A stretch of DNA of 59,805 nucleotides, counting the filler. It is 4 parts of 4 records of this genome, joined end to end, with 100 filler letters (N's around TTAATTAATTAA, not from the genome) between each part and the next. Parts side by side here need not be neighbours in the genome. Positions count along the whole stretch, not along the records: positions 52,280 to 59,805 come from SRR31156797_5222; 3 more parts are not named here. One strand, given 5' to 3'. Each line of letters opens with the position of its first letter. Positions within the stretch are counted from its first letter, which is position 1. The notes beneath the pieces were generated by a model. It worked only from the letters and a program-made list of their open reading frames with translations. It did no database searches and was not told the DNA's origin. The position numbers and the translations under genes were made by a program. This document shows positions 1-59,805 of this stretch, piece by piece.

Positions 1-1632
1 CGCGTTCGCGCCGGAAGAAACGCAATACAGGGGCAGATAATCCACCAGCGGACGGTCGCCGATAACCACGCCAGCCGCATGGGTCGAAGCATGTCTCGGC
101 AGAGCTTCCAAGGCCAGCGCGGTTTCAAGAAGCAGGTCGATTTTTTTATCGTCCTTGGCCGCATCCTTTAGCCCCCGCTCCATCTCAATGGCGTCTTTGA
201 GCTTGATGTTCAACTGGTCGGGCACCAGTTTGGCAATCCGGTCCACTTCGCCGTATGGTATGCCCAGGGCCCGCCCCACATCCCGGATAACCGCCTTGGC
301 CTTCATCTGGCCGAAAGTGATAATCTGGGCTACGTGCTCCTGGCCGCCGTAATGATCGGTTACATACCTGATAACTTCTTCACGTCCGTCCGTGCAGAAA
401 TCCACGTCGATATCAGGCATGGATATTCTTTCCACATTAAGGAAACGCTCGAAAAGAAGATTGTAAGGAATAGGATCAATATCCGTGATGCCGGTGGCAT
501 AGGCCACCAGGCTGCCGGCCGCCGACCCGCGGCCCGGGCCGACCGGTATCCCGTGGTCCCTGGCATAACCTATAAAATCGGCCACGATAAGAAAGTAACC
601 GGGAAAGCCCATCTTTATTATTACGTCAAGCTCGTACTGCAGCCTGTCCCGATAAACCTTTTCCTCTTCCTCGGTCAGCCCCTTGTTTTTTCGGATGCCT
701 TCCAGCCTTTTTTCCAAACCCTTCCAGGCGTCATCGCAAAGCCGCGAGTCCAGGCTTTCACCGCCTTCCAGCTTGAATTCCGGAAAATGATAGCTGTTGC
801 CGATAATGTCGATTTCATCTTCCACCATATTTGCAATGCGGACCGTGTTGGACAGGGCTTCCGGAGTATCGCTGAAAAGGTCGGCCATTTCTTTCGGGGA
901 CTTGAAATAATATTCCTGGGTGCTGAAACGGAGCCTGTTTTCATCGTCAACGGTTTTGCCGGTCTGAATGCAAAGCAGGGTGTCGTGGACTTCGCCGTCC
1001 TTTTTCTTCAAATAATGACAGTCATTGGTCGCCACCAGGGGCAGGCCGGTTTCCGCGGCCATTTTAATCAGGCCCTGGTTGACAATATCCTGTTCCGGCA
1101 AATAGTTTTTCTGTATTTCCAGAAAAAAGCGCCCGTCGAAAATATCCGCGTAATGCCGGGCCGATTTTAAGGCTTCATCGTCCTGTCCGCTTAAAATCAT
1201 ACGCGGCACCTGCCCCTGCAGGCAGGCCGACAAGGCGATAATGCCCTCGTTGTATTTTTCCAATATCTCCAGGTCCACCCGGGGCTTGTAATAAAAACCT
1301 TCAATATTGGCCAGCGATACAAGTCGGTTCAGGTTTTGGTAGCCCTCGAAATTCTGGGCCAACAAAACAAGATGGTAAACCGGATCTTTCGGGTCCCTTC
1401 TTTTGCGGCCCCGTGAAGCTACATAGGTTTCCACGCCGATAATGGATTTTATGCCCGCTTTTTTGGCTTCCTTATGGAATTTCAGAACGCCGAACATGTT
1501 GCCGTGATCCGTTATGGTCACGGCGGGCATCTCCCATTCCTTGGCGGTTTTTACCAGTTGTGGAACGCGGATGGCGCCGTCAAGAAGGCTGTATTCGGTA
1601 TGAACGTGAAGATGAACGAAATCAGCGGCCAT
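1..1632 (-). CDS. dnaE: DNA polymerase III alpha subunit, 5' part (runs off the window edge; absent from the ORF track)
   Basis: Manual translation from ATG at 1632: MAADFVHLHVHTEYSLLDGAIR (PHP domain), TDHGNMFG, GFYYKPRVD, ATNDCHY; near position 1 it reads LPRHASTHAAGVVI. Start is 2 nt from the guaA stop. Confidence 0.96.
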   Translation of the reverse strand, partial: MAADFVHLHVHTEYSLLDGAIRVPQLVKTAKEWEMPAVTITDHGNMFGVLKFHKEAKKAGIKSIIGVETYVASRGRKRRDPKDPVYHLVLLAQNFEGYQNLNRLVSLANIEGFYYKPRVDLEILEKYNEGIIALSACLQGQVPRMILSGQDDEALKSARHYADIFDGRFFLEIQKNYLPEQDIVNQGLIKMAAETGLPLVATNDCHYLKKKDGEVHDTLLCIQTGKTVDDENRLRFSTQEYYFKSPKEMADLFSDTPEALSNTVRIANMVEDEIDIIGNSYHFPEFKLEGGESLDSRLCDDAWKGLEKRLEGIRKNKGLTEEEEKVYRDRLQYELDVIIKMGFPGYFLIVADFIGYARDHGIPVGPGRGSAAGSLVAYATGITDIDPIPYNLLFERFLNVERISMPDIDVDFCTDGREEVIRYVTDHYGGQEHVAQIITFGQMKAKAVIRDVGRALGIPYGEVDRIAKLVPDQLNIKLKDAIEMERGLKDAAKDDKKIDLLLETALALEALPRHASTHAAGVVIGDRPLVDYLPLYCVSSGANA

Positions 1633-1633
1633 T

Positions 1634-3181
1634 TTATTCCCATTCTATCGTGCTGGGGGGTTTGGATGAAATGTCAAAGACCACCCGGTTGATCCCCTTT
1701 ACTTCATTGATAATCCTGTTGGATATAACCGCCAGAATGTCGTAAGGCACGCGGGTCCAGTCCGCGGTCATGGCGTCCAGGCTGTCGACAATCCTGAGCG
1801 CGGCCGTGTTTTCATAGGTCCGCTGGTCGCCCATCACGCCCACTGTTTTAACCGGCAAAAGCACGGCAAAATACTGCCACACCGAACGATGCATGTTGGC
1901 GGCCCTTATTTCCTCGCGCACAATCGCGTCCGCTTCCTGAAGAATCTTTATCCGTTCCGGCGTAACCTCGCCCAAAATGCGCACGGCCAGCCCTGGTCCC
2001 GGGAACGGCTGCCGCCAGACCAGTTCTTCCGGCATGCCCAGTTCGGTCCCCAGTTCCCTGACCTCATCCTTGAAAAGCTCTCTTAAAGGCTCCACCAATT
2101 CCAGTTTCATCACATCCGGCAGACCGCCCACATTGTGATGACTCTTTATCGTGGCCGACGGTCCCTTGAAGGAAACCGATTCAATTACATCGGGATAAAG
2201 CGTTCCCTGGGCCAGGTACTTTACTTCGCCCAACTTTTTAGCTTCTTCTTCAAACACGCTGATAAATTCATGGCCGATGACCTTGCGCTTTTGCTCGGGA
2301 TCGTCAACTCCGGCCAGCTTGCCCAGGAATTGTCCGGATGCGTCCGCGTGAACCAGGTTTAGATTAAACTTGTCGCGGAAAACATTGACCACGTAATCCG
2401 CCTCGCCCTGGCGCAAGACTCCGTTATCCACAAAAATGCAGGTCAACTGGTCGCCAATGGCCTTGTGCAACAGCACCGCTGTCACCGACGAATCCACGCC
2501 GCCGGAAAGTCCGCAAATAACATGGTCTTTGCCGATTTTTTCCTTGAGATGATTAATCGAGGATTCAATAAAATTGGCCATGGTCCACGTGGGCTCAAGA
2601 CCGCAGATGTGGAAAAGAAAATTGCCGAGTATTTCCTTGCCCCGGGGAGTGTGGGCAACTTCCGGATGAAACTGTACGCCGAACAACCGGCCGTCGGAAT
2701 CGTGCATGGCCGCCACTGGCGAATTCTGGCTATGGCCGATGCCCGAAAAACCGGGCGGGGGAGTCTGAATTCTGTCTCCATGGCTCATCCAGACCTTGAG
2801 CGGTTCCTCCAGGTCATCCATGCCGTGGAACAGATCGCCGGTCTCATCCACAAATACTTCCGCCGGACCGTATTCCCTGTGCGCGGCCGAAGCAACTTCT
2901 CCGCCCAGTAAATGGGTCATGAGCTGCATGCCGTAGCAGATGCCCAACACAGGCACGCCGAGGTCGAATACTTCCTTGCTCACGTGGGGCGCACCCTCAT
3001 CGTAAACGGAAGAAGGACTGCCGGATAATATCACGCCCCTCGGATTCATGGCCTTGATCCTGTCCATTTCCATGGTGCAGGGGTGTATTTCGCAATAAAC
3101 TTTCAACTCGCGCACCCGGCGGGCGATGAGTTGCGTGTACTGGGAACCAAAGTCCAGGATAAGTATCATTTCGTTATGCAT
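1634..3181 (-). CDS. guaA: GMP synthase (glutamine-hydrolysing)
   Basis: [49 protein letters not shown]-terminal [10 protein letters not shown]. Confidence 0.98.
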
Positions 3182-3238
3182 GTCGTCCCCGATTTTTCGG
3201 TTGCGGCCCGCAAAGGAGCGGGCTTTGTTGCTTTAATC

Positions 3239-4723
<1,485 letters not shown>

Positions 4724-5686
4724 TCAAATACTCCTTAGTCCGGCGGACGCCAGCCAGATGCCTTCCAAAAGACCGGCGTCGCTGACAATAATGTGTGGGG
4801 CGTTGAAAAAATACATTATCTCCAAAACAGCGGCCGCTCCGCCCAATATTATATCAGCCCTGTCCGGCGGCAGCCCGGGCAGTTTTGCCCTTTCTGCTGC
4901 GGGCAGGGCCAGCATGCCTCTGAATATTTCCTCGAGCTTTTCACGGCTCAGCCTGAAATTATTAATTAATTCAGGTTCGTATGATGTCAATTCCAAGGCC
5001 GTCGCTGCCAGGGTCGTTGTTGTGCCGGCGGTGCCGACAACGGTTGCGTCGCCCGCCTGCTCCCTGATTTCCGACAGCCCGTTTTTCAATATTAACGAAG
5101 CTTCGAACCGGCAGCTTTCGACTTCATCGATAGACGGCGGATCGCCGGTTAAAAAATCTTCCGTCAAAGCCACCGCGCCCAGGCCCAGGCTTATGGTTTC
5201 CCTGGTCTCGCCGCGAACGGCAATGGCAAATTCCGTGCTGCGCCCGCCCAGGTCAAACACCAGTGCGTTTTCCGGAACCGGGTCCAGTCCGGTCATGACC
5301 CCGGCCGTGGTCAATTCCGCTTCCTGCCTTCCGGATAACACTACTGTTTCAAAACCAAGTTCGCGCCGGATGCGCTCCAAAAATTCCTCTCCATCCGCCG
5401 CCTCGCGTACAGCCATGGTGGCGCCTAAAAGAACTCGCCCGACGCCTTCGGCGTCCAGGCGGTCCCTGTATTTTTTCAGCACTTCCCAGGTTCGTCCAAC
5501 AGCTTCCGAAAGTAAAAAGGCCCCCGGCTGGAGACCCTGACCCAGTCTGGTCGCCTCCTGGCTGAGGATAAGCCTGTCTATGCCGCCGGGTTTGGCCGAG
5601 GCCGCAAGAAGTCTTACTGTGTTCGAACCCAGGTCAATTGCCGCTGCAAGGGTAGGGCGCATTCGTTCTCGGCTTTGGCAGGCCAT
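4724..5686 (-). CDS. Ppx/GppA family phosphatase, short form without HD domain; true start may be the downstream Met (MRPTL)
   Basis: [49 protein letters not shown] motifs. Confidence 0.9.
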
Positions 5687-5853
5687 GGCCTTATAACGGC
5701 CAAGGCGAAAAAAATTTGCTCTGTAATAACAAAAGCCCGCCTGCGTGGCAAGTGGTTTCTCCCGTTTTCAGCGTCATTTTCCGCGCACTTACAAGGTGCG
5801 ATTGACACAGGTGCAGGCCTTTGACCATAATTACTTATAGAGGGATATATCAT

Positions 5854-6825
5854 ATGAAGTCGATGGATGAAAGACTGTTTGAACACTTTGCCGGATCCGC
5901 CCTGGGATCTTTTATCGGCGACGCCGTGGGCATGCCCGTGGAAGGCTGGTTTGCGGAAGAAATCAGGCAAAAATACGGTTACTTGGATAAGATGATCTCC
6001 GGCCGCTTTCCCGCGGGCTGGTACACCGACGATACGGAAATGATGATATCGATTCTGGAAGCCCTGGTGATAGCCGGCGGCGCCGACCCGGCTCTTGTCG
6101 CCTCCAGGTTTTTGACAAATTTTCATCCCGAGCGAGGTTACGGCGCCCGCATCTATGGAATAATGGAACAGCTGGCCAGGGGCGAATCGTGGGAACGGGT
6201 CGGCACGGATTCATTCGGCAACGGCAGCGCCATGCGCGTGGCCCCGATAGGCTTTTTCTATTATGACGATCTGGAAAAAACCGCGCGGGCGGCCGTGGCC
6301 CAGGCAAGCATCACCCATCGTCATCCCGAAGCCCTGGCCGGAGCGGTCATTCAGGCAGGAGCCGTGGCCCTGGCTGTCCGGGCCGGCCTGAACAACGAAC
6401 CGGTTGATAAATTTTATTTTCTTAATTCACTGGCCGAACTTGGACGCGAATGGGATGAAAAAAGCGCGGACCGGTTGCTGCATATTATGGATATTAAGCC
6501 AGGTCCGCCCAAGGAAATCATTAGCCAGGTCACACGTCTTTACGACTGCAATGTCAAGGCAATAGAGGCTGTTCCTCCCGCCCTGGCCGCGTTTCTATTT
6601 GCCGATGATTTTAAACAGGCCGTAACCCTGGCTGTTAATTTCGGAGGCGATACGGACACCATCGGCGCCATGGCCGGGGCAGTCGCCGGGGCTTACCACG
6701 GTTTGACGGCTCTTCCGGCAGAATGGTTGAATATGTTGGAAAACAAGGCGCTTGGCCGCGATTATGTTGCAAAATTATGTCGGGATCTGGCCGGTATGAA
6801 AGCCGATTGGGTTACAAAACCATAA
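5854..6825 (+). CDS. ADP-ribosylglycohydrolase (ARH/DraG family)
   Basis: GDAVG, YTDDTEM, GNGSAMR, ITH, GDTDTIGAMAGAVAGA. ATG at 5854 follows an AGAGGG RBS and is preferred over TTG 5821. Confidence 0.92.
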   Translation: MKSMDERLFEHFAGSALGSFIGDAVGMPVEGWFAEEIRQKYGYLDKMISGRFPAGWYTDDTEMMISILEALVIAGGADPALVASRFLTNFHPERGYGARIYGIMEQLARGESWERVGTDSFGNGSAMRVAPIGFFYYDDLEKTARAAVAQASITHRHPEALAGAVIQAGAVALAVRAGLNNEPVDKFYFLNSLAELGREWDEKSADRLLHIMDIKPGPPKEIISQVTRLYDCNVKAIEAVPPALAAFLFADDFKQAVTLAVNFGGDTDTIGAMAGAVAGAYHGLTALPAEWLNMLENKALGRDYVAKLCRDLAGMKADWVTKP

Positions 6826-6865
6826 AGAAATGGTTCCATTTTTTAAAAAATTTCATAGATTCTGG

Positions 6866-6894
6866 TTGACTTCATGAATGTTCGATGCTAAACA
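6866..6894 (+). promoter_or_regulatory. Putative sigma-70 promoter of tRNA-Lys
   Basis: TTGACT-N17-TAAACA with extended -10 TG, 34 nt upstream of the tRNA. Confidence 0.55.
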
Positions 6895-6928
6895 AGTTGC
6901 GTTCAGGGAGGCGACTCCCATTACATAT

Positions 6929-7004
6929 GCGCCGCTAGCTCAATTGGCAGAGCAAATGACTCTTAATCATTAGGTTCGGGGTTCGATTCCCTGGCGGCGC
7001 ACCA
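6929..7004 (+). tRNA. tRNA-Lys (anticodon CTT)
   Basis: 76 nt; acceptor GCGCCGC/GCGGCGC + ACCA; D-arm AGCTCAATTGGCAGAGC; anticodon arm AATGA-CTCTTAA-TCATT; T-loop GTTCGATTC. Confidence 0.97.
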
Positions 7005-7015
7005 ACAGACCATTC

Positions 7016-7049
7016 AAGCACTTACGTCAATCGACCTAAGTGCTTTTTT
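7016..7049 (+). terminator. Rho-independent terminator after the tRNA; also copy 1 of a 31-bp direct repeat
   Basis: AAGCACTTA-cGTC-aatc-GACc-TAAGTGCTT followed by a T run. Confidence 0.7.
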
Positions 7050-7214
7050 ATTGGGGTAAGCGTGGGGTAAACGCGCGGATTAATTACGACATTCAATTTA
7101 TAAATCAAACCTTTACGTGCATATTATTTGTTTTTGCAGCTTGTATTTGAAAGGGACAGCAGTGAACCCGGCGTGTTTTTGGTTTTCTGCCAGAAAGCAC
7201 GAATCCTGTTAAGT

Positions 7215-7296
7215 GTTTGACCGAGTGAATACCGATGGATTATTATAACTGGATACTTGTGAAATGTGAGATTTTCAGAGAAATCGGATAGAAATC
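7215..7296 (+). repeat. 82-bp promoter-like direct repeat, copy 1
   Basis: 73/82 identical by manual alignment to 8652-8733; contains TTGACC-N18-TATTAT. Confidence 0.9.
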
Positions 7297-7484
7297 TCTT
7301 ATAGTGGATGGAGCACAAGTCTTTCGGCCCGGACCAATGCGTTTTAAACAGGTCAAAAGCATTTTAACTGGACACCCAAGATATTTAAAGGATACGTTTA
7401 TGCGGATGTTGCGAAAAAGCGGCATGAACCTCATAATGATGATATTGACGCGTCGAATGATTTTTTCTGATAGAAGGGGGCTGT

Positions 7485-8180
7485 ATGTTTAAAAAAGTAA
7501 TTCTGTTGTCGTTCCTATGTGTGCTTTTCAGCATCGGCACGGCTGGCGCTGCGGATCCCGCGGCGTCTTTTCCCGGCTTGTCAATGGTCGACCTGAACGG
7601 CATCAGAATCTATTATCATCCGGACAGCACGGAGTTGATAAAAAAGACCGGCCGGGAAGATATTGTACGCGTCCTGCGAACCAGGATCGACCACACAAAA
7701 CCGCAAACCTATGTCGTCGATTTCGATCCGGGACCAAGCGACGACCCCGCGTTTGTCGTGTATGCGGAAAACGGGGCGAACCTTAACGAGCTTATCGATG
7801 AGCGGGGCGAGCCGTTTATCGTGGGCGGGCTTAACCTGATCATTCCGGGCAACGGGTCCCTCTACGTGTCAGGCCACACGAACAATATGTTCAATGAACG
7901 GCGCAAGTTTAAAGTAATGGGAAACAGGGTGCGGGAAATCCCCCAGCCGTTTTACTATGTCGGAATCGGAACCGTCACGACTCGGCCGATCAAACTGTAT
8001 TCGTCATTGTCGAAAAAAGAAGTGGTCGCCCAGTTGCCGAAAGACGCCAAAATCGCCGTCCTGGTGAATAAAGGGGAACACTACCTGGTTAAGACCTCGT
8101 TCGGGCTGGTCGGCTGGGTTCATATTCCAAATTACGAATACCGGACTCCCTTAAAAGGAATTACCTATGCCGGCGATTGA
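7485..8180 (+). CDS. Secreted hypothetical protein with possible C-terminal SH3b-like domain
   Basis: Signal peptide MFKKVILLSFLCVLFSIGTAGA; AGGGGG RBS; C-terminal VAQLPKDAKIAVL...YLVKTSFGLVGWV. Confidence 0.75.
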   Translation: MFKKVILLSFLCVLFSIGTAGAADPAASFPGLSMVDLNGIRIYYHPDSTELIKKTGREDIVRVLRTRIDHTKPQTYVVDFDPGPSDDPAFVVYAENGANLNELIDERGEPFIVGGLNLIIPGNGSLYVSGHTNNMFNERRKFKVMGNRVREIPQPFYYVGIGTVTTRPIKLYSSLSKKEVVAQLPKDAKIAVLVNKGEHYLVKTSFGLVGWVHIPNYEYRTPLKGITYAGD

Positions 8181-8288
8181 TTCGAATTAAAACCTCGTAT
8201 GGTTACAAGCAGATCTCGAATCCGCGAAATTATTTAATCATCGGATATGACAGGCATGACCTGTCAGAAAGGAAGCATGCGCTTCCAA

Positions 8289-8452
8289 GGGGTCAGATCT
8301 TTGCTATACGCTTTTTGATTTTTTACTTTATCCACGCCGTCTTGGACCGCAGGTTCCTATCCTTCTCATTCTATTGTTCAACCGACATAAAACACTGCTC
8401 TGCTGACCGAGGCATAAGAGCCTGGATGAAAATACTTCCGAATCCTTTCCAG
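8289..8452 (-). pseudogene. Probable decayed 3' end of a REP-associated (IS200-like, RAYT) transposase with C-terminal HTH
   Basis: Minus-strand pieces in shifting frames: LERIRKYFHPGSYASVS / SVLCRLNNRM / KDRNLRSKTAWIK*KIKKRIAKI*, ending in AAAGATCTGACCCC. Family assignment is from recalled similarity only. Confidence 0.4.
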
Positions 8453-8651
8453 TTATACATTCACAACGGATTAAAAACCAGTAAGACACCCAATGAAAAC
8501 CAAGCCAGGAATAAACCAGGACACCCAAAATTTATCGGAGCAGATCACGCCCAAGGGACCCGAATGTCCTCCAACGTCAATTGATTTATGATTGTCCTAT
8601 TAAATTTCTATAATATTTTGTCACTGAGCCTTGAATGGCGGGCTGGTTTTG

Positions 8652-8733
8652 GTTTGACCGAGTGAAGACCGATGGATTATTATACCCGAAAACCTGACAA
8701 ATGTGAGATTTTCAGAGAAATCGGTTAGAAATC
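8652..8733 (+). repeat. 82-bp promoter-like direct repeat, copy 2
   Basis: GTTTGACCGAGTGAAgACCGATGGATTATTATA...AAATGTGAGATTTTCAGAGAAATCGGtTAGAAATC, 57 nt upstream of the GT8 gene. Confidence 0.9.
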
Positions 8734-8790
8734 GCGTTGACCACCGCATAATTCAAGGTCGGAAATTAACGCGGAAGAAGGGAGAATGAA

Positions 8791-9729
8791 GTGGATCCGG
8801 ACATCAATCTGGTTTACGGCGTCGACAAAATATTTTTTAAGCCAATGGTAACTTCGGCGATTTCCGCCATGGAAAATTTATCTGCCGGTCGAAAAATATC
8901 CCTTTATCTGGTTTATCGAGATATTCCAGCTGAAACCATTGATGTTGGAGTAAAATTCTTTCAAGAACGATATGGTATGAAGCTGAATGCGGTGAAGTTG
9001 CCGGCTGATAAGTCCAGGATTTTTACCAGTGAAATTTGTCCTGAAAAGCATATTTCCGATGCCATGTTCGACCGTTTGTTTATTCATGAAATTGTTCCGG
9101 AGATAGATAAAGCAATATATTTGGATGCGGACACAATTGTTAATGGCGACTTGAGCGAGCTGTATGATATTGACTTGGGCAAATCCAGCTTGGGAGCGGT
9201 GATTGAGCCGGGGTTTGACTATAAAATTGAGGAATATGGATATACTGCAACCCGGTTGGCGCATTTGGATATTGAATCCCACTATTTTAATTCGGGGGTA
9301 TTGCTATTAAATCTGCCTAAATTACGACAGATCGATCTGGTTAAGCGGTGTCAGGAAACCTATGTCAAATATAAAAAACATTTGATCTGGCTTGACCAGG
9401 ACATGTTGAATATTCTGTTTGGCGAGGAAACCTGTTACCTGCCGCCCAAGTTCAATTCTGAAGTATTCGATAATGCTTCCTTTTCAGCGGAGTTTAGAAA
9501 CTATTTTGATTTCTATGGCAAGACGGCGCCGTATAGTGACGAGGAGATTCAGCAGGCAATTGATAATCCTGCGGTAATCCACTATGTCGGGCCTTATAAA
9601 CCGTGGATACATCCGGGAGAGTATTATATCCACAAAGAAAAATACTGGAAATATTTTAATCTATCTCCCTGGCGCAGTGATGATTCCCTTTTAGTAGAAA
9701 AGAAATTGAGCGCCGGCAAACATGACTGA
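8791..9729 (+). CDS. Glycosyltransferase family 8
   Basis: YLDAD (DxD), YFNSGVLLLNL, DQDMLN, IHYVGPYKPW; GTG start with a GGGAG RBS. Confidence 0.92.
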   Translation: MDPDINLVYGVDKIFFKPMVTSAISAMENLSAGRKISLYLVYRDIPAETIDVGVKFFQERYGMKLNAVKLPADKSRIFTSEICPEKHISDAMFDRLFIHEIVPEIDKAIYLDADTIVNGDLSELYDIDLGKSSLGAVIEPGFDYKIEEYGYTATRLAHLDIESHYFNSGVLLLNLPKLRQIDLVKRCQETYVKYKKHLIWLDQDMLNILFGEETCYLPPKFNSEVFDNASFSAEFRNYFDFYGKTAPYSDEEIQQAIDNPAVIHYVGPYKPWIHPGEYYIHKEKYWKYFNLSPWRSDDSLLVEKKLSAGKHD

Positions 9730-11020
9730 CGCGAAGCCGGCGCCGGCGCCATCAATATTTAAAGCATATCTGGTTTGTATATCATCTGCTTTGTACCTGT
9801 TTTATAGTTTGTTGCAGATGACCGCGTTTAATGCGGTCGGCAAATCAATAATGGCTGACTGCAGCATGAATGCCGCCCAATTGGGATTCTTGTCCTCAAT
9901 GTATTTCTGGGCCGGCGTAATCTTCCTGTTACCGGCGGGATTGCTCCTGGATAGATTTTCAATAAAAAAAATCCTGCTGATAATAACCGCCGTCACGGCA
10001 ATGGCAATCTACCTGTTTGCTTTTGCAAAAAGTTTTTTATTTGCTTCAATCGTTTATTTCATAGTGGGCGTCGGCGGCGCTTTTGCCTTTATTCTCCCGT
10101 TGACGTTGGTTTCACGTTGGATTCCCGCCCACCGGACGGCCCTTGTGAGTGGAGTATGTATTGCCCTGGGAATGATGGGGGGAATGTTCAGCAATTCAAT
10201 CCTGGTTTGGCTGACAAGCAAGGCGGGATGGCGGGCGGCGATGCAATGGAACTCAGCGTTTGGCGGGCTCCTGTTTTTTATTATGCTTTTTACCGTCCAG
10301 GATTATCCTGATAATTATTATAGCGATGGCAATCGTGAGTCGCAGCCCGGCGTGCTTTCTCTTTTTGGCGGCATGAAGCAAGCCGTCAAGAATCTTCAGA
10401 ACTGGTTGTTTGGAACATACACCTGCCTGATCAACTTGCCCGTCCTGATTTTTGGCGCCGTATTTGGAGTTAATTATTTACAAAAAGTGTTTCATATGAC
10501 GTTGGCGGAAGCTGGACTTATCAATGTGCTGCTTTTTGTAGGAGCCGCTCTGGGATCGCCGGCCTTTGGCTGGCTGTCGGATGTAATGCGGTTGCGAAAA
10601 AGGCCGATGTATATTGGCGCCACGGCATGCCTGCTGCTGATTTTCATGCTGATGTATATCAGGCCGCTGCCGGAATTTGCGATTGCTTCAATCTTCTTTT
10701 TGCTTGGATTTTTTTCCAGCGCCCAGGTGGTCGCCTATCCGGCCATCACCGAAAATAATCCGGCCAATAATACCGCCACGGCTTTAAGCCTGGGATCGAT
10801 GATCAACATGATTGGCGGCATAATCCCGCTGCCGCTATTCGGATTCTTACTGGATTTCCGCGGGAAGCTTCATCATCTGCATCAGGTGGGCCTCTATTCG
10901 GTTTCCGACTATCGATTTGCCCTATGGCTGCTGCCGATTTCTTTCCTGATCAGCGTAGGGGTGCTGATATTTGCCCGGGAAACAAGATGCGCGCCCATGG
11001 ATGATAATAGAGGATGCTAA
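9722..11020 (+). CDS. MFS transporter
   Basis: About 12 hydrophobic segments; motif A GLLLDRFSIKK and GWLSDVMRLRK; overlaps the GT8 stop by 8 nt. Confidence 0.9.
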   Translation: MTDAKPAPAPSIFKAYLVCISSALYLFYSLLQMTAFNAVGKSIMADCSMNAAQLGFLSSMYFWAGVIFLLPAGLLLDRFSIKKILLIITAVTAMAIYLFAFAKSFLFASIVYFIVGVGGAFAFILPLTLVSRWIPAHRTALVSGVCIALGMMGGMFSNSILVWLTSKAGWRAAMQWNSAFGGLLFFIMLFTVQDYPDNYYSDGNRESQPGVLSLFGGMKQAVKNLQNWLFGTYTCLINLPVLIFGAVFGVNYLQKVFHMTLAEAGLINVLLFVGAALGSPAFGWLSDVMRLRKRPMYIGATACLLLIFMLMYIRPLPEFAIASIFFLLGFFSSAQVVAYPAITENNPANNTATALSLGSMINMIGGIIPLPLFGFLLDFRGKLHHLHQVGLYSVSDYRFALWLLPISFLISVGVLIFARETRCAPMDDNRGC

Positions 11021-11029
11021 ATATATAAA

Positions 11030-12268
11030 ATGACTAAATGCCAGTCGCCGTCTTCCGTTATCAGAATCCTTGTGGTTGCGATTATTATCGACACCTTGGG
11101 ATTCGGCCTGATTTTTCCGATATTGCCGTCCTTGTTCATATCGCGTAACGCCGATTTGGTGAACATCCATACGAGCATCCAGTTGCGGCATTTTTACTAT
11201 GCCGTTTCATTAGCCTTGTGGCCGGTCGGCAATTTCTTCGGCACCCCATTCTTCGGCCGGCTTTCGGATAAATACGGCCGCAAGCCGATTCTCCTGGTTT
11301 GCCTTTCGTGCCTTTGCATCTGCTATTGTTTTTACGCCTTGGCGGTATATCTTCATTCGGCGGCGTTGTTTTTTATTATAAACCTGGTCGCCGGATTTTT
11401 CGGCGGCAACTATGATGTGGTGCAAGCGGCAGTAGTTGATATAAGTCCCCCCCAACAAAAAGCCCGCAATATCGGCTGGATCGCGAATGCCGCGGCAATT
11501 GGGATGATTGTCGGTCCGGTAGTTGCCAGTTTTACGACGGAGACTTCTATTCGCTCCTGGCTGACTCTGGAGACGCCGTTTATAATCGCGGCAATCCTTA
11601 CCGCTGCCAATGTGCTGATGATCCTCGCGCTGTTTAAGGAATCTTACGCCGGCAACCGGCTGTTGGACATTGGGATAACAAAAGCTCTGTCGGCATGCTC
11701 ATTCATCTTTACCGATGCCAGATTCAGCTTGACCGGACTGGCCTATTTCGGGCTGACTTTTGGCTGGGGGCTTTATTTCGTGGCAATGCCGTTAATCCTG
11801 GCGCAAGTCTTTAACCTGCATACCCATTATATCGGCTTGTTCTTTGGCGTCTTGGGATTGGGTAACGTGTTTGCCGTCGTTTTTGTGCAGCCGCTCTTAA
11901 CCAGGCGATATGACGCCCGGAAAATCTATGTTGCGGCGATCATTATCATGGCTGTTGGCATGATGATATGTTTGGCCGTGAAGCAATGGATCATGCTGGG
12001 CGTGCTGGCGTTTTTCATGGCCATGCTGCAGGTGCTCTGTATCAGTAATTTGCTCTCGATGTCCTCCGACCAGGGCGGCCGCGATGAATACGGCAAGATC
12101 ATGGGAGGGCTGGGGGCGCTGGCCAGCGTTGCCATGTTTACCTCCAGCATTATGCTGACCTGGATCATCAGCAAGCACATCTTTTTACCTTTTATCGTAT
12201 CCGGCATCTCGTTTATTATCAGCGGCGGTTTGTTTATGTATAAAAGCCGAAAGATAACCGACTCCTGA
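11030..12268 (+). CDS. MFS transporter, DHA1/TetA-like exporter
   Basis: DTLGFGLIFPILP, GRLSDKYGRKPILL, antiporter motif C-like GMIVGPVV. Confidence 0.88.
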   Translation: MTKCQSPSSVIRILVVAIIIDTLGFGLIFPILPSLFISRNADLVNIHTSIQLRHFYYAVSLALWPVGNFFGTPFFGRLSDKYGRKPILLVCLSCLCICYCFYALAVYLHSAALFFIINLVAGFFGGNYDVVQAAVVDISPPQQKARNIGWIANAAAIGMIVGPVVASFTTETSIRSWLTLETPFIIAAILTAANVLMILALFKESYAGNRLLDIGITKALSACSFIFTDARFSLTGLAYFGLTFGWGLYFVAMPLILAQVFNLHTHYIGLFFGVLGLGNVFAVVFVQPLLTRRYDARKIYVAAIIIMAVGMMICLAVKQWIMLGVLAFFMAMLQVLCISNLLSMSSDQGGRDEYGKIMGGLGALASVAMFTSSIMLTWIISKHIFLPFIVSGISFIISGGLFMYKSRKITDS

Positions 12269-12446
12269 CTTGGCCCTTACCTCAATTAAAAAATATCTAC
12301 ACCAAATGCCGGCCGAAATGAGATCTGAAAATTATCAGTAAAAAGTCGACCAGAAGGAACAATCAAAACTTCATTTCCGGAAAATAGCGATTAAAATCCA
12401 AGTCTATTATCTCTATTAAAGATCACTTTACCTCAACTTACAGATG

Positions 12447-12477
12447 AAGCACTTACGTCAATTGACATGAGTGCTTT
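12447..12477 (+). repeat. 31-bp direct repeat, copy 2 of the post-tRNA hairpin; putative right end of the islet
   Basis: AAGCACTTACGTCAATtGACaTgAGTGCTTT versus 7016-7046: 28/31 identical. Confidence 0.8.
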
Positions 12478-13117
12478 GTTAATGGCAAGTACGCATGGGC
12501 ATTAGTTTTGCCTGCTATGTTGTTAATGCACATTTCAGTATAGACAAAATATTGTGCAAGGCGAAATGTTGTGCGGTACATTGACAATTCATGCAATCGA
12601 CCATAAGCTCGAATATTGATTAATTTGATTAATCCAAGAGTTAAATATAATACATTCGTCGTATTGATTATTGCCTGTTGATGTAATACTATTTAAACTG
12701 TAAAAAAACCATTTCAGATAATTACAATTTTAAATATATACGAATTAACAGCCGAAAAACTCCTTGATTAGGGCGTTTGCGGTTTAGTACACGTGTTGCG
12801 GCTTCTGACAGGATGAAGAATATACAAAAAGCTTAAGGTGGAGCCAATTGGTATGTTGAATATCATAAAACTGCAACAAAGTCAGATGTTTAAGGATTTT
12901 GTAGGAGGGTATTAGAAAACTCACTTAAAATAAATAATAATTTCTATCAACTCCCCTTGCGTGCTTATATTTCTTGATAGGGCGGTGTTAACGGGCTAAA
13001 AAATCCAGGCTTTCTGTTAATGGTAACACCTTCTGATTATTATAGTTAAATTGAAAGGGATTGATAGAAAATTCGGCAAACATAATTACATAACCAGAAT
13101 CAGAAGGGAGTGAGAAA

Positions 13118-13816
13118 ATGAAGCTCACTATAAAAAAAATTATTATGTTAAGTTTGACTGTTTGTATTATTTTGGGTGTGGGCAAGCCTGCCCTGGCATT
13201 TCAACTTTTTTACGGTCTAACTCATAGCTTAGGGCATCCATTAGGCGGGACAGCCGGCGCCCAGGCGGCGTACAATGATTTCCTTTCATTACTTTGTAAT
13301 CATGATTCCCAAAACCTGACCTTTGAAATAATATATGACGAATGGGGAACCGAAGTTAATGAAGAAGGAGACATGGTTTTCAATGTTGGGGGGCAGATAA
13401 TCAATGGCCACGTTGCTTCACAGGCCTATGTAAATGGAATTCCTCGGGATTCTTTTTCCATCACTTTTGATGAGTCTATTGCCGCTTTCGGCGTGTTCGC
13501 GGAATTGTGGTATCCGTCCGACCAGATTGACGAAATTTTTCTTCAAATGGAAGGCGGCGGAAGTCAGGCCTTGCCTATACCGACCGGCGGCGGATCGGAA
13601 TACTGGGGATCGACTTTTTTCAGCGGAGCTATAGTTGAATCTCCCGGCGAGCTTTTTCGAGAAGTTAATTTCGGTTGGACTGAAGCCGACATAGGGCCTA
13701 TTATAATTGCAAGATATCAAGATTTGTGCACGCCTATCCCCATCCCGGGAGCAGTCTGGCTGCTCGGTTCAGGCTTGGTCGGTTTATTGGGGCTGCGTCG
13801 GAAACTTATAGCCTGA
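13118..13816 (+). CDS. Exported protein with VPLPA/PEP-CTERM-type exosortase sorting signal
   Basis: N-terminal signal peptide; C-terminus PIPIPGAVWLLGSGLVGLLGLRRK. Confidence 0.85.
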   Translation: MKLTIKKIIMLSLTVCIILGVGKPALAFQLFYGLTHSLGHPLGGTAGAQAAYNDFLSLLCNHDSQNLTFEIIYDEWGTEVNEEGDMVFNVGGQIINGHVASQAYVNGIPRDSFSITFDESIAAFGVFAELWYPSDQIDEIFLQMEGGGSQALPIPTGGGSEYWGSTFFSGAIVESPGELFREVNFGWTEADIGPIIIARYQDLCTPIPIPGAVWLLGSGLVGLLGLRRKLIA

Positions 13817-13837
13817 ATACTTAACGAAATTTTAATT

Positions 13838-13875
13838 AAAAAAGGGCAGGGCGCACATCGTCCCGCCCTTTTTTT
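13838..13875. terminator. Bidirectional intrinsic terminator
   Basis: AAAAAAGGGC...GCCCTTTTTTT between convergent genes. Confidence 0.75.
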
Positions 13876-13923
13876 CGATTGCATCTCTTTATGATAACGT
13901 AGCTGAAATATAATAAAAAACGA

Positions 13924-14832
13924 TTATTGACTGCGCTCGAAATAGATTTTGTATCCCAGAACCAGTGAAAGCAGCATTTCTTCTGCGCCTTCCAGATTTA
14001 TCATGCCCTGGCTTTTTAAATTGTCTTTCAGGCGATCCAGAATTCCTCCAACATCAAGGCCCTGGTCCAGTCCGGTTTTGACCAGATGGGCGTAAAAGTC
14101 CAGTTGCCTGGATATTTCGGTAAAGACCCATTCAGGATCTTCCCGCCAGCCGTATTGAGAAAAACATATCCGGGCCGGGTTAAAATCCATTGATTTTTTA
14201 ATGGAATTCCGGCTGGCTTCCAGGTCGAAACTAGGCGGGGCCACTGCCGGATAAAGCAAGCCGTATTCCGGCAGATAATGCCCCAGGGATTCCCCGCAGA
14301 AAAGGCTTTGGGAAACCGGGTCAAAAGTAGTCAGGTGATGGGGAGCATGTCCGGGTGTGGCCAGAGTCTGGAGGTCCGGACCGCCGGCCAGGGGTATAAA
14401 TCCGTCTTCGATCCCGATTAGGTTGTCCATGGGGACGGGCAGGATATCGCCGTGGAGGTTGGTTATATGCTCCATGGTCCCGTAAAGTACTTTTGCGCTT
14501 TCGATAAGCCGTGACGGATCGGCCAGATGTTTCAGGCCTCGATTGTGAACCCAGACCTTCATATGAGGTATTTTTTCAACCAGCAGACCGGCGCCGCCGG
14601 CGTGGTCCAGATGAATGTGGGTGGGGACCAGGGTGGTCACTCGCTCTAAATCGATACCCAGGCTTTTTATGGCTTCGATTAAATAAGGAACGGTAATGGA
14701 CGTTCCCGCCTCAATCAGGGCGACTTCGTCCCTGATGATCAAATATACTCCGCTGACGGCAAAATCGGAAACATTTCTGGATTCGAAATAATACAGGTTG
14801 TCGGAAACTTTCAACGGTTTGGGAGCGTTCAT
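13924..14832 (-). CDS. MBL-fold metallo-hydrolase
   Basis: THIHLDHAGG (HxHxDH) and TPGHAPHH; later ligand positions diverge (CGES, FSQYG). Confidence 0.88.
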   Translation of the reverse strand: MNAPKPLKVSDNLYYFESRNVSDFAVSGVYLIIRDEVALIEAGTSITVPYLIEAIKSLGIDLERVTTLVPTHIHLDHAGGAGLLVEKIPHMKVWVHNRGLKHLADPSRLIESAKVLYGTMEHITNLHGDILPVPMDNLIGIEDGFIPLAGGPDLQTLATPGHAPHHLTTFDPVSQSLFCGESLGHYLPEYGLLYPAVAPPSFDLEASRNSIKKSMDFNPARICFSQYGWREDPEWVFTEISRQLDFYAHLVKTGLDQGLDVGGILDRLKDNLKSQGMINLEGAEEMLLSLVLGYKIYFERSQ

Positions 14833-14922
14833 GTTTATTATTCCTATGGCCGGTTTGATTCAGCAACCACAGCTATTTTTTGTTTCAAGCGGCAAATCCG
14901 TCATGCGCCTTATTTAAAGATA

Positions 14923-15159
14923 TCAAGCCTGGTCTTGTTTTGATGACTCATTGTCAGATATCGGCTTCTCGACTTGCATCATCTTGATTTTTTCCAGGTC
15001 AACCGGCTCGCCAATATAATGGATGCAATCTGTCGGACATTTTTCAATTGCGTTTAACACCTGCTCGAGATCTGTTTCCGTGTATGCGTCATAATCGTAT
15101 TTTGCCAGATTGTCATTTATGGTGAATACATCCGACTGCTTGGAGCACGCTTTACACGC
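14923..15159 (-). CDS. 3' end of a 4Fe-4S protein, RnfB-like (truncated by the contig edge; absent from the ORF track)
   Basis: Manual translation ACKACSKQSDVFTINDNLAKYDY...IEKCPTDCIHYIG...DQA*. Confidence 0.65.
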   Translation of the reverse strand, partial: ACKACSKQSDVFTINDNLAKYDYDAYTETDLEQVLNAIEKCPTDCIHYIGEPVDLEKIKMMQVEKPISDNESSKQDQA

Positions 15160-15160
15160 T

Positions 15161-15260
15161 NNNNNNNNNNNNNNNNNNNNNNNNNNNNNNNNNNNNNNNN
15201 NNNNTTAATTAATTAANNNNNNNNNNNNNNNNNNNNNNNNNNNNNNNNNNNNNNNNNNNN
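15161..15260. other. Artificial contig spacer
   Basis: 44 N + TTAATTAATTAA (stops in all six frames) + 44 N; composition changes abruptly across it. Confidence 0.98.
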
Positions 15261-15362
15261 TTTCCTACGCCGGCATTACCCGGATCAGGTTAAATATCAA
15301 TAAAACTTAGCTTAGTATATTGATATAAGGGTATGATCTCAGCCTATATTCTGGCACCCCAC
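15261..15362 (-). ncRNA. TPP riboswitch aptamer (regulated gene lies beyond the contig edge)
   Basis: Minus strand GGGGTGCC...GGCTGAGATCATACCC...AACCTGATCCGGGTAATGCCGGCGTAGGAAA. Confidence 0.92.
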
Positions 15363-15375
15363 TGTGATTTCGCGT

Positions 15376-15406
15376 CAAAGGTAATTGGATTTTTAGCAAA
15401 AACAAA
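15376..15406 (-). promoter_or_regulatory. Bacteroidota housekeeping promoter upstream of the riboswitch
   Basis: Minus strand TTTG-N19-TACCTTTG matches the -33/-7 consensus TTTG / TAnnTTTG. Confidence 0.7.
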
Positions 15407-15456
15407 AAAGCCGGCAAACTGCCGACTTTCTCTAAAACCCAAACTATTACTATTAT

Positions 15457-15906
15457 CTATTTTAAAGATTCAGGTGGGTTAACACCTAAAACATCTTTTA
15501 TAGCTTTTACAAGTGTTTCTTTTGGCAATGCACCCTGCGCCATTGTTGGCTTACCCGATTTAGGAATAAACAACAAACTAGGAATACTTTTAATTCCAAA
15601 AGCTGCTGACACCTTAGGTGATTTATCGGTATCTACCTTGTAAATCTGAATGTCATTACCATATTCCTTCTGTAGTTGCTTTAATACCGGAGCAATTCTT
15701 TTACATGGTCCGCACCATGTTGCGTAAAAATCAACGATTACAGGTTTATCTCCTTTAAAAGCCCATTCCTTACCATTCTCATAATCAAACACAAATTCTT
15801 TAAAACTAGCATCATTCAATTGTATTACATCATGATCTGAACTTACCTGAGCAAACACATTTCCTGTAATCAATGCTACCAAAGCAACCAAAATCAACTT
15901 CTTCAT
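15457..15906 (-). CDS. Thioredoxin with signal peptide (exported)
   Basis: MKKLILVALVALITGNVFA signal; VDFYATWCGPCK; SIP cis-Pro loop. Confidence 0.92.
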   Translation of the reverse strand: MKKLILVALVALITGNVFAQVSSDHDVIQLNDASFKEFVFDYENGKEWAFKGDKPVIVDFYATWCGPCKRIAPVLKQLQKEYGNDIQIYKVDTDKSPKVSAAFGIKSIPSLLFIPKSGKPTMAQGALPKETLVKAIKDVLGVNPPESLK

Positions 15907-16013
15907 AATCTCAAAAATTACGGTAGGAATAAAATCTACCTTTTCATACTTCTCGTTATCGCCTTAAAGCTACAAATGATTTAACAATTCATTTGTTAAT
16001 AAAATCACAATTC

Positions 16014-16376
16014 TTATTTTTCCTTCACGCCTAAAACTTCGGAAAATGCCTGCTTAAAAGAATCTTTTGACAAGGCTCCTTGCGCCATTTGTGGCTGTCC
16101 ATCCTGAGGGATAAACAATAAAGATGGAATACTCTGGATACCAAACATTGCAGATAATTCCTGCTCTTTTTCTGTATCTATTTTATAAATATTCAAAGAA
16201 TCACCATATTCTGCTTTCAACTCTTCCAAAATGGGAGCAATAGTTTTACATGGTCCACACCAATCAGCGTAAAAATCAACTAAACAGGGCTTGCTTCCTT
16301 CAAATTTCCAATCTTTATTCTGTTCAAAATCGAATACCTTTGCTTTAAAACTCTCTTTTGTTAAATGTTCTACCAT
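16014..16376 (-). CDS. trxA: Thioredoxin (cytoplasmic)
   Basis: VDFYADWCGPCK, GIQSIPSLLF; TAGATTTG -7 promoter element on the minus strand at 16414-16421. Confidence 0.93.
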   Translation of the reverse strand: MVEHLTKESFKAKVFDFEQNKDWKFEGSKPCLVDFYADWCGPCKTIAPILEELKAEYGDSLNIYKIDTEKEQELSAMFGIQSIPSLLFIPQDGQPQMAQGALSKDSFKQAFSEVLGVKEK

Positions 16377-16585
16377 AACGAATCACCAATTAATTTACAT
16401 TTCTATGTATATACAAATCTATACATTTTTATTTGACAATTTATATGCCAAAAGCAAATATTCTTAGTTTTTTCAATATCAACTCAAATAATTGTAATTT
16501 TGTCAGCGAAAATACCCGTCGGTTTGTCATAAAAACCACTTAAGGGAATAATAACGCTCTGTTACGAGCAATTGACAATTAAGAA

Positions 16586-17998
16586 GTGAAAGAACATTTA
16601 AAGCATCCTATATTCTCCATTATATCAGAAATAGTAAGTCAGGAAAACCTGGAAAGCTATGTGATTGGTGGATTCGTGAGAGATATTTTTTTACAACGTG
16701 GATCGAAAGATATTGATGTAGTTGTAATTGGAAGTGGAATTGAATTGGCACAGAAAGTCGCCGCAAAAGCCGGAAAACCAAAAGTTTCTATTTTTAAAAA
16801 TTTTGGTACCGCAATGCTCAAATTTAAAGATATTGAAGTTGAATTTGTGGGCGCAAGACGAGAATCATATAATCGCGATTCCAGAAATCCGATTGTTGAA
16901 GATGGTAGTTTGGAGGATGATCAAAAACGAAGAGATTTTACTATTAATGCTTTAGCTTTAAGCTTGCATAAAGATAATTTTGGTGAACTTCTTGATCCAT
17001 TTGGAGGAATTGATGATCTGAATAATAAGATTATTAAAACACCAATGGATCCTATGATTACCTTTTCGGATGATCCTTTGAGAATGATGCGTGCCATTCG
17101 TTTTGCAACTCAATTGAACTTCAAAATTTCTGATGAAACTTTTGAGGCAATCAAGAAAAACAAAGATCGAATTCATATCATATCAAAGGAAAGAATTATT
17201 GAAGAGCTCAATAAAATTGTTCTTTCGGATAAACCTTCGATTGGATTTAAGTTACTTGAAGAGTGTGGCTTGTTAAAACTCATTTTTCCAGAGTTCCAGA
17301 AATTGAAAGGAAGAGAGACCAGAAATGGTATTAGCCATAAAGATAATTTTTATCACACATTGGAAGTATTGGATCAGTTGGTTCCCTTTTCAGACAATTT
17401 ATGGTTGAGATGGTCGGCATTACTGCATGATATTGCCAAGCCTAATACCAAAAAATTTGTAAAAGGAGTAGGTTGGACTTTTCATGCACACAATTTTGTA
17501 GGGGAAAAAATGATCCCTAGAATATTTAAAAACATGAAGTTGCCATTGAATGAAAAAATGAAATACGTTCAAAAAATGGTTTTGCTTCACATGCGACCAA
17601 TTGTTTTGGCTCAAGAAGTTGTAACGGATTCTGCCATTCGTCGACTGCTTTTCGATGCCGGAGATGATATCGATGATTTAATGAAACTTTGCGAAGCCGA
17701 TATCACTTCAAAAAATGAAGAAAAAGTAAAACGATTCCTTGAAAATTTCCAGTTGGTACGCCGAAAATTAAAAGAGGTAGAAGAGAAAGATGCTGTTCGT
17801 AATTTTCAACCTCCTATCGATGGGCAGGAAATTATCGACACTTTTAACTTATCCCCCTGCAAAATGATTGGAGATATTAAAGTAGCAATTAAAGATGCTA
17901 TTTTAGATGGAATTATACCAAATGAGCGGGACGCAGCTTATCAATTCATGCTCGAAAAAGGAAAAGAGATGGGACTTGAACCTGTCAATAAAAAATAA
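16586..17998 (+). CDS. tRNA nucleotidyltransferase (CCA-adding)/poly(A) polymerase family with HD domain
   Basis: GGFVRD, KDIDVV, RRDFTINAL, DDPLRMMRAIRF, LLHDIAKP; TAATTTTG promoter element at 16495-16502. Confidence 0.93.
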   Translation: MKEHLKHPIFSIISEIVSQENLESYVIGGFVRDIFLQRGSKDIDVVVIGSGIELAQKVAAKAGKPKVSIFKNFGTAMLKFKDIEVEFVGARRESYNRDSRNPIVEDGSLEDDQKRRDFTINALALSLHKDNFGELLDPFGGIDDLNNKIIKTPMDPMITFSDDPLRMMRAIRFATQLNFKISDETFEAIKKNKDRIHIISKERIIEELNKIVLSDKPSIGFKLLEECGLLKLIFPEFQKLKGRETRNGISHKDNFYHTLEVLDQLVPFSDNLWLRWSALLHDIAKPNTKKFVKGVGWTFHAHNFVGEKMIPRIFKNMKLPLNEKMKYVQKMVLLHMRPIVLAQEVVTDSAIRRLLFDAGDDIDDLMKLCEADITSKNEEKVKRFLENFQLVRRKLKEVEEKDAVRNFQPPIDGQEIIDTFNLSPCKMIGDIKVAIKDAILDGIIPNERDAAYQFMLEKGKEMGLEPVNKK

Positions 17999-18007
17999 AA
18001 AAATCAG

Positions 18008-18033
18008 CTCGGGAATCATCCCGAGTTTTTTTT
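18008..18033 (+). terminator. Intrinsic terminator
   Basis: CTCGGGA-atca-TCCCGAG followed by T8. Confidence 0.85.
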
Positions 18034-18136
18034 GCTGTTATACAACCTTTGCATGCTAAACAGCAGATATCGTGTTCTGCATAATATTTACTTTTGCCGC
18101 CTGAAACAGCAAGCTAACTATTTAAAATAATACTAA

Positions 18137-19591
18137 ATGGCCTACGTAGACAATACGATGATTATCAGAAGAGATTTGCTATCAAAAATGGCAGAGCTTT
18201 TTAACGAAGGAAATTTTACTGAGGGACTTGATCGCATTCCGTTGGAAATGGCTCCAAGAAGAAAACCTGATTCTGATCGTTGTTGTATTTTTAAAGAAAG
18301 AGTTATTATCAAAGAAAAATTAATCCCTCTTTTAGGATTTGAATTAGAAGATGACCGAGATGAATTAAAAACACTTGCATCATACGCTGAAGAAGCACTT
18401 GAAAGAAAAAATCCTATCGACAAAATACTAACCGTTGTTGATGAAGCTTGTACTTCCTGTGTAAAAAATTCCTACATCGTAACCAACCTGTGTAAAGGTT
18501 GTGTTGCTCATCCGTGTATGATGAACTGTCCTAAGCAATCCATAAGCTGGAATGCAAATGGGCAAGCTCAAATTGATCCAAAAACTTGTATCAATTGCGG
18601 TATTTGTATGAATGTTTGTCCTTATCACTCTATTATATTCATGCCAGTTCCTTGCGAAAACGCATGCCCTGTCGGTGCAATTTCAAAAGATGAATATGGT
18701 ATTGAACAAATTAATGAAGACAAATGCATCGACTGTGGTAAATGTATCACAGCCTGTCCTTTTGGATCCATCATGGAGAATTCTCAGATTGTTGATGTAA
18801 TGAAATCCATTAAAGATGAAAATACTGAAGCTATAGCAATTGTTGCTCCTGCTGTAATTGGTCAATTTAAATCAACAACCGACACCGTTTTAGGAGCTAT
18901 AAAACAACTTGGATTCAATGATGTTCTAGAAGTAGCTAAAGGTGCAAATGTAACCACCGTAAACGAAGCTGATGAATTGCTGGAGCGATTGGAAGATAAA
19001 GCTCCATTCATGACCACATCATGCTGTCCTGCATACGTTTCGGCTGTAGAAAAACACGTTCCTGAAATCCAGAAGTATGTTTCGGAAACAAAAAGTCCGA
19101 TGTACTATGCTGCCGAAATTGCAAAGAAACAATATCCAAATGCCAAGATTATATTTATCGGACCTTGCATAGCCAAACGTCGTGAAGGAATGAAAGATCC
19201 AAACGTAGACTACGTAATGACTTTTGAAGAGCTTTCAGCGCTGTTTAATGGATGGAATATCGAAATCAGTAAAGAAATCCCTCTAACCTTAGATAAAAGC
19301 ATTTTAAACCATGGTAGAGCTTATGCAGCCAGTGGTGGTGTTGCCCAATCGGTACTTGAGGTTAAACCCTATGTCAATATCAAACCTGTTATTGTAAATG
19401 GTTTGGATAAAAAGAAAATTAAAATGCTAAAAGCATTTGGAAAAACGGGAAAAACCAGCGGTAATTTTGTTGAAGTAATGGCTTGCGAAGGTGGTTGTAT
19501 TGCCGGACCAAGTTCTAACTTCGATCCTAAAACAGGTAGTAAACTTTACGAAAAAAATCTGGCAGCTTTAATTGAAAGCCTGGAAGATTAA
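18137..19591 (+). CDS. Monomeric [FeFe]-hydrogenase (Bacteroidota group B type) with ferredoxin domains
   Basis: H-cluster motifs TSCCP, GPCIAKRRE, EVMACEGGCIAGP; CxxCxxCxxxCP clusters; TACTTTTG promoter element at 18089-18096. Confidence 0.92.
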   Translation: MAYVDNTMIIRRDLLSKMAELFNEGNFTEGLDRIPLEMAPRRKPDSDRCCIFKERVIIKEKLIPLLGFELEDDRDELKTLASYAEEALERKNPIDKILTVVDEACTSCVKNSYIVTNLCKGCVAHPCMMNCPKQSISWNANGQAQIDPKTCINCGICMNVCPYHSIIFMPVPCENACPVGAISKDEYGIEQINEDKCIDCGKCITACPFGSIMENSQIVDVMKSIKDENTEAIAIVAPAVIGQFKSTTDTVLGAIKQLGFNDVLEVAKGANVTTVNEADELLERLEDKAPFMTTSCCPAYVSAVEKHVPEIQKYVSETKSPMYYAAEIAKKQYPNAKIIFIGPCIAKRREGMKDPNVDYVMTFEELSALFNGWNIEISKEIPLTLDKSILNHGRAYAASGGVAQSVLEVKPYVNIKPVIVNGLDKKKIKMLKAFGKTGKTSGNFVEVMACEGGCIAGPSSNFDPKTGSKLYEKNLAALIESLED

Positions 19592-19603
19592 ATAACCTTA
19601 AGG

Positions 19604-19635
19604 AATAGCGGTAATATAACATTACCGCTATTTTT
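19604..19635. terminator. Intrinsic terminator between convergent genes
   Basis: AATAGCGGTAAT-ataac-ATTACCGCTATT followed by TTT. Confidence 0.8.
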
Positions 19636-19638
19636 CTA

Positions 19639-20691
19639 TTACTTCCTCCATAAATCAAGCACAATGGGTAAGTGATCGCTAAAACCACCGTGATATTTGT
19701 AACCAACAAATGTTCTAAAAGGCTTGATTCCAAAATGAGTTTCATCTGATTCTAATAAAAAATCAGGCGCGAAAATGCTCATTCCATCCAATTCGCAATA
19801 CAGTATTCCCCTTTTATTAAGAAGAGCACCCGAAACAATAAATTGATCAAGCATTCCCCATTTTCCTTGATATTTATAACTTCCTATACTTCCATTATTC
19901 ACAAAAGATTCTGCTAAATTGTATAGGTTATCATCCGAAATCTCAGCAATTGGAGATCTTGCATTCAATATACTCTTAAGAGATTTATTTCCTGGATGAT
20001 CATTAAAATCTCCCATAATCAGGATTTTTGCCGAAGTATCATCCAATTGTATCGAATCTATAGTGGTTTTTAATAATGTAGCTGCTGATATTCTTTTGTG
20101 TTCAGATTCCAATTGACCTCCCCACCTCGATGGCCAATGATTCACAAACAGATGCATTGTATCAGAGGTGTGCAATTTCCCCTTAACGTATAAAATTTCT
20201 CTTGTTGTCGAGACGTTCTCTCCCTTATACTTCAATTGTAAGAAGTTGGTATCTAAAGGTTGAAATACTTCCGATTGATATATTAATGCAACGTCAATAC
20301 CTCTTCTATCGGGTGATTCGCGATGAATGATTTGATAGTTGATTTTATTCAAATGCCCAATTTTGAATATTCCATCCAAGACAAAACGATTCTCTATTTC
20401 GGAAAGTCCAATGATATCTGGAAACTCCCATCCACCAGCGGCTAAAATTACTTTGGATATTTTATTTGTCTTTTGCTTGTACTTATCCCAGTTCCAGTGT
20501 CGTTCTCCTTCTGGTAAAAATTCATTATCAAGCGTTAAACTATCATCAAAGCAATCAAAACAATTTTCAACATTGTAAAAAATCACTCTTATATCACCAC
20601 GTTTATCCTCCTCCTTACCATTAATAACTGATTGGGAAAGTGCGATTTGACAACTTGTAATTAGAAATAGTAGGGCATAAATTTTCATCAT
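19639..20691 (-). CDS. Secreted endonuclease/exonuclease/phosphatase family protein
   Basis: FYNVEN, EIEN, VNHWPSR, MGDFND, LDQF, FSDHLP; signal peptide. Confidence 0.92.
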   Translation of the reverse strand: MMKIYALLFLITSCQIALSQSVINGKEEDKRGDIRVIFYNVENCFDCFDDSLTLDNEFLPEGERHWNWDKYKQKTNKISKVILAAGGWEFPDIIGLSEIENRFVLDGIFKIGHLNKINYQIIHRESPDRRGIDVALIYQSEVFQPLDTNFLQLKYKGENVSTTREILYVKGKLHTSDTMHLFVNHWPSRWGGQLESEHKRISAATLLKTTIDSIQLDDTSAKILIMGDFNDHPGNKSLKSILNARSPIAEISDDNLYNLAESFVNNGSIGSYKYQGKWGMLDQFIVSGALLNKRGILYCELDGMSIFAPDFLLESDETHFGIKPFRTFVGYKYHGGFSDHLPIVLDLWRK

Positions 20692-22052
20692 TCATTTGCT
20701 TGTAAATACTCGAAGGCACCAATATCAGGAGCAGCATCACTGTTTCTGTTTACTCCATTTTTATCGATTGGATAAAGTAATCCAATTGCAATTTTTCCAT
20801 TGTTTATACCAGGTGAATCAGCATCCAGGTTGAAATCATTATTTTCAGAATCAATAAACAAAGGATTCTCATTAAGTAAACAGTTTGTTAATGAAGATGC
20901 ATATTCGCTTGCTTGCGCATCTGACAACCTCAAAATACAATTCTCAATCTCTATTTTTGAGATGTTCTGCAGACTCAATTCATTACTATGCGATCCCCAT
21001 ATAATACTATTCCCAATGTTGCATGAACCACCTTCTACTAAATCTAAATTTACTACATTGTCAACACGAACTCCATAAATCCATGCATTAAACATACTTG
21101 ATTGATAGAGTTCTACCTTGCTTTGACCTTCGACATTTAAGCACTCCTCACCACAATTTGATACAACTAAATCATGCATCAAAGCATCAACATTGTTTAG
21201 TGAAATTCCTTTTTGACTAAAATTACGAATCGTTCCAAAGCTTAAATTCAACGAATTCTCCTGATTCTTATCTCCTGAAAAATTCAATCCATTTTTACCA
21301 TCTTCAATGGTAAAGTACTGCAATGTATTGTTTAAACTACTTTCAGAAAAATACAATCCATCCCACTGTGCAGGAACATTATCATACAATTCTTCAAATC
21401 TTGAACTCCCGAAATAAACAGGATTTTCAGATGTACCATTTACCATTAGTTGGCCATTAATTTTAAGGCTACCGTTTTTTCGAAAATATACCGATACTCC
21501 TTCATGAATAGTTAAGCTCACATTTTCGGAAACAGAAATAGCCTTCTCGATTAAATAGGGCTTATTTCCCGACCAATCTTGAGAATTGGCTACATTATCA
21601 CTGACAAGAGTTACATCTTGCGCATAGGTCTCTAAAATGACTCCCTGAAGATTTTCATTTATCTCACAAACCAAAATATCTTCCAATTTCTTTGCTTCAT
21701 CTATACCAGTTGGCTGCAAATCGACCTCAATAAATACAAAAAGGCTATCATTAGCATTGATTTCAATATCGGTAAACTGAACAGAAGGCTCTCCATTCAC
21801 ATTTAATCGATAGGGAGAATTGTCATTGTAAAGAAAAATTCTGGAAAGTTTGGCCTTGGATGAAGACTTATTGTAAATTTTTAGCTGTTTTGTAGTAGAT
21901 CCAAATCCAGTTAATAGTGTATCAAAGGCAACAGTATCTGTTGAAAAAGAAAGTCTAAAATCAGGATTAATATTGTAATCATCATTCTTTTCACAGGAAA
22001 TGATAATAAGGGTAAGTAATACTGCGGCTACAATAAATCCAATTTTCTTCAT
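20688..22052 (-). CDS. Lipoprotein with Ig-like N-terminus and right-handed beta-helix
   Basis: Lipobox IIIS-C; LSFSTDTVAFDT; WDGLYF; C-terminal DFNLDADSPGIN...PDIGAFEY. Confidence 0.75.
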   Translation of the reverse strand: MKKIGFIVAAVLLTLIIISCEKNDDYNINPDFRLSFSTDTVAFDTLLTGFGSTTKQLKIYNKSSSKAKLSRIFLYNDNSPYRLNVNGEPSVQFTDIEINANDSLFVFIEVDLQPTGIDEAKKLEDILVCEINENLQGVILETYAQDVTLVSDNVANSQDWSGNKPYLIEKAISVSENVSLTIHEGVSVYFRKNGSLKINGQLMVNGTSENPVYFGSSRFEELYDNVPAQWDGLYFSESSLNNTLQYFTIEDGKNGLNFSGDKNQENSLNLSFGTIRNFSQKGISLNNVDALMHDLVVSNCGEECLNVEGQSKVELYQSSMFNAWIYGVRVDNVVNLDLVEGGSCNIGNSIIWGSHSNELSLQNISKIEIENCILRLSDAQASEYASSLTNCLLNENPLFIDSENNDFNLDADSPGINNGKIAIGLLYPIDKNGVNRNSDAAPDIGAFEYLQANE

Positions 22053-22081
22053 ACTATATGATTTTTAACAAATTTGAAGAT

Positions 22082-22118
22082 AAAAAAAATCCGGTATTTA
22101 TGTATTATACCGGACTTT
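22082..22118 (-). terminator. Intrinsic terminator after porP
   Basis: TCCGGTAT...ATACCGGA stem with an A run on + (U tail on -). Confidence 0.7.
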
Positions 22119-22138
22119 AATTTAACAACTAAATATTT

Positions 22139-23236
22139 TTAAAAGAAGATATAACTCTTACTTTGCCTTTTAATTCTCCTTGTTTTGGTTCTACTAAAAT
22201 TACGATCTGCCGCTCTTCGTTCTCTAAGTCGGTTTTCACGTTTCATTTTATTTGGGATATCAAAATTAATTCCCAGTGTAATCTCATGAGTTCCGTTACT
22301 ACTATCTGCAATTAAATTATCGGTATAATGATCGTAAGAATAACCAATGTAATATTGATTGTAGTTTACCCCAATCATCCCCACAATTTGATCATTAGTA
22401 CGATACGAAGCAGCCATCCAAAAATGATTAATGTACAATTTCATCGTCACATCGTAATACATATCCGAATCCATCGTTTTTCGAACGATAACCGATGGTT
22501 CCAGGTCAATCAAATCTCGTAAGTGAAAAGTATATCCAGCTGTTGCATAAAAGTGACGTAACATTACACCATCATTGCTAATATTATCACCTAGTCTAAC
22601 CGAAGATTCAAACAAATGAACCGCTGATAGTCCTGCAAAGTAATTATCGTTGTACAAATACACCCCAAAATTAGCATCAGGCACATAAGAAACTTCGTCT
22701 GTTCCGGTATACAAAGGGTCATTTACAGGAATATCTCTTCCATCGAACTTGTATTGATAAAAAACACCTCCTAAACCAAAAGCTAACTTCGTTCCTGATT
22801 GCCCTAAGCGCGTTCTGGTTAATTGCAAATGGTAAGAATAAGACAACTCTAATCCTGTTCTTGAAACAGCTCCGGATTTGTCGTTAAAAAAATAACCACC
22901 AACACCTACTCCTCTTTGCTTATTTCTTCGTGCAAGCGGATTACCAACAACATTACAAGTAGTACACTTATTACCTAAATTTTTATTAAAACTTAATGCT
23001 TGAGTTTCTGGTGCTCCCTCAACTCCCGCCCATTGTTGTCTTAAGCTCAATCGCAAAGGTGAATACATTCTACTTCCTGCCATGGCTGGATTTAGAAGAA
23101 AACCATTCTCTACATATTGACTATACAAAGGCAATTGTTGGGCTTTTCCTTGAGAAAGTCCCCACAAGAGGATTCCTAAAACAATTAATGTTTTTCTCAT
23201 TAGAATATTTGGCTCAGGTTTAAAAGTTCGTTTCAT
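22139..23236 (-). CDS. Type IX secretion PorP/SprF family outer-membrane protein
   Basis: AQQLPLYSQY, LNPAMAG, RQQWAG, APETQ, SYSYH, IGYSYD, GTHEITLG; overlaps the adhesin stop (TAATG). Confidence 0.92.
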   Translation of the reverse strand: MKRTFKPEPNILMRKTLIVLGILLWGLSQGKAQQLPLYSQYVENGFLLNPAMAGSRMYSPLRLSLRQQWAGVEGAPETQALSFNKNLGNKCTTCNVVGNPLARRNKQRGVGVGGYFFNDKSGAVSRTGLELSYSYHLQLTRTRLGQSGTKLAFGLGGVFYQYKFDGRDIPVNDPLYTGTDEVSYVPDANFGVYLYNDNYFAGLSAVHLFESSVRLGDNISNDGVMLRHFYATAGYTFHLRDLIDLEPSVIVRKTMDSDMYYDVTMKLYINHFWMAASYRTNDQIVGMIGVNYNQYYIGYSYDHYTDNLIADSSNGTHEITLGINFDIPNKMKRENRLRERRAADRNFSRTKTRRIKRQSKSYIFF

Positions 23237-26200
23237 TATCTTAAAATAGTCACAGTACCCATTATTGGTTTCTCATCATCCAACTCAACGGCGTAGTAAT
23301 ACGATCCTATAGGTAATTTTTTAGTTCCATCAGCACCTTTCCAGGGTTCTCCCCTGTACTCATTACCTGTACCACTAAACTTATAAACTGCTTTACCCCA
23401 TCTATCGTAAATCACTATTTTAAGATCCTGTATAAATTCAATTCGTTCGATATCCCAGTAATCATTGTATCCATCAGCATTTGGTGTAAATGCCTTAGGT
23501 ATTCTTACTCGTCTCTCGAACAGGTATTCAAGTACTATAGTTGAATCAATCTGGCAATTATTCTGATCCGTAATTGTCAGCTGATATGTACCTCTTTCTA
23601 AATCATTAATATCCGCTCCTGTATAAGAATTCAAGTCCTGATCTACCCAATCCAACATATAGTCTGGCACACCTCCAGTAACGTCTATATTCAATCCTCC
23701 ATCCATAGAATCGAAAGTAGTTGGACGAATAACTTCTACTTCCATTGCCAATGGTTCAGGTTCAAAAATCTCGATACTAGAAACATCTGTACAGCCTTGC
23801 GTATCAGTTACAGAAACTTCATAAACTCCAAGTTTTAAGTCAGTAGCTTCCTGAGTATCCTGACTATCAGACCAAATTATGGTATAATCCGGTGTTCCAC
23901 CAGTTATGTCAACATAAGCTCTTCCCGTACCATCTCCATGGCACAATACGTCAGTGTAATCGTTAATTTCGGCAATTAAAGTATCCGGCTCATTAAGCGT
24001 GAAGTTATCACTAACACTACAGCCATTATCATCAGTCACTGTAAAATTATAAAGTCCATTCTCTAGTTCCTCAATATTCTGAGTGATACTACCATAATTG
24101 TCCCATTCAACTAGATAAGGTGCAGTTCCATTTTCTATTTTCAAATGTATCCAACCATTTTCGTAACCATAGCAAGTTGGTTCCTTAAAATCTTCAACTG
24201 AAACATTTAAAGCTGGAGGTTCAACAATCTCAATATCTTGAGGTTTTGAAACACATCCATTATAATCTGTTATCTCAACCGAATAAATACCGGGTGCCAA
24301 ATTCTTCTGATCTTCATCAGTTGCAACGACACCGGTTCCGGTCCAAACACATGTATAACCTGGTGTTCCTCCTTGTGGCTGAATATTAATATATCCATCA
24401 TTCATTCCAGGACAGGAAATATTTACCAAATTGTATTCAATTTTTAATAAATCAGGTTCATCAATAGTAACGATAAGCTTTTGTTCCTCATAGCCTGGCT
24501 CACCTCCTGAATCATATAGAGTTAACTCATACTGTCCAGCCAACAGGTTGCTGATATCCTGATCATTACTTCTAAAATAATTATCGCTTTTCCATGTAAA
24601 TGTGAGATTTGCAGGATCACTAGCTCCTTCAACACCAATTGTAATTGATCCAGTATTTTCTCCTGGGCAAACTACATGTACTACCGAAGTCGTATATAAC
24701 AAGAGCTTAGTAGGTTCGTGAACCTTCTTTGTTCCTTCAATTCTACATCCATTATCATCAATAACCGCAACTTCATAAACTCCCATTTCTAACCCGGCAA
24801 CTGTTAAAGTTCCTGATGTATTTCCTATTTCAGAAAATGAATAACCTTTTGGTCCTGAAACTAATACAGTATAAGGGGCAGTTCCATTTCCAAAATTAGC
24901 TGTTAAGGTTCCATCTCTCTCACCTTCAATAGATATATCTGTGGCATTAACGGATAAACTCAGCGGATCTGGTTCTGTAATCACCTGATTACCTTCAACA
25001 AAACAGCCACTAACAGTTGACACTTTATAATTATATGTCCCAGGTTCTAAATCTAAAATTCGTTTGGCTGATGATAAAAATCCATTATCACTAGTCCACT
25101 CAATAGTATAATCAACACCTCCAGTTTCAATAGCCAATTCAATCATTCCATCAGCTGACTGATAACAAGTTACATTATTAAAACTTGCAACATTTGCAAC
25201 AATTGGATCAGCTGGTAACATTTCAAAATTAGCATTCGCAATATTTCCACCATCACTAACTGTCACACTATAAACACCAGCCACTAATCCTGTTATATCT
25301 TTTGTTGAAGCAGAAAATCCTCCCGGTCCTGTCCATGAATAAGTATAAGTTCCTGTACCTCCGGCAACTACAACCGTCAATTCTCCGTCTGATCCTCCAG
25401 TACAGCCATTAGGCTTAACTTGCTCAACATAAGCGAATAACCCTTCTGGTTCTTCAATAATAATTGACTTTTCAACTGTCGCACATCCTGATGCATCACT
25501 AGCAATAACCGTGTAAACTCCTGCAGGTAAATCTCCTTCTAAATAATAATGATCATCAAAATTATCCGGACTATTAATTGAAATTCCAGGTCCACTAATT
25601 GTAAATGTATAAGGAGTTGTTCCCTCTAAAATTTCAAGAGCCAAAATTCCAGTAATAGTCCCGGCTGTTTTCACATGTTGTTCAACTACCAATCCTAATT
25701 GAAGAGTAAGACCAAGATCCAAATCAACAACATCGGACGAGGAACAATTTTTCTTATCCGTAATTTCTAAATGGTATTCACCTGATACAAGATTCTCAAT
25801 ATTCTGATCGTAAGATTTATAATCATTTGGTCCGGTCCAAGAAAATGAATAACCTTCATTTCCTCCGAATGGAGTTATGTGAATAATTCCATCTTCAGTT
25901 TTTTCGCAAGAAGGTAAAACTTTATCTGCAACTTGAAATCTTATTTCTGAAGGCTCTGTTATTTCAATATCCTGATCGTATATACACCCGTGTGCATCAA
26001 TGATGCGTAATTCGTAATTCTCAGGGGCTAAACCTTTGAATATTCCTGTTGCATCTTCCACTCCATCAAGCAAATATCTATAGTTTGGAGTACCTTGACC
26101 TCCTATAACAAATAGCTCACCTGTTGATTCCCCATGACAAGTGGCAGGTTCAATAACTAACTCTTCTGCAATGAGTTCCTTAGGTTCAGATAAGTCGTTT

Positions 26201-29200
26201 TCTTCTTCTGCAATACATCCTGAATCATCAGTAACAGTTAATTTATATGTACCACCAGACAAACCAGAAATATTCAAATCTGTTGAAGAAAATCCATCAG
26301 GTCCCGACCATGAATAGGAATAGTCTGGAACTCCACCAATTACAGTAGGTGAAAATTCTCCATTACTTTCTCCATAACATCTTAAGTCCATTCCATTTAA
26401 TGAAAGCTCAATTTCAGGATTCGAATTTAGAGTAATCTCAACTTCATCCGTTTTACAATTGTTTTCATCCTGAACGAAAATTTTATAATCTCCAGAAAAC
26501 AGATCTGTAAAATTTTCATCTGCTTGAATTTCTCCATCCAGGTAATAAGATAAATCTCCTGTTCCACCCGAAGCTGAAATGTTTATTTCTCCTTCCGGAA
26601 CTGTAAAACATGATAAATCTTTAGTATCGATATCATCTATCAATAATTTATATGCATCGAAAATATTTACTATGGTATCGAACTCACAATTTTTACCATC
26701 AGCAACAGTAACGTAATATTTTCCAGGTGCCAAATTGATTGCTGTATTTTGCCACTCCGTTTTATCTGTAGTATTGGTTGGCTCGACACCATCTTCATCT
26801 TTCCAATAAAATTGATATTCCGGATATTGAACTGATTTAACTTTTGCAACAACATGACCATTATTTTCTCCAAAACACTTCACATTGTTTGCAGTAATTT
26901 CCAAAGAAACAGTTGAAACTTCACCAAGTGAAACTTCAATTATAGATTCAATAATACATGGAGTAGCTTCGTTAGTTAATCCATAAATTACTTCAACTTT
27001 ATAAAATCCATTTTCAGTAACTTCAATCACTGCATTTGTTTCTCCATCCATCACTTCATAAGGATCAGCTGCTCCATCAATACTATAATACCATTGAAAA
27101 GTTGTGGAATTATTAATTGGAAATCCTTTAACATGATCAAGAACAGCAACATTACTACACCACTCTTCTTTAGGCAAATCAAAACTATCTTCAAATGATG
27201 GTGGATTTTCTTCACCACTAGGATCAATATATTCTTCAAACCCTGTACTGCGTATATTATCGTATTTGTATTTTACCAAGTGATTTAGTCCTGATCCCGA
27301 AGTTCCCTGAATATCAGTAAGTGATGCATTGTATATTTTCTCAAAAATACCAGATGGTTTATTAATAAATGCAGGAGATCCTGGTGTACTTGCTTTAAGA
27401 AAAACATAGGAACAACGCACACCTTCCATCTTTAAATCATACTCAATGGTAATCAGTTTTCCTGATTCAATGATATTATCTTCATACCCTAGAGTAAACT
27501 CCAGATTTGAGAATGAATTTTTTCCAAATATTTTTCCCTGCTCTAAAAATCGAACTGAATTAAAATGCCCATGTTCTAAATCAGAAGAACTAGTAATATT
27601 AATAACACCATTATTAAAGAAATCAACAAAACCGAAATTTACATCACCATCTGTTCTACAATAAATTCCGCCACCATTGATAAAAGTAATTTTAGAATCT
27701 GTACTTATAAATTCCAATCCTCCAGTGGTATTCATTATCATATTCCAGCCGGCAATTTCATCAGAACTTACTGTAACCAAAGAATTCGACATGTCAAATT
27801 TACGAACTGCATCAAAATCATCTAATGAAAGTGAACTAAATTTACTCACTGTAAAATTATGACCTTGAGTAGAAACAGATCCTGCCTCAATAAATAAATC
27901 ACCTGATGTAATCAATCCTGATTTCCAAATCCACGATTGTCCGTTTCCTTGAAATCTAATATCTCCATCCATTGATTTTTCTGCAAAATCGACAATCTTA
28001 TCTCCTAAAATTCCATCACCGATAAACTCAAAAACACCTTGCATATCCAAAGTCATACTTTCCGCAAGATCCATAAATCCACCAATTTGTAGTTTTGAAT
28101 TTATTGAAAAATTCGCATCTGGATCGATATCATCTTCCCATGTCATATTGTGACAACGTGCGTCAGCAGTAATTTCCACTAACTTACTTCCCAGAAATGA
28201 GTTTTCAGTAAAAAATACGTCATCGTTAAGAGTTGGAATACAACCTTCTTCACTTCCATCGGCAGTCCTACTCCAGTTTTCATGATTGTGCCAACTATCG
28301 TCAACTCCATTACCTGTCCAATATAACGCTATTGGTGCAATTGTCTCATCAGTATTCCAGCCAACCACATTTCCAAGTTTGAAGGAATTTGTTGCAGTAT
28401 AACTTACTCCACTCGAAACATCAGCATGAATATCTTTTAATTCAAGAAAATTACCAACTACATTATTCTTAGACACAATAAATGTCTCGTTACCAACACC
28501 TTCCTTCGAAGAGTGAATATATATTGGTGCAAAACAACTTCCCTCTACCAATAAATTATCTGTAGTAATTGTTTTTCCTTTTTCAAATTTAAACTCGAAA
28601 CCTCTCGATAACTCAAGTGTTCCGAAACTATTGTTCTTACCATTTATATTACCGTTCCCCTTAAATAACAAATGAGATGCATATACATCCAAACCTGAAA
28701 ATCCTGACTCTAATTCACCATCGTTTTCAAATATCAAATTGTTAAAGCTAATACTGTGAGCACCAGTCCCTACTAAGACAAGCTCTGCATTATCAGCCAA
28801 TTTCACTGTACTATTATCGGATATCAATTCAAATCCTTGATCATAAAATTCATCAGCTAAATTAATATAAACTGATCTTCCCGATCCATCTTCACTACCG
28901 TTAATAATAACATTGGAATTTGTAATGTCCAGTCCTCTTGAATTAATTCCCTCCGGTGTATCAGTAGATGTTAAACTCTTACATTCCAGCAAGTTTCCAT
29001 TTGCAACAAGCTTACCATGACGGATAAATAAATCTCCTTCAGTTTGAAAATCTGATAGCATGTTCCAAACTCCATTTTTTCCATCAAATTCAACATTATT
29101 AGGAAATATATAACCAAAAGTGTTAATATTCTGAGCTTCTGTAGCTCTAAAATAGAAATCTACCATTGGTGATAAATCAATATTAACCTGGGAATTTAAT

Positions 29201-32200
29201 ATTAATGATCCATAAATATAAACACCAGAAATATCGGTAGCTCCCATCTCGAAATTAGGTCGAGCTGTTTCAGATCCCGTCCAATCCATTGTACGACAAC
29301 GAATGTCTCCTGCTCCGGTATATACAATCTGATCGAAATCAGTAAATGAATATTCCGTAAAATAAACATTATCTTTTGCTGTTGGAACACAACCATCTGC
29401 TACTGTAGCAGTTGGAAAAGTTGCCCAATGGTTAGGATCATCCCAGTTTCCTGTTCCACCAATCCAATACAAGTCATCACCAACTGGCTCATCTTCAAAT
29501 TTCCACCCAGTGGTATTACCTAAATCCAGAGAAGTTTTAGCCACAAAAACGTCAACAGGATCTGCATTAATGTTTAGAAGATTCACAGAATTCACCTCAA
29601 TATCAGCAACTCCAGTTTTTGCTTTAAATATTGCGGCATCCGAATCAGAACCTGTAATATCAATAGTTCCTTCACAAGCTCCATTGGCAATTACATCGCC
29701 CAATATATACGTTTGCCCACTTTCAAAAACATATGTTTTACCAACTGCCATTTGAATGCTGGCGGCTGTAAATCCTATTTTCGAAGTATTTGTTTTACGG
29801 AAATAAGTATTTCCATTAAATACCATTACATTAAAACTAACATCATTAGCAAATACATCTAAATAAGCATTTCCATCACTTTCATTATAGGTTATATTGT
29901 TAAAATTCAATATCTCATCACCCTGAGAAATAACAAATTCTCCAGCAACATTGAATTCAATTAATGATGTTCCAGAATTTAATGTGAAAGCTTCAGCAGA
30001 AACCTCCATTCGTTCTAGACTAACAGTAGAAGATCCTAAATCCAAACTTCTTACATTATCAACACCAAAATTAGATAGAAATTCTTTTGTCTCTATATTA
30101 TAATTTGCTGTTACTAAATTCCCATATTTGAGAACAATTGATCCAATGGTAATTAAATCAGCATCTAATGTCCATGTGCCAAAATCCCAACTACCATCTT
30201 CCTGTTCGTTACCTTCAAACTTTAAGTCACTCGAAAGTTGAATTACTCCAGTTCTTATAATTTCAGCCTCTTCTGATTTAAAACTAATCTCTCCAGAAAA
30301 ATTATTTTGTCCATCTGTCATTCCTGTTATGTCAAAACTACCAAAAACATTCAATGACTGATCTCCATTAAATGTCATTCCTGTAGCATCTTTCCAGGTC
30401 ATATCGTTACATTCTGCAATTTTACCCTTTGTTGATATGTTTACAATTGAGCTTCCTGTAACTTTTGCATCTTCAAAAAACACATTATCCTTACGGGTAG
30501 GGATACAACCAACATCCCAGTTTCCCGCCTCAAACCAATCATCATTTACATCTCCAGTCCAGTAAACATTACCTCCCATCAAATCATCTGGAAATACCCA
30601 ACCATCATAGCCGGTAACACCTATTGATTCTCGCGCTTCCAAAACTCCAGCAAATCCACCAGTTACATTTACATTCTCAACTCTAATCCTAACAATATCG
30701 GTTGAATTCACATCGCATTGCAGAAAAGCAATACCACCGTTACCTTTTAATGTAATATTCTCGGAACAAGTACCTTGTGCACTAAAACCATCTCCAACAA
30801 GTATCTTCTGAACACTTCCTTCTTCAAAAGTATATTCATTTCCTTTTGATAAAATCAGTTTCGAATATTGATGGTTACCCACAATATTTGCACTTCCATT
30901 AAATTTTAGCTCTTCAAATTCAGGATCTGAAGTATCATCACCATTGGTTAAAAAGACTAAATTATCAAGTGGATTAAATACAACTTTTCCATACTTAACC
31001 CCATCGGGTAAAGCATTGTAAAACTCTGCTCCGCTTTGTGTTAATGTAATTACCGATCCCGTTTGAACCAATATAAAATTACTACCTTCAGCACTCCAAG
31101 CTTTTGTTACTCCTTCATTAATTTTAACATTTGTATTCGTAATGTCAAAAGTACGCGGCAACATGGAATTGGAAGTAAACTGATCAATAGAAATTACATT
31201 TCCATTGGCTTTAAAGGTTCCTGAGTTTATATTTAAAATATTGTCAATATTTAATTCGGTAAGTAAACTCCATTCTCCAGTGCCATCAACAACCATAGAA
31301 CCTGCCATTGTAGCATTAATGGAAATTGTATTTCCTAAAGCTGTACCTTTAAAACAAGTTTCGCCATCGTATGCCCAAGTAGAATTTGTAGCGGTTAATG
31401 ATCCATAAATATCTAAAATTCCAGATCCACCCAAAGTTGCATTATCATCTATTTCCAATGACTTACATTCAGCAGGAATATCTATTTCTACAGTTGAACC
31501 AAGTGGTATAATTGCATTATTATTTCTGGAAGGAACACAATTATCACTCCAGTTACTTGGAGTTCCCCAATTGTTATCAGTAGCACCTGTCCATGTATAG
31601 TCAGCAGATGAAGGATCGCCAAAAGTCCAGGCTGTATTACCACCTAAATCATAAGAATTATTTGCATTGAAATTAACCGCAGCTCCACTAGCTGATATAT
31701 TCTTAACTTTCAGATAATTTAAATCAACATTTTCCGCTGAAATAAAACCTCCGGAATTTGCTCCATTAATAGTTATATAAGCATAACACTCTCCTTTTGC
31801 TATAAATACATCTTGAACATTTTGTACTCCATCGCTATCAATTTCGTATGTAAAGCCCTGAGTGAATTCTAATTCCTGAAAGTCATTTTGCCCTTGCAAA
31901 CGACCATTCTGTCTAAAAATCAACTTATTAAACGATGCCTGAAGAGCGGATGTTGAAACAATCCCAGAATTTCCTTCAAACACAACATCATTAAAATCAA
32001 TACTTTTTGTGCCTGATGTTTCTATTGAAGAATTATTTGAAAGAATGCTTATTTTAGAATCTCCAGGAGTAATATTTAAATTTCCTGTCTGTATTGATAT
32101 AACCGAACTTCCACTTTTATTCAGGTTAATGTTTGATGAATTCAAGAACAATTCTCTTGATACCGAATTCTCAGATATAAACCTTCCACAATTCATATCT

Positions 32201-32745
32201 GCCTCAACACTTAAAGTTCCTTGATTAAAATAGATGTCATTATCTATGATATCTACTTCACTCGTAATTCTCCAGCCTCCATTATTTTCAAAAACTAAAT
32301 CACCATCAAATACGTTCCCGCCAAAATCAATTTCATTTCCAATTGTACTGGCTCTAAAATATAATGGACGATCCAAATTAAGAATCATCTTATTATTAAA
32401 AGTTACTCCTCCGTAAATGACAAGATAGTGAGCCTCGTTACTATCTGTAGTAAGCGTTGGCATATTTTTCACATCGCCCCAATGCATATTTGCACATCTG
32501 GCAACATTCGTAATTGTTACTGTTGCACCAGGATCTGGAAATGAATATTGATCGAAATATACATTGTCGTCTTTATCTGGCAACAAAGCACCTGAATTAA
32601 CCTTACCTCCAGGCTGATCACTCCAATGTTGAATATCATTGAAATTACCAGAGCCCCCGATCCAATAAAAATCGCGAGCCAATGTGCTAAAGCTAATAAT
32701 ATGTAATAATACTAATAAGAGTAAACTTGCTCCGTACCTTTTCAT
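23236..32745 (-). CDS. Giant (3169 aa) T9SS cell-surface protein: five N-terminal ~350-380-aa repeats, about 14 SprB-like repeats, type B CTD
   Basis: Signal peptide; repeated YW(I/T)G..W....(N/H)W...P...D.V.F; C.G...G...GGT..Y...W repeats; IPKAFTPNADGYNDYW...IYDRWG...GSYYY...GTVTILR. Confidence 0.92.
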   Translation of the reverse strand: MKRYGASLLLLVLLHIISFSTLARDFYWIGGSGNFNDIQHWSDQPGGKVNSGALLPDKDDNVYFDQYSFPDPGATVTITNVARCANMHWGDVKNMPTLTTDSNEAHYLVIYGGVTFNNKMILNLDRPLYFRASTIGNEIDFGGNVFDGDLVFENNGGWRITSEVDIIDNDIYFNQGTLSVEADMNCGRFISENSVSRELFLNSSNINLNKSGSSVISIQTGNLNITPGDSKISILSNNSSIETSGTKSIDFNDVVFEGNSGIVSTSALQASFNKLIFRQNGRLQGQNDFQELEFTQGFTYEIDSDGVQNVQDVFIAKGECYAYITINGANSGGFISAENVDLNYLKVKNISASGAAVNFNANNSYDLGGNTAWTFGDPSSADYTWTGATDNNWGTPSNWSDNCVPSRNNNAIIPLGSTVEIDIPAECKSLEIDDNATLGGSGILDIYGSLTATNSTWAYDGETCFKGTALGNTISINATMAGSMVVDGTGEWSLLTELNIDNILNINSGTFKANGNVISIDQFTSNSMLPRTFDITNTNVKINEGVTKAWSAEGSNFILVQTGSVITLTQSGAEFYNALPDGVKYGKVVFNPLDNLVFLTNGDDTSDPEFEELKFNGSANIVGNHQYSKLILSKGNEYTFEEGSVQKILVGDGFSAQGTCSENITLKGNGGIAFLQCDVNSTDIVRIRVENVNVTGGFAGVLEARESIGVTGYDGWVFPDDLMGGNVYWTGDVNDDWFEAGNWDVGCIPTRKDNVFFEDAKVTGSSIVNISTKGKIAECNDMTWKDATGMTFNGDQSLNVFGSFDITGMTDGQNNFSGEISFKSEEAEIIRTGVIQLSSDLKFEGNEQEDGSWDFGTWTLDADLITIGSIVLKYGNLVTANYNIETKEFLSNFGVDNVRSLDLGSSTVSLERMEVSAEAFTLNSGTSLIEFNVAGEFVISQGDEILNFNNITYNESDGNAYLDVFANDVSFNVMVFNGNTYFRKTNTSKIGFTAASIQMAVGKTYVFESGQTYILGDVIANGACEGTIDITGSDSDAAIFKAKTGVADIEVNSVNLLNINADPVDVFVAKTSLDLGNTTGWKFEDEPVGDDLYWIGGTGNWDDPNHWATFPTATVADGCVPTAKDNVYFTEYSFTDFDQIVYTGAGDIRCRTMDWTGSETARPNFEMGATDISGVYIYGSLILNSQVNIDLSPMVDFYFRATEAQNINTFGYIFPNNVEFDGKNGVWNMLSDFQTEGDLFIRHGKLVANGNLLECKSLTSTDTPEGINSRGLDITNSNVIINGSEDGSGRSVYINLADEFYDQGFELISDNSTVKLADNAELVLVGTGAHSISFNNLIFENDGELESGFSGLDVYASHLLFKGNGNINGKNNSFGTLELSRGFEFKFEKGKTITTDNLLVEGSCFAPIYIHSSKEGVGNETFIVSKNNVVGNFLELKDIHADVSSGVSYTATNSFKLGNVVGWNTDETIAPIALYWTGNGVDDSWHNHENWSRTADGSEEGCIPTLNDDVFFTENSFLGSKLVEITADARCHNMTWEDDIDPDANFSINSKLQIGGFMDLAESMTLDMQGVFEFIGDGILGDKIVDFAEKSMDGDIRFQGNGQSWIWKSGLITSGDLFIEAGSVSTQGHNFTVSKFSSLSLDDFDAVRKFDMSNSLVTVSSDEIAGWNMIMNTTGGLEFISTDSKITFINGGGIYCRTDGDVNFGFVDFFNNGVINITSSSDLEHGHFNSVRFLEQGKIFGKNSFSNLEFTLGYEDNIIESGKLITIEYDLKMEGVRCSYVFLKASTPGSPAFINKPSGIFEKIYNASLTDIQGTSGSGLNHLVKYKYDNIRSTGFEEYIDPSGEENPPSFEDSFDLPKEEWCSNVAVLDHVKGFPINNSTTFQWYYSIDGAADPYEVMDGETNAVIEVTENGFYKVEVIYGLTNEATPCIIESIIEVSLGEVSTVSLEITANNVKCFGENNGHVVAKVKSVQYPEYQFYWKDEDGVEPTNTTDKTEWQNTAINLAPGKYYVTVADGKNCEFDTIVNIFDAYKLLIDDIDTKDLSCFTVPEGEINISASGGTGDLSYYLDGEIQADENFTDLFSGDYKIFVQDENNCKTDEVEITLNSNPEIELSLNGMDLRCYGESNGEFSPTVIGGVPDYSYSWSGPDGFSSTDLNISGLSGGTYKLTVTDDSGCIAEEENDLSEPKELIAEELVIEPATCHGESTGELFVIGGQGTPNYRYLLDGVEDATGIFKGLAPENYELRIIDAHGCIYDQDIEITEPSEIRFQVADKVLPSCEKTEDGIIHITPFGGNEGYSFSWTGPNDYKSYDQNIENLVSGEYHLEITDKKNCSSSDVVDLDLGLTLQLGLVVEQHVKTAGTITGILALEILEGTTPYTFTISGPGISINSPDNFDDHYYLEGDLPAGVYTVIASDASGCATVEKSIIIEEPEGLFAYVEQVKPNGCTGGSDGELTVVVAGGTGTYTYSWTGPGGFSASTKDITGLVAGVYSVTVSDGGNIANANFEMLPADPIVANVASFNNVTCYQSADGMIELAIETGGVDYTIEWTSDNGFLSSAKRILDLEPGTYNYKVSTVSGCFVEGNQVITEPDPLSLSVNATDISIEGERDGTLTANFGNGTAPYTVLVSGPKGYSFSEIGNTSGTLTVAGLEMGVYEVAVIDDNGCRIEGTKKVHEPTKLLLYTTSVVHVVCPGENTGSITIGVEGASDPANLTFTWKSDNYFRSNDQDISNLLAGQYELTLYDSGGEPGYEEQKLIVTIDEPDLLKIEYNLVNISCPGMNDGYINIQPQGGTPGYTCVWTGTGVVATDEDQKNLAPGIYSVEITDYNGCVSKPQDIEIVEPPALNVSVEDFKEPTCYGYENGWIHLKIENGTAPYLVEWDNYGSITQNIEELENGLYNFTVTDDNGCSVSDNFTLNEPDTLIAEINDYTDVLCHGDGTGRAYVDITGGTPDYTIIWSDSQDTQEATDLKLGVYEVSVTDTQGCTDVSSIEIFEPEPLAMEVEVIRPTTFDSMDGGLNIDVTGGVPDYMLDWVDQDLNSYTGADINDLERGTYQLTITDQNNCQIDSTIVLEYLFERRVRIPKAFTPNADGYNDYWDIERIEFIQDLKIVIYDRWGKAVYKFSGTGNEYRGEPWKGADGTKKLPIGSYYYAVELDDEKPIMGTVTILR

Positions 32746-32826
32746 AACAAACAGTTTTCTAATCAGTCAAATTTCCCAACAGCTTAGATAAAAACAATAT
32801 TTCTATCAATAAAAGAACTTCTTGTT

Positions 32827-32854
32827 TTGACGAGAGAAAAATAAATAAGTTTCA
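32827..32854 (-). promoter_or_regulatory. Putative ECF sigma factor promoter of the giant adhesin
   Basis: Minus strand TGAAAC-N16-CGTCAA, about 80 nt upstream of the ATG. Confidence 0.6.
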
Positions 32855-33068
32855 AATTTGGGGAAAAATTTCAACATATTAATTATTACCCCAATTTTAT
32901 TTCAATACATTTTGAACTAATTTCTCTCAAGTTATGAATACTTTTTGTTTTAGAATATTTAAACAAGAGGTAATTTATCCCAAATCAGTTATTTAGAAAA
33001 ATAAAACCCTAATCGAATAAAAATCCAATCAGGGTCCATACAAACAATACTCTTAAAACACCTTACAT

Positions 33069-34328
33069 CTAGAAGATTTCCAACACCTTAACATCTTCCC
33101 ATTTTAAAAAATAAAATTCTTCCGAGCCTGTAAAAATCAAAATACCTAAATTCTTACCAGATACATCTGTCTTATCGCCTAAAAATAAATTTTCTCCGTT
33201 CTTAAGTTCAACTAGACAATAATTATAAGATTTTGGTTCTATTTTTTTAATATTTCGAAATGGAATGGAAAAATCAAGTTTGTCGTTTAAACCATTTAAT
33301 ATTTCGGAATCCATAGCCTCATCCAAATCATAAACAATTACTCCTTCATACGTTTTGTCATTGTGAGTAGTGATTTTTCCATACAAACGATCAGAATCTT
33401 TAAACTCGGAAAAACAAGTAACTACATTTTGAGGTATTGGTATCAATTCAAGAGACAAAAAATGATCCCATGTAAAATCGATTCGTCCGACTTCCGGTAT
33501 GGTAACTATAATCCCTCGGTTATTGCGGGTAACATCATTCGATGATTTTAGATCAAGTTGACGACCTGATGGTAGAGTAATTCGGCTACCTCTTTCTATT
33601 TTTTGGATCTTACTAATTTTGCTAAAAGGAATACTAATATCTCCATCTCTACTCCAACCATCCAATTTATCCCTTAACAATCTTTCATCGTGATCCCATT
33701 GTATGAATCCTTCAAACTCACCAATAGTACTAGTTATTTTTCCATAAATTGGCTCTCCAAAATTTTCTACTGGTTTTATGCTTGGTCTGAAAAAATTTAC
33801 CACATCAATTCTGTTCCAATCAATTTTCATCAAGCCCAGCTCATTATCAAGAACCCAAACCTTATTTCCCAAATCATTTGATCCCCCAGATAAATTGATA
33901 AACTTTCCAGTTTTTAACTCCAAATTGACAGATTTTTCTCCCGTAACAGAAATGGAAGCAATATCACCAAAGCGACACTCAAACTTCCTAATGTATTTAG
34001 CGTATTGGACATCTCTATAATTTCCTCTGGACACCTCAAAACCGTATCGAGATTTCCTTTTTCCTGCATATTTATCGTCTCTAATCTCCTTATCCAAATA
34101 CTTTAAATAAGGATTCTCTATTTTTTCTGAATTAAAAACATCAGTGAGAAATACCTCTTCATCGTTCCAGCGAATAGGCCCTTCATAAACATCTCCATCT
34201 ACCGTAGTTATCGATCCATATAGATAACAATTATACGATTGAGCATTAAGATTTAATCCGCCAAATTGAAAGTTAATTACTAGAAAAAAGAATACTACAG
34301 CCTTAGATAAATATTTCATGCTTGCCAC
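33069..34328 (-). CDS. Secreted hypothetical protein with three internal repeats
   Basis: Signal peptide; LYGSITTVDGDVYEGPIRW / IYGKITSTIGEFEGFIQW / LYGKITTHNDKTYEGVIVY. Confidence 0.8.
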   Translation of the reverse strand: MASMKYLSKAVVFFFLVINFQFGGLNLNAQSYNCYLYGSITTVDGDVYEGPIRWNDEEVFLTDVFNSEKIENPYLKYLDKEIRDDKYAGKRKSRYGFEVSRGNYRDVQYAKYIRKFECRFGDIASISVTGEKSVNLELKTGKFINLSGGSNDLGNKVWVLDNELGLMKIDWNRIDVVNFFRPSIKPVENFGEPIYGKITSTIGEFEGFIQWDHDERLLRDKLDGWSRDGDISIPFSKISKIQKIERGSRITLPSGRQLDLKSSNDVTRNNRGIIVTIPEVGRIDFTWDHFLSLELIPIPQNVVTCFSEFKDSDRLYGKITTHNDKTYEGVIVYDLDEAMDSEILNGLNDKLDFSIPFRNIKKIEPKSYNYCLVELKNGENLFLGDKTDVSGKNLGILIFTGSEEFYFLKWEDVKVLEIF

Positions 34329-34350
34329 TTTTTAATTTTGTTTCGTTGGT

Positions 34351-34378
34351 AAGACGCACAAAATACACTAAAGTTACA
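34351..34378 (-). promoter_or_regulatory. Putative ECF sigma factor promoter
   Basis: Minus strand TGTAAC-N16-CGTCTT just upstream of 33069-34328. Confidence 0.6.
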
Positions 34379-34401
34379 GCAGCAAACAAGAAATTTTAAG
34401 C

Positions 34402-34692
34402 TTACTTTTTTCGGAATAAAACCTGGATATATTTCGAACTTTCGGTAGGTGTGAAAATTTGAATCAGTTCCCAATCAGAATCATAATCCGCAATAAGTTG
34501 TTTCAGCTTATAAATTTTCAAAAGATTCTCCGTTATTTGATCATCATTTTCGGCTTTCATTTCATCCGTAACATCCCAGGAAAAAGATTCTAGGCGATAC
34601 TGTACATTGATTTTTTTGTCTTTAAATTTCACCTCAACTTCTGCCACCTGATTATCATCAGTAAATGGAATTGGCACACAAATTTCTCTCAT
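34402..34692 (-). CDS. Hypothetical protein (96 aa)
   Basis: Clean ORF in the same orientation directly after the ABC permease; no recognised motif. Confidence 0.7.
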   Translation of the reverse strand: MREICVPIPFTDDNQVAEVEVKFKDKKINVQYRLESFSWDVTDEMKAENDDQITENLLKIYKLKQLIADYDSDWELIQIFTPTESSKYIQVLFRKK

Positions 34693-34722
34693 AAGTTAAA
34701 AGTTTAGATTATGGGTTAATTA

Positions 34723-37161
34723 TTATTCATACTTAATGGCTTTTACAGGATCAGAAGAGGCAGCTCTATACGATTGCCATGACACCGTAAACAAACCAAT
34801 AAATAAAGAGGTTAGAACTGTTATTATAAAAATCCACCAGGAAACTTCAATGCGATACGAAAAATCATTTAACCACATATTCATCGCCCAATAAACAACA
34901 GGTACTGCAATAATGTTAGCAATTAAAATTAATCGCATGAATTCTCGGGTAAGCAGATAAACCAAGGTTCCAATAGATGCCCCTAGCACTTTACGAACAC
35001 CTAATTCTTTGGTTCTTTGTTCTGCCATAAAAGACGACAAGCCAAATAGTCCAAGAGATGCAATCAAAATACTTATCAGAGAAAAAATTGAAAATATCCA
35101 ACTCAGTCGTTCTTCCGAATCGTAGGTATCTTTCATTCTATCATCCAGAAAAAAATAGTTAAATGACATATTTGGACAGAATTCATTCCAAATTCTCTCA
35201 ACATACTCCACCGTTTCTTCTCTATTATCAGAATTGATTTTAACATGCAATACGCCTCGGGTCCGCGGATCTTCACTCACTAAAAAGTTAATAGGCTCAA
35301 TCATTTCACGCAAAGGTTGGTAGTGAAAATCAGCCATAACTCCAATAACTTCACCTAAACGTATTCCATCATCGTCGTCGGTTCCTTCTATTTCAACTCC
35401 AAATTGCAATTTCTTACCTAAAGCTTCCTCATTCCAATTAAATTTTATGGCTGCCGCCTGATTGATTATAAATGCTGAACTTGTATCCGATGCAAATTTT
35501 CTATCGAACTTTCGTCCCTGCAAAATTTTCATCTCCATTAAATCAAAGTAGTCAAAATCAATCACATTAAAATTCAAAGCATACTGCTCCATTCCCTCTT
35601 TTCCCTCGAACATATGTACTGTTTTAGAACCTCCAAAGCCAATTAATGAGCTTGAAGTTGCAACAGCTTTAACATTTGGATTTTTCTTCAATTCATCTTT
35701 TAAAGGATCAATCTGCGTTCGTAAAACTGAATCTCTTACTACAGACACTAAGATATCCTCCTTACTGAATCCCATGTCTTTATTATTCATGTAATTCAGC
35801 TGCAGTCCAACAATAATGGTTCCGCTAATCATTATTGCCGACACCGTAAATTGAGATATGACTAACAGCTTTCTTAATATTCCACCTGATTTGCCACGAT
35901 TTGTTGATCCTTTAAGAATAACAGCAGGATGAAATGACGACAAATAAAATGCGGGATAACTACCAGATACAATACCTAACACTATTGCAATTCCTACACA
36001 GAAAAATATAATTTCAGGAGTTTCAGCAAATGTCAACACCAACTCCTTATCAACAAGACTACTGAACATTGGAAGGATGAGTTCTACAACAATTAAGGCA
36101 ATAGCTAATGCCAAAATTGTTAGAGACAAACTTTCCATTATAAATTGTCTTATTAAAGTTTCCCGATATGCACCTACAACTTTACGAATACCAACTTCTC
36201 TCGCTCTTTTGGTAGATCTGGCTGTAGCCATATTCATATAGTTAATTCCTGCAATGGAAAGAATAAAAAAGGCTATGGCAGATAATATATATATATACTT
36301 TATATTACCTGTTGGTGCATCCCATTGCAATTCGGATTTTAAATGAATATCAGCTAAGTTTTGAATGACCAATTTGTAGGTAACTCCCAATTGATCGCCC
36401 AATGTTTTCATATACTTTTCGTAGTAGGTTGGAAACTTCTCCATAATAGCACTACTGCTAGCATTCTCTTTTAACAACAAAAAAGTGTAATTGCTAAAAC
36501 TCCAAAATCGTATGGGCTCAATACTATTAAAATCTTCTGCTCCTCTTATGCTTTCCAATGTTTTCATGGAGTAAAATCCATTAAACTTGAAATGACTATT
36601 AGAAGGAATGTCTTTCATTACACCCTTAACAGTAAAAGGTCTGTTTTCACCAACAAGTAAAATTTTACCGACAGGCTCCCCATCTCCAAAGTACTTTTTA
36701 GCTAGTGTTTCATTCAGAACAATAGTGTTTGGCTCGGTCAGTGCCTTTTCAGGATCCCCCTTAATTAGCTCGTAACTAAAAACCTTAAATACACTCGAAT
36801 CAACGTATGCGATCCTTTCTTCATAAAACTCCTTATCTCCATACTTAAACTGCTGACGACCAGAACCCTGAATTCGAACAAACTCTTCAACTTCGGGAAA
36901 TTCCTGCTTAAATGTAGGTCCAAATGGCATAGCAGAAGTAGCAACAAGATCGCGCTTACCATTTATAGTAAAATCTGATGATAATCGAATTATTCTTTCA
37001 TGATTAACATTGTATTTATCGTATGAAAGCTCATCCTGGACAAACAGCACAATCAATATTGCACAAATCAATCCAACTGATAAACCAATGATATTTAAAG
37101 TCGTGTAAAACTTGTTTCGGATAAAATTCCGAAGTATCGTGATTAAAAAATTCTTTAACAT
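34723..37161 (-). CDS. ABC transporter permease, MacB/FtsX-like (duplicated architecture)
   Basis: LNIIGLSVG, INYMNMATARSTKRAREVGIRKVVGA, GSYPAFYLS, QRTKELGVRKVLGAS, DPVKAIKYE. Confidence 0.93.
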   Translation of the reverse strand: MLKNFLITILRNFIRNKFYTTLNIIGLSVGLICAILIVLFVQDELSYDKYNVNHERIIRLSSDFTINGKRDLVATSAMPFGPTFKQEFPEVEEFVRIQGSGRQQFKYGDKEFYEERIAYVDSSVFKVFSYELIKGDPEKALTEPNTIVLNETLAKKYFGDGEPVGKILLVGENRPFTVKGVMKDIPSNSHFKFNGFYSMKTLESIRGAEDFNSIEPIRFWSFSNYTFLLLKENASSSAIMEKFPTYYEKYMKTLGDQLGVTYKLVIQNLADIHLKSELQWDAPTGNIKYIYILSAIAFFILSIAGINYMNMATARSTKRAREVGIRKVVGAYRETLIRQFIMESLSLTILALAIALIVVELILPMFSSLVDKELVLTFAETPEIIFFCVGIAIVLGIVSGSYPAFYLSSFHPAVILKGSTNRGKSGGILRKLLVISQFTVSAIMISGTIIVGLQLNYMNNKDMGFSKEDILVSVVRDSVLRTQIDPLKDELKKNPNVKAVATSSSLIGFGGSKTVHMFEGKEGMEQYALNFNVIDFDYFDLMEMKILQGRKFDRKFASDTSSAFIINQAAAIKFNWNEEALGKKLQFGVEIEGTDDDDGIRLGEVIGVMADFHYQPLREMIEPINFLVSEDPRTRGVLHVKINSDNREETVEYVERIWNEFCPNMSFNYFFLDDRMKDTYDSEERLSWIFSIFSLISILIASLGLFGLSSFMAEQRTKELGVRKVLGASIGTLVYLLTREFMRLILIANIIAVPVVYWAMNMWLNDFSYRIEVSWWIFIITVLTSLFIGLFTVSWQSYRAASSDPVKAIKYE

Positions 37162-37260
37162 AGACGTTCTTTTCAGTAAAAAAATGAAGATAATCGTTCT
37201 ATTTATTTAGCTGTTTTTCAACAAGTAAACCATTACTACAAACAGTTACTAACTGAACTC

Positions 37261-37944
37261 TTATAGCTTCTGCCTCATATTCTCAGTCACAACATGACCA
37301 TCGAACAATTGAATAATTCTATGACTTCTGTCTGCATCAGATGGTGAGTGAGTTACCATTACAATGGTTGTTCCTTCTTCGTTTAACTGAGTTAAAAGAT
37401 TCATTACCTCTTCTCCATTTGCCGAATCCAAATTACCAGTAGGCTCGTCAGCTAAAATCAATTTAGGATTTGAAATAACAGCTCTTGCTATGGCAACTCT
37501 TTGCTGCTGACCACCAGATAACTGCTGAGGGAAATGTTTCGCCCTATGAGCAATGCTCATACGCTCGAGTGCTTCATTCACTCTTCTTTTTCGTTCCGAA
37601 GAAGAAACTTTCATATACAATAAAGGAAGTTCCACATTTTCAAAAACTGTTAATTCATCAATCAGATTAAAGCTTTGAAATACAAATCCAATGTTCTCTT
37701 TTCGCAGATTAGTTCTTTGCCTTTCGGTATAATCTTCAACCTGAAAACCATTAAAATGCAACTCTCCATTGCTTGGATTATCTAACAAGCCAATAATATT
37801 CAGTAAAGTTGATTTACCACATCCGGATGGTCCCATAATAGCAACAAATTCACCTTTATTAATATCTAAATTAACATTATTAAGAGCAGTTGTTTCTACT
37901 TCATCGGTGCGGAAAACCTTAATTAAGTTCTTAGTTTTAATCAT
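37261..37944 (-). CDS. ABC transporter ATP-binding protein (LolD/MacB type)
   Basis: GPSGCGKST, LSGGQQQRV, ILADEPTGNLD, VTH. Confidence 0.96.
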   Translation of the reverse strand: MIKTKNLIKVFRTDEVETTALNNVNLDINKGEFVAIMGPSGCGKSTLLNIIGLLDNPSNGELHFNGFQVEDYTERQRTNLRKENIGFVFQSFNLIDELTVFENVELPLLYMKVSSSERKRRVNEALERMSIAHRAKHFPQQLSGGQQQRVAIARAVISNPKLILADEPTGNLDSANGEEVMNLLTQLNEEGTTIVMVTHSPSDADRSHRIIQLFDGHVVTENMRQKL

Positions 37945-37964
37945 AGCCTTATTTTTAGTATTAT

Positions 37965-40313
37965 TTATTCATATTTTAATATGTTAGCAGGAGCACTAGT
38001 ACTTAAGCTTGCAATTTGTCTATATCCTGTTAAAAAGGTGATCAGGATGGAAATAAAACCAGCTAATATAAAAATGCTAATTCCTATATCAATTCTATAA
38101 GCAAACCCATTTAACCACCATTCCATTACAAAAAATGCCAGCACCCATGCAATTGCATTAGATAGCATTATCCATTTTAAAAACTCCCTGAACATTACCT
38201 GAAAAATATTTTCGAGATTGGCTCCAAATACTTTTCGAACTGCCATTTCTTTCGCTTTGCGTTCGGTAACAAAGGACACCAATCCAAATAATCCCAAACA
38301 AGAAATGATAAAAGCAATAATGGTAAAGGATGCAAATAACTTTCCCATACGTGATTCTGCCTGATAAAAGTAGCTGAAATCATCTTCAAGGAAACGATAA
38401 TTGAAAGGCACATCCGGTACCTTTTTCAACCATGTTTTTCTTATCTGATTTAAAATTGGCTGCTTATCATCTCCAATACGGATTCCTATATATTTAAAAG
38501 CACTCGGCTTTCTCATCATTATTAATGGATCAACTCCAACTTGCAAACTGTTAAAATTAAAATCTTTCACAATTCCAATAACCTCTCCCTTATTTCCCCA
38601 CAAACTAATTTCTTCACCAATTGTGTAGGTCATATTCATTTTATCGGCAGCCGATTCATTAATTATAAAAGTAGAACTGTCAGGTTCAAATTCCTTAGAA
38701 AAGCCTCTTCCCTGAATGACATCCATTTCGAATGTTTCAATAAAATCAAAATCGACAAATGAGAGCAAAAAGAGAACATCCTCAGAATCTTCCGATTTTC
38801 CTGACCAGCTAACATCCCAAGTAGAATTTCTAAAATTAATAGGCATTTGATTGGCTGATGTAACCCATTCAACTCCCGGAATTTTCACCAGTTCCTCCTT
38901 TAAATCAGAATAATAATCGTAAAACCGATCAACCATTTCAACATATACAATATTATCTTTGTTGTATCCAATATCCGATTTCTGAAGAAAATTCAACTGT
39001 TTATATACAACACAAGTACAAATAAACAATGCAATTGACATGGTGAATTGAATCACCACAAGTATTTTACGTAATGTTGCAGAATCATGTCTTGCCTCTC
39101 CTCTAATAACCTGAATGGGTACAAATGAAGACAAAAATAAAGCTGGATAGCTACCAGACACAATTCCTGTTAAACCAACAATAACTACAACTACAATTAG
39201 AAATTTAAAATTACCTGGGTTTAGTGAAAGCGTACGGTTGGTAATATCACTAAATGTAGGTAGTAATAATTCGACCAAAACAATTCCAATACCTAAAGCA
39301 ATAGTTGTAAATACTACCGATTCACTTAAAAATAAACCTACTAATCCTCTTCGTTGTGCCCCCACAACCTTTCGCATTGCAACCTCTCGCGCTCTTCTTT
39401 CCGATCTGGCCGTAGCCAAATTCATATAATTAAAACAGGCAATTAGTAATATCAAAATTGCGACCAGCACAAATACTTGCACATACCATATGGGACCTGC
39501 CCGATTAGGGTTTATAGAATACAAGTGATACTTCTTAAATTCCTGCAAATCCAGATCAACATTTGAAGAAGGCACTTTTAACCTTACGTAATTCTTTAGT
39601 TGATTTCCCAATAACTTACCATTGGCACCTTTTTTAAGTTTTATAAAAGTATGAAAGGTATTTGCCTCCCAATCACTTAAATCAAACTCCCACAAATCTC
39701 TAAAGAAACTAAATGGGAGAAAAAAATCGAATGTGATCGACGAATTCGACGGTACGTTATCAACAATTGCACTTACCTGAAAGCGATATTTTGAGTTGAT
39801 CTCAACAGTTAATCCAATTGGGTCAATATCCCCAAAAAGTCTATTCGACATTCGTTTGGTTAGAACAATTGAAGTGTCGCCACTCAATGGATTGTTCTTA
39901 TCACCAGCAAGTATTGGAAATGAAAAAATCTTGAAAAAATCCGGATCGACAACCTTTCCTCCATTCTCGATAAAACTATTTCCATTTGCCGATAATGCCA
40001 ACTGCCCCCATGTGCTAACCAATCTGGAAGAATATTCAACTTGAGGATAATCGTTCTTTATTGATTCAGCAAGAGGACCAGGTGTAGAATAAACCGAAAA
40101 AATTTCACCATCAGCATAATTTTGATGCTCAATTACCGTGTAAATTTGATCAATATCTTCATGAAAATCATCGAAACTGATCTCATAATCTACCCAAATC
40201 AGAATTAGAAGCGTACAAGTTACACCTACTGCTAAACCAACAATATTAATTGCTGAATAGGCTTTTTGCTTGTAAAGACTTCTAAAAACTGTATTGAGTA
40301 GAATTTTTATCAT
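37965..40313 (-). CDS. ABC transporter permease, MacB/FtsX-like (second paralog)
   Basis: INIVGLAVG, NYMNLATARSERRAREVAMRKVVGA, GSYPALFLS, PANILKYE. Confidence 0.93.
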   Translation of the reverse strand: MIKILLNTVFRSLYKQKAYSAINIVGLAVGVTCTLLILIWVDYEISFDDFHEDIDQIYTVIEHQNYADGEIFSVYSTPGPLAESIKNDYPQVEYSSRLVSTWGQLALSANGNSFIENGGKVVDPDFFKIFSFPILAGDKNNPLSGDTSIVLTKRMSNRLFGDIDPIGLTVEINSKYRFQVSAIVDNVPSNSSITFDFFLPFSFFRDLWEFDLSDWEANTFHTFIKLKKGANGKLLGNQLKNYVRLKVPSSNVDLDLQEFKKYHLYSINPNRAGPIWYVQVFVLVAILILLIACFNYMNLATARSERRAREVAMRKVVGAQRRGLVGLFLSESVVFTTIALGIGIVLVELLLPTFSDITNRTLSLNPGNFKFLIVVVVIVGLTGIVSGSYPALFLSSFVPIQVIRGEARHDSATLRKILVVIQFTMSIALFICTCVVYKQLNFLQKSDIGYNKDNIVYVEMVDRFYDYYSDLKEELVKIPGVEWVTSANQMPINFRNSTWDVSWSGKSEDSEDVLFLLSFVDFDFIETFEMDVIQGRGFSKEFEPDSSTFIINESAADKMNMTYTIGEEISLWGNKGEVIGIVKDFNFNSLQVGVDPLIMMRKPSAFKYIGIRIGDDKQPILNQIRKTWLKKVPDVPFNYRFLEDDFSYFYQAESRMGKLFASFTIIAFIISCLGLFGLVSFVTERKAKEMAVRKVFGANLENIFQVMFREFLKWIMLSNAIAWVLAFFVMEWWLNGFAYRIDIGISIFILAGFISILITFLTGYRQIASLSTSAPANILKYE

Positions 40314-40317
40314 GCAT

Positions 40318-41568
40318 TTATTTTAAAAGAAGTTTTTCTGAATCGCCATAAAGTTCGTAAGAGTTTGTTATTACCTTTTCTCCTGGCTCTAAACCTTCTA
40401 ATATTTCGTAATATTTTGGATTTTGATTTCCGAGTTTTATTGGTCTTTTAACCGCAAATTCACCCGATGGATCTACAACAAAAATCCATTGTCCACCTGT
40501 ACTTTGAAAAAAGCCACCTCTTGACACTAGCAATGCTTCTCTTGGCTCTCCCAATTCAATTTTAGTTCTAAAAGTCTGACCCGTTCTAATTCCTTCAGGC
40601 AATTCTCCATTAAATTTCAAATCAATTTCGAATTGTCCGCTGCGCACCTCTGGGTAAACTTTAGATACCATTAATTTATAATCTTTTCCGTTGAAACGAA
40701 AACTTGCATTTAATCCTTTATTCAATCTGGCAATATACAACTCATCAACCAAGGCATTTATCTTGTAATTATCCAAAACATTCACCTGTCCCAATCGCTG
40801 ACCTTTCGATTTAGACTCACCCAATTCAGCATTAAGTGATCCCAACTGTCCACTTACCGGAGCTTTAACATTAAGGTTTTGAAGTTTCTCACGAACTAGA
40901 TCCAAATTATCTTCCATTTTTCTCAAGTTCCCCTCCAACCTTTCAATTTGAATTGTACGAGATAAAGAATCCGTTTTCTGTCTCTCCAAAAGTAAATCTC
41001 TCAATTTTTTATAGTAAAAGTAATCATCTTGCGAGGCTTCGTATTCTTCTTTTGAAATTAAATCTTTTTTGAAGAATACCTTATTCCTATTAAATAGCCT
41101 TTTATTTTTTGCAAGGTTTAAATCAATCTCCAACAAACTACGCTTAATATTTAAACGATCTTGTTCCATACTTAATCGGGTATCTCTCAAACGATTCACT
41201 TGTTCGGTAAATCCAGCTTCCGAATTTAAAATTTGAAGGTTTAGCTCCGAATTACTCAACCTTAAAATCACATCACCTTTTTGAACCATACTACCTTCTT
41301 CAAGTAATATCTCTTCAACTCGTCCGCCCTCAATTGCATCCAAATAAACTGTAGTTATTGGATTAACCGTACCCGTTCGTGAAATATACTCCTGAAAAAA
41401 ATCTGTTTTAACATCGGCGATGGAGATTTTTTCTTTATCCACACGCAGGCTCAAACCTGATGTTCCTAAAAAAGCGGTGTAAAGAATGATTATAGCAATT
41501 ACGCCACCAGCCATGTACCAATTTTTCCGCTGTAGGTACCACGGCTTTTTTTCAATAATTCTATCCAT
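40318..41568 (-). CDS. Efflux periplasmic adaptor (MFP/MacA-like)
   Basis: N-terminal TM, EGGRVEEILLEEGSMVQKGDVI lipoyl half, coiled coil, VKAPVSGQ, GLEPGEKVIT. Confidence 0.92.
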   Translation of the reverse strand: MDRIIEKKPWYLQRKNWYMAGGVIAIIILYTAFLGTSGLSLRVDKEKISIADVKTDFFQEYISRTGTVNPITTVYLDAIEGGRVEEILLEEGSMVQKGDVILRLSNSELNLQILNSEAGFTEQVNRLRDTRLSMEQDRLNIKRSLLEIDLNLAKNKRLFNRNKVFFKKDLISKEEYEASQDDYFYYKKLRDLLLERQKTDSLSRTIQIERLEGNLRKMEDNLDLVREKLQNLNVKAPVSGQLGSLNAELGESKSKGQRLGQVNVLDNYKINALVDELYIARLNKGLNASFRFNGKDYKLMVSKVYPEVRSGQFEIDLKFNGELPEGIRTGQTFRTKIELGEPREALLVSRGGFFQSTGGQWIFVVDPSGEFAVKRPIKLGNQNPKYYEILEGLEPGEKVITNSYELYGDSEKLLLK

Positions 41569-41717
41569 ATTTTTTTGACTTGTTATATACCTTTTTCAAA
41601 CACACCTCAATCATTACCACTTTCATGCCAAAAAGAATTTAACTCTGTATAACAACCAATTAAGTAATTTAAGCCATTTGAAATGTTAAAAAGTGTGAAC
41701 GAAAACAAGACATCAAT

Positions 41718-41733
41718 TGTACGAAATCGTACA
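41718..41733. promoter_or_regulatory. Palindromic putative enhancer site for the adjacent sigma-54 activator
   Basis: TGTACGA-AA-TCGTACA, about 90 bp upstream of a -24-like TGGCATG on the minus strand (41623-41629); the -12 element is weak. Confidence 0.5.
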
Positions 41734-41817
41734 TCGATTTTTTATTTTCGAATTAATAATTATAACTTGAGTCCAGATTTAAATTTAAAATCCTGAACCC
41801 ACAAATTTTCACATATT

Positions 41818-43197
41818 ATGACGAGTCAAAAAAACGGAAAAATATTAGCTATTGATGACAATGAGGATATATTATTCTCATTAAAATTACTCCTCAAACA
41901 ACACGTTGAATTAATCCATACAGAATCTGATCCCGAATTGATTCCTAAATTAATGAAACAGGAAGAGTATGATGTGATATTACTTGACATGAATTTCACC
42001 AAGGATGCAATTAGTGGTCAGGAAGGATATCATTGGCTAAATAAAATTCTCGAAATTGATGCAAGAGCAGTTGTTTTATTTATTACTGCTTATGGAGATA
42101 TTGAAAAATCAGTAAAAGCTATTAAAGCCGGAGCTACTGATTTTATTTTGAAACCATGGCAAAATGAAAAATTATTGGCTACAATTTCTTCAGCCATTAA
42201 ACTACGAAGATCGAAAGAAGAAGTAAGCGAACTTAAAACCAAACAAAAAGAATTAAATGCAGTTCTCGACCAACCATTTAATGATTTTATTGGTACCTCG
42301 CCAGAAATGCAACAAGTCTTTTCAACGATCACTAAGGTTGCTAAAACTGATGCCAATGTTTTAATTTTGGGCGAAAACGGAACAGGAAAAGAACTGGTAG
42401 CTCGCGCATTACACCGTAATTCGAGCAGAAGAGATGAAGTTTTTATAAGTGTAGACCTTGGGGCGATAAACGAAAACCTTTTTGAAAGTGAACTTTTTGG
42501 ACATGTAAAAGGTGCATTTACCGATGCCAGAACAGATAGACCTGGAAGATTTGAAATTGCCTCGGGAGGTACTCTATTTCTAGATGAGATTGGAAACTTA
42601 AGCTTGCCAATGCAGGCAAAACTATTAACCGTACTTGAAAGAAGAGAAGTTATTCGTGTTGGATCAAATAAACCTATTCCTATTGATATCAGATTAATTT
42701 GTGCTACTAATATGCCACTAAAACAGATGGCTGCCGAAGAAAAATATCGTCAGGATTTAGTTTATAGAATCAATACCGTAGAAATTGGCTTACCTGCACT
42801 TCGAGAGAGATACGAAGATATTCCTTTGCTAGCGAATCACTTTTTGGATATCTATTCGAAAAAATACAAAAAAAGAATCAACACCCTTACCAAAGCTTGT
42901 TTAAATAAATTATATGACTACGAATGGCCTGGTAATGTGAGAGAGCTGCAACACCAAATGGAACGAGCAGTAATTATGGCTGATGATAAGAACCTTGAAC
43001 CTGGCGATTTTCAAATTAGTACAGAAAGAGGACAACAAGATGATGTTGAGTTCGATTCATATAATCTTGAAGAGGTAGAGAAAAACATCATTCAAAAAGT
43101 TCTTAAAACCAATAAAGGAAACATATCAAAAGCGGCAGGTGAACTTGGACTGACGCGCACATCACTATACCGAAGACTCGAAAAATATGGTTTATAA
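41818..43197 (+). CDS. Sigma-54-dependent response regulator (REC-AAA+-HTH)
   Basis: LLDMNF receiver, GENGTGKE, ESELFGHVKGAFTDA, LFLDEIG, WPGNVREL, Fis-type HTH. Confidence 0.95.
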   Translation: MTSQKNGKILAIDDNEDILFSLKLLLKQHVELIHTESDPELIPKLMKQEEYDVILLDMNFTKDAISGQEGYHWLNKILEIDARAVVLFITAYGDIEKSVKAIKAGATDFILKPWQNEKLLATISSAIKLRRSKEEVSELKTKQKELNAVLDQPFNDFIGTSPEMQQVFSTITKVAKTDANVLILGENGTGKELVARALHRNSSRRDEVFISVDLGAINENLFESELFGHVKGAFTDARTDRPGRFEIASGGTLFLDEIGNLSLPMQAKLLTVLERREVIRVGSNKPIPIDIRLICATNMPLKQMAAEEKYRQDLVYRINTVEIGLPALRERYEDIPLLANHFLDIYSKKYKKRINTLTKACLNKLYDYEWPGNVRELQHQMERAVIMADDKNLEPGDFQISTERGQQDDVEFDSYNLEEVEKNIIQKVLKTNKGNISKAAGELGLTRTSLYRRLEKYGL

Positions 43198-44545
43198 AAG
43201 CTTTAGAATTAATTTTATTATTAGAATTATTGTTCTTTCTGCAACAATCTTTCTTCTGTTCTATCTTGTCGCAAAGAAAAGTTTATACTTTACGGCAAGT
43301 TTAACTATGATTGCCATAATATATCAGGTGTATGAAATTATCAGATATGTAGAAAAAACCAACCGATTGCTCAAAAACTTTCTAGAATCTATTCGATATT
43401 CCGATTTTACTCGAAATTTTCAGGTTCAAGGATTAGGAAGTTCTTTTGATAAATTACAGGAATCTTTCAATGCAGTTATTACGGATTTTCAAAAAATTCG
43501 TGCAGAAAAAGAGGAACATTACTTTTATCTGCAAACCGTAATTCAACACATTGGTATTAGTTTGATCGCATTTCATCGCGATGGTAAGGTTGAGATGATT
43601 AATAATGCTTCAAAAAAGTTATTTCAAATTAGTAATCTAAAAAAAATTCAGGATCTTAAATCATTTAATCCTGAACTTGTTGATGCTTTGCTAAAATTAA
43701 AACATGGTGAAAACACTCTTGTTAAAGTTGTCGATAACGAAGACATTTTAAAACTGGCTGTTTACGCTACCGAATTTAAAATCAACAATCGTCAGGTAAT
43801 TCTTGTATCAATTAAGAATATACAATACGAACTTGAAGAACAGGAAATAGAGTCATGGCAAAAACTAATTCGTGTATTAACTCATGAGATCATGAATTCA
43901 ATTACACCTATTTCATCATTGTCTACAACCCTTACAACAATACTTGATGACTTTGGTGAGAACAATACTAATAAATTCCAGGATGACGATCTGGAAACTC
44001 TTAACGAGGTTAAAATGGCTTTAGAAACCATTCACAAGAGAAGTTCCGGTTTACTTCATTTTGTTGATACCTATAGAAATCTCACCAAGATCCCTAAACC
44101 AAGTTTTGGTATTTTTCAGGTTCAAAAATTATTTGACAACATCCACCGATTAATGGAGGAAGAAATCAGAAGAAATAACATTGAGTGCAATATTAGTATC
44201 AATCCTGAATCAATTGAGTTATCTGCCGACGAACAATTAATAGAGCAAGTTTTAATCAATTTATTAAAAAATTCTATTCATGCTCTTGAGAATACTTCGA
44301 ATCCAAAAATTGAAATGAAAGCCTTTATGAATAAACGAGGAAGAATCTCAATTCAGGTAAGTGATAATGGGCAAGGTATTATTAAGGAAGTTTTAGACAA
44401 AGTTTTTATTCCATTCTTTACAACCAAACCAAAAGGATCGGGAATTGGTCTTAGCCTTTCAAAACAAATATTGCGACTGCATGGAGGTACTATAACAGCT
44501 CAATCTGAACCGAACGAAAGAACTAGTTTTACCTTAACTTTTTAG
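43187..44545 (+). CDS. Sensor histidine kinase (2 TM, PAS-like, HisKA, HATPase)
   Basis: LTHEIMNSITP, INLLKNS, DNGQG, FIPFFTTK, GSGIGLSL. Confidence 0.95.
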   Translation: MVYKSFRINFIIRIIVLSATIFLLFYLVAKKSLYFTASLTMIAIIYQVYEIIRYVEKTNRLLKNFLESIRYSDFTRNFQVQGLGSSFDKLQESFNAVITDFQKIRAEKEEHYFYLQTVIQHIGISLIAFHRDGKVEMINNASKKLFQISNLKKIQDLKSFNPELVDALLKLKHGENTLVKVVDNEDILKLAVYATEFKINNRQVILVSIKNIQYELEEQEIESWQKLIRVLTHEIMNSITPISSLSTTLTTILDDFGENNTNKFQDDDLETLNEVKMALETIHKRSSGLLHFVDTYRNLTKIPKPSFGIFQVQKLFDNIHRLMEEEIRRNNIECNISINPESIELSADEQLIEQVLINLLKNSIHALENTSNPKIEMKAFMNKRGRISIQVSDNGQGIIKEVLDKVFIPFFTTKPKGSGIGLSLSKQILRLHGGTITAQSEPNERTSFTLTF

Positions 44546-44649
44546 TCAATGCTGTAAGAATTAACATTCTAATAATTTTAATTTAAGAAATTCTTTCATT
44601 AAATTTAAAGGGCAAATAAATTTCTAACCCTTAATAAACTTTACAGCAT

Positions 44650-44898
44650 ATGACTAAGACAATCACATTTAATGAGCTAAGACAGATTAAGGATCGTTTG
44701 CCAGACGGCAGTATGCAAAGGATTGCAGAAGATTTACAGTTAAACGTTGAAACAGTTAGAAATTATTTTGGTGGAAGAAATTTTGAAAAAGGTAAAAGTA
44801 CGGGAATACATGTTGAACAAGGTCCTAATGGTGGAATTGTTGAACTAGACGATACTACAATTTTAGATTGTGCATTTCGTATTCTGGAGAATGCCTAA
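44650..44898 (+). CDS. Small Bacteroidota HTH DNA-binding protein
   Basis: ITFNELRQIKD.LP.GSMQRIAEDLQLNVETVRNYFGG, HTH-like pattern. Confidence 0.75.
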   Translation: MTKTITFNELRQIKDRLPDGSMQRIAEDLQLNVETVRNYFGGRNFEKGKSTGIHVEQGPNGGIVELDDTTILDCAFRILENA

Positions 44899-44923
44899 AA
44901 AGGATTTCAACATCAGATAATAT

Positions 44924-44960
44924 AAAAAAGGGCTATGAATTAACTTCAAAGCCCTTTTTT
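44924..44960. terminator. Bidirectional intrinsic terminator
   Basis: AAAAAAGGGCT...AGCCCTTTTTT between convergent genes. Confidence 0.85.
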
Positions 44961-44979
44961 AGTACCCTATATCTTCCTA

Positions 44980-45636
44980 TTAGGATTCTTTTCGTTCGTT
45001 GTGTAGCTTGTTAAAAATAATAGCCAAATTAGAATACAATGTCGTATTCTGTACTATTATATCTTCAGGAACTTTTATTCGCGCCGGAGTGAAATTCCAA
45101 ATTGCTTTTATTCCCCATGCAACCATTAAATCAGCTACTGTTTGAGCATTCTCAGCAGGAACTGTTATAATTCCCATAATCACATTTAATTCCTGAGCTA
45201 AATCTCTAAACTGATCAATGTGAAAAACCTCAACATCGTTTATTTTACGACCTATTGTTGATGGATTAACATCAAAAGCAGCAACAATGTTTAAACCAAA
45301 ATGAGTTAATCCACTATCATGAAGTAATGCGGAACCCAACGAACCTGCTCCCACAAGAAAAGCATTATCCATTACCGAAAACCCTAAGAAATCGGATAAA
45401 ACATCTACAATTGCTTTAACCTCGTAACCAACTCTGGTTTTACCCACAATTGTAGTATACGATAAATCTTTGGTTACCTGAGTAGGATCAATATTCATGT
45501 AATTCGCAATCTGTGTTGACGAAACAAATTGTTGACCTTTTCTCGATAAACCTTCTGCAAATGCTAAATAGGATGGCATGCGCCTAATTGTAGGCTCCGG
45601 AACCCCCTGCATATTTTTTTTAGAAATTTGAACCAT
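44980..45636 (-). CDS. rex: Redox-sensing transcriptional repressor Rex
   Basis: PEPTIRRMPSY, QVTKDLS, GKTRVGY, VGAGSLG Rossmann motif, IWNFTP; TACTTTTG promoter element on the minus strand at 45665-45672. Confidence 0.95.
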   Translation of the reverse strand: MVQISKKNMQGVPEPTIRRMPSYLAFAEGLSRKGQQFVSSTQIANYMNIDPTQVTKDLSYTTIVGKTRVGYEVKAIVDVLSDFLGFSVMDNAFLVGAGSLGSALLHDSGLTHFGLNIVAAFDVNPSTIGRKINDVEVFHIDQFRDLAQELNVIMGIITVPAENAQTVADLMVAWGIKAIWNFTPARIKVPEDIIVQNTTLYSNLAIIFNKLHNERKES

Positions 45637-45787
45637 AATATTTTGCTTACACCTAAAATCAAAACAAAAGTAAAGAAGTTTTTAATAAAGAAAAATTTCT
45701 TTAATACTTTTTTTTAACTAGTAATTCTATTTTGAATATATGGCGCTGGGGATATAAGGCTAAAATAACATTTAACCTTCTGAAATA

Positions 45788-45817
45788 GTGGGCGATATAG
45801 GATTCGAACCTATGACC
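45788..45817 (-). tRNA. 3' fragment of a tRNA (T-arm and acceptor strand; possibly Val; anticodon not in the contig)
   Basis: Minus strand GGTC-ATAGG-TTCGAAT-CCTAT-ATCGCCCAC, cut by the contig edge. Confidence 0.8.
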
Positions 45818-45917
45818 NNNNNNNNNNNNNNNNNNNNNNNNNNNNNNNNNNNNNNNNNNNNTTAATTAATTAANNNNNNNNNNNNNNNNNNNNNNNNNNN
45901 NNNNNNNNNNNNNNNNN
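45818..45917. other. Artificial contig spacer
   Basis: 44 N + TTAATTAATTAA + 44 N. Confidence 0.98.
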
Positions 45918-45918
45918 A

Positions 45919-47022
45919 AGTTACCTGAAATTAAATCCGGGAGAAGCCAAAGAAATAAAACATTTTAAAAACCAGTTTGATCATTACCTTTCTTATTCAA
46001 CAGAAGAATTATCACAGGCGAAAAAACATGCCCTTGCGCAACGAATTATCAAAAAACTGGAGCAAGTTGATGATAAAAAAGGCAAAAGCATAGCCTTAAA
46101 ACAATTGTTAAGGTATGCCGCTGTTGGATTATTATTTTTTGTAATTGGTGGTGGTTTAATTTACTTGTATTTAGGAGACAGGCATCCAACTTTTTATGTT
46201 GAGAACCCTGTGGTATCTTCAAATATCCATGAACCGGTATTAATTATTGATAACCAACAAGAAATTCAACTGAACGGTAACAAACCAGAGTTGGATTATT
46301 CAGGAGACAAGGATATTATTTTAAACAACACAGAAAAAATTGAAAAAAGAGGTGGAACAAATATTCCGGAAATCAATACTCTGGTAGTTCCCTACGGTAG
46401 CAGGTCAACTATAACCCTGGCTGATGGATCAAAAGTGTGGTTAAATGCAGGAAGTAGACTTATTTACCCTTCAAATTTTATCGACGACCGCAGAGAGGTA
46501 TTTCTTATAGGTGAAGCCTTTTTTGATGTAAATCGAAATGAAGAAAAACCATTCATTATAAATACTTCAGAAATTGAGATTGAAGTTTTGGGAACACGGT
46601 TTAATGTTTCTGCATATCCCGAAGATGGCTCAGTACAAACAGCATTGGAAGAAGGAAGTGTAGAAATAAACTATATCAACGCCACTATATTCGACAGAGG
46701 CGTGTTGTTAAAACCAGGTCAATTGGCATCGTTTAGTAAACAAAAGAAAGAAACAAATGTAACAAACGTTGACATACGGGATTATACACTATGGACCGAT
46801 GGCTTGTTTAGTTTCTCTGGCTCAGATTTAGGTCGGATTGTTAAAAAACTGGAGCGTTATTATAACATTCAGATCAGATATCGCGATCCAATGAATGCGA
46901 CTATTCGGATTTCGGGGAAACTTGATATCACTAAAAGTTCAGATGAAGTTCTCGGCTATCTTTCTCAAATTACAGATCTTGAATTTTCAAAATTAAATAA
47001 CTGGCAGTATGAAATAAGGTAA
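45919..47022 (+). CDS. FecR family anti-sigma factor, 5'-truncated
   Basis: Frame is open from the contig edge (SYLKLNPGEAK...); TM YAAVGLLFFVIGGG; LADGSKVWLNAGS, GEAFFDV, VLGTRFNV, LERYYN. Confidence 0.92.
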   Translation, partial: SYLKLNPGEAKEIKHFKNQFDHYLSYSTEELSQAKKHALAQRIIKKLEQVDDKKGKSIALKQLLRYAAVGLLFFVIGGGLIYLYLGDRHPTFYVENPVVSSNIHEPVLIIDNQQEIQLNGNKPELDYSGDKDIILNNTEKIEKRGGTNIPEINTLVVPYGSRSTITLADGSKVWLNAGSRLIYPSNFIDDRREVFLIGEAFFDVNRNEEKPFIINTSEIEIEVLGTRFNVSAYPEDGSVQTALEEGSVEINYINATIFDRGVLLKPGQLASFSKQKKETNVTNVDIRDYTLWTDGLFSFSGSDLGRIVKKLERYYNIQIRYRDPMNATIRISGKLDITKSSDEVLGYLSQITDLEFSKLNNWQYEIR

Positions 47023-47026
47023 AAGA

Positions 47027-47058
47027 AAACCGAAGAGTGGTGGCACACTCTCCGGTTT
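47027..47058 (+). promoter_or_regulatory. Stem-loop between fecR and susC
   Basis: AAACCG-a-AGAGTG-gtggca-CACTCT-c-CGGTTT. Confidence 0.6.
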
Positions 47059-47105
47059 GCAATTCATTAAAATTATTGTAGTAATAACATTAATCGAACA
47101 AATTT

Positions 47106-50100
47106 ATGAAAAAAAAATTGTTAACTGATTTCCGGTACCCGGAAGTCATTAAAAAAGCGTATCTAATTATGCGTCTAACACTTGTACTAATAGTTGGTTT
47201 CGTTTTAAGTGTGAGTGCAAATACTTACTCACAGACTACACGTCTTGATGTTCAACTAAAAAACTCAACCATAGGAGAAGTGATTGAGTACATTGAAGAC
47301 AACAGCAAGTTCGTGTTCTTGTACAAAAATGAAGACCTTGATGTTACTAAGCGAGTAGATATTGAGCAAATTAATGCTCCTATTGAGGATATCTTAAAGG
47401 AAATGTTTAAAGGAGAGAATGTAGATTACGAAGTATACGACAGACAAGTTGTAATTCGTAAGAAAGAGGAGTTAAAACAAAATGCACAGCAGGAGGGAAA
47501 GAATATAACCGGTGTTGTTACCGACGCAAATGGAGAGCCCATTCCTGGTGCTTCAGTAATTGTGGTTGGAACTACAGTTGGAACTGTTACCGATATTGAC
47601 GGGAATTTTAACCTTACGATTCCATCTGATGACGTAAATCTTCAGTTTTCATTTGTAGGATTGGAAACACAGGAGGTTCCGGCTGCAGGAAAAACTCACT
47701 TTGTAATTGTATTGCAAGAATCTTCCATTGGTTTGGAAGAAGTTATTGCCATTGGTTATGGTACTGTTAAAAAGAAGGATTTAACCGGTTCGGTTGGAAG
47801 TGTAACAACCGAATCAATTGTAGAAAGAGGAACAACCAACCCAATGCAGGCAATGCAAGGACAAATGGCCGGTGTGCAAATTTCTACTTCAACCGGTAGG
47901 ATTGGCGATGGATTTGATATTACAATTCGTGGTAAGAACTCAATGGATCCGGATGCTAAACCACTTTACATTGTTGATGGTGTACCTACGGATGGGATTG
48001 ATTTTTTAAATCCTCAGGATATTGAGCGAATTGACGCATTAAAAGATGCATCGTCAACAGCTATTTATGGTTCACGTGGTTCAAACGGGGTAATTATTGT
48101 TACCACAAAAAGTGGAGCAGGTGTAAAAAGGAAAATGAATGTTACCTATAACGGGTATTATGGTGTTAGAGAAGCCGCACGTTTGCCTAAAATGATGGAT
48201 GGTGAAAAGTGGTGGTACTATCACCAATCTGCTTATCTTGCAACTGCCAAAAAAGATCCGGATCTTGGATATGTAACACCTGAAACTTTGTATGATGCGG
48301 TTATAGGCAAAAACAACCCGCTTTTGTTGGAACGCGCAACTAATAATGAAACTTTTGATTGGTATGATGCAGTTCTGGAAACAGGTCAGCAACAGAATCA
48401 TTTTCTGTCTTTTTCAGGTATGAGTGAATCTGGTATTTCTTACAACTTTGGGATTGGTTACCAAAATGAAACTGGTAATATCCCCAATGAAGAGTTGGAT
48501 AAATATTCAATTAAAGCCAGTATTAATCACAAAATTAGTCCAAAATTTACTATGGGAACAACTTTCTCAGCTTCTTTAACCGAACAAGAAATGGGAAGTT
48601 CATTAGCTATGCGTGAGGCCTTTAGATTAAATCCATTTCTTACTCCTTACGGATTAGATGGTGAATTGTATCCGCAACCTGGTAAATTAAAAGATGAAGA
48701 TGGTAATTACCTGATCAATAAAACCAGTACATACAACCCATTGTTGGAGATGGAGAATTCAACTGATAACCAACGTAGGTTTAATGGTATTGGTAATGCA
48801 TTTCTGCAATATAAACCATTAGAGTGGCTTACGCTTAAAACAACCTTTAGTGTTGGATACGATCAGTTAAGAACAGGCCGTGCCTGGGGTAAACTTACCA
48901 ATACAGGTAATAGCAATAAAGTAGACGATGAACCGACTCCCTCAGGTGAAAAATCACACGCTGAGAATTTGAACTATACCTGGGATAACCAAGTAGATAT
49001 AAACAAAGTTTATGGCGAACATTCATTTGCTTTTACGGGTGTACAAAGTTTCTTTACAAGCAGAACAGAATCGTCTTATTTGTACTCAAAATATCATCCA
49101 TTCGATACTGGTTACCATAACCTTGGATCAGGACCTCAGGAAACGTTTAATATTCGTTCAAACTATATTAAACAAACACTTGCTTCTTATTCATTGCGTT
49201 TGAATTACTCTTATAAAGGAAAATACCTCATTACTGTATCAAACAGGTGGGATGGTTCTTCTTTACTGGCTGAAGGTAAAAAGTGGGATTCATTCCCGTC
49301 AGGAGCTTTGGCATGGAGACTTGGTGAAGAAGAATTTATGCAGGAAATTGGGGCTTTGTCGAACCTGAAACTGAGAGTTAGTTATGGTTTTACCGGAAAT
49401 AATGTTGTGTCGCCATATTCAACTGTAAACAAACTTGATTCGCAGACTTATTACGAATACTTCGGAACTAATGCTAATGGTTGGTTACCTTCAACTATTG
49501 CCAACTCGGCATTAACCTGGGAAAAAACAAGTGAAATTAACTTTGGTATCGATTACGGATTTTTTGGGAACCGTATTTACGGTAACATCGATTTATATAA
49601 CCGTTTGTCGGATGATCTGTTAATGGAGCAAAAGTTACCTAAAGAATCAGGTTGGGATGTAATGGAAGCCAATGTTGGTTCTGTTAGAAATAAAGGCGCA
49701 GAGTTTATGTTAACTACCATTAATGTTGATAAAGGTGACTGGAAATGGGAAACATCTTTAACATTTACTAAAAACGTTAACGAAATAGTATCGCTTTACG
49801 GACAAGATGAAGTTGATGATATTGGTAACGATTGGTTTATTGGAGAATCAATTGATGCTCAGTATAACTATAAATTTAATGGAATTTGGCAAGCTGATGA
49901 AACTGAAGAGGCTGCGTCTTATGGCCAGACAGAAGGACAGGCTAAGGTGGTTGATCAAAACAACGATGGTAAAATCATTGCCACCGATGATAAAATAATC
50001 TTAGGATCAGCTGATCCTGATTGGACAGGTAGTTTTACTTCCCGTTTAACCTATAAAAACTTCGATTTATCGCTTAACTTGTATACAGTGCAAGGAGCTT

Positions 50101-50510
50101 ATGTATATAGCGGATTCCACAGCAACTTTACAAATACCCGCGACAGGGGACGTCAAAAGTTAGATATTGCAGACTGGTATATTCCGGAAAACAATGCGGG
50201 AATTCCTGCACAGTTCTCGAATGAATATCCACAAGCCAGGAATATGGGAACTTATTGGAGAAATGATGGCGTTGGTTATTACCGTGATGCATCATTTGTA
50301 AAGATTCAAAACATAACCCTTGGCTATAGCTTCGACTCTTCTTTACTGGAGAAATTACACATGAAAAAATGTCGCATTTATGCTAATGTCCTGAATCCAT
50401 TTGTATTTACTGATTACGATGGGTATGATCCGGAATGGGCCGGTGCATCATACAACGACGGTGGTGTAAGCTCAATTGTTTATCAGTTTGGTGTAAATGT
50501 TAGTTTTTAA
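47106..50510 (+). CDS. susC: SusC/RagA TonB-dependent transporter with N-terminal signalling (STN) extension
   Basis: STN-like N-terminus, GTVTDIDGNF, IGYGTVKKKDLTGSV, LKDASSTAIYGSRGSNGVIIVTTK, LTWEKT, terminal GVNVSF. Confidence 0.96.
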   Translation: MKKKLLTDFRYPEVIKKAYLIMRLTLVLIVGFVLSVSANTYSQTTRLDVQLKNSTIGEVIEYIEDNSKFVFLYKNEDLDVTKRVDIEQINAPIEDILKEMFKGENVDYEVYDRQVVIRKKEELKQNAQQEGKNITGVVTDANGEPIPGASVIVVGTTVGTVTDIDGNFNLTIPSDDVNLQFSFVGLETQEVPAAGKTHFVIVLQESSIGLEEVIAIGYGTVKKKDLTGSVGSVTTESIVERGTTNPMQAMQGQMAGVQISTSTGRIGDGFDITIRGKNSMDPDAKPLYIVDGVPTDGIDFLNPQDIERIDALKDASSTAIYGSRGSNGVIIVTTKSGAGVKRKMNVTYNGYYGVREAARLPKMMDGEKWWYYHQSAYLATAKKDPDLGYVTPETLYDAVIGKNNPLLLERATNNETFDWYDAVLETGQQQNHFLSFSGMSESGISYNFGIGYQNETGNIPNEELDKYSIKASINHKISPKFTMGTTFSASLTEQEMGSSLAMREAFRLNPFLTPYGLDGELYPQPGKLKDEDGNYLINKTSTYNPLLEMENSTDNQRRFNGIGNAFLQYKPLEWLTLKTTFSVGYDQLRTGRAWGKLTNTGNSNKVDDEPTPSGEKSHAENLNYTWDNQVDINKVYGEHSFAFTGVQSFFTSRTESSYLYSKYHPFDTGYHNLGSGPQETFNIRSNYIKQTLASYSLRLNYSYKGKYLITVSNRWDGSSLLAEGKKWDSFPSGALAWRLGEEEFMQEIGALSNLKLRVSYGFTGNNVVSPYSTVNKLDSQTYYEYFGTNANGWLPSTIANSALTWEKTSEINFGIDYGFFGNRIYGNIDLYNRLSDDLLMEQKLPKESGWDVMEANVGSVRNKGAEFMLTTINVDKGDWKWETSLTFTKNVNEIVSLYGQDEVDDIGNDWFIGESIDAQYNYKFNGIWQADETEEAASYGQTEGQAKVVDQNNDGKIIATDDKIILGSADPDWTGSFTSRLTYKNFDLSLNLYTVQGAYVYSGFHSNFTNTRDRGRQKLDIADWYIPENNAGIPAQFSNEYPQARNMGTYWRNDGVGYYRDASFVKIQNITLGYSFDSSLLEKLHMKKCRIYANVLNPFVFTDYDGYDPEWAGASYNDGGVSSIVYQFGVNVSF

Positions 50511-50530
50511 TTAGCGGTAAGAATCAATAA

Positions 50531-52156
50531 ATGGAATTACAAATGAAAAAAATAATAATAATACTTGGATTTATAGGTTTGATTTTCGCTTCATGTTCCG
50601 ATTTCCTTGAAGAAGAAAATCTATCGAGTGTAACTGCTGAAGAATTTTATGTGAAAGCAGAAGGTTATAATGCCTTGGTTAACGCGAATTATTCGCAATT
50701 AAGAGAGATTTTTGGGGTTGAAGCCTGGATGTTTATGGCAGGAACCGATTTATATGTAGAAGGAAGAGATCCAATGCCTGAAGGACTCTCAAAATATTTT
50801 GAATTAGGACCCAACTCTGAAGGTGTAGATCAATTATATAATGCCTGTTATAAGGCTATTCAATCGGCTAACATGGCTTTGTATTATGCCGATCTTACTG
50901 AACAAACGAGTGATCTTGATCAGAAAAAAGGAGAGGTTCAGTATTTACGTGCATTATCGTATTTCTTGCTTGTTCAAAGTTATGGCGGCGTAGCTCTTGT
51001 AGAAGATTATATTTCTGAACCGCAACTGGTGTTTGACAGAAATAGCGCCGAAGAGATTTACTCCTTTGTTATTACTGAACTTGAATCGGCTTTGAACCTG
51101 GTTTCTTCAGGCGATTACAATGGTCGCGTTACAAAACGTGCTGTTCAACATCTGCTTGCAAAGGTTCATTTAACCAGAGGATATGAAAGTTATGGATCAG
51201 CTAATGATTTTTCTGATGCTGCCACGTATGCCGACGCTGCCATAGCCGGTCAGGGGCTTACCTCATCATTTGAAGAACTTTGGACACCCGGAAATGAGGA
51301 TAACGATGAAGTCTTGTTTTCTGTTCAATATAGCGCTGCAAGCATTAGCACCGATCCAACAGGTCTTGGGCATCAGCAGGCCAGTTACTATAGTTCATAC
51401 CTTGGGGGTAGTGAAGTTGCGGGCAAAGCTCCATTCCGGAATTTTGCAACCACTGTTACCCATCATGCGCTTGATTTGTATACAGAAGACGATGAACGGT
51501 TTTACGCAACTTTTATGATTGAGATCTTTGACAGGTACTATGACTACTTCGATGTTGAAGACCATAGTACATTAGCCGTAAAACATTATTACGCGCCAAA
51601 ATGGGCAAGTTCGGAACAAGATTTGGCAGATTATGCTGCAGCAAATCCTGAAGCCACCATACATCCGTGGGGGCAATACATTCCTTCGGTAAGTCGCACA
51701 AATGATTATGATTGTATCCCAACTAAAAAGTTTGATGATCCTAAATCAGAATTTGGGCGAAATGTTAGTACTCGGGATCTTATTTTGGCTCGACTGGGTG
51801 AAACTTACCTGTTAGCAGCGGAAGCTTATTTCAAAGCCGGAGATCCGGGTACTGCAGCTAATCGTATTAATGAGGTGAGAGGAAGGGCTAATACAACCCT
51901 GATTACTTCAGGAGATGTTACAATCGATTTTATTCTGGATGAACGTGCAAGAGAATTATTAGGAGAGTATCACAGGTGGTTCGACCTGAAACGGACTGGT
52001 AAATTGGTTGAAAGAGCTTCATTACATAGCTATGTTATTGAAGAAAGTAACTTCGATGGCAACAATGGAGAATTAAAAATTCTTAGACCGATTCCGCAGG
52101 AAGCGATTGATTTGAATCAGAACAAAGATTTCCCACAAAATCCAGCTTACAATTAG
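50531..52156 (+). CDS. susD: SusD/RagB lipoprotein
   Basis: Lipobox FAS-C, LRALSYF, RLGETYLLAAEA, ILDERARELLGE, RWFDLKR, RPIPQ, QNPAY. Confidence 0.95.
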   Translation: MELQMKKIIIILGFIGLIFASCSDFLEEENLSSVTAEEFYVKAEGYNALVNANYSQLREIFGVEAWMFMAGTDLYVEGRDPMPEGLSKYFELGPNSEGVDQLYNACYKAIQSANMALYYADLTEQTSDLDQKKGEVQYLRALSYFLLVQSYGGVALVEDYISEPQLVFDRNSAEEIYSFVITELESALNLVSSGDYNGRVTKRAVQHLLAKVHLTRGYESYGSANDFSDAATYADAAIAGQGLTSSFEELWTPGNEDNDEVLFSVQYSAASISTDPTGLGHQQASYYSSYLGGSEVAGKAPFRNFATTVTHHALDLYTEDDERFYATFMIEIFDRYYDYFDVEDHSTLAVKHYYAPKWASSEQDLADYAAANPEATIHPWGQYIPSVSRTNDYDCIPTKKFDDPKSEFGRNVSTRDLILARLGETYLLAAEAYFKAGDPGTAANRINEVRGRANTTLITSGDVTIDFILDERARELLGEYHRWFDLKRTGKLVERASLHSYVIEESNFDGNNGELKILRPIPQEAIDLNQNKDFPQNPAYN

Positions 52157-52179
52157 ACAGATTTTTTTAGATAAGTTTG

Positions 52180-52279
52180 NNNNNNNNNNNNNNNNNNNNN
52201 NNNNNNNNNNNNNNNNNNNNNNNTTAATTAATTAANNNNNNNNNNNNNNNNNNNNNNNNNNNNNNNNNNNNNNNNNNNN
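52180..52279. other. Artificial contig spacer
   Basis: 44 N + TTAATTAATTAA + 44 N. Confidence 0.98.
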
Positions 52280-52280
52280 A

Positions 52281-52487
52281 ATCATGGCTGTCGCGGATGT
52301 GTACGATGCTCTGAGGAACAAACGGCACTATAAAGACTCCATCAGCCATGAGGAGACAATTCAGATTATAAAAAGCGGCTCGGGAACCCATTTTCAGCCG
52401 GAGCTTGTCGAGGCCTTGCTAAGAATACAGAATGACTTTGAGATGATTTCCATTGATATGAAAGATGAAAAGGATGATCCCCGCTGA
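52281..52487 (+). CDS. 3' end of an HD-GYP domain protein (5'-truncated)
   Basis: IMAVADVYDALRNKRHYK...GSGTHFQPELVEA. Confidence 0.85.
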   Translation: MMAVADVYDALRNKRHYKDSISHEETIQIIKSGSGTHFQPELVEALLRIQNDFEMISIDMKDEKDDPR

Positions 52488-52522
52488 GTCCGGCGCGGAG
52501 ATCCCCCCCACGGGCTTTGAAG

Positions 52523-54367
52523 TTATAGCTCTCCTGGATTCTTCGGAAGAGAGACATGGACGGACAAGCCTCCATTCTGCCTGTTCCTTGCGGTTATGCT
52601 CCCTTTATGCTTCTTCACTATGCTATGGCAGATGGAGAGACCCATTCCCAAGTTTTTCCCACCTGTTTTTGATGTGAAGAAGGGAAGGAAAATGGATTGG
52701 AGTTCCTTTTCCGGCAGTCCCGGTCCGCTGTCCGCTATCCGGATGTGAACCGATTCCTCGTCGTCTGTGTCCGACTCCCAGCGGACTTCAAGCTCTCCGT
52801 TCTCTTTTACTGCCTCGAAACTGTTTTTCAGAAGATTCAAAAGGAGCTGTTTTATCTCGAGCTTGTTCGCGGATATGATAAGTTCGTCTTCTTCCTTCTC
52901 CCTGACTTTCAGGACAATATTCCTTTTCCTGGCCTCGTAATTAATCAGCTGAACTATCCCTCTGACAGTCTCTCCCAGGTCGAAGCTTTGGATGCGGTCC
53001 TGCTCATTCCGGGGGGAGAGGGCCACCAGATTTTCCAGAATCAGTGAGATATCCCGAATCTCCTCCTCGATATTGATCAGTGAGTCTGTTATCTGGGGAT
53101 TACTGTTATTAAAGCGGATATTTTCGATGTAATAGTGAATGATCTCCAGGGGATTATTGATCTCATGGGCCACGCCGCTTGCCAGGAGGCCCACGGATGC
53201 CAGGTTCTCCGAGAGCTGGATCTTCTTGCTGAGCTCGTCATAGGCGCTTATGTCCTCGATGATCAGGATCGTTCCGATCAGCTTCTCCCCCTCTTTAATG
53301 GGAAACAGGGTAATGTTATTCAGCGTAGCGCCGTCGGCCGTCTGAAGCTCTTCGTTGAAAAAACGTTTCTCCAGCCCCCTTGAGAAAAAGGGGCGGAGCC
53401 GTCCGGTCATCTCCTCATTGTCAGGACCCAGAAGGGCTTTGAGAGAGCTGTCTCCGGCGCCCTCTCTACGGGGAAACAACCGGGCCGCCTGTTTGTTGAC
53501 CAGCTTCACGTGCTCTTCATTGTTGATCAGAATCAGGTTGACCGGCAGATCGTTCAAAATCGTCTCATTGAATTTCAGAAGCTCCGTAAACGACTGTTGC
53601 GTAAGGTACTGAAGGCTTTCGGTAATCTGGGTGTAGGCCAGCTTGATCAGCGCTATCCTGTCAATCTTATCCGCTTCCTCAGTGGCGAAAATATAACCGT
53701 CCCGGATAACCGACACCCTGTCGGCAAAGAAGAAAATATCGTCAATCCTGTGAGTGATGAAAACGATGCCCATCCCTTTTTCCCTGCGCTTTTTGAGGAT
53801 GCTGTGAACCAGCTTCAGGGTCCGGGCGTTCAGTTTTTCCAGAGCCTCGTCAATAATGAGAAAGTCCGGTTTCTTATAGAGGGCTTTCAGGATATCCACA
53901 AGAACCAGATCGCTCAGCCCCAGACGACGGACAGGGGCTTCTATATCGATGTCGAAATCCTCTCCGATGGATTCGAGAAAAGCGCTGACCTTCTTTATCT
54001 GCCCTTTTCTGGTCTGCAGCGGAAAGACTGATATACTGTCATCCAGGATAATGTTTTCCCATACCTTAAAATCCCGGACCAGAGGGTTCTGCTGGCTAAC
54101 ATAATAGATATTCAGTTCTCTGGCCTTCTTTCTGTTCAGTGTGACAGCTGTAAGGCCGTTAAGCAGGACCTTCCCTCCCGAAGGCTGAAAGTACCCGCTG
54201 AGGATATGGGCCAGGGTGGATTTCCCGGCACCGTGTTCTCCTACTACCGCATGGATTTCACCTGCCCGGATCTTGAAATTCGTCTTTTTCAGGACTTCGT
54301 AACTGCCATAGCTGTAGCAGAGGTCCTCTAAGGCTATATTCCGGAGCTTATTTCTTTGGGCTTTCAT
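52523..54367 (-). CDS. Fusion protein: sugar-ABC ATPase domain + PAS + histidine kinase
   Basis: aa ~10-245: Walker A GEHGAGKST, Q-loop VSQ, Walker B LIIDE, H-loop ITH, DRVSVIRDG. aa ~268-375: PAS-like. Then GVAHEINNPL (H401), NLLKNS, DSGPG, FLPFFTSK, GMGLSI. No TM segment. Confidence 0.9.
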   Translation of the reverse strand: MKAQRNKLRNIALEDLCYSYGSYEVLKKTNFKIRAGEIHAVVGEHGAGKSTLAHILSGYFQPSGGKVLLNGLTAVTLNRKKARELNIYYVSQQNPLVRDFKVWENIILDDSISVFPLQTRKGQIKKVSAFLESIGEDFDIDIEAPVRRLGLSDLVLVDILKALYKKPDFLIIDEALEKLNARTLKLVHSILKKRREKGMGIVFITHRIDDIFFFADRVSVIRDGYIFATEEADKIDRIALIKLAYTQITESLQYLTQQSFTELLKFNETILNDLPVNLILINNEEHVKLVNKQAARLFPRREGAGDSSLKALLGPDNEEMTGRLRPFFSRGLEKRFFNEELQTADGATLNNITLFPIKEGEKLIGTILIIEDISAYDELSKKIQLSENLASVGLLASGVAHEINNPLEIIHYYIENIRFNNSNPQITDSLINIEEEIRDISLILENLVALSPRNEQDRIQSFDLGETVRGIVQLINYEARKRNIVLKVREKEEDELIISANKLEIKQLLLNLLKNSFEAVKENGELEVRWESDTDDEESVHIRIADSGPGLPEKELQSIFLPFFTSKTGGKNLGMGLSICHSIVKKHKGSITARNRQNGGLSVHVSLPKNPGEL

Positions 54368-55689
54368 AACAGACCGTGCTTTTCCATCCTGTTATAGATT
54401 GTCCTGCGGCTGATATTAAGATACTCAGCTGCCCTTTTTTTGTTGTTCCGACACTCCTTCAGGGCGCGGATCAGCTCCTCTTTCTCCGAATCGCCGCTTT
54501 CGTATCCGGGAGACGGGGACAAACCCGAAGCATGTCCTGTTATATAGGGGGGAAGATCCTGCAGGCGGATCATTTCGGATGAGGACATGGTCATGGCGAA
54601 ATTGATGACGTTTTTCAGTTCCCTGATATTTCCGGGCCAATAGTAGCCGTACAACAGACTCCTGGCCTCGCTGTCCAGGGATTTCTCATGACCGAACTCC
54701 CTCATGAAATGGCTGATAAGTCCGGGGAGATCATCCCTTCTCTCTCTCAAAGGAGGCAGTCTGAACAGAGCCGTATTCAACCGGAAATAGAGGTCTTCCC
54801 GGAATTTCCCTTCCCGTATCAGCTCCTCCAGATCCTTATTTGTGGCGGCGATGAAGCGGACGTTCACCTTGATCGTTGTATTCCCTCCCAGGCGTCTGAT
54901 CTCGTTGTTCTGCAATGTCCGCAATACACGGGACTGGATCTCCATGGGCATGTCGCCGATCTCATCCAGAAAGAGAGTCCCCCCGTCGGCCTGTTCGAAG
55001 ATTCCTTTGTAAAGGGTTTCCGCCCCCGTATAGGCTCCCTTCTCATGCCCGAACAGTTCATTGTCCAATAGATTGGCGGGGAAGGAGGCGCAGTTGATTT
55101 TATAAAGCTTGCGGGATGCCCTGAGCGAGTTGTTATGAACGAACTCGGTCATAACCTCCTTCCCCGTGCCGCTCTCTCCTGTAAAAACGATGGGGAAGTC
55201 CGTCCTGGCCATCTTTCTTACCTTCATCATCAGCTCATGAAGAGCGGGGCTCATCGTCGGAATAGAGGCGCTGGTCTGAACAAGCCTTTCCTTCAGCCCG
55301 GCGTTCTCATCCGCCAGCCGACTGGACTGGAGGGCGTTCTCCACAACGCGCTGTACTCTGGCAAAGGGAACGGGTTTCTGCATATAGTCCCAGGCTCCCA
55401 GCTTGATCGCATCCACTGCCGTTTCAATCGATGCATAACCGGTCATGATGATCACGGGGAGCCGCGGCTTCACCTCCTGGATCTTTTTCAGAACATCGAT
55501 TCCATTCTCTTCCCCCAGTTTCAGGTCCAGGAGAACGGCGTCGATTGCATTGCCGTCCAGTATGCGAAGCGCATCATCGCCGTTAAGGGCATAAAGGCTG
55601 TTATACCCCAGATTCTGAAAATCATGGGAGAGGATACGACAGAGCTTTTCTTTATCGTCTATGATTAAAATTGTGTAATTAGTGTGCAT
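54364..55689 (-). CDS. Sigma-54-dependent response regulator (NtrC family); start reassigned to MHTNY at 55689
   Basis: IIDD/LLDL/TGY/KP receiver, GESGTGKE, ELFGHEKGAYTGA, LFLDEIG, WPGNIREL, HTH; 4-nt overlap with the kinase start. Confidence 0.95.
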   Translation of the reverse strand: MHTNYTILIIDDKEKLCRILSHDFQNLGYNSLYALNGDDALRILDGNAIDAVLLDLKLGEENGIDVLKKIQEVKPRLPVIIMTGYASIETAVDAIKLGAWDYMQKPVPFARVQRVVENALQSSRLADENAGLKERLVQTSASIPTMSPALHELMMKVRKMARTDFPIVFTGESGTGKEVMTEFVHNNSLRASRKLYKINCASFPANLLDNELFGHEKGAYTGAETLYKGIFEQADGGTLFLDEIGDMPMEIQSRVLRTLQNNEIRRLGGNTTIKVNVRFIAATNKDLEELIREGKFREDLYFRLNTALFRLPPLRERRDDLPGLISHFMREFGHEKSLDSEARSLLYGYYWPGNIRELKNVINFAMTMSSSEMIRLQDLPPYITGHASGLSPSPGYESGDSEKEELIRALKECRNNKKRAAEYLNISRRTIYNRMEKHGLL

Positions 55690-55705
55690 GTTGTAGCCTT
55701 TGACC

Positions 55706-55741
55706 TTTACATACTTTACACTAAGTGTACATTTTTTTACA
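55706..55741. promoter_or_regulatory. Putative upstream activator sites for the sigma-54 promoter
   Basis: TTTACATACTTTACA (55706-55720) and TGTACATTTTTTTACA (TGT-N10-ACA, 55726-55741), about 90-125 bp upstream of the -24 box. Confidence 0.5.
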
Positions 55742-55830
55742 ACTTCTTTTTTTGCCATTTTCAAAAGGAAGTTTTTTAAACTTCTATCTGGCAATGATAT
55801 ATAATATTTTTTTGCAATTCTGCCGGAAGC

Positions 55831-55846
55831 TGGCATGGCCTTTGCA
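55831..55846 (+). promoter_or_regulatory. Sigma-54 (-24/-12) promoter of the ABC operon
   Basis: TGGCATGGCCTTTGCA versus consensus TGGCACG-N4-TTGCW (GG-N10-GC intact). Confidence 0.85.
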
Positions 55847-55908
55847 ATTTAAGAAGCAAAGCCTCCCAAATGAAAACGGGAAGGCTATTTAGACCTAAAG
55901 GAGTTTTT

Positions 55909-57045
55909 ATGAAACGGAATCTTTTATTTCTGGCTCTCTTTGTTGCAGGGTGTTTTACGCTGACCGCCGAGGGGCAGAAGGATACGGCTGCGGCAGAGGA
56001 GACGGTTGTCGTCGCGGAAGCGGATTTGCCGGAGATCAGCGACAGCGACCTCGCCCTGGCAAAAGGACCTAACGGGGAGGAAGCCGTAAGGGCCGGGGAG
56101 ATCAGCCTGAGCGGGTCTCAGGTCGCCCTGTTAAAAGAGGGCGGATACAAGGCGGCTCTGCTCTGGGCCGGCTCCGGTGAATGGTACAACGCTCTGTCCA
56201 AAGGAGCGGAAGAAGAGTTCGCCCGTCTGGGAATCAAGGTCGTATCCAATGCGGACGCCCAGTTCGATCCCGCCAAACAGGCGACCGATGTGGAAACCTG
56301 TATGGCCCTCAGGCCCGATGCCATACTGACTCTTGTGGTCGATCCCGTATCCGGCGCCAGGGCTTTCCGTCCGGTAGTGGACAACGATGTGACCCTTGTA
56401 TTCGCGGATAACGGAGTGGACGGCTACAAGGCCGGCAGTGAATATGTCAACGTTGTGACAGGGGATCACTACGGAATGGGACGAGCCGCCGCGGAACTTA
56501 TGAATGAGGCCTTGGACGGTGAAGGGAAGATAGGATTCATCTACCATGACGCGGATTTCTTTGTGACCAACAACAGAGACTCGGCCTTTAAGAAAGACAT
56601 CGAGAACAAGTATCCCGGCATGGAGATCGTGGCGGAAAAGGGCTTCTCAGAGGAGAGCGCCACGGAAGAGGTCACCAACGCCATGCTGACCCAGCATCCC
56701 GATATCACCGGTATCTACGTGGCCTGGGATGTGGCCGCGGAAGGCGTCGTAGCGGCCCTCCGCTCCGGCGGATGGAAGGATGTGAAAGTCGTTACTCATG
56801 ATCTGGGCGCCACGCTCGATCTGGATATCGCCAGAAACGGAAATGTTTACGGCAAGGTGGCGGACGTCCCCTACGACATCGGCGTCACCATGGCCCGTTC
56901 GGCGGCTCTGAAGCTTCTGGGCGAAGAGGTTCCTCCCTTTGTCGTGGTTCCCTACCTGAAAATGACGAGTGAGAATATCCGGGAAGTCTGGAATCAGTCC
57001 CTTAGAAAAGATCCTCCCAAGAGTGTTCTGAAGTCCCTGAACTGA
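55909..57045 (+). CDS. Sugar ABC transporter substrate-binding protein (RbsB-like)
   Basis: AAAGGAG RBS before ATG 55909; signal MKRNLLFLALFVAGCFTLTA-EGQKD; DAQFDPAKQ, DHYGMGRAAA, IYVAWDVAAEG. Confidence 0.9.
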   Translation: MKRNLLFLALFVAGCFTLTAEGQKDTAAAEETVVVAEADLPEISDSDLALAKGPNGEEAVRAGEISLSGSQVALLKEGGYKAALLWAGSGEWYNALSKGAEEEFARLGIKVVSNADAQFDPAKQATDVETCMALRPDAILTLVVDPVSGARAFRPVVDNDVTLVFADNGVDGYKAGSEYVNVVTGDHYGMGRAAAELMNEALDGEGKIGFIYHDADFFVTNNRDSAFKKDIENKYPGMEIVAEKGFSEESATEEVTNAMLTQHPDITGIYVAWDVAAEGVVAALRSGGWKDVKVVTHDLGATLDLDIARNGNVYGKVADVPYDIGVTMARSAALKLLGEEVPPFVVVPYLKMTSENIREVWNQSLRKDPPKSVLKSLN

Positions 57046-57076
57046 TTCATTCGGAGGCCATACTAACAATTACCGA

Positions 57077-57120
57077 CCGGAACGGCTTAAGCCGTTCCGG
57101 CATTTACCGGATTCGTCCGG
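57077..57120 (+). other. Intercistronic hairpins after the binding-protein gene
   Basis: Perfect 24-bp palindrome CCGGAACGGCTTAAGCCGTTCCGG, then CCGGA-TTCG-TCCGG; no U tail. Confidence 0.7.
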
Positions 57121-57134
57121 AAACCGGAGGAATT

Positions 57135-58100
57135 ATGACTTTTACCTTAGCGAAAAAAGAATCCCTTACGGATTTTATCAAACAGTATATCGTGTATATC
57201 AGCTTTATCTTCCTGCTGATTATCTTTTCCCTTATCCTTCATGACAAAGGATTTTTGTCCGGAATCAATCTGATGAATATCCTCAGGCAGACGGCGATGG
57301 TTTCTGTTATGGCTGTGGGTATGACCTTTGCCATTTCCGCGGGAGAAATCGATCTTTCCATCGGAGGGACCGTGGCCTTGTCCGCCTTAGTCGCCGCTCT
57401 GGTCCTGGAACGGGTCGACGCGGTTTTCCCGGCAGTGGCCGCTGCCATGCTATGCGGCGGCGTTGTGGGCTTTACCAACGGCCTCATCACCACGAAAGCA
57501 CGCATCCCCGCCTTCCTGGTCACCCTGGGCACGTCCAGTATCGTCACCGGCCTGGCCCGTACGATCACCAACCTGGAAGCCGTTCCCATTATCAATGAAA
57601 ATTTCACCTTCATCTTCGGATCTGGCGATATAGGTTTCATCTCCACCCTCTTCGTCTGGACTGCCGTCGCCGCTCTCTTCGGCCATATCCTTTTGAAGCA
57701 TACCCCCTTCGGCAAAGCCGTTCTGGCTACGGGAGGGAACAGGAACGCCGCCCATTACACAGGGATAAAAACGGATGTGACCCGTCTGATGGTTCTGGTT
57801 ATCACAGGGCTCAGCGCCTCTCTGGCGGGGATCTTATATGCCGGTCGTCTGCACGGTGCCCGGTATACCCTGGGAGAAGCGGACGTCATGACCGTCATCG
57901 CCGCTGTCATTATCGGCGGAACCAGCTTTACCGGAGGAAAGGGGAGCGCCGTCGGCGCCATCATCGGCTCTGTTATTATGGGGATGCTGAACAATGCCCT
58001 TCTGCTGATGGGCCTCTCCGTGTCCGAGCAGATGATAGCCAGAGGCGTCATTATAATCATTGCGGTTTCTCTCAGTCTGCGGGAGAGCAGCGGCCACTAA
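57135..58100 (+). CDS. Sugar ABC transporter permease (RbsC-like)
   Basis: GEIDLSIG, IPAFLVTLG, TPFGKAVLATGGNRNAAHYTGI, IAAVIIGGTSFTGGKG. Confidence 0.94.
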   Translation: MTFTLAKKESLTDFIKQYIVYISFIFLLIIFSLILHDKGFLSGINLMNILRQTAMVSVMAVGMTFAISAGEIDLSIGGTVALSALVAALVLERVDAVFPAVAAAMLCGGVVGFTNGLITTKARIPAFLVTLGTSSIVTGLARTITNLEAVPIINENFTFIFGSGDIGFISTLFVWTAVAALFGHILLKHTPFGKAVLATGGNRNAAHYTGIKTDVTRLMVLVITGLSASLAGILYAGRLHGARYTLGEADVMTVIAAVIIGGTSFTGGKGSAVGAIIGSVIMGMLNNALLLMGLSVSEQMIARGVIIIIAVSLSLRESSGH

Positions 58101-58157
58101 TCGAAAAGCCGCGCACTGGAACAAACATCTCTAAAACTTACAAACCGGGGGAACTCT

Positions 58158-59351
58158 ATGTTCTTACAATCACTGATAAACAGAAATCCTGAATTTATAA
58201 AGGCGGCGGTTCAGTTCCATCAGGAGCTGAAAATCCCCTCGAACTGCTGCGTGCTCGATCTGGACGCGGTCCGGAAGAACGCTTCCCATATCAGCAGCAG
58301 CGCCGCGGCGCGGGGCATGACGACCATGGGTATGACCAAACAGATCGGCAGGCACAAGCCGGCCCTGAAGGCCATCGCCGAAGGCGGTATCGACAGCTTT
58401 GTCACCGTCGATATCAAAGGACTGAGGTCCCTGAGCTCGGGAGGGTATAAAATCGGGCATGCCGGGCATCTGGTGCAGATCCCTCTGGGGGATATCCCCT
58501 TCTGCCTCTCCCGCAAACCGGAGTACTGGACCGTCTTCAACAGGGAGAGCCTGGACAGGATCAACAGGGAGGCGGCCGCACAGAATCTCACCCAGAAAAT
58601 CCTTCTCAGGATATACGGGGAGGGTGACCATTTTTATGAAGGCCATGCCGGAGGCATCTCGGTCGGCGAGCTGGAATCGGTCGTTTCCTACATGGACGGT
58701 CTCAGCCATCTGCAGTTTGCGGGGCTGACCACATTCCCCTGTATGCTGTTCAATCAGGAGAGGGGAACCGTAGAGAAAACCCATAACCTGGGCACCCTCA
58801 GCAAAGCCGCTTCCCGAATGGTCAGCCTGGGATTCAACGACCTGGAGGTAAACGCTCCGGGAACAACCTCCTCGGAGGTCCTTTCCCTCCTGGCGGAGGA
58901 GGGGGTGACCCAGGTGGAACCGGGGCATGGCCTTACGGGGACCACCCCTCTGCACGCGGTCAGGGAACTGGAGGAGCTTCCCGCGGTTCTCTACCTTTCC
59001 GAGCTGGCCCACATACACGGGAATACCCCCTATTTCTACGGCGGCGGTCTGTACATCGATCCTGTCTTCCCCTCTTACGCCCCCTCCGTTCTGACGGCCT
59101 CTGCTGCGGATAATATTCTGGAACGCCGATTCAAAGCACAGATTCCTCCCTATGAGGCGATCGATTACTACGGAATGATCCACGGCGCCGAAGAGGCGGG
59201 CTGCCGGATCGGCGATGCGGTGGTGCTGGGCTTCCGGCCCCAGGCCTTCGTCCGCACGTCTTATGTCGCTTCCATCTCTGGGATCTCAAAGGGAAAGCCG
59301 GTGCTGGAAGGAATCAGCGATTCCAACGGAGGAGAGCTGCAATGGCCGTAG
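58158..59351 (+). CDS. YhfX-like PLP-dependent enzyme (alanine racemase fold)
   Basis: LDLD, MTKQIGR (putative PLP Lys), GHLVQIP, GLTTFPC, NAPGTTS, EPGHGLTGTTPLH, YLSE, YGGG, IDYY, FRPQAF. Confidence 0.82.
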   Translation: MFLQSLINRNPEFIKAAVQFHQELKIPSNCCVLDLDAVRKNASHISSSAAARGMTTMGMTKQIGRHKPALKAIAEGGIDSFVTVDIKGLRSLSSGGYKIGHAGHLVQIPLGDIPFCLSRKPEYWTVFNRESLDRINREAAAQNLTQKILLRIYGEGDHFYEGHAGGISVGELESVVSYMDGLSHLQFAGLTTFPCMLFNQERGTVEKTHNLGTLSKAASRMVSLGFNDLEVNAPGTTSSEVLSLLAEEGVTQVEPGHGLTGTTPLHAVRELEELPAVLYLSELAHIHGNTPYFYGGGLYIDPVFPSYAPSVLTASAADNILERRFKAQIPPYEAIDYYGMIHGAEEAGCRIGDAVVLGFRPQAFVRTSYVASISGISKGKPVLEGISDSNGGELQWP

Positions 59352-59805
59352 ACACAATCCTGAAAATGACGGGAATCTGCAAATCCTTCGGACCTGTGAG
59401 GGTCCTGAAGAGCATCGATTTCACCTTGGGCAAAGGGGAGATCGTCGGTCTGGCCGGCGCCAACGGAGCGGGGAAGTCCACTCTGATGAAGATCCTGAAC
59501 GGGGTATACTCCCTGGATGACGGCAGCATAGAGGTCAATGGGAAGATCGCCGATTTCAGCTCCCCCCGGGAGTCCGCCCGGGCGGGGATCGCCATGGTTT
59601 TCCAGGATTTCAGCCTGGTTCCCACCCTGTCGGTCTGGGAGAATCTCTTTCTCGGCCACGAGCCTCTTAAGAAGAACGGGCTGATAGACAAGGCCTTCTG
59701 TATACGGGAATCCCGAAGGCTCTTCGACAGGTTGCAGGTGGATATCGATCCGGAAATCCTCCTGGAGAAACTTCCCGTGGGCAAGCAGCAGCTTGTGGAG
59801 ATCGC
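59342..59805 (+). CDS. Sugar ABC transporter ATP-binding protein (RbsA/MglA-like), 3'-truncated; absent from the ORF track
   Basis: Manual translation MAVDTILKMTGICKSFGPVRVLK...GANGAGKSTLMKIL...VFQDFSLVPTLSVWENLFLG...LPVGKQQLVEI. Confidence 0.93.
   Translation, partial: MAVDTILKMTGICKSFGPVRVLKSIDFTLGKGEIVGLAGANGAGKSTLMKILNGVYSLDDGSIEVNGKIADFSSPRESARAGIAMVFQDFSLVPTLSVWENLFLGHEPLKKNGLIDKAFCIRESRRLFDRLQVDIDPEILLEKLPVGKQQLVEI

Follow-up and report, generated by a model that had tools for sequence, protein, structure and literature searches.

We identified a histidine kinase in which an ABC NBD of the kind found in CUT2 sugar importers is fused to a PAS domain and a HisKA/HATPase_c kinase module, and we show that this architecture recurs in a large, modular family encoded beside sigma-54-dependent response regulators and CUT2 importer operons. 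This leads to a model according to which the ABC importer doubles as a transmembrane receptor composed of the binding protein, the permease dimer and the NBD-kinase dimer, with the degenerate NBD reversing power-stroke coupling into control of autophosphorylation, and which would define a family class in Spirochaetota, Desulfobacterota, KSB3 and other phyla. We hold this reading tentatively, at a probability of roughly 0.45. The literature searched contained no description of the NBD-PAS-HisKA-HATPase_c architecture, in line with an earlier note on this DNA that knew of no characterised kinase with a fused NBD.

Domain architecture of the fused kinase

The window, i.e. the whole stretch of DNA analysed (59,805 nucleotides), consists of four contigs placed end to end, with linkers of the form N44-TTAATTAATTAA-N44 between them at positions 15161-15260, 45818-45917 and 52180-52279, the contig carrying the kinase gene being 52280-59805 (7526 nt). 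As these artificial linkers separate the four contigs, the SusC/SusD genes of the window are unlinked to the kinase gene; a Bacteroidota host, considered from the SusC/SusD/FecR and type IX secretion genes, was dropped given the linkers and the steps in GC content from 34% to about 50%. The kinase is encoded by one unbroken ORF of 614 aa without a stop, as the earlier note had read it (Table 1); the note had left its strand, which is minus, unnamed. The whole of 52280-59805 is spanned by a contig from another study (X2, 8109 nt), which differs by 27 substitutions and no indel, stops at the same end (59805) and adds 583 nt at the opposite one. The junction between NBD and PAS domain near 53588-53635 is also bridged by short contigs of two further runs (X3, 53461-54050; X4, 53181-53639). 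The note had suggested checking this junction, and the comparison of X2, X3 and X4 reveals no misassembly there.

Table 1. Features of the kinase and its locus, in positions of the window; residues are those of the kinase
Feature	Position	Strand	Basis
NBD-PAS-HisKA-HATPase_c histidine kinase (P0001), 614 aa	52523..54367	-	ORF, Pfam, AF2 model, full-length homologues
HATPase_c catalytic domain	52544..52990	-	residues 460-608; Pfam and invariant columns
DHp/HisKA helices	53024..53248	-	residues 374-448; phospho-acceptor H401 in GVAHEINNPL
PAS domain	53252..53596	-	residues 258-372; AF2 secondary structure, weak PAS_10, homologue PAS families, Foldseek
NBD-PAS linker	53588..53632	-	residues about 246-260; pLDDT <50 at 247-260
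ABC NBD, CUT2 NBD1 type	53633..54340	-	residues 10-245; Pfam, NCBIfam, AF2, family alignment, tree
Sigma-54-dependent response regulator: REC, AAA+ sigma-54 interaction domain, Fis-type HTH	54364..55689	-	Pfam, NCBIfam
Sigma-54 promoter-like element, -24/-12, TGGCATGGCCTTTGC	55831..55845	+	1 mismatch to TGGCAC-N5-TTGC
CUT2-type sugar-binding protein (Peripla_BP_4)	55909..57045	+	Pfam; N-terminus MKRNLLFLALFVAGC
CUT2 permease (BPD_transp_2; AraH/RbsC-like), 321 aa	57135..58100	+	Pfam, NCBIfam
YhfX-like protein, PLP-enzyme fold (Ala_racemase_N + YhfX-like_C)	58158..59351	+	Pfam
Canonical CUT2 transport ATPase (NBD1), first 154 aa	59342..59805	+	Pfam, NCBIfam; cut by contig end

The domain order ABC NBD-PAS-HisKA-HATPase and the lack of a TM helix, both proposed in the earlier note, were confirmed by Pfam and by an AF2 model (mean pLDDT 79), in which no TM helix is present, so that the kinase is predicted to be a soluble protein having neither a periplasmic nor a membrane part. 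Pfam matched ABC_tran at residues 26-176 (72.6 bits, cut-off 25), HisKA at residues 394-451 (27.4 bits, cut-off 26.9) and HATPase_c at residues 503-610 (79.7 bits, cut-off 26.4). PAS_10 matched residues 269-373 with 18.5 bits, under its cut-off of 22.1; despite this sub-threshold score the PAS fold is clear at residues 258-372 in the AF2 model, the region resembles the PAS/LOV kinases 4gcz and 3a0r in Foldseek, and kinase homologues carry the PAS families PF08448 or PF13426.

H401 of the GVAHEINNPL motif is invariant in 35 of 35 aligned sequences, and the invariant columns of the HATPase_c domain are N511, N515, D546, G548, G550, P562, F563, G574 and G576, which we take to represent the N box (N511/N515), the G1 box (D546-G548-G550), the F box (P562-F563) and the G2 box (G574-G576). 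Residues 214-611 align to AtoS in NCBIfam with a score far under the equivalog cut-off. By its domains and the adjoining response regulator the protein classifies as a HisKA-type (class I, NtrB/AtoS-like) histidine kinase, for which autophosphorylation and phosphotransfer are predicted.

The NBD retains the Walker A motif G43-T51 (K49), the Q-loop Q92, the Walker B residues D173-E174 and the H-loop H206, and these assignments of the earlier note, together with H401, were all correct in the numbering of the alignment. Among 70 different NBDs of the family, the Walker A Lys, the Q-loop Gln and the Walker B Asp all reach 100% conservation, compared with 98% for the catalytic Glu and 94% for the H-loop His; the GxxxxGK[ST] pattern is missing in one of 71 different members (L145:1869-3686). 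The signature LSGGQ is absent, the kinase reading L-G-L-S-D-L in its place, and the D-loop is degenerate (A-L-E-K-L, within DEALEKL) where transport ATPases have DEPT, i.e. DEPT(S)AL in NBD1 and DEPTRGID in NBD2 of the adjacent transport ATPases. The degeneration of both motifs, as noted before for this one protein, extends to the whole family, in which the signature is relaxed to L100 x L67 S57 D64 R72 (70 different NBDs). NBD1 of the adjacent transport ATPases shows GENGAGKS and the His in 100%, and in their NBD2 Walker A carries an Arg in 86% and the H-loop a Ser in 92%, and the signature is the canonical LSGGNQQK in 98-100%. Judging from its motifs, the kinase NBD probably still binds ATP.

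The likeness to the first NBD of CUT2 ATPases, which the earlier note had read from the motifs, is supported by NCBIfam alignments of residues 10-250 with LsrA (11-242/510), YtfR (5-236/492) and AraG (8-252/504), the scores of 98-147 bits staying below the equivalog cut-offs of 586-850 (best LsrA, 147.4 versus 586). In a FastTree phylogeny of 70+51+51 rows the kinase NBDs form one clade beside NBD1 with an SH-like support of 99, which indicates that they arose once, from the NBD1 of CUT2 ATPases. The Q-loop with the block following it (QxNxLxxxFTVAENL) and the pre-PAS linker helix are conserved in the kinase family at least as strongly as in NBD1, and the helix just ahead of the linker (IDRIALIKLAYTQ, residues 235-247) is more conserved there than the same stretch of transport ATPases. 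The block after the Q-loop faces the membrane subunit in ABC importers.

The combination of ABC_tran, HisKA and HATPase_c recurs in 117 of the 120 best homologues, answering the architecture search that the note had proposed. When clusters at 50% identity are each represented once, the 150 best representatives all have E values of 1.4e-108 or lower, and 127 of these are full length (585-646 aa) and matched end to end. One to three full-length copies occur per genome, which fits one sensor per transporter, and we conclude that the kinase family is large and modular with one sensor per sugar transporter. Longer fusions such as permease-NBD-kinase were looked for among the 120 best-scoring proteins listed above 1075 aa, and none of these 120 combined an ABC NBD with kinase domains, which speaks weakly against such fusions.

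The locus and its conservation

The response regulator gene overlaps the kinase gene by 4 nt. Its longest ORF reaches 55836, and we prefer the start at 55689 (441 aa), as homologues align from about residue 50 of the long ORF. The candidate sigma-54 element lies 63 nt ahead of the probable start of the binding-protein gene on the divergent strand; a repeat search for regulator sites between the response regulator gene and this promoter returned weak AT-rich repeats alone. The binding protein is probably a lipoprotein, its N-terminus containing what we take to be a lipobox. The YhfX-like gene interrupts the transporter operon, and a BLAST query found none in related loci. A separate canonical ATPase gene begins at 59342 as the earlier note had stated, with only its first part being retained ahead of the contig end. 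No PhoU-like gene was found by Pfam among the genes of the locus.

Related loci were collected by a profile scan of metagenome contigs, using the alignment of the N-terminal 300 residues as query; an earlier scan of a genome collection with the generic kinase pattern GVAHEINN had yielded six full-length relatives among 80 matches listed. Each of the 76 kinase genes with 1 kb or more of upstream sequence is immediately preceded by a sigma-54 response regulator gene on the same strand (76/76). Where flanks of 6 kb or more were available on both sides, 22 of 23 kinase genes have a CUT2 ATPase (at least 450 aa) and a permease encoded within 8 kb; with 6 kb on one side the count is 44/58. The loci behind these counts were not de-duplicated. 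The 14 misses comprise three with the ATPase cut by the contig end (the locus of the window, L005 and L116), three with a large ATPase for which the BLAST query found no permease (L145 twice, L154), two with a 265-aa single-NBD ATPase and a permease only (L125, L127), one with a permease only (L123), one with only a 369-aa ATPase (L139) and four with nothing in reach and an upstream flank below 2 kb (L094, L120, L140, L143). A search of 101 Chloroflexota genomes for variants lacking the motor ATPase gave six candidate loci with long open frames, and each of the six proved to be a regular two-NBD CUT2 ATPase, in some cases with additional domains.

Among 63 non-identical loci, 36 show a -24/-12 motif no more than 600 nt from the response regulator on the divergent strand (a strict match in 23), and none was found there in the other 27, compared with 2/63 on the strand of the response regulator and a background of 0.035 per 630 nt. 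The sigma-54 consensus is not enriched over the window (32 matches, 41.6 expected), and it is the recurrence at the same place in related loci that gives the element at 55831-55845 its weight. These counts (76/76, 22/23 and 36/63) bear out the conserved linkage with a CUT2 operon and a sigma-54 activator that the earlier note had suggested looking for. The synteny shows functional coupling to the transporter and does not identify the contact partner.

A model of transporter reading and its alternatives

We consider it about an even bet that the kinase and the sigma-54 response regulator switch on the neighbouring CUT2 importer, with the NBDs docking on its permease. According to the model, the two NBDs of the kinase dimer would sit on the CUT2 permease dimer at the places where NBDs dock, replacing or competing with the motor ATPase, so that a kinase without a membrane segment would borrow the permease as its transmembrane transducer. 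Docking of the sugar-loaded binding protein would alter the permease conformation and with it the spacing or orientation of the kinase NBDs; the shift would reach the DHp helices by way of the conserved linker that joins NBD and PAS and then of the PAS dimer, and would there set kinase versus phosphatase activity. The kinase would then act on the sigma-54-dependent response regulator, and this on the sigma-54 promoter, turning the neighbouring sugar importer operon on. The cell would thus probably sense the sugar by reading the transporter itself; physical contact between NBD and permease and the direction of the signal are what we infer.

When the permease in two copies was modelled together with NBD residues 1-250, the predicted complex reached a score of 0.53 (runs 0.56, 0.51 and 0.53), the best of three controls reaching 0.00, with a pLDDT of at least 77 for the partner and agreement between runs in at least 83% of the contacts. 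The mark is reached in the calibration by 58 out of 80 solved complexes, as against 2 out of 110 mismatched pairs; both of these mismatches, but only 7 of the 80 solved complexes, pass with scores of 0.60 or below. As NBD-permease pairs resemble solved ABC complexes, the pass may reflect this likeness alone. The docking put forward in the earlier note is mildly favoured (0.53 versus 0.00) and stays a proposal.

Because the signature motif is lost, a canonical ATP sandwich is impossible in a kinase homodimer. A full motor ATPase is encoded as well in every locus with enough flank, meaning that the permease sites would normally be occupied and that the model needs competition or a separate permease pool. 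A pure docking role does not explain why the catalytic Glu (98%) and the H-loop His (94%) persist although the signature is lost. The PAS domain itself could be a ligand sensor.

An artefact, i.e. a chimeric ORF arising from misassembly or a decaying fusion without function, comes to mind as the window strings contigs together artificially and comes from metagenome-type data, but the nearest linker (52180-52279) is outside the kinase gene, the X2 contig covers all 7526 nt without indels, the key residues are invariant in the family alignment, and the same domains are shared by 117 of the 120 best homologues, with 127 of the 150 best cluster representatives being full length; we regard this reading as refuted by the X2 contig, the homologue architecture and the full-length representatives, and leave it next to no weight. 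A cytoplasmic sensor making no contact with the transporter deserves more, though we judge it unlikely. Here the NBD would read ATP/ADP, or the PAS domain would bind an intracellular sugar or metabolite, and the CUT2 linkage would reflect no more than the regulatory target and an NBD that arose locally, from a duplicated copy of the adjacent ATPase gene. The conserved Walker A, A-loop aromatic, Q-loop, Walker B and H-loop residues are consistent with selected nucleotide binding, a PAS domain is always present, the kinase is soluble as predicted, and the complex of permease and NBD passed only weakly at 0.53. Energy sensing, however, needs no tie to one transporter family, yet the CUT2 linkage is near-universal across phyla; one to three copies per genome suit a sensor dedicated to each transporter; a high-affinity importer induced by an intracellular ligand requires prior uptake; and the block after the Q-loop, facing the membrane subunit in importers, remains conserved.

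Quite improbable in our view is a sensor of flux or activity acting through the motor ATPase, in which the kinase NBD would pair with that ATPase, for instance with its NBD2, whose canonical signature would make up for the lost one, or would read the ATP turnover of the assembled transporter in a Bce-like manner. It draws on the Walker A Lys, the Q-loop, the Asp-Glu pair and the His kept by the kinase NBD, which are the CUT2 consensus-site partners of the NBD2 signature, and on the complete ATPase encoded nearby in all loci with enough flank. The NBD2 is, however, covalently tethered to its own NBD1, so that an outside NBD1 must outcompete an intramolecular partner. We retain the receptor model, in which the kinase NBDs would sit on the permease, as the working explanation.

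In the usual view, a two-component kinase senses via accessory proteins or via a ligand-binding domain of its own, be it periplasmic, in the membrane or cytoplasmic. If the receptor model is true, the motor domain of an importer serving as the plug of a kinase would represent a different sensing route, showing how information from outside the cell can reach a soluble kinase and how signalling can reuse the coupling of permease and NBD conformations, and the family would be a widespread, undescribed class of two-component input. The long-debated PstB-PhoU-PhoR relay would also gain in it a minimal, covalently joined counterpart, through which the mechanism could become more accessible to structural work. 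As the kinase family is large and modular, it is a possible source of sugar biosensors and of substrate annotation for uncharacterised CUT2 transporters.

Comparison with known systems

The kinase resembles the CUT2 ATPases RbsA, MglA, XylG, AraG and LsrA in residues 10-250, which are similar to the first NBD including the stretch toward NBD2, and shares with them the Walker A type and the H-loop. In contrast to these transport ATPases, chains of about 500 aa with two tandem NBDs, it has one NBD with lost signature and D-loop, and the PAS-kinase stands in the place of NBD2.

A review describes LuxP-LuxQ, TorT-TorS, ChvE-VirA and XylFII-LytS as systems in which a sugar-binding protein of the Peripla_BP_4 type gives the signal, XylFII-LytS inducing the xylose ABC transporter operon (PMC8050422); the word ATPase occurs 0 times in this review. 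The kinases LuxQ, TorS, VirA and LytS touch the binding protein with an extracytoplasmic ligand-binding domain between TM helices, unlike the kinase described here, which lacks such a domain. A locus of this classical type was seen adjoining a CUT2 operon (L007), with a binding protein, a membrane HAMP-PAS kinase and then a sigma-54 response regulator.

For Bce modules, the ABC transporter is described as the true sensor, with the kinase reading its activity and inducing the transporter genes (PMC8534201, PMC9169098, PMC3023708). A sigma-54 promoter motif faces the transporter operon here and in 36/63 loci, and induction of the importer genes by the kinase system is predicted. In the Bce type (BceAB-BceS/BceR of Firmicutes), BceS is intramembrane-sensing, contacts a permease of the MacB/FtsX type inside the membrane and has no fused NBD, whereas our system pairs an importer and its binding protein with a kinase that is soluble and a regulator of the sigma-54 type. 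Instead of two TM helices and no other input domain, the kinase has NBD and PAS inputs and no TM helix.

In PstSCAB-PhoU-PhoR of E. coli and Salmonella, PhoU bridges PstSCAB and PhoR via the PAS domain, according to the abstract of PMC13577022, and PstSCAB signals through alternate conformations, as stated in the title of PMC5775613. There the importer is described as the sensor, as it would be here, with the state of its NBD, PstB, being relayed to the cytoplasmic PAS domain of a kinase controlling the importer's own regulon. In the Pst system, the NBD is the working ATPase, PhoU is an adaptor and PhoR is membrane-anchored, whereas here an extra NBD copy is fused before the PAS domain of a kinase having no TM helix, and the importer is a CUT2 sugar importer.

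UhpC is a transporter-like receptor working with UhpB. Together with KsAmt5, described in PMC8534201 as having an Amt domain as kinase input, and CbrA/CrbS, in which an SLC5 domain is fused to the kinase (PMC7096432, PMC5715377), it has in common with our kinase the use of a transporter module as input of a two-component kinase. In these systems it is a membrane-spanning transporter domain that is fused or serves as the partner; in our kinase the fusion is confined to the soluble motor domain, and a separate permease would lend the membrane part.

Gene context and domain structure of the NBD-kinase

The data place the kinase in a two-component system specific to a CUT2 importer operon, with a copy of NBD1, the first of the two tandem nucleotide-binding domains (NBDs) of CUT2 transport ATPases, serving as the input. 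The 614-aa ORF runs without interruption on the minus strand. Pfam matches over the cut-off cover ABC_tran (residues 26-176), HisKA (394-451) and HATPase_c (503-610), while the PAS match (269-373) lies below the cut-off. The AlphaFold2 model, for which 35 homologues served as input (mean pLDDT 79), contains no membrane helix, and the single NBD-PAS-kinase reading frame lacking TM helices described in the earlier note is thus borne out by ORF, Pfam and model, the PAS domain by its fold. In Foldseek searches the C-terminal half matches the PAS/LOV kinases 4gcz and 3a0r and the N-terminal half ABC NBDs (LptB, target TM-score 0.87), with no solved chain found spanning both (query TM-score at most 0.35). 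In NCBIfam, residues 10-250 match the first NBD in the CUT2 ATPases LsrA, YtfR, AraG, XylG, MglA and RbsA, and AtoS matches over residues 214-611; every score stays far under its equivalog cut-off.

Features of the kinase contig and domains of the kinase
Feature	Position	Strand or arrangement	Remarks
HD-domain protein, C-terminus (68 codons)	52281-52487	convergent with kinase gene	HD_5, E 8e-5; cut by contig start
Kinase gene	52523-54367	minus	
Sigma-54 regulator (REC, sigma-54 AAA+, HTH)	probable start 55689	minus	4-nt overlap with kinase gene
Sigma-54 -24/-12 element TGGCATGGCCTTTGC	55831-55845		63 nt ahead of binding-protein start
Peripla_BP_4 binding protein	start 55909	plus, divergent operon	lipoprotein-like signal
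BPD_transp_2 permease		plus, divergent operon	
YhfX-like PLP-fold protein (Ala_racemase_N + YhfX-like_C)	58158-59351	plus	between permease and ATPase
Canonical CUT2 ATPase, beginning only		plus, divergent operon	cut by contig end
NBD	kinase residues 10-245		AlphaFold2, confident
NBD-PAS linker	kinase residues 247-260		AlphaFold2, low confidence
PAS fold	kinase residues 258-372		AlphaFold2
DHp helices	kinase residues 374-448		AlphaFold2
Catalytic domain	kinase residues 460-608		AlphaFold2

The HD-domain fragment is, judged by its motif, presumably HD-GYP-like. The YhfX-like gene possibly points to an amino sugar or an amino acid derivative as substrate; a BLAST query for it across 85 related loci returned no counterpart.

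Linkers of 100 nt (N44-TTAATTAATTAA-N44) at 15161-15260, 45818-45917 and 52180-52279 identify the window as four separate contigs joined, the kinase lying on the last (52280-59805), and gene context must not be read across them. As GC amounts to ~50% at 1-15 kb, 34% at 15-51 kb (~34-40% for the two middle contigs) and ~50% again from 52.4 kb, the record resembles a mixed bin. The FecR/SusC/SusD contig and the type IX secretion contig are unlinked to the kinase contig and differ from it in composition. These low-GC contigs (15261-45817 and 45918-52179) carry a gene set of Bacteroidota type, comprising PorP/SprF adjoining an SprB-repeat protein of 3169 aa that bears a CHU_C signal for type IX secretion, an ABC exporter set of MacB type accompanied by a second pair of sigma-54 response regulator and kinase (41818-44545), and FecR with a SusC-like receptor (STN, Plug) and SusD. 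The sequencing runs X2, X4, X6 and X9, each containing part of the stretch, are labelled coral metagenome. The kinase has its nearest relatives in unclassified Oceanispirochaeta (67% identity) and its neighbour genes have theirs in a Spirochaetaceae locus (L004), suggesting a spirochaete as source of the kinase contig.

Family size, distribution and conserved synteny

The NBD-kinases are a real, large and uncharacterised family, representing a variant of transporter-coupled two-component sensing. Among the best 120 proteins of a 90%-identity collection, 117 combine ABC_tran, HisKA and HATPase_c within ~580-645 aa, the exceptions being two fragments (P0006, P0033) and one protein without HisKA entry (P0050). 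A 35-member profile was run against 1.84 billion representatives of 50%-identity clusters; the best 150 all match at E 1.4e-108 or better, 127 of them end to end (585-646 aa), and since these are only the best 150 the family is larger than that. Among the source names given for the 120 proteins are Oceanispirochaeta, Spirochaetaceae, Spirochaetales, candidate division KSB3 and Desulfomarina, and locus titles add Thalassospirochaeta, Sphaerochaeta and a Treponema-labelled MAG. Five genomes hold one to three matches each spanning residues ~11-600, and at least 12 of 301 sampled genomes from the phylum of the related locus L001 have a match at E 1e-55 or better, a lower bound because only four candidates per genome were scored. 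Automatic annotation names family members 'ATP-binding cassette domain-containing protein' or 'histidine kinase'. Other clusters of a protein atlas combining ABC_tran, HisKA and HATPase_c are found in Actinomycetota (826 aa, and 852 aa with GAF_2) and Spirochaetota (515 aa), so that fusions of an NBD to a kinase may have arisen or diversified more than once.

Synteny was analysed for 84 kinase genes from 86 sources, made up of the window, 6 genome loci and 79 metagenome loci, the counts including duplicates (L003 and L147 represent one contig, and the 80 full-length kinases come down to 71 different sequences). All 76 kinase genes with at least 1 kb upstream are directly preceded by a sigma-54 regulator on the same strand. 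Where both flanks reach 6 kb or more, a permease and a CUT2 ATPase of 450 aa or longer lie within 8 kb in 22/23 cases; where one flank or both do, the pair is present in 44/58. The linkage to CUT2 operons and sigma-54 activators that the earlier note suggested looking for is therefore conserved, as is the separate canonical ATPase gene, of which the window holds the start and 22/23 long-flank loci a full copy. A -24/-12 motif lies no more than 600 nt from the regulator, on the divergent strand, in 36 of 63 non-identical loci, compared to 2/63 on the regulator's own strand (background 0.035 per 630 nt).

In one clade (L081, L083, L084, L085, L088 at 8405-9397, L123 at 11824-12777) a lone convergent CUT2 permease directly follows the kinase gene, on top of the permease of the divergent operon; this additional protein might contribute the second half of a permease heterodimer or serve the sensor specifically. 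The window's permease is nearest to the lone type, with 62% identity to L088:8405-9397 and a branch support of 98. L125 (5352-7151) and L127 (6203-8002) encode a 265-aa single-NBD ATPase and a permease downstream of the kinase, replacing the two-NBD ATPase. On some contigs (L010, L113, L145, L004, L095) kinase-regulator pairs or CUT2 operons occur twice, adjacent to each other, the pairs of L010 being divergent and each facing its own transporter. The comparator locus L007 has a binding protein, a membrane HAMP-PAS kinase and a sigma-54 regulator adjoining a CUT2 operon, which is the classical solution to the same task.

State of the nucleotide-binding domain

We compared 70 different family NBDs with both NBDs of the transport ATPases from the same neighbourhoods (51 different sequences).

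Motifs of kinase NBDs and of the neighbouring transport ATPases
Motif	Transport NBD1	Transport NBD2	Kinase NBD
Walker A	GENGAGKS	Lys->Arg 86%	GEHGAGKS, Lys 100%
Q-loop	Gln 100%	Glu	Gln 100%
Walker B	Asp-Glu	Asp 96%, Glu 72%	Asp 100%, Glu 98%
H-loop	His 100%	Ser 92%	His 94%
Signature	weak	LSGGNQQK 98-100%	relaxed: L, x, L 67%, S 57%, D 64%, R 72%
After Walker B	DEPT	DEPTRGID	DEALEKL

With the catalytic residues in NBD1 and the signature in NBD2, the neighbouring transporters possess a single consensus ATP site. In the kinase NBD the catalytic set of NBD1 persists but signature and D-loop are lost, extending the motif state noted earlier for one protein to 70 family NBDs; the numbering K49, D173-E174, H206 and H401 agrees with ours. 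GxxxxGK[ST] is absent in 1/71 different members. Kinase NBDs form one clade adjoining NBD1 (SH-like support 99, FastTree only, with a long-branch warning), which together with the NCBIfam alignment supports the assignment to the NBD1 type. Judged from these motifs, the kinase NBD likely binds ATP, and since each Walker A would lie opposite a degenerate signature in a kinase homodimer, a canonical hydrolysing ATP sandwich is unlikely. The block following the Q-loop is as conserved in the kinase family as in NBD1, and the pre-PAS helix (IDKINLIRLAYTQ, family consensus) is more conserved than the equivalent NBD1 stretch.

Readings of the mechanism and comparison with known systems

A chimeric or misassembled ORF is scarcely credible: an 8109-nt contig of run X2, from a separate study, spans the whole 7526 nt of 52280-59805 with 27 substitutions and 0 indels, and the NBD/PAS junction is also crossed by short contigs from two more runs. 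A contig of exactly 7526 nt in the run that may be the source is identical to the stretch; all of these comparisons were made on assembled contigs. We hold most likely, at roughly even odds, a model according to which the NBDs of the kinase dimer would dock on the permease dimer, whose conformation would reach the DHp helices by way of the conserved linker and the PAS domain. The one direct test of this model, a complex prediction with two permease copies (alignment A3) and NBD 1-250 (alignment A1), yielded a score of 0.53 (runs 0.56, 0.51, 0.53) compared to 0.00 for the best of three controls, with partner pLDDT of at least 77 and contacts agreeing to at least 83% between runs. In the calibration 58/80 solved complexes and 2/110 mismatched pairs reached the mark, and at scores up to 0.60 only 7 of the 80 passed, plus both passing mismatches; a pass in this range is more likely false than true if the pairing was not already probable a priori, and the likeness of NBD-permease pairs to solved complexes can inflate the score. 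The prediction lends slight support to the docking proposed in the earlier note.

Against docking speaks that a full motor ATPase is always present, that the retained catalytic Glu and His are left unexplained, and that the PAS domain may itself be the sensor. A free cytoplasmic sensor of ATP or of a PAS ligand is an alternative we regard as rather unlikely, and pairing with the motor ATPase or flux sensing appears more doubtful still.

A full-text literature search, with most subscription journals and census supplementary tables outside it, returned no description of an ABC NBD as kinase input domain. By term search, 'ABC' occurs 0 times in an archaeal two-component census (PMC5847659) and 'ATPase' 0 times in a review of binding proteins in signalling (PMC8050422), and a 2021 sensing-diversity review names KsAmt5 and BceS but no NBD fusion (PMC8534201). 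Bce-type modules (PMC8534201), binding-protein-dependent kinases (PMC8050422) and transporter-kinase fusions (PMC8534201) have logic in common with the NBD-kinase, which falls outside each of these classes. The nearest mechanism is PstSCAB-PhoU-PhoR, in which the state of the importer NBD reaches the PAS domain of the kinase via an adaptor (PMC13577022), whereas here the NBD is fused directly to PAS.
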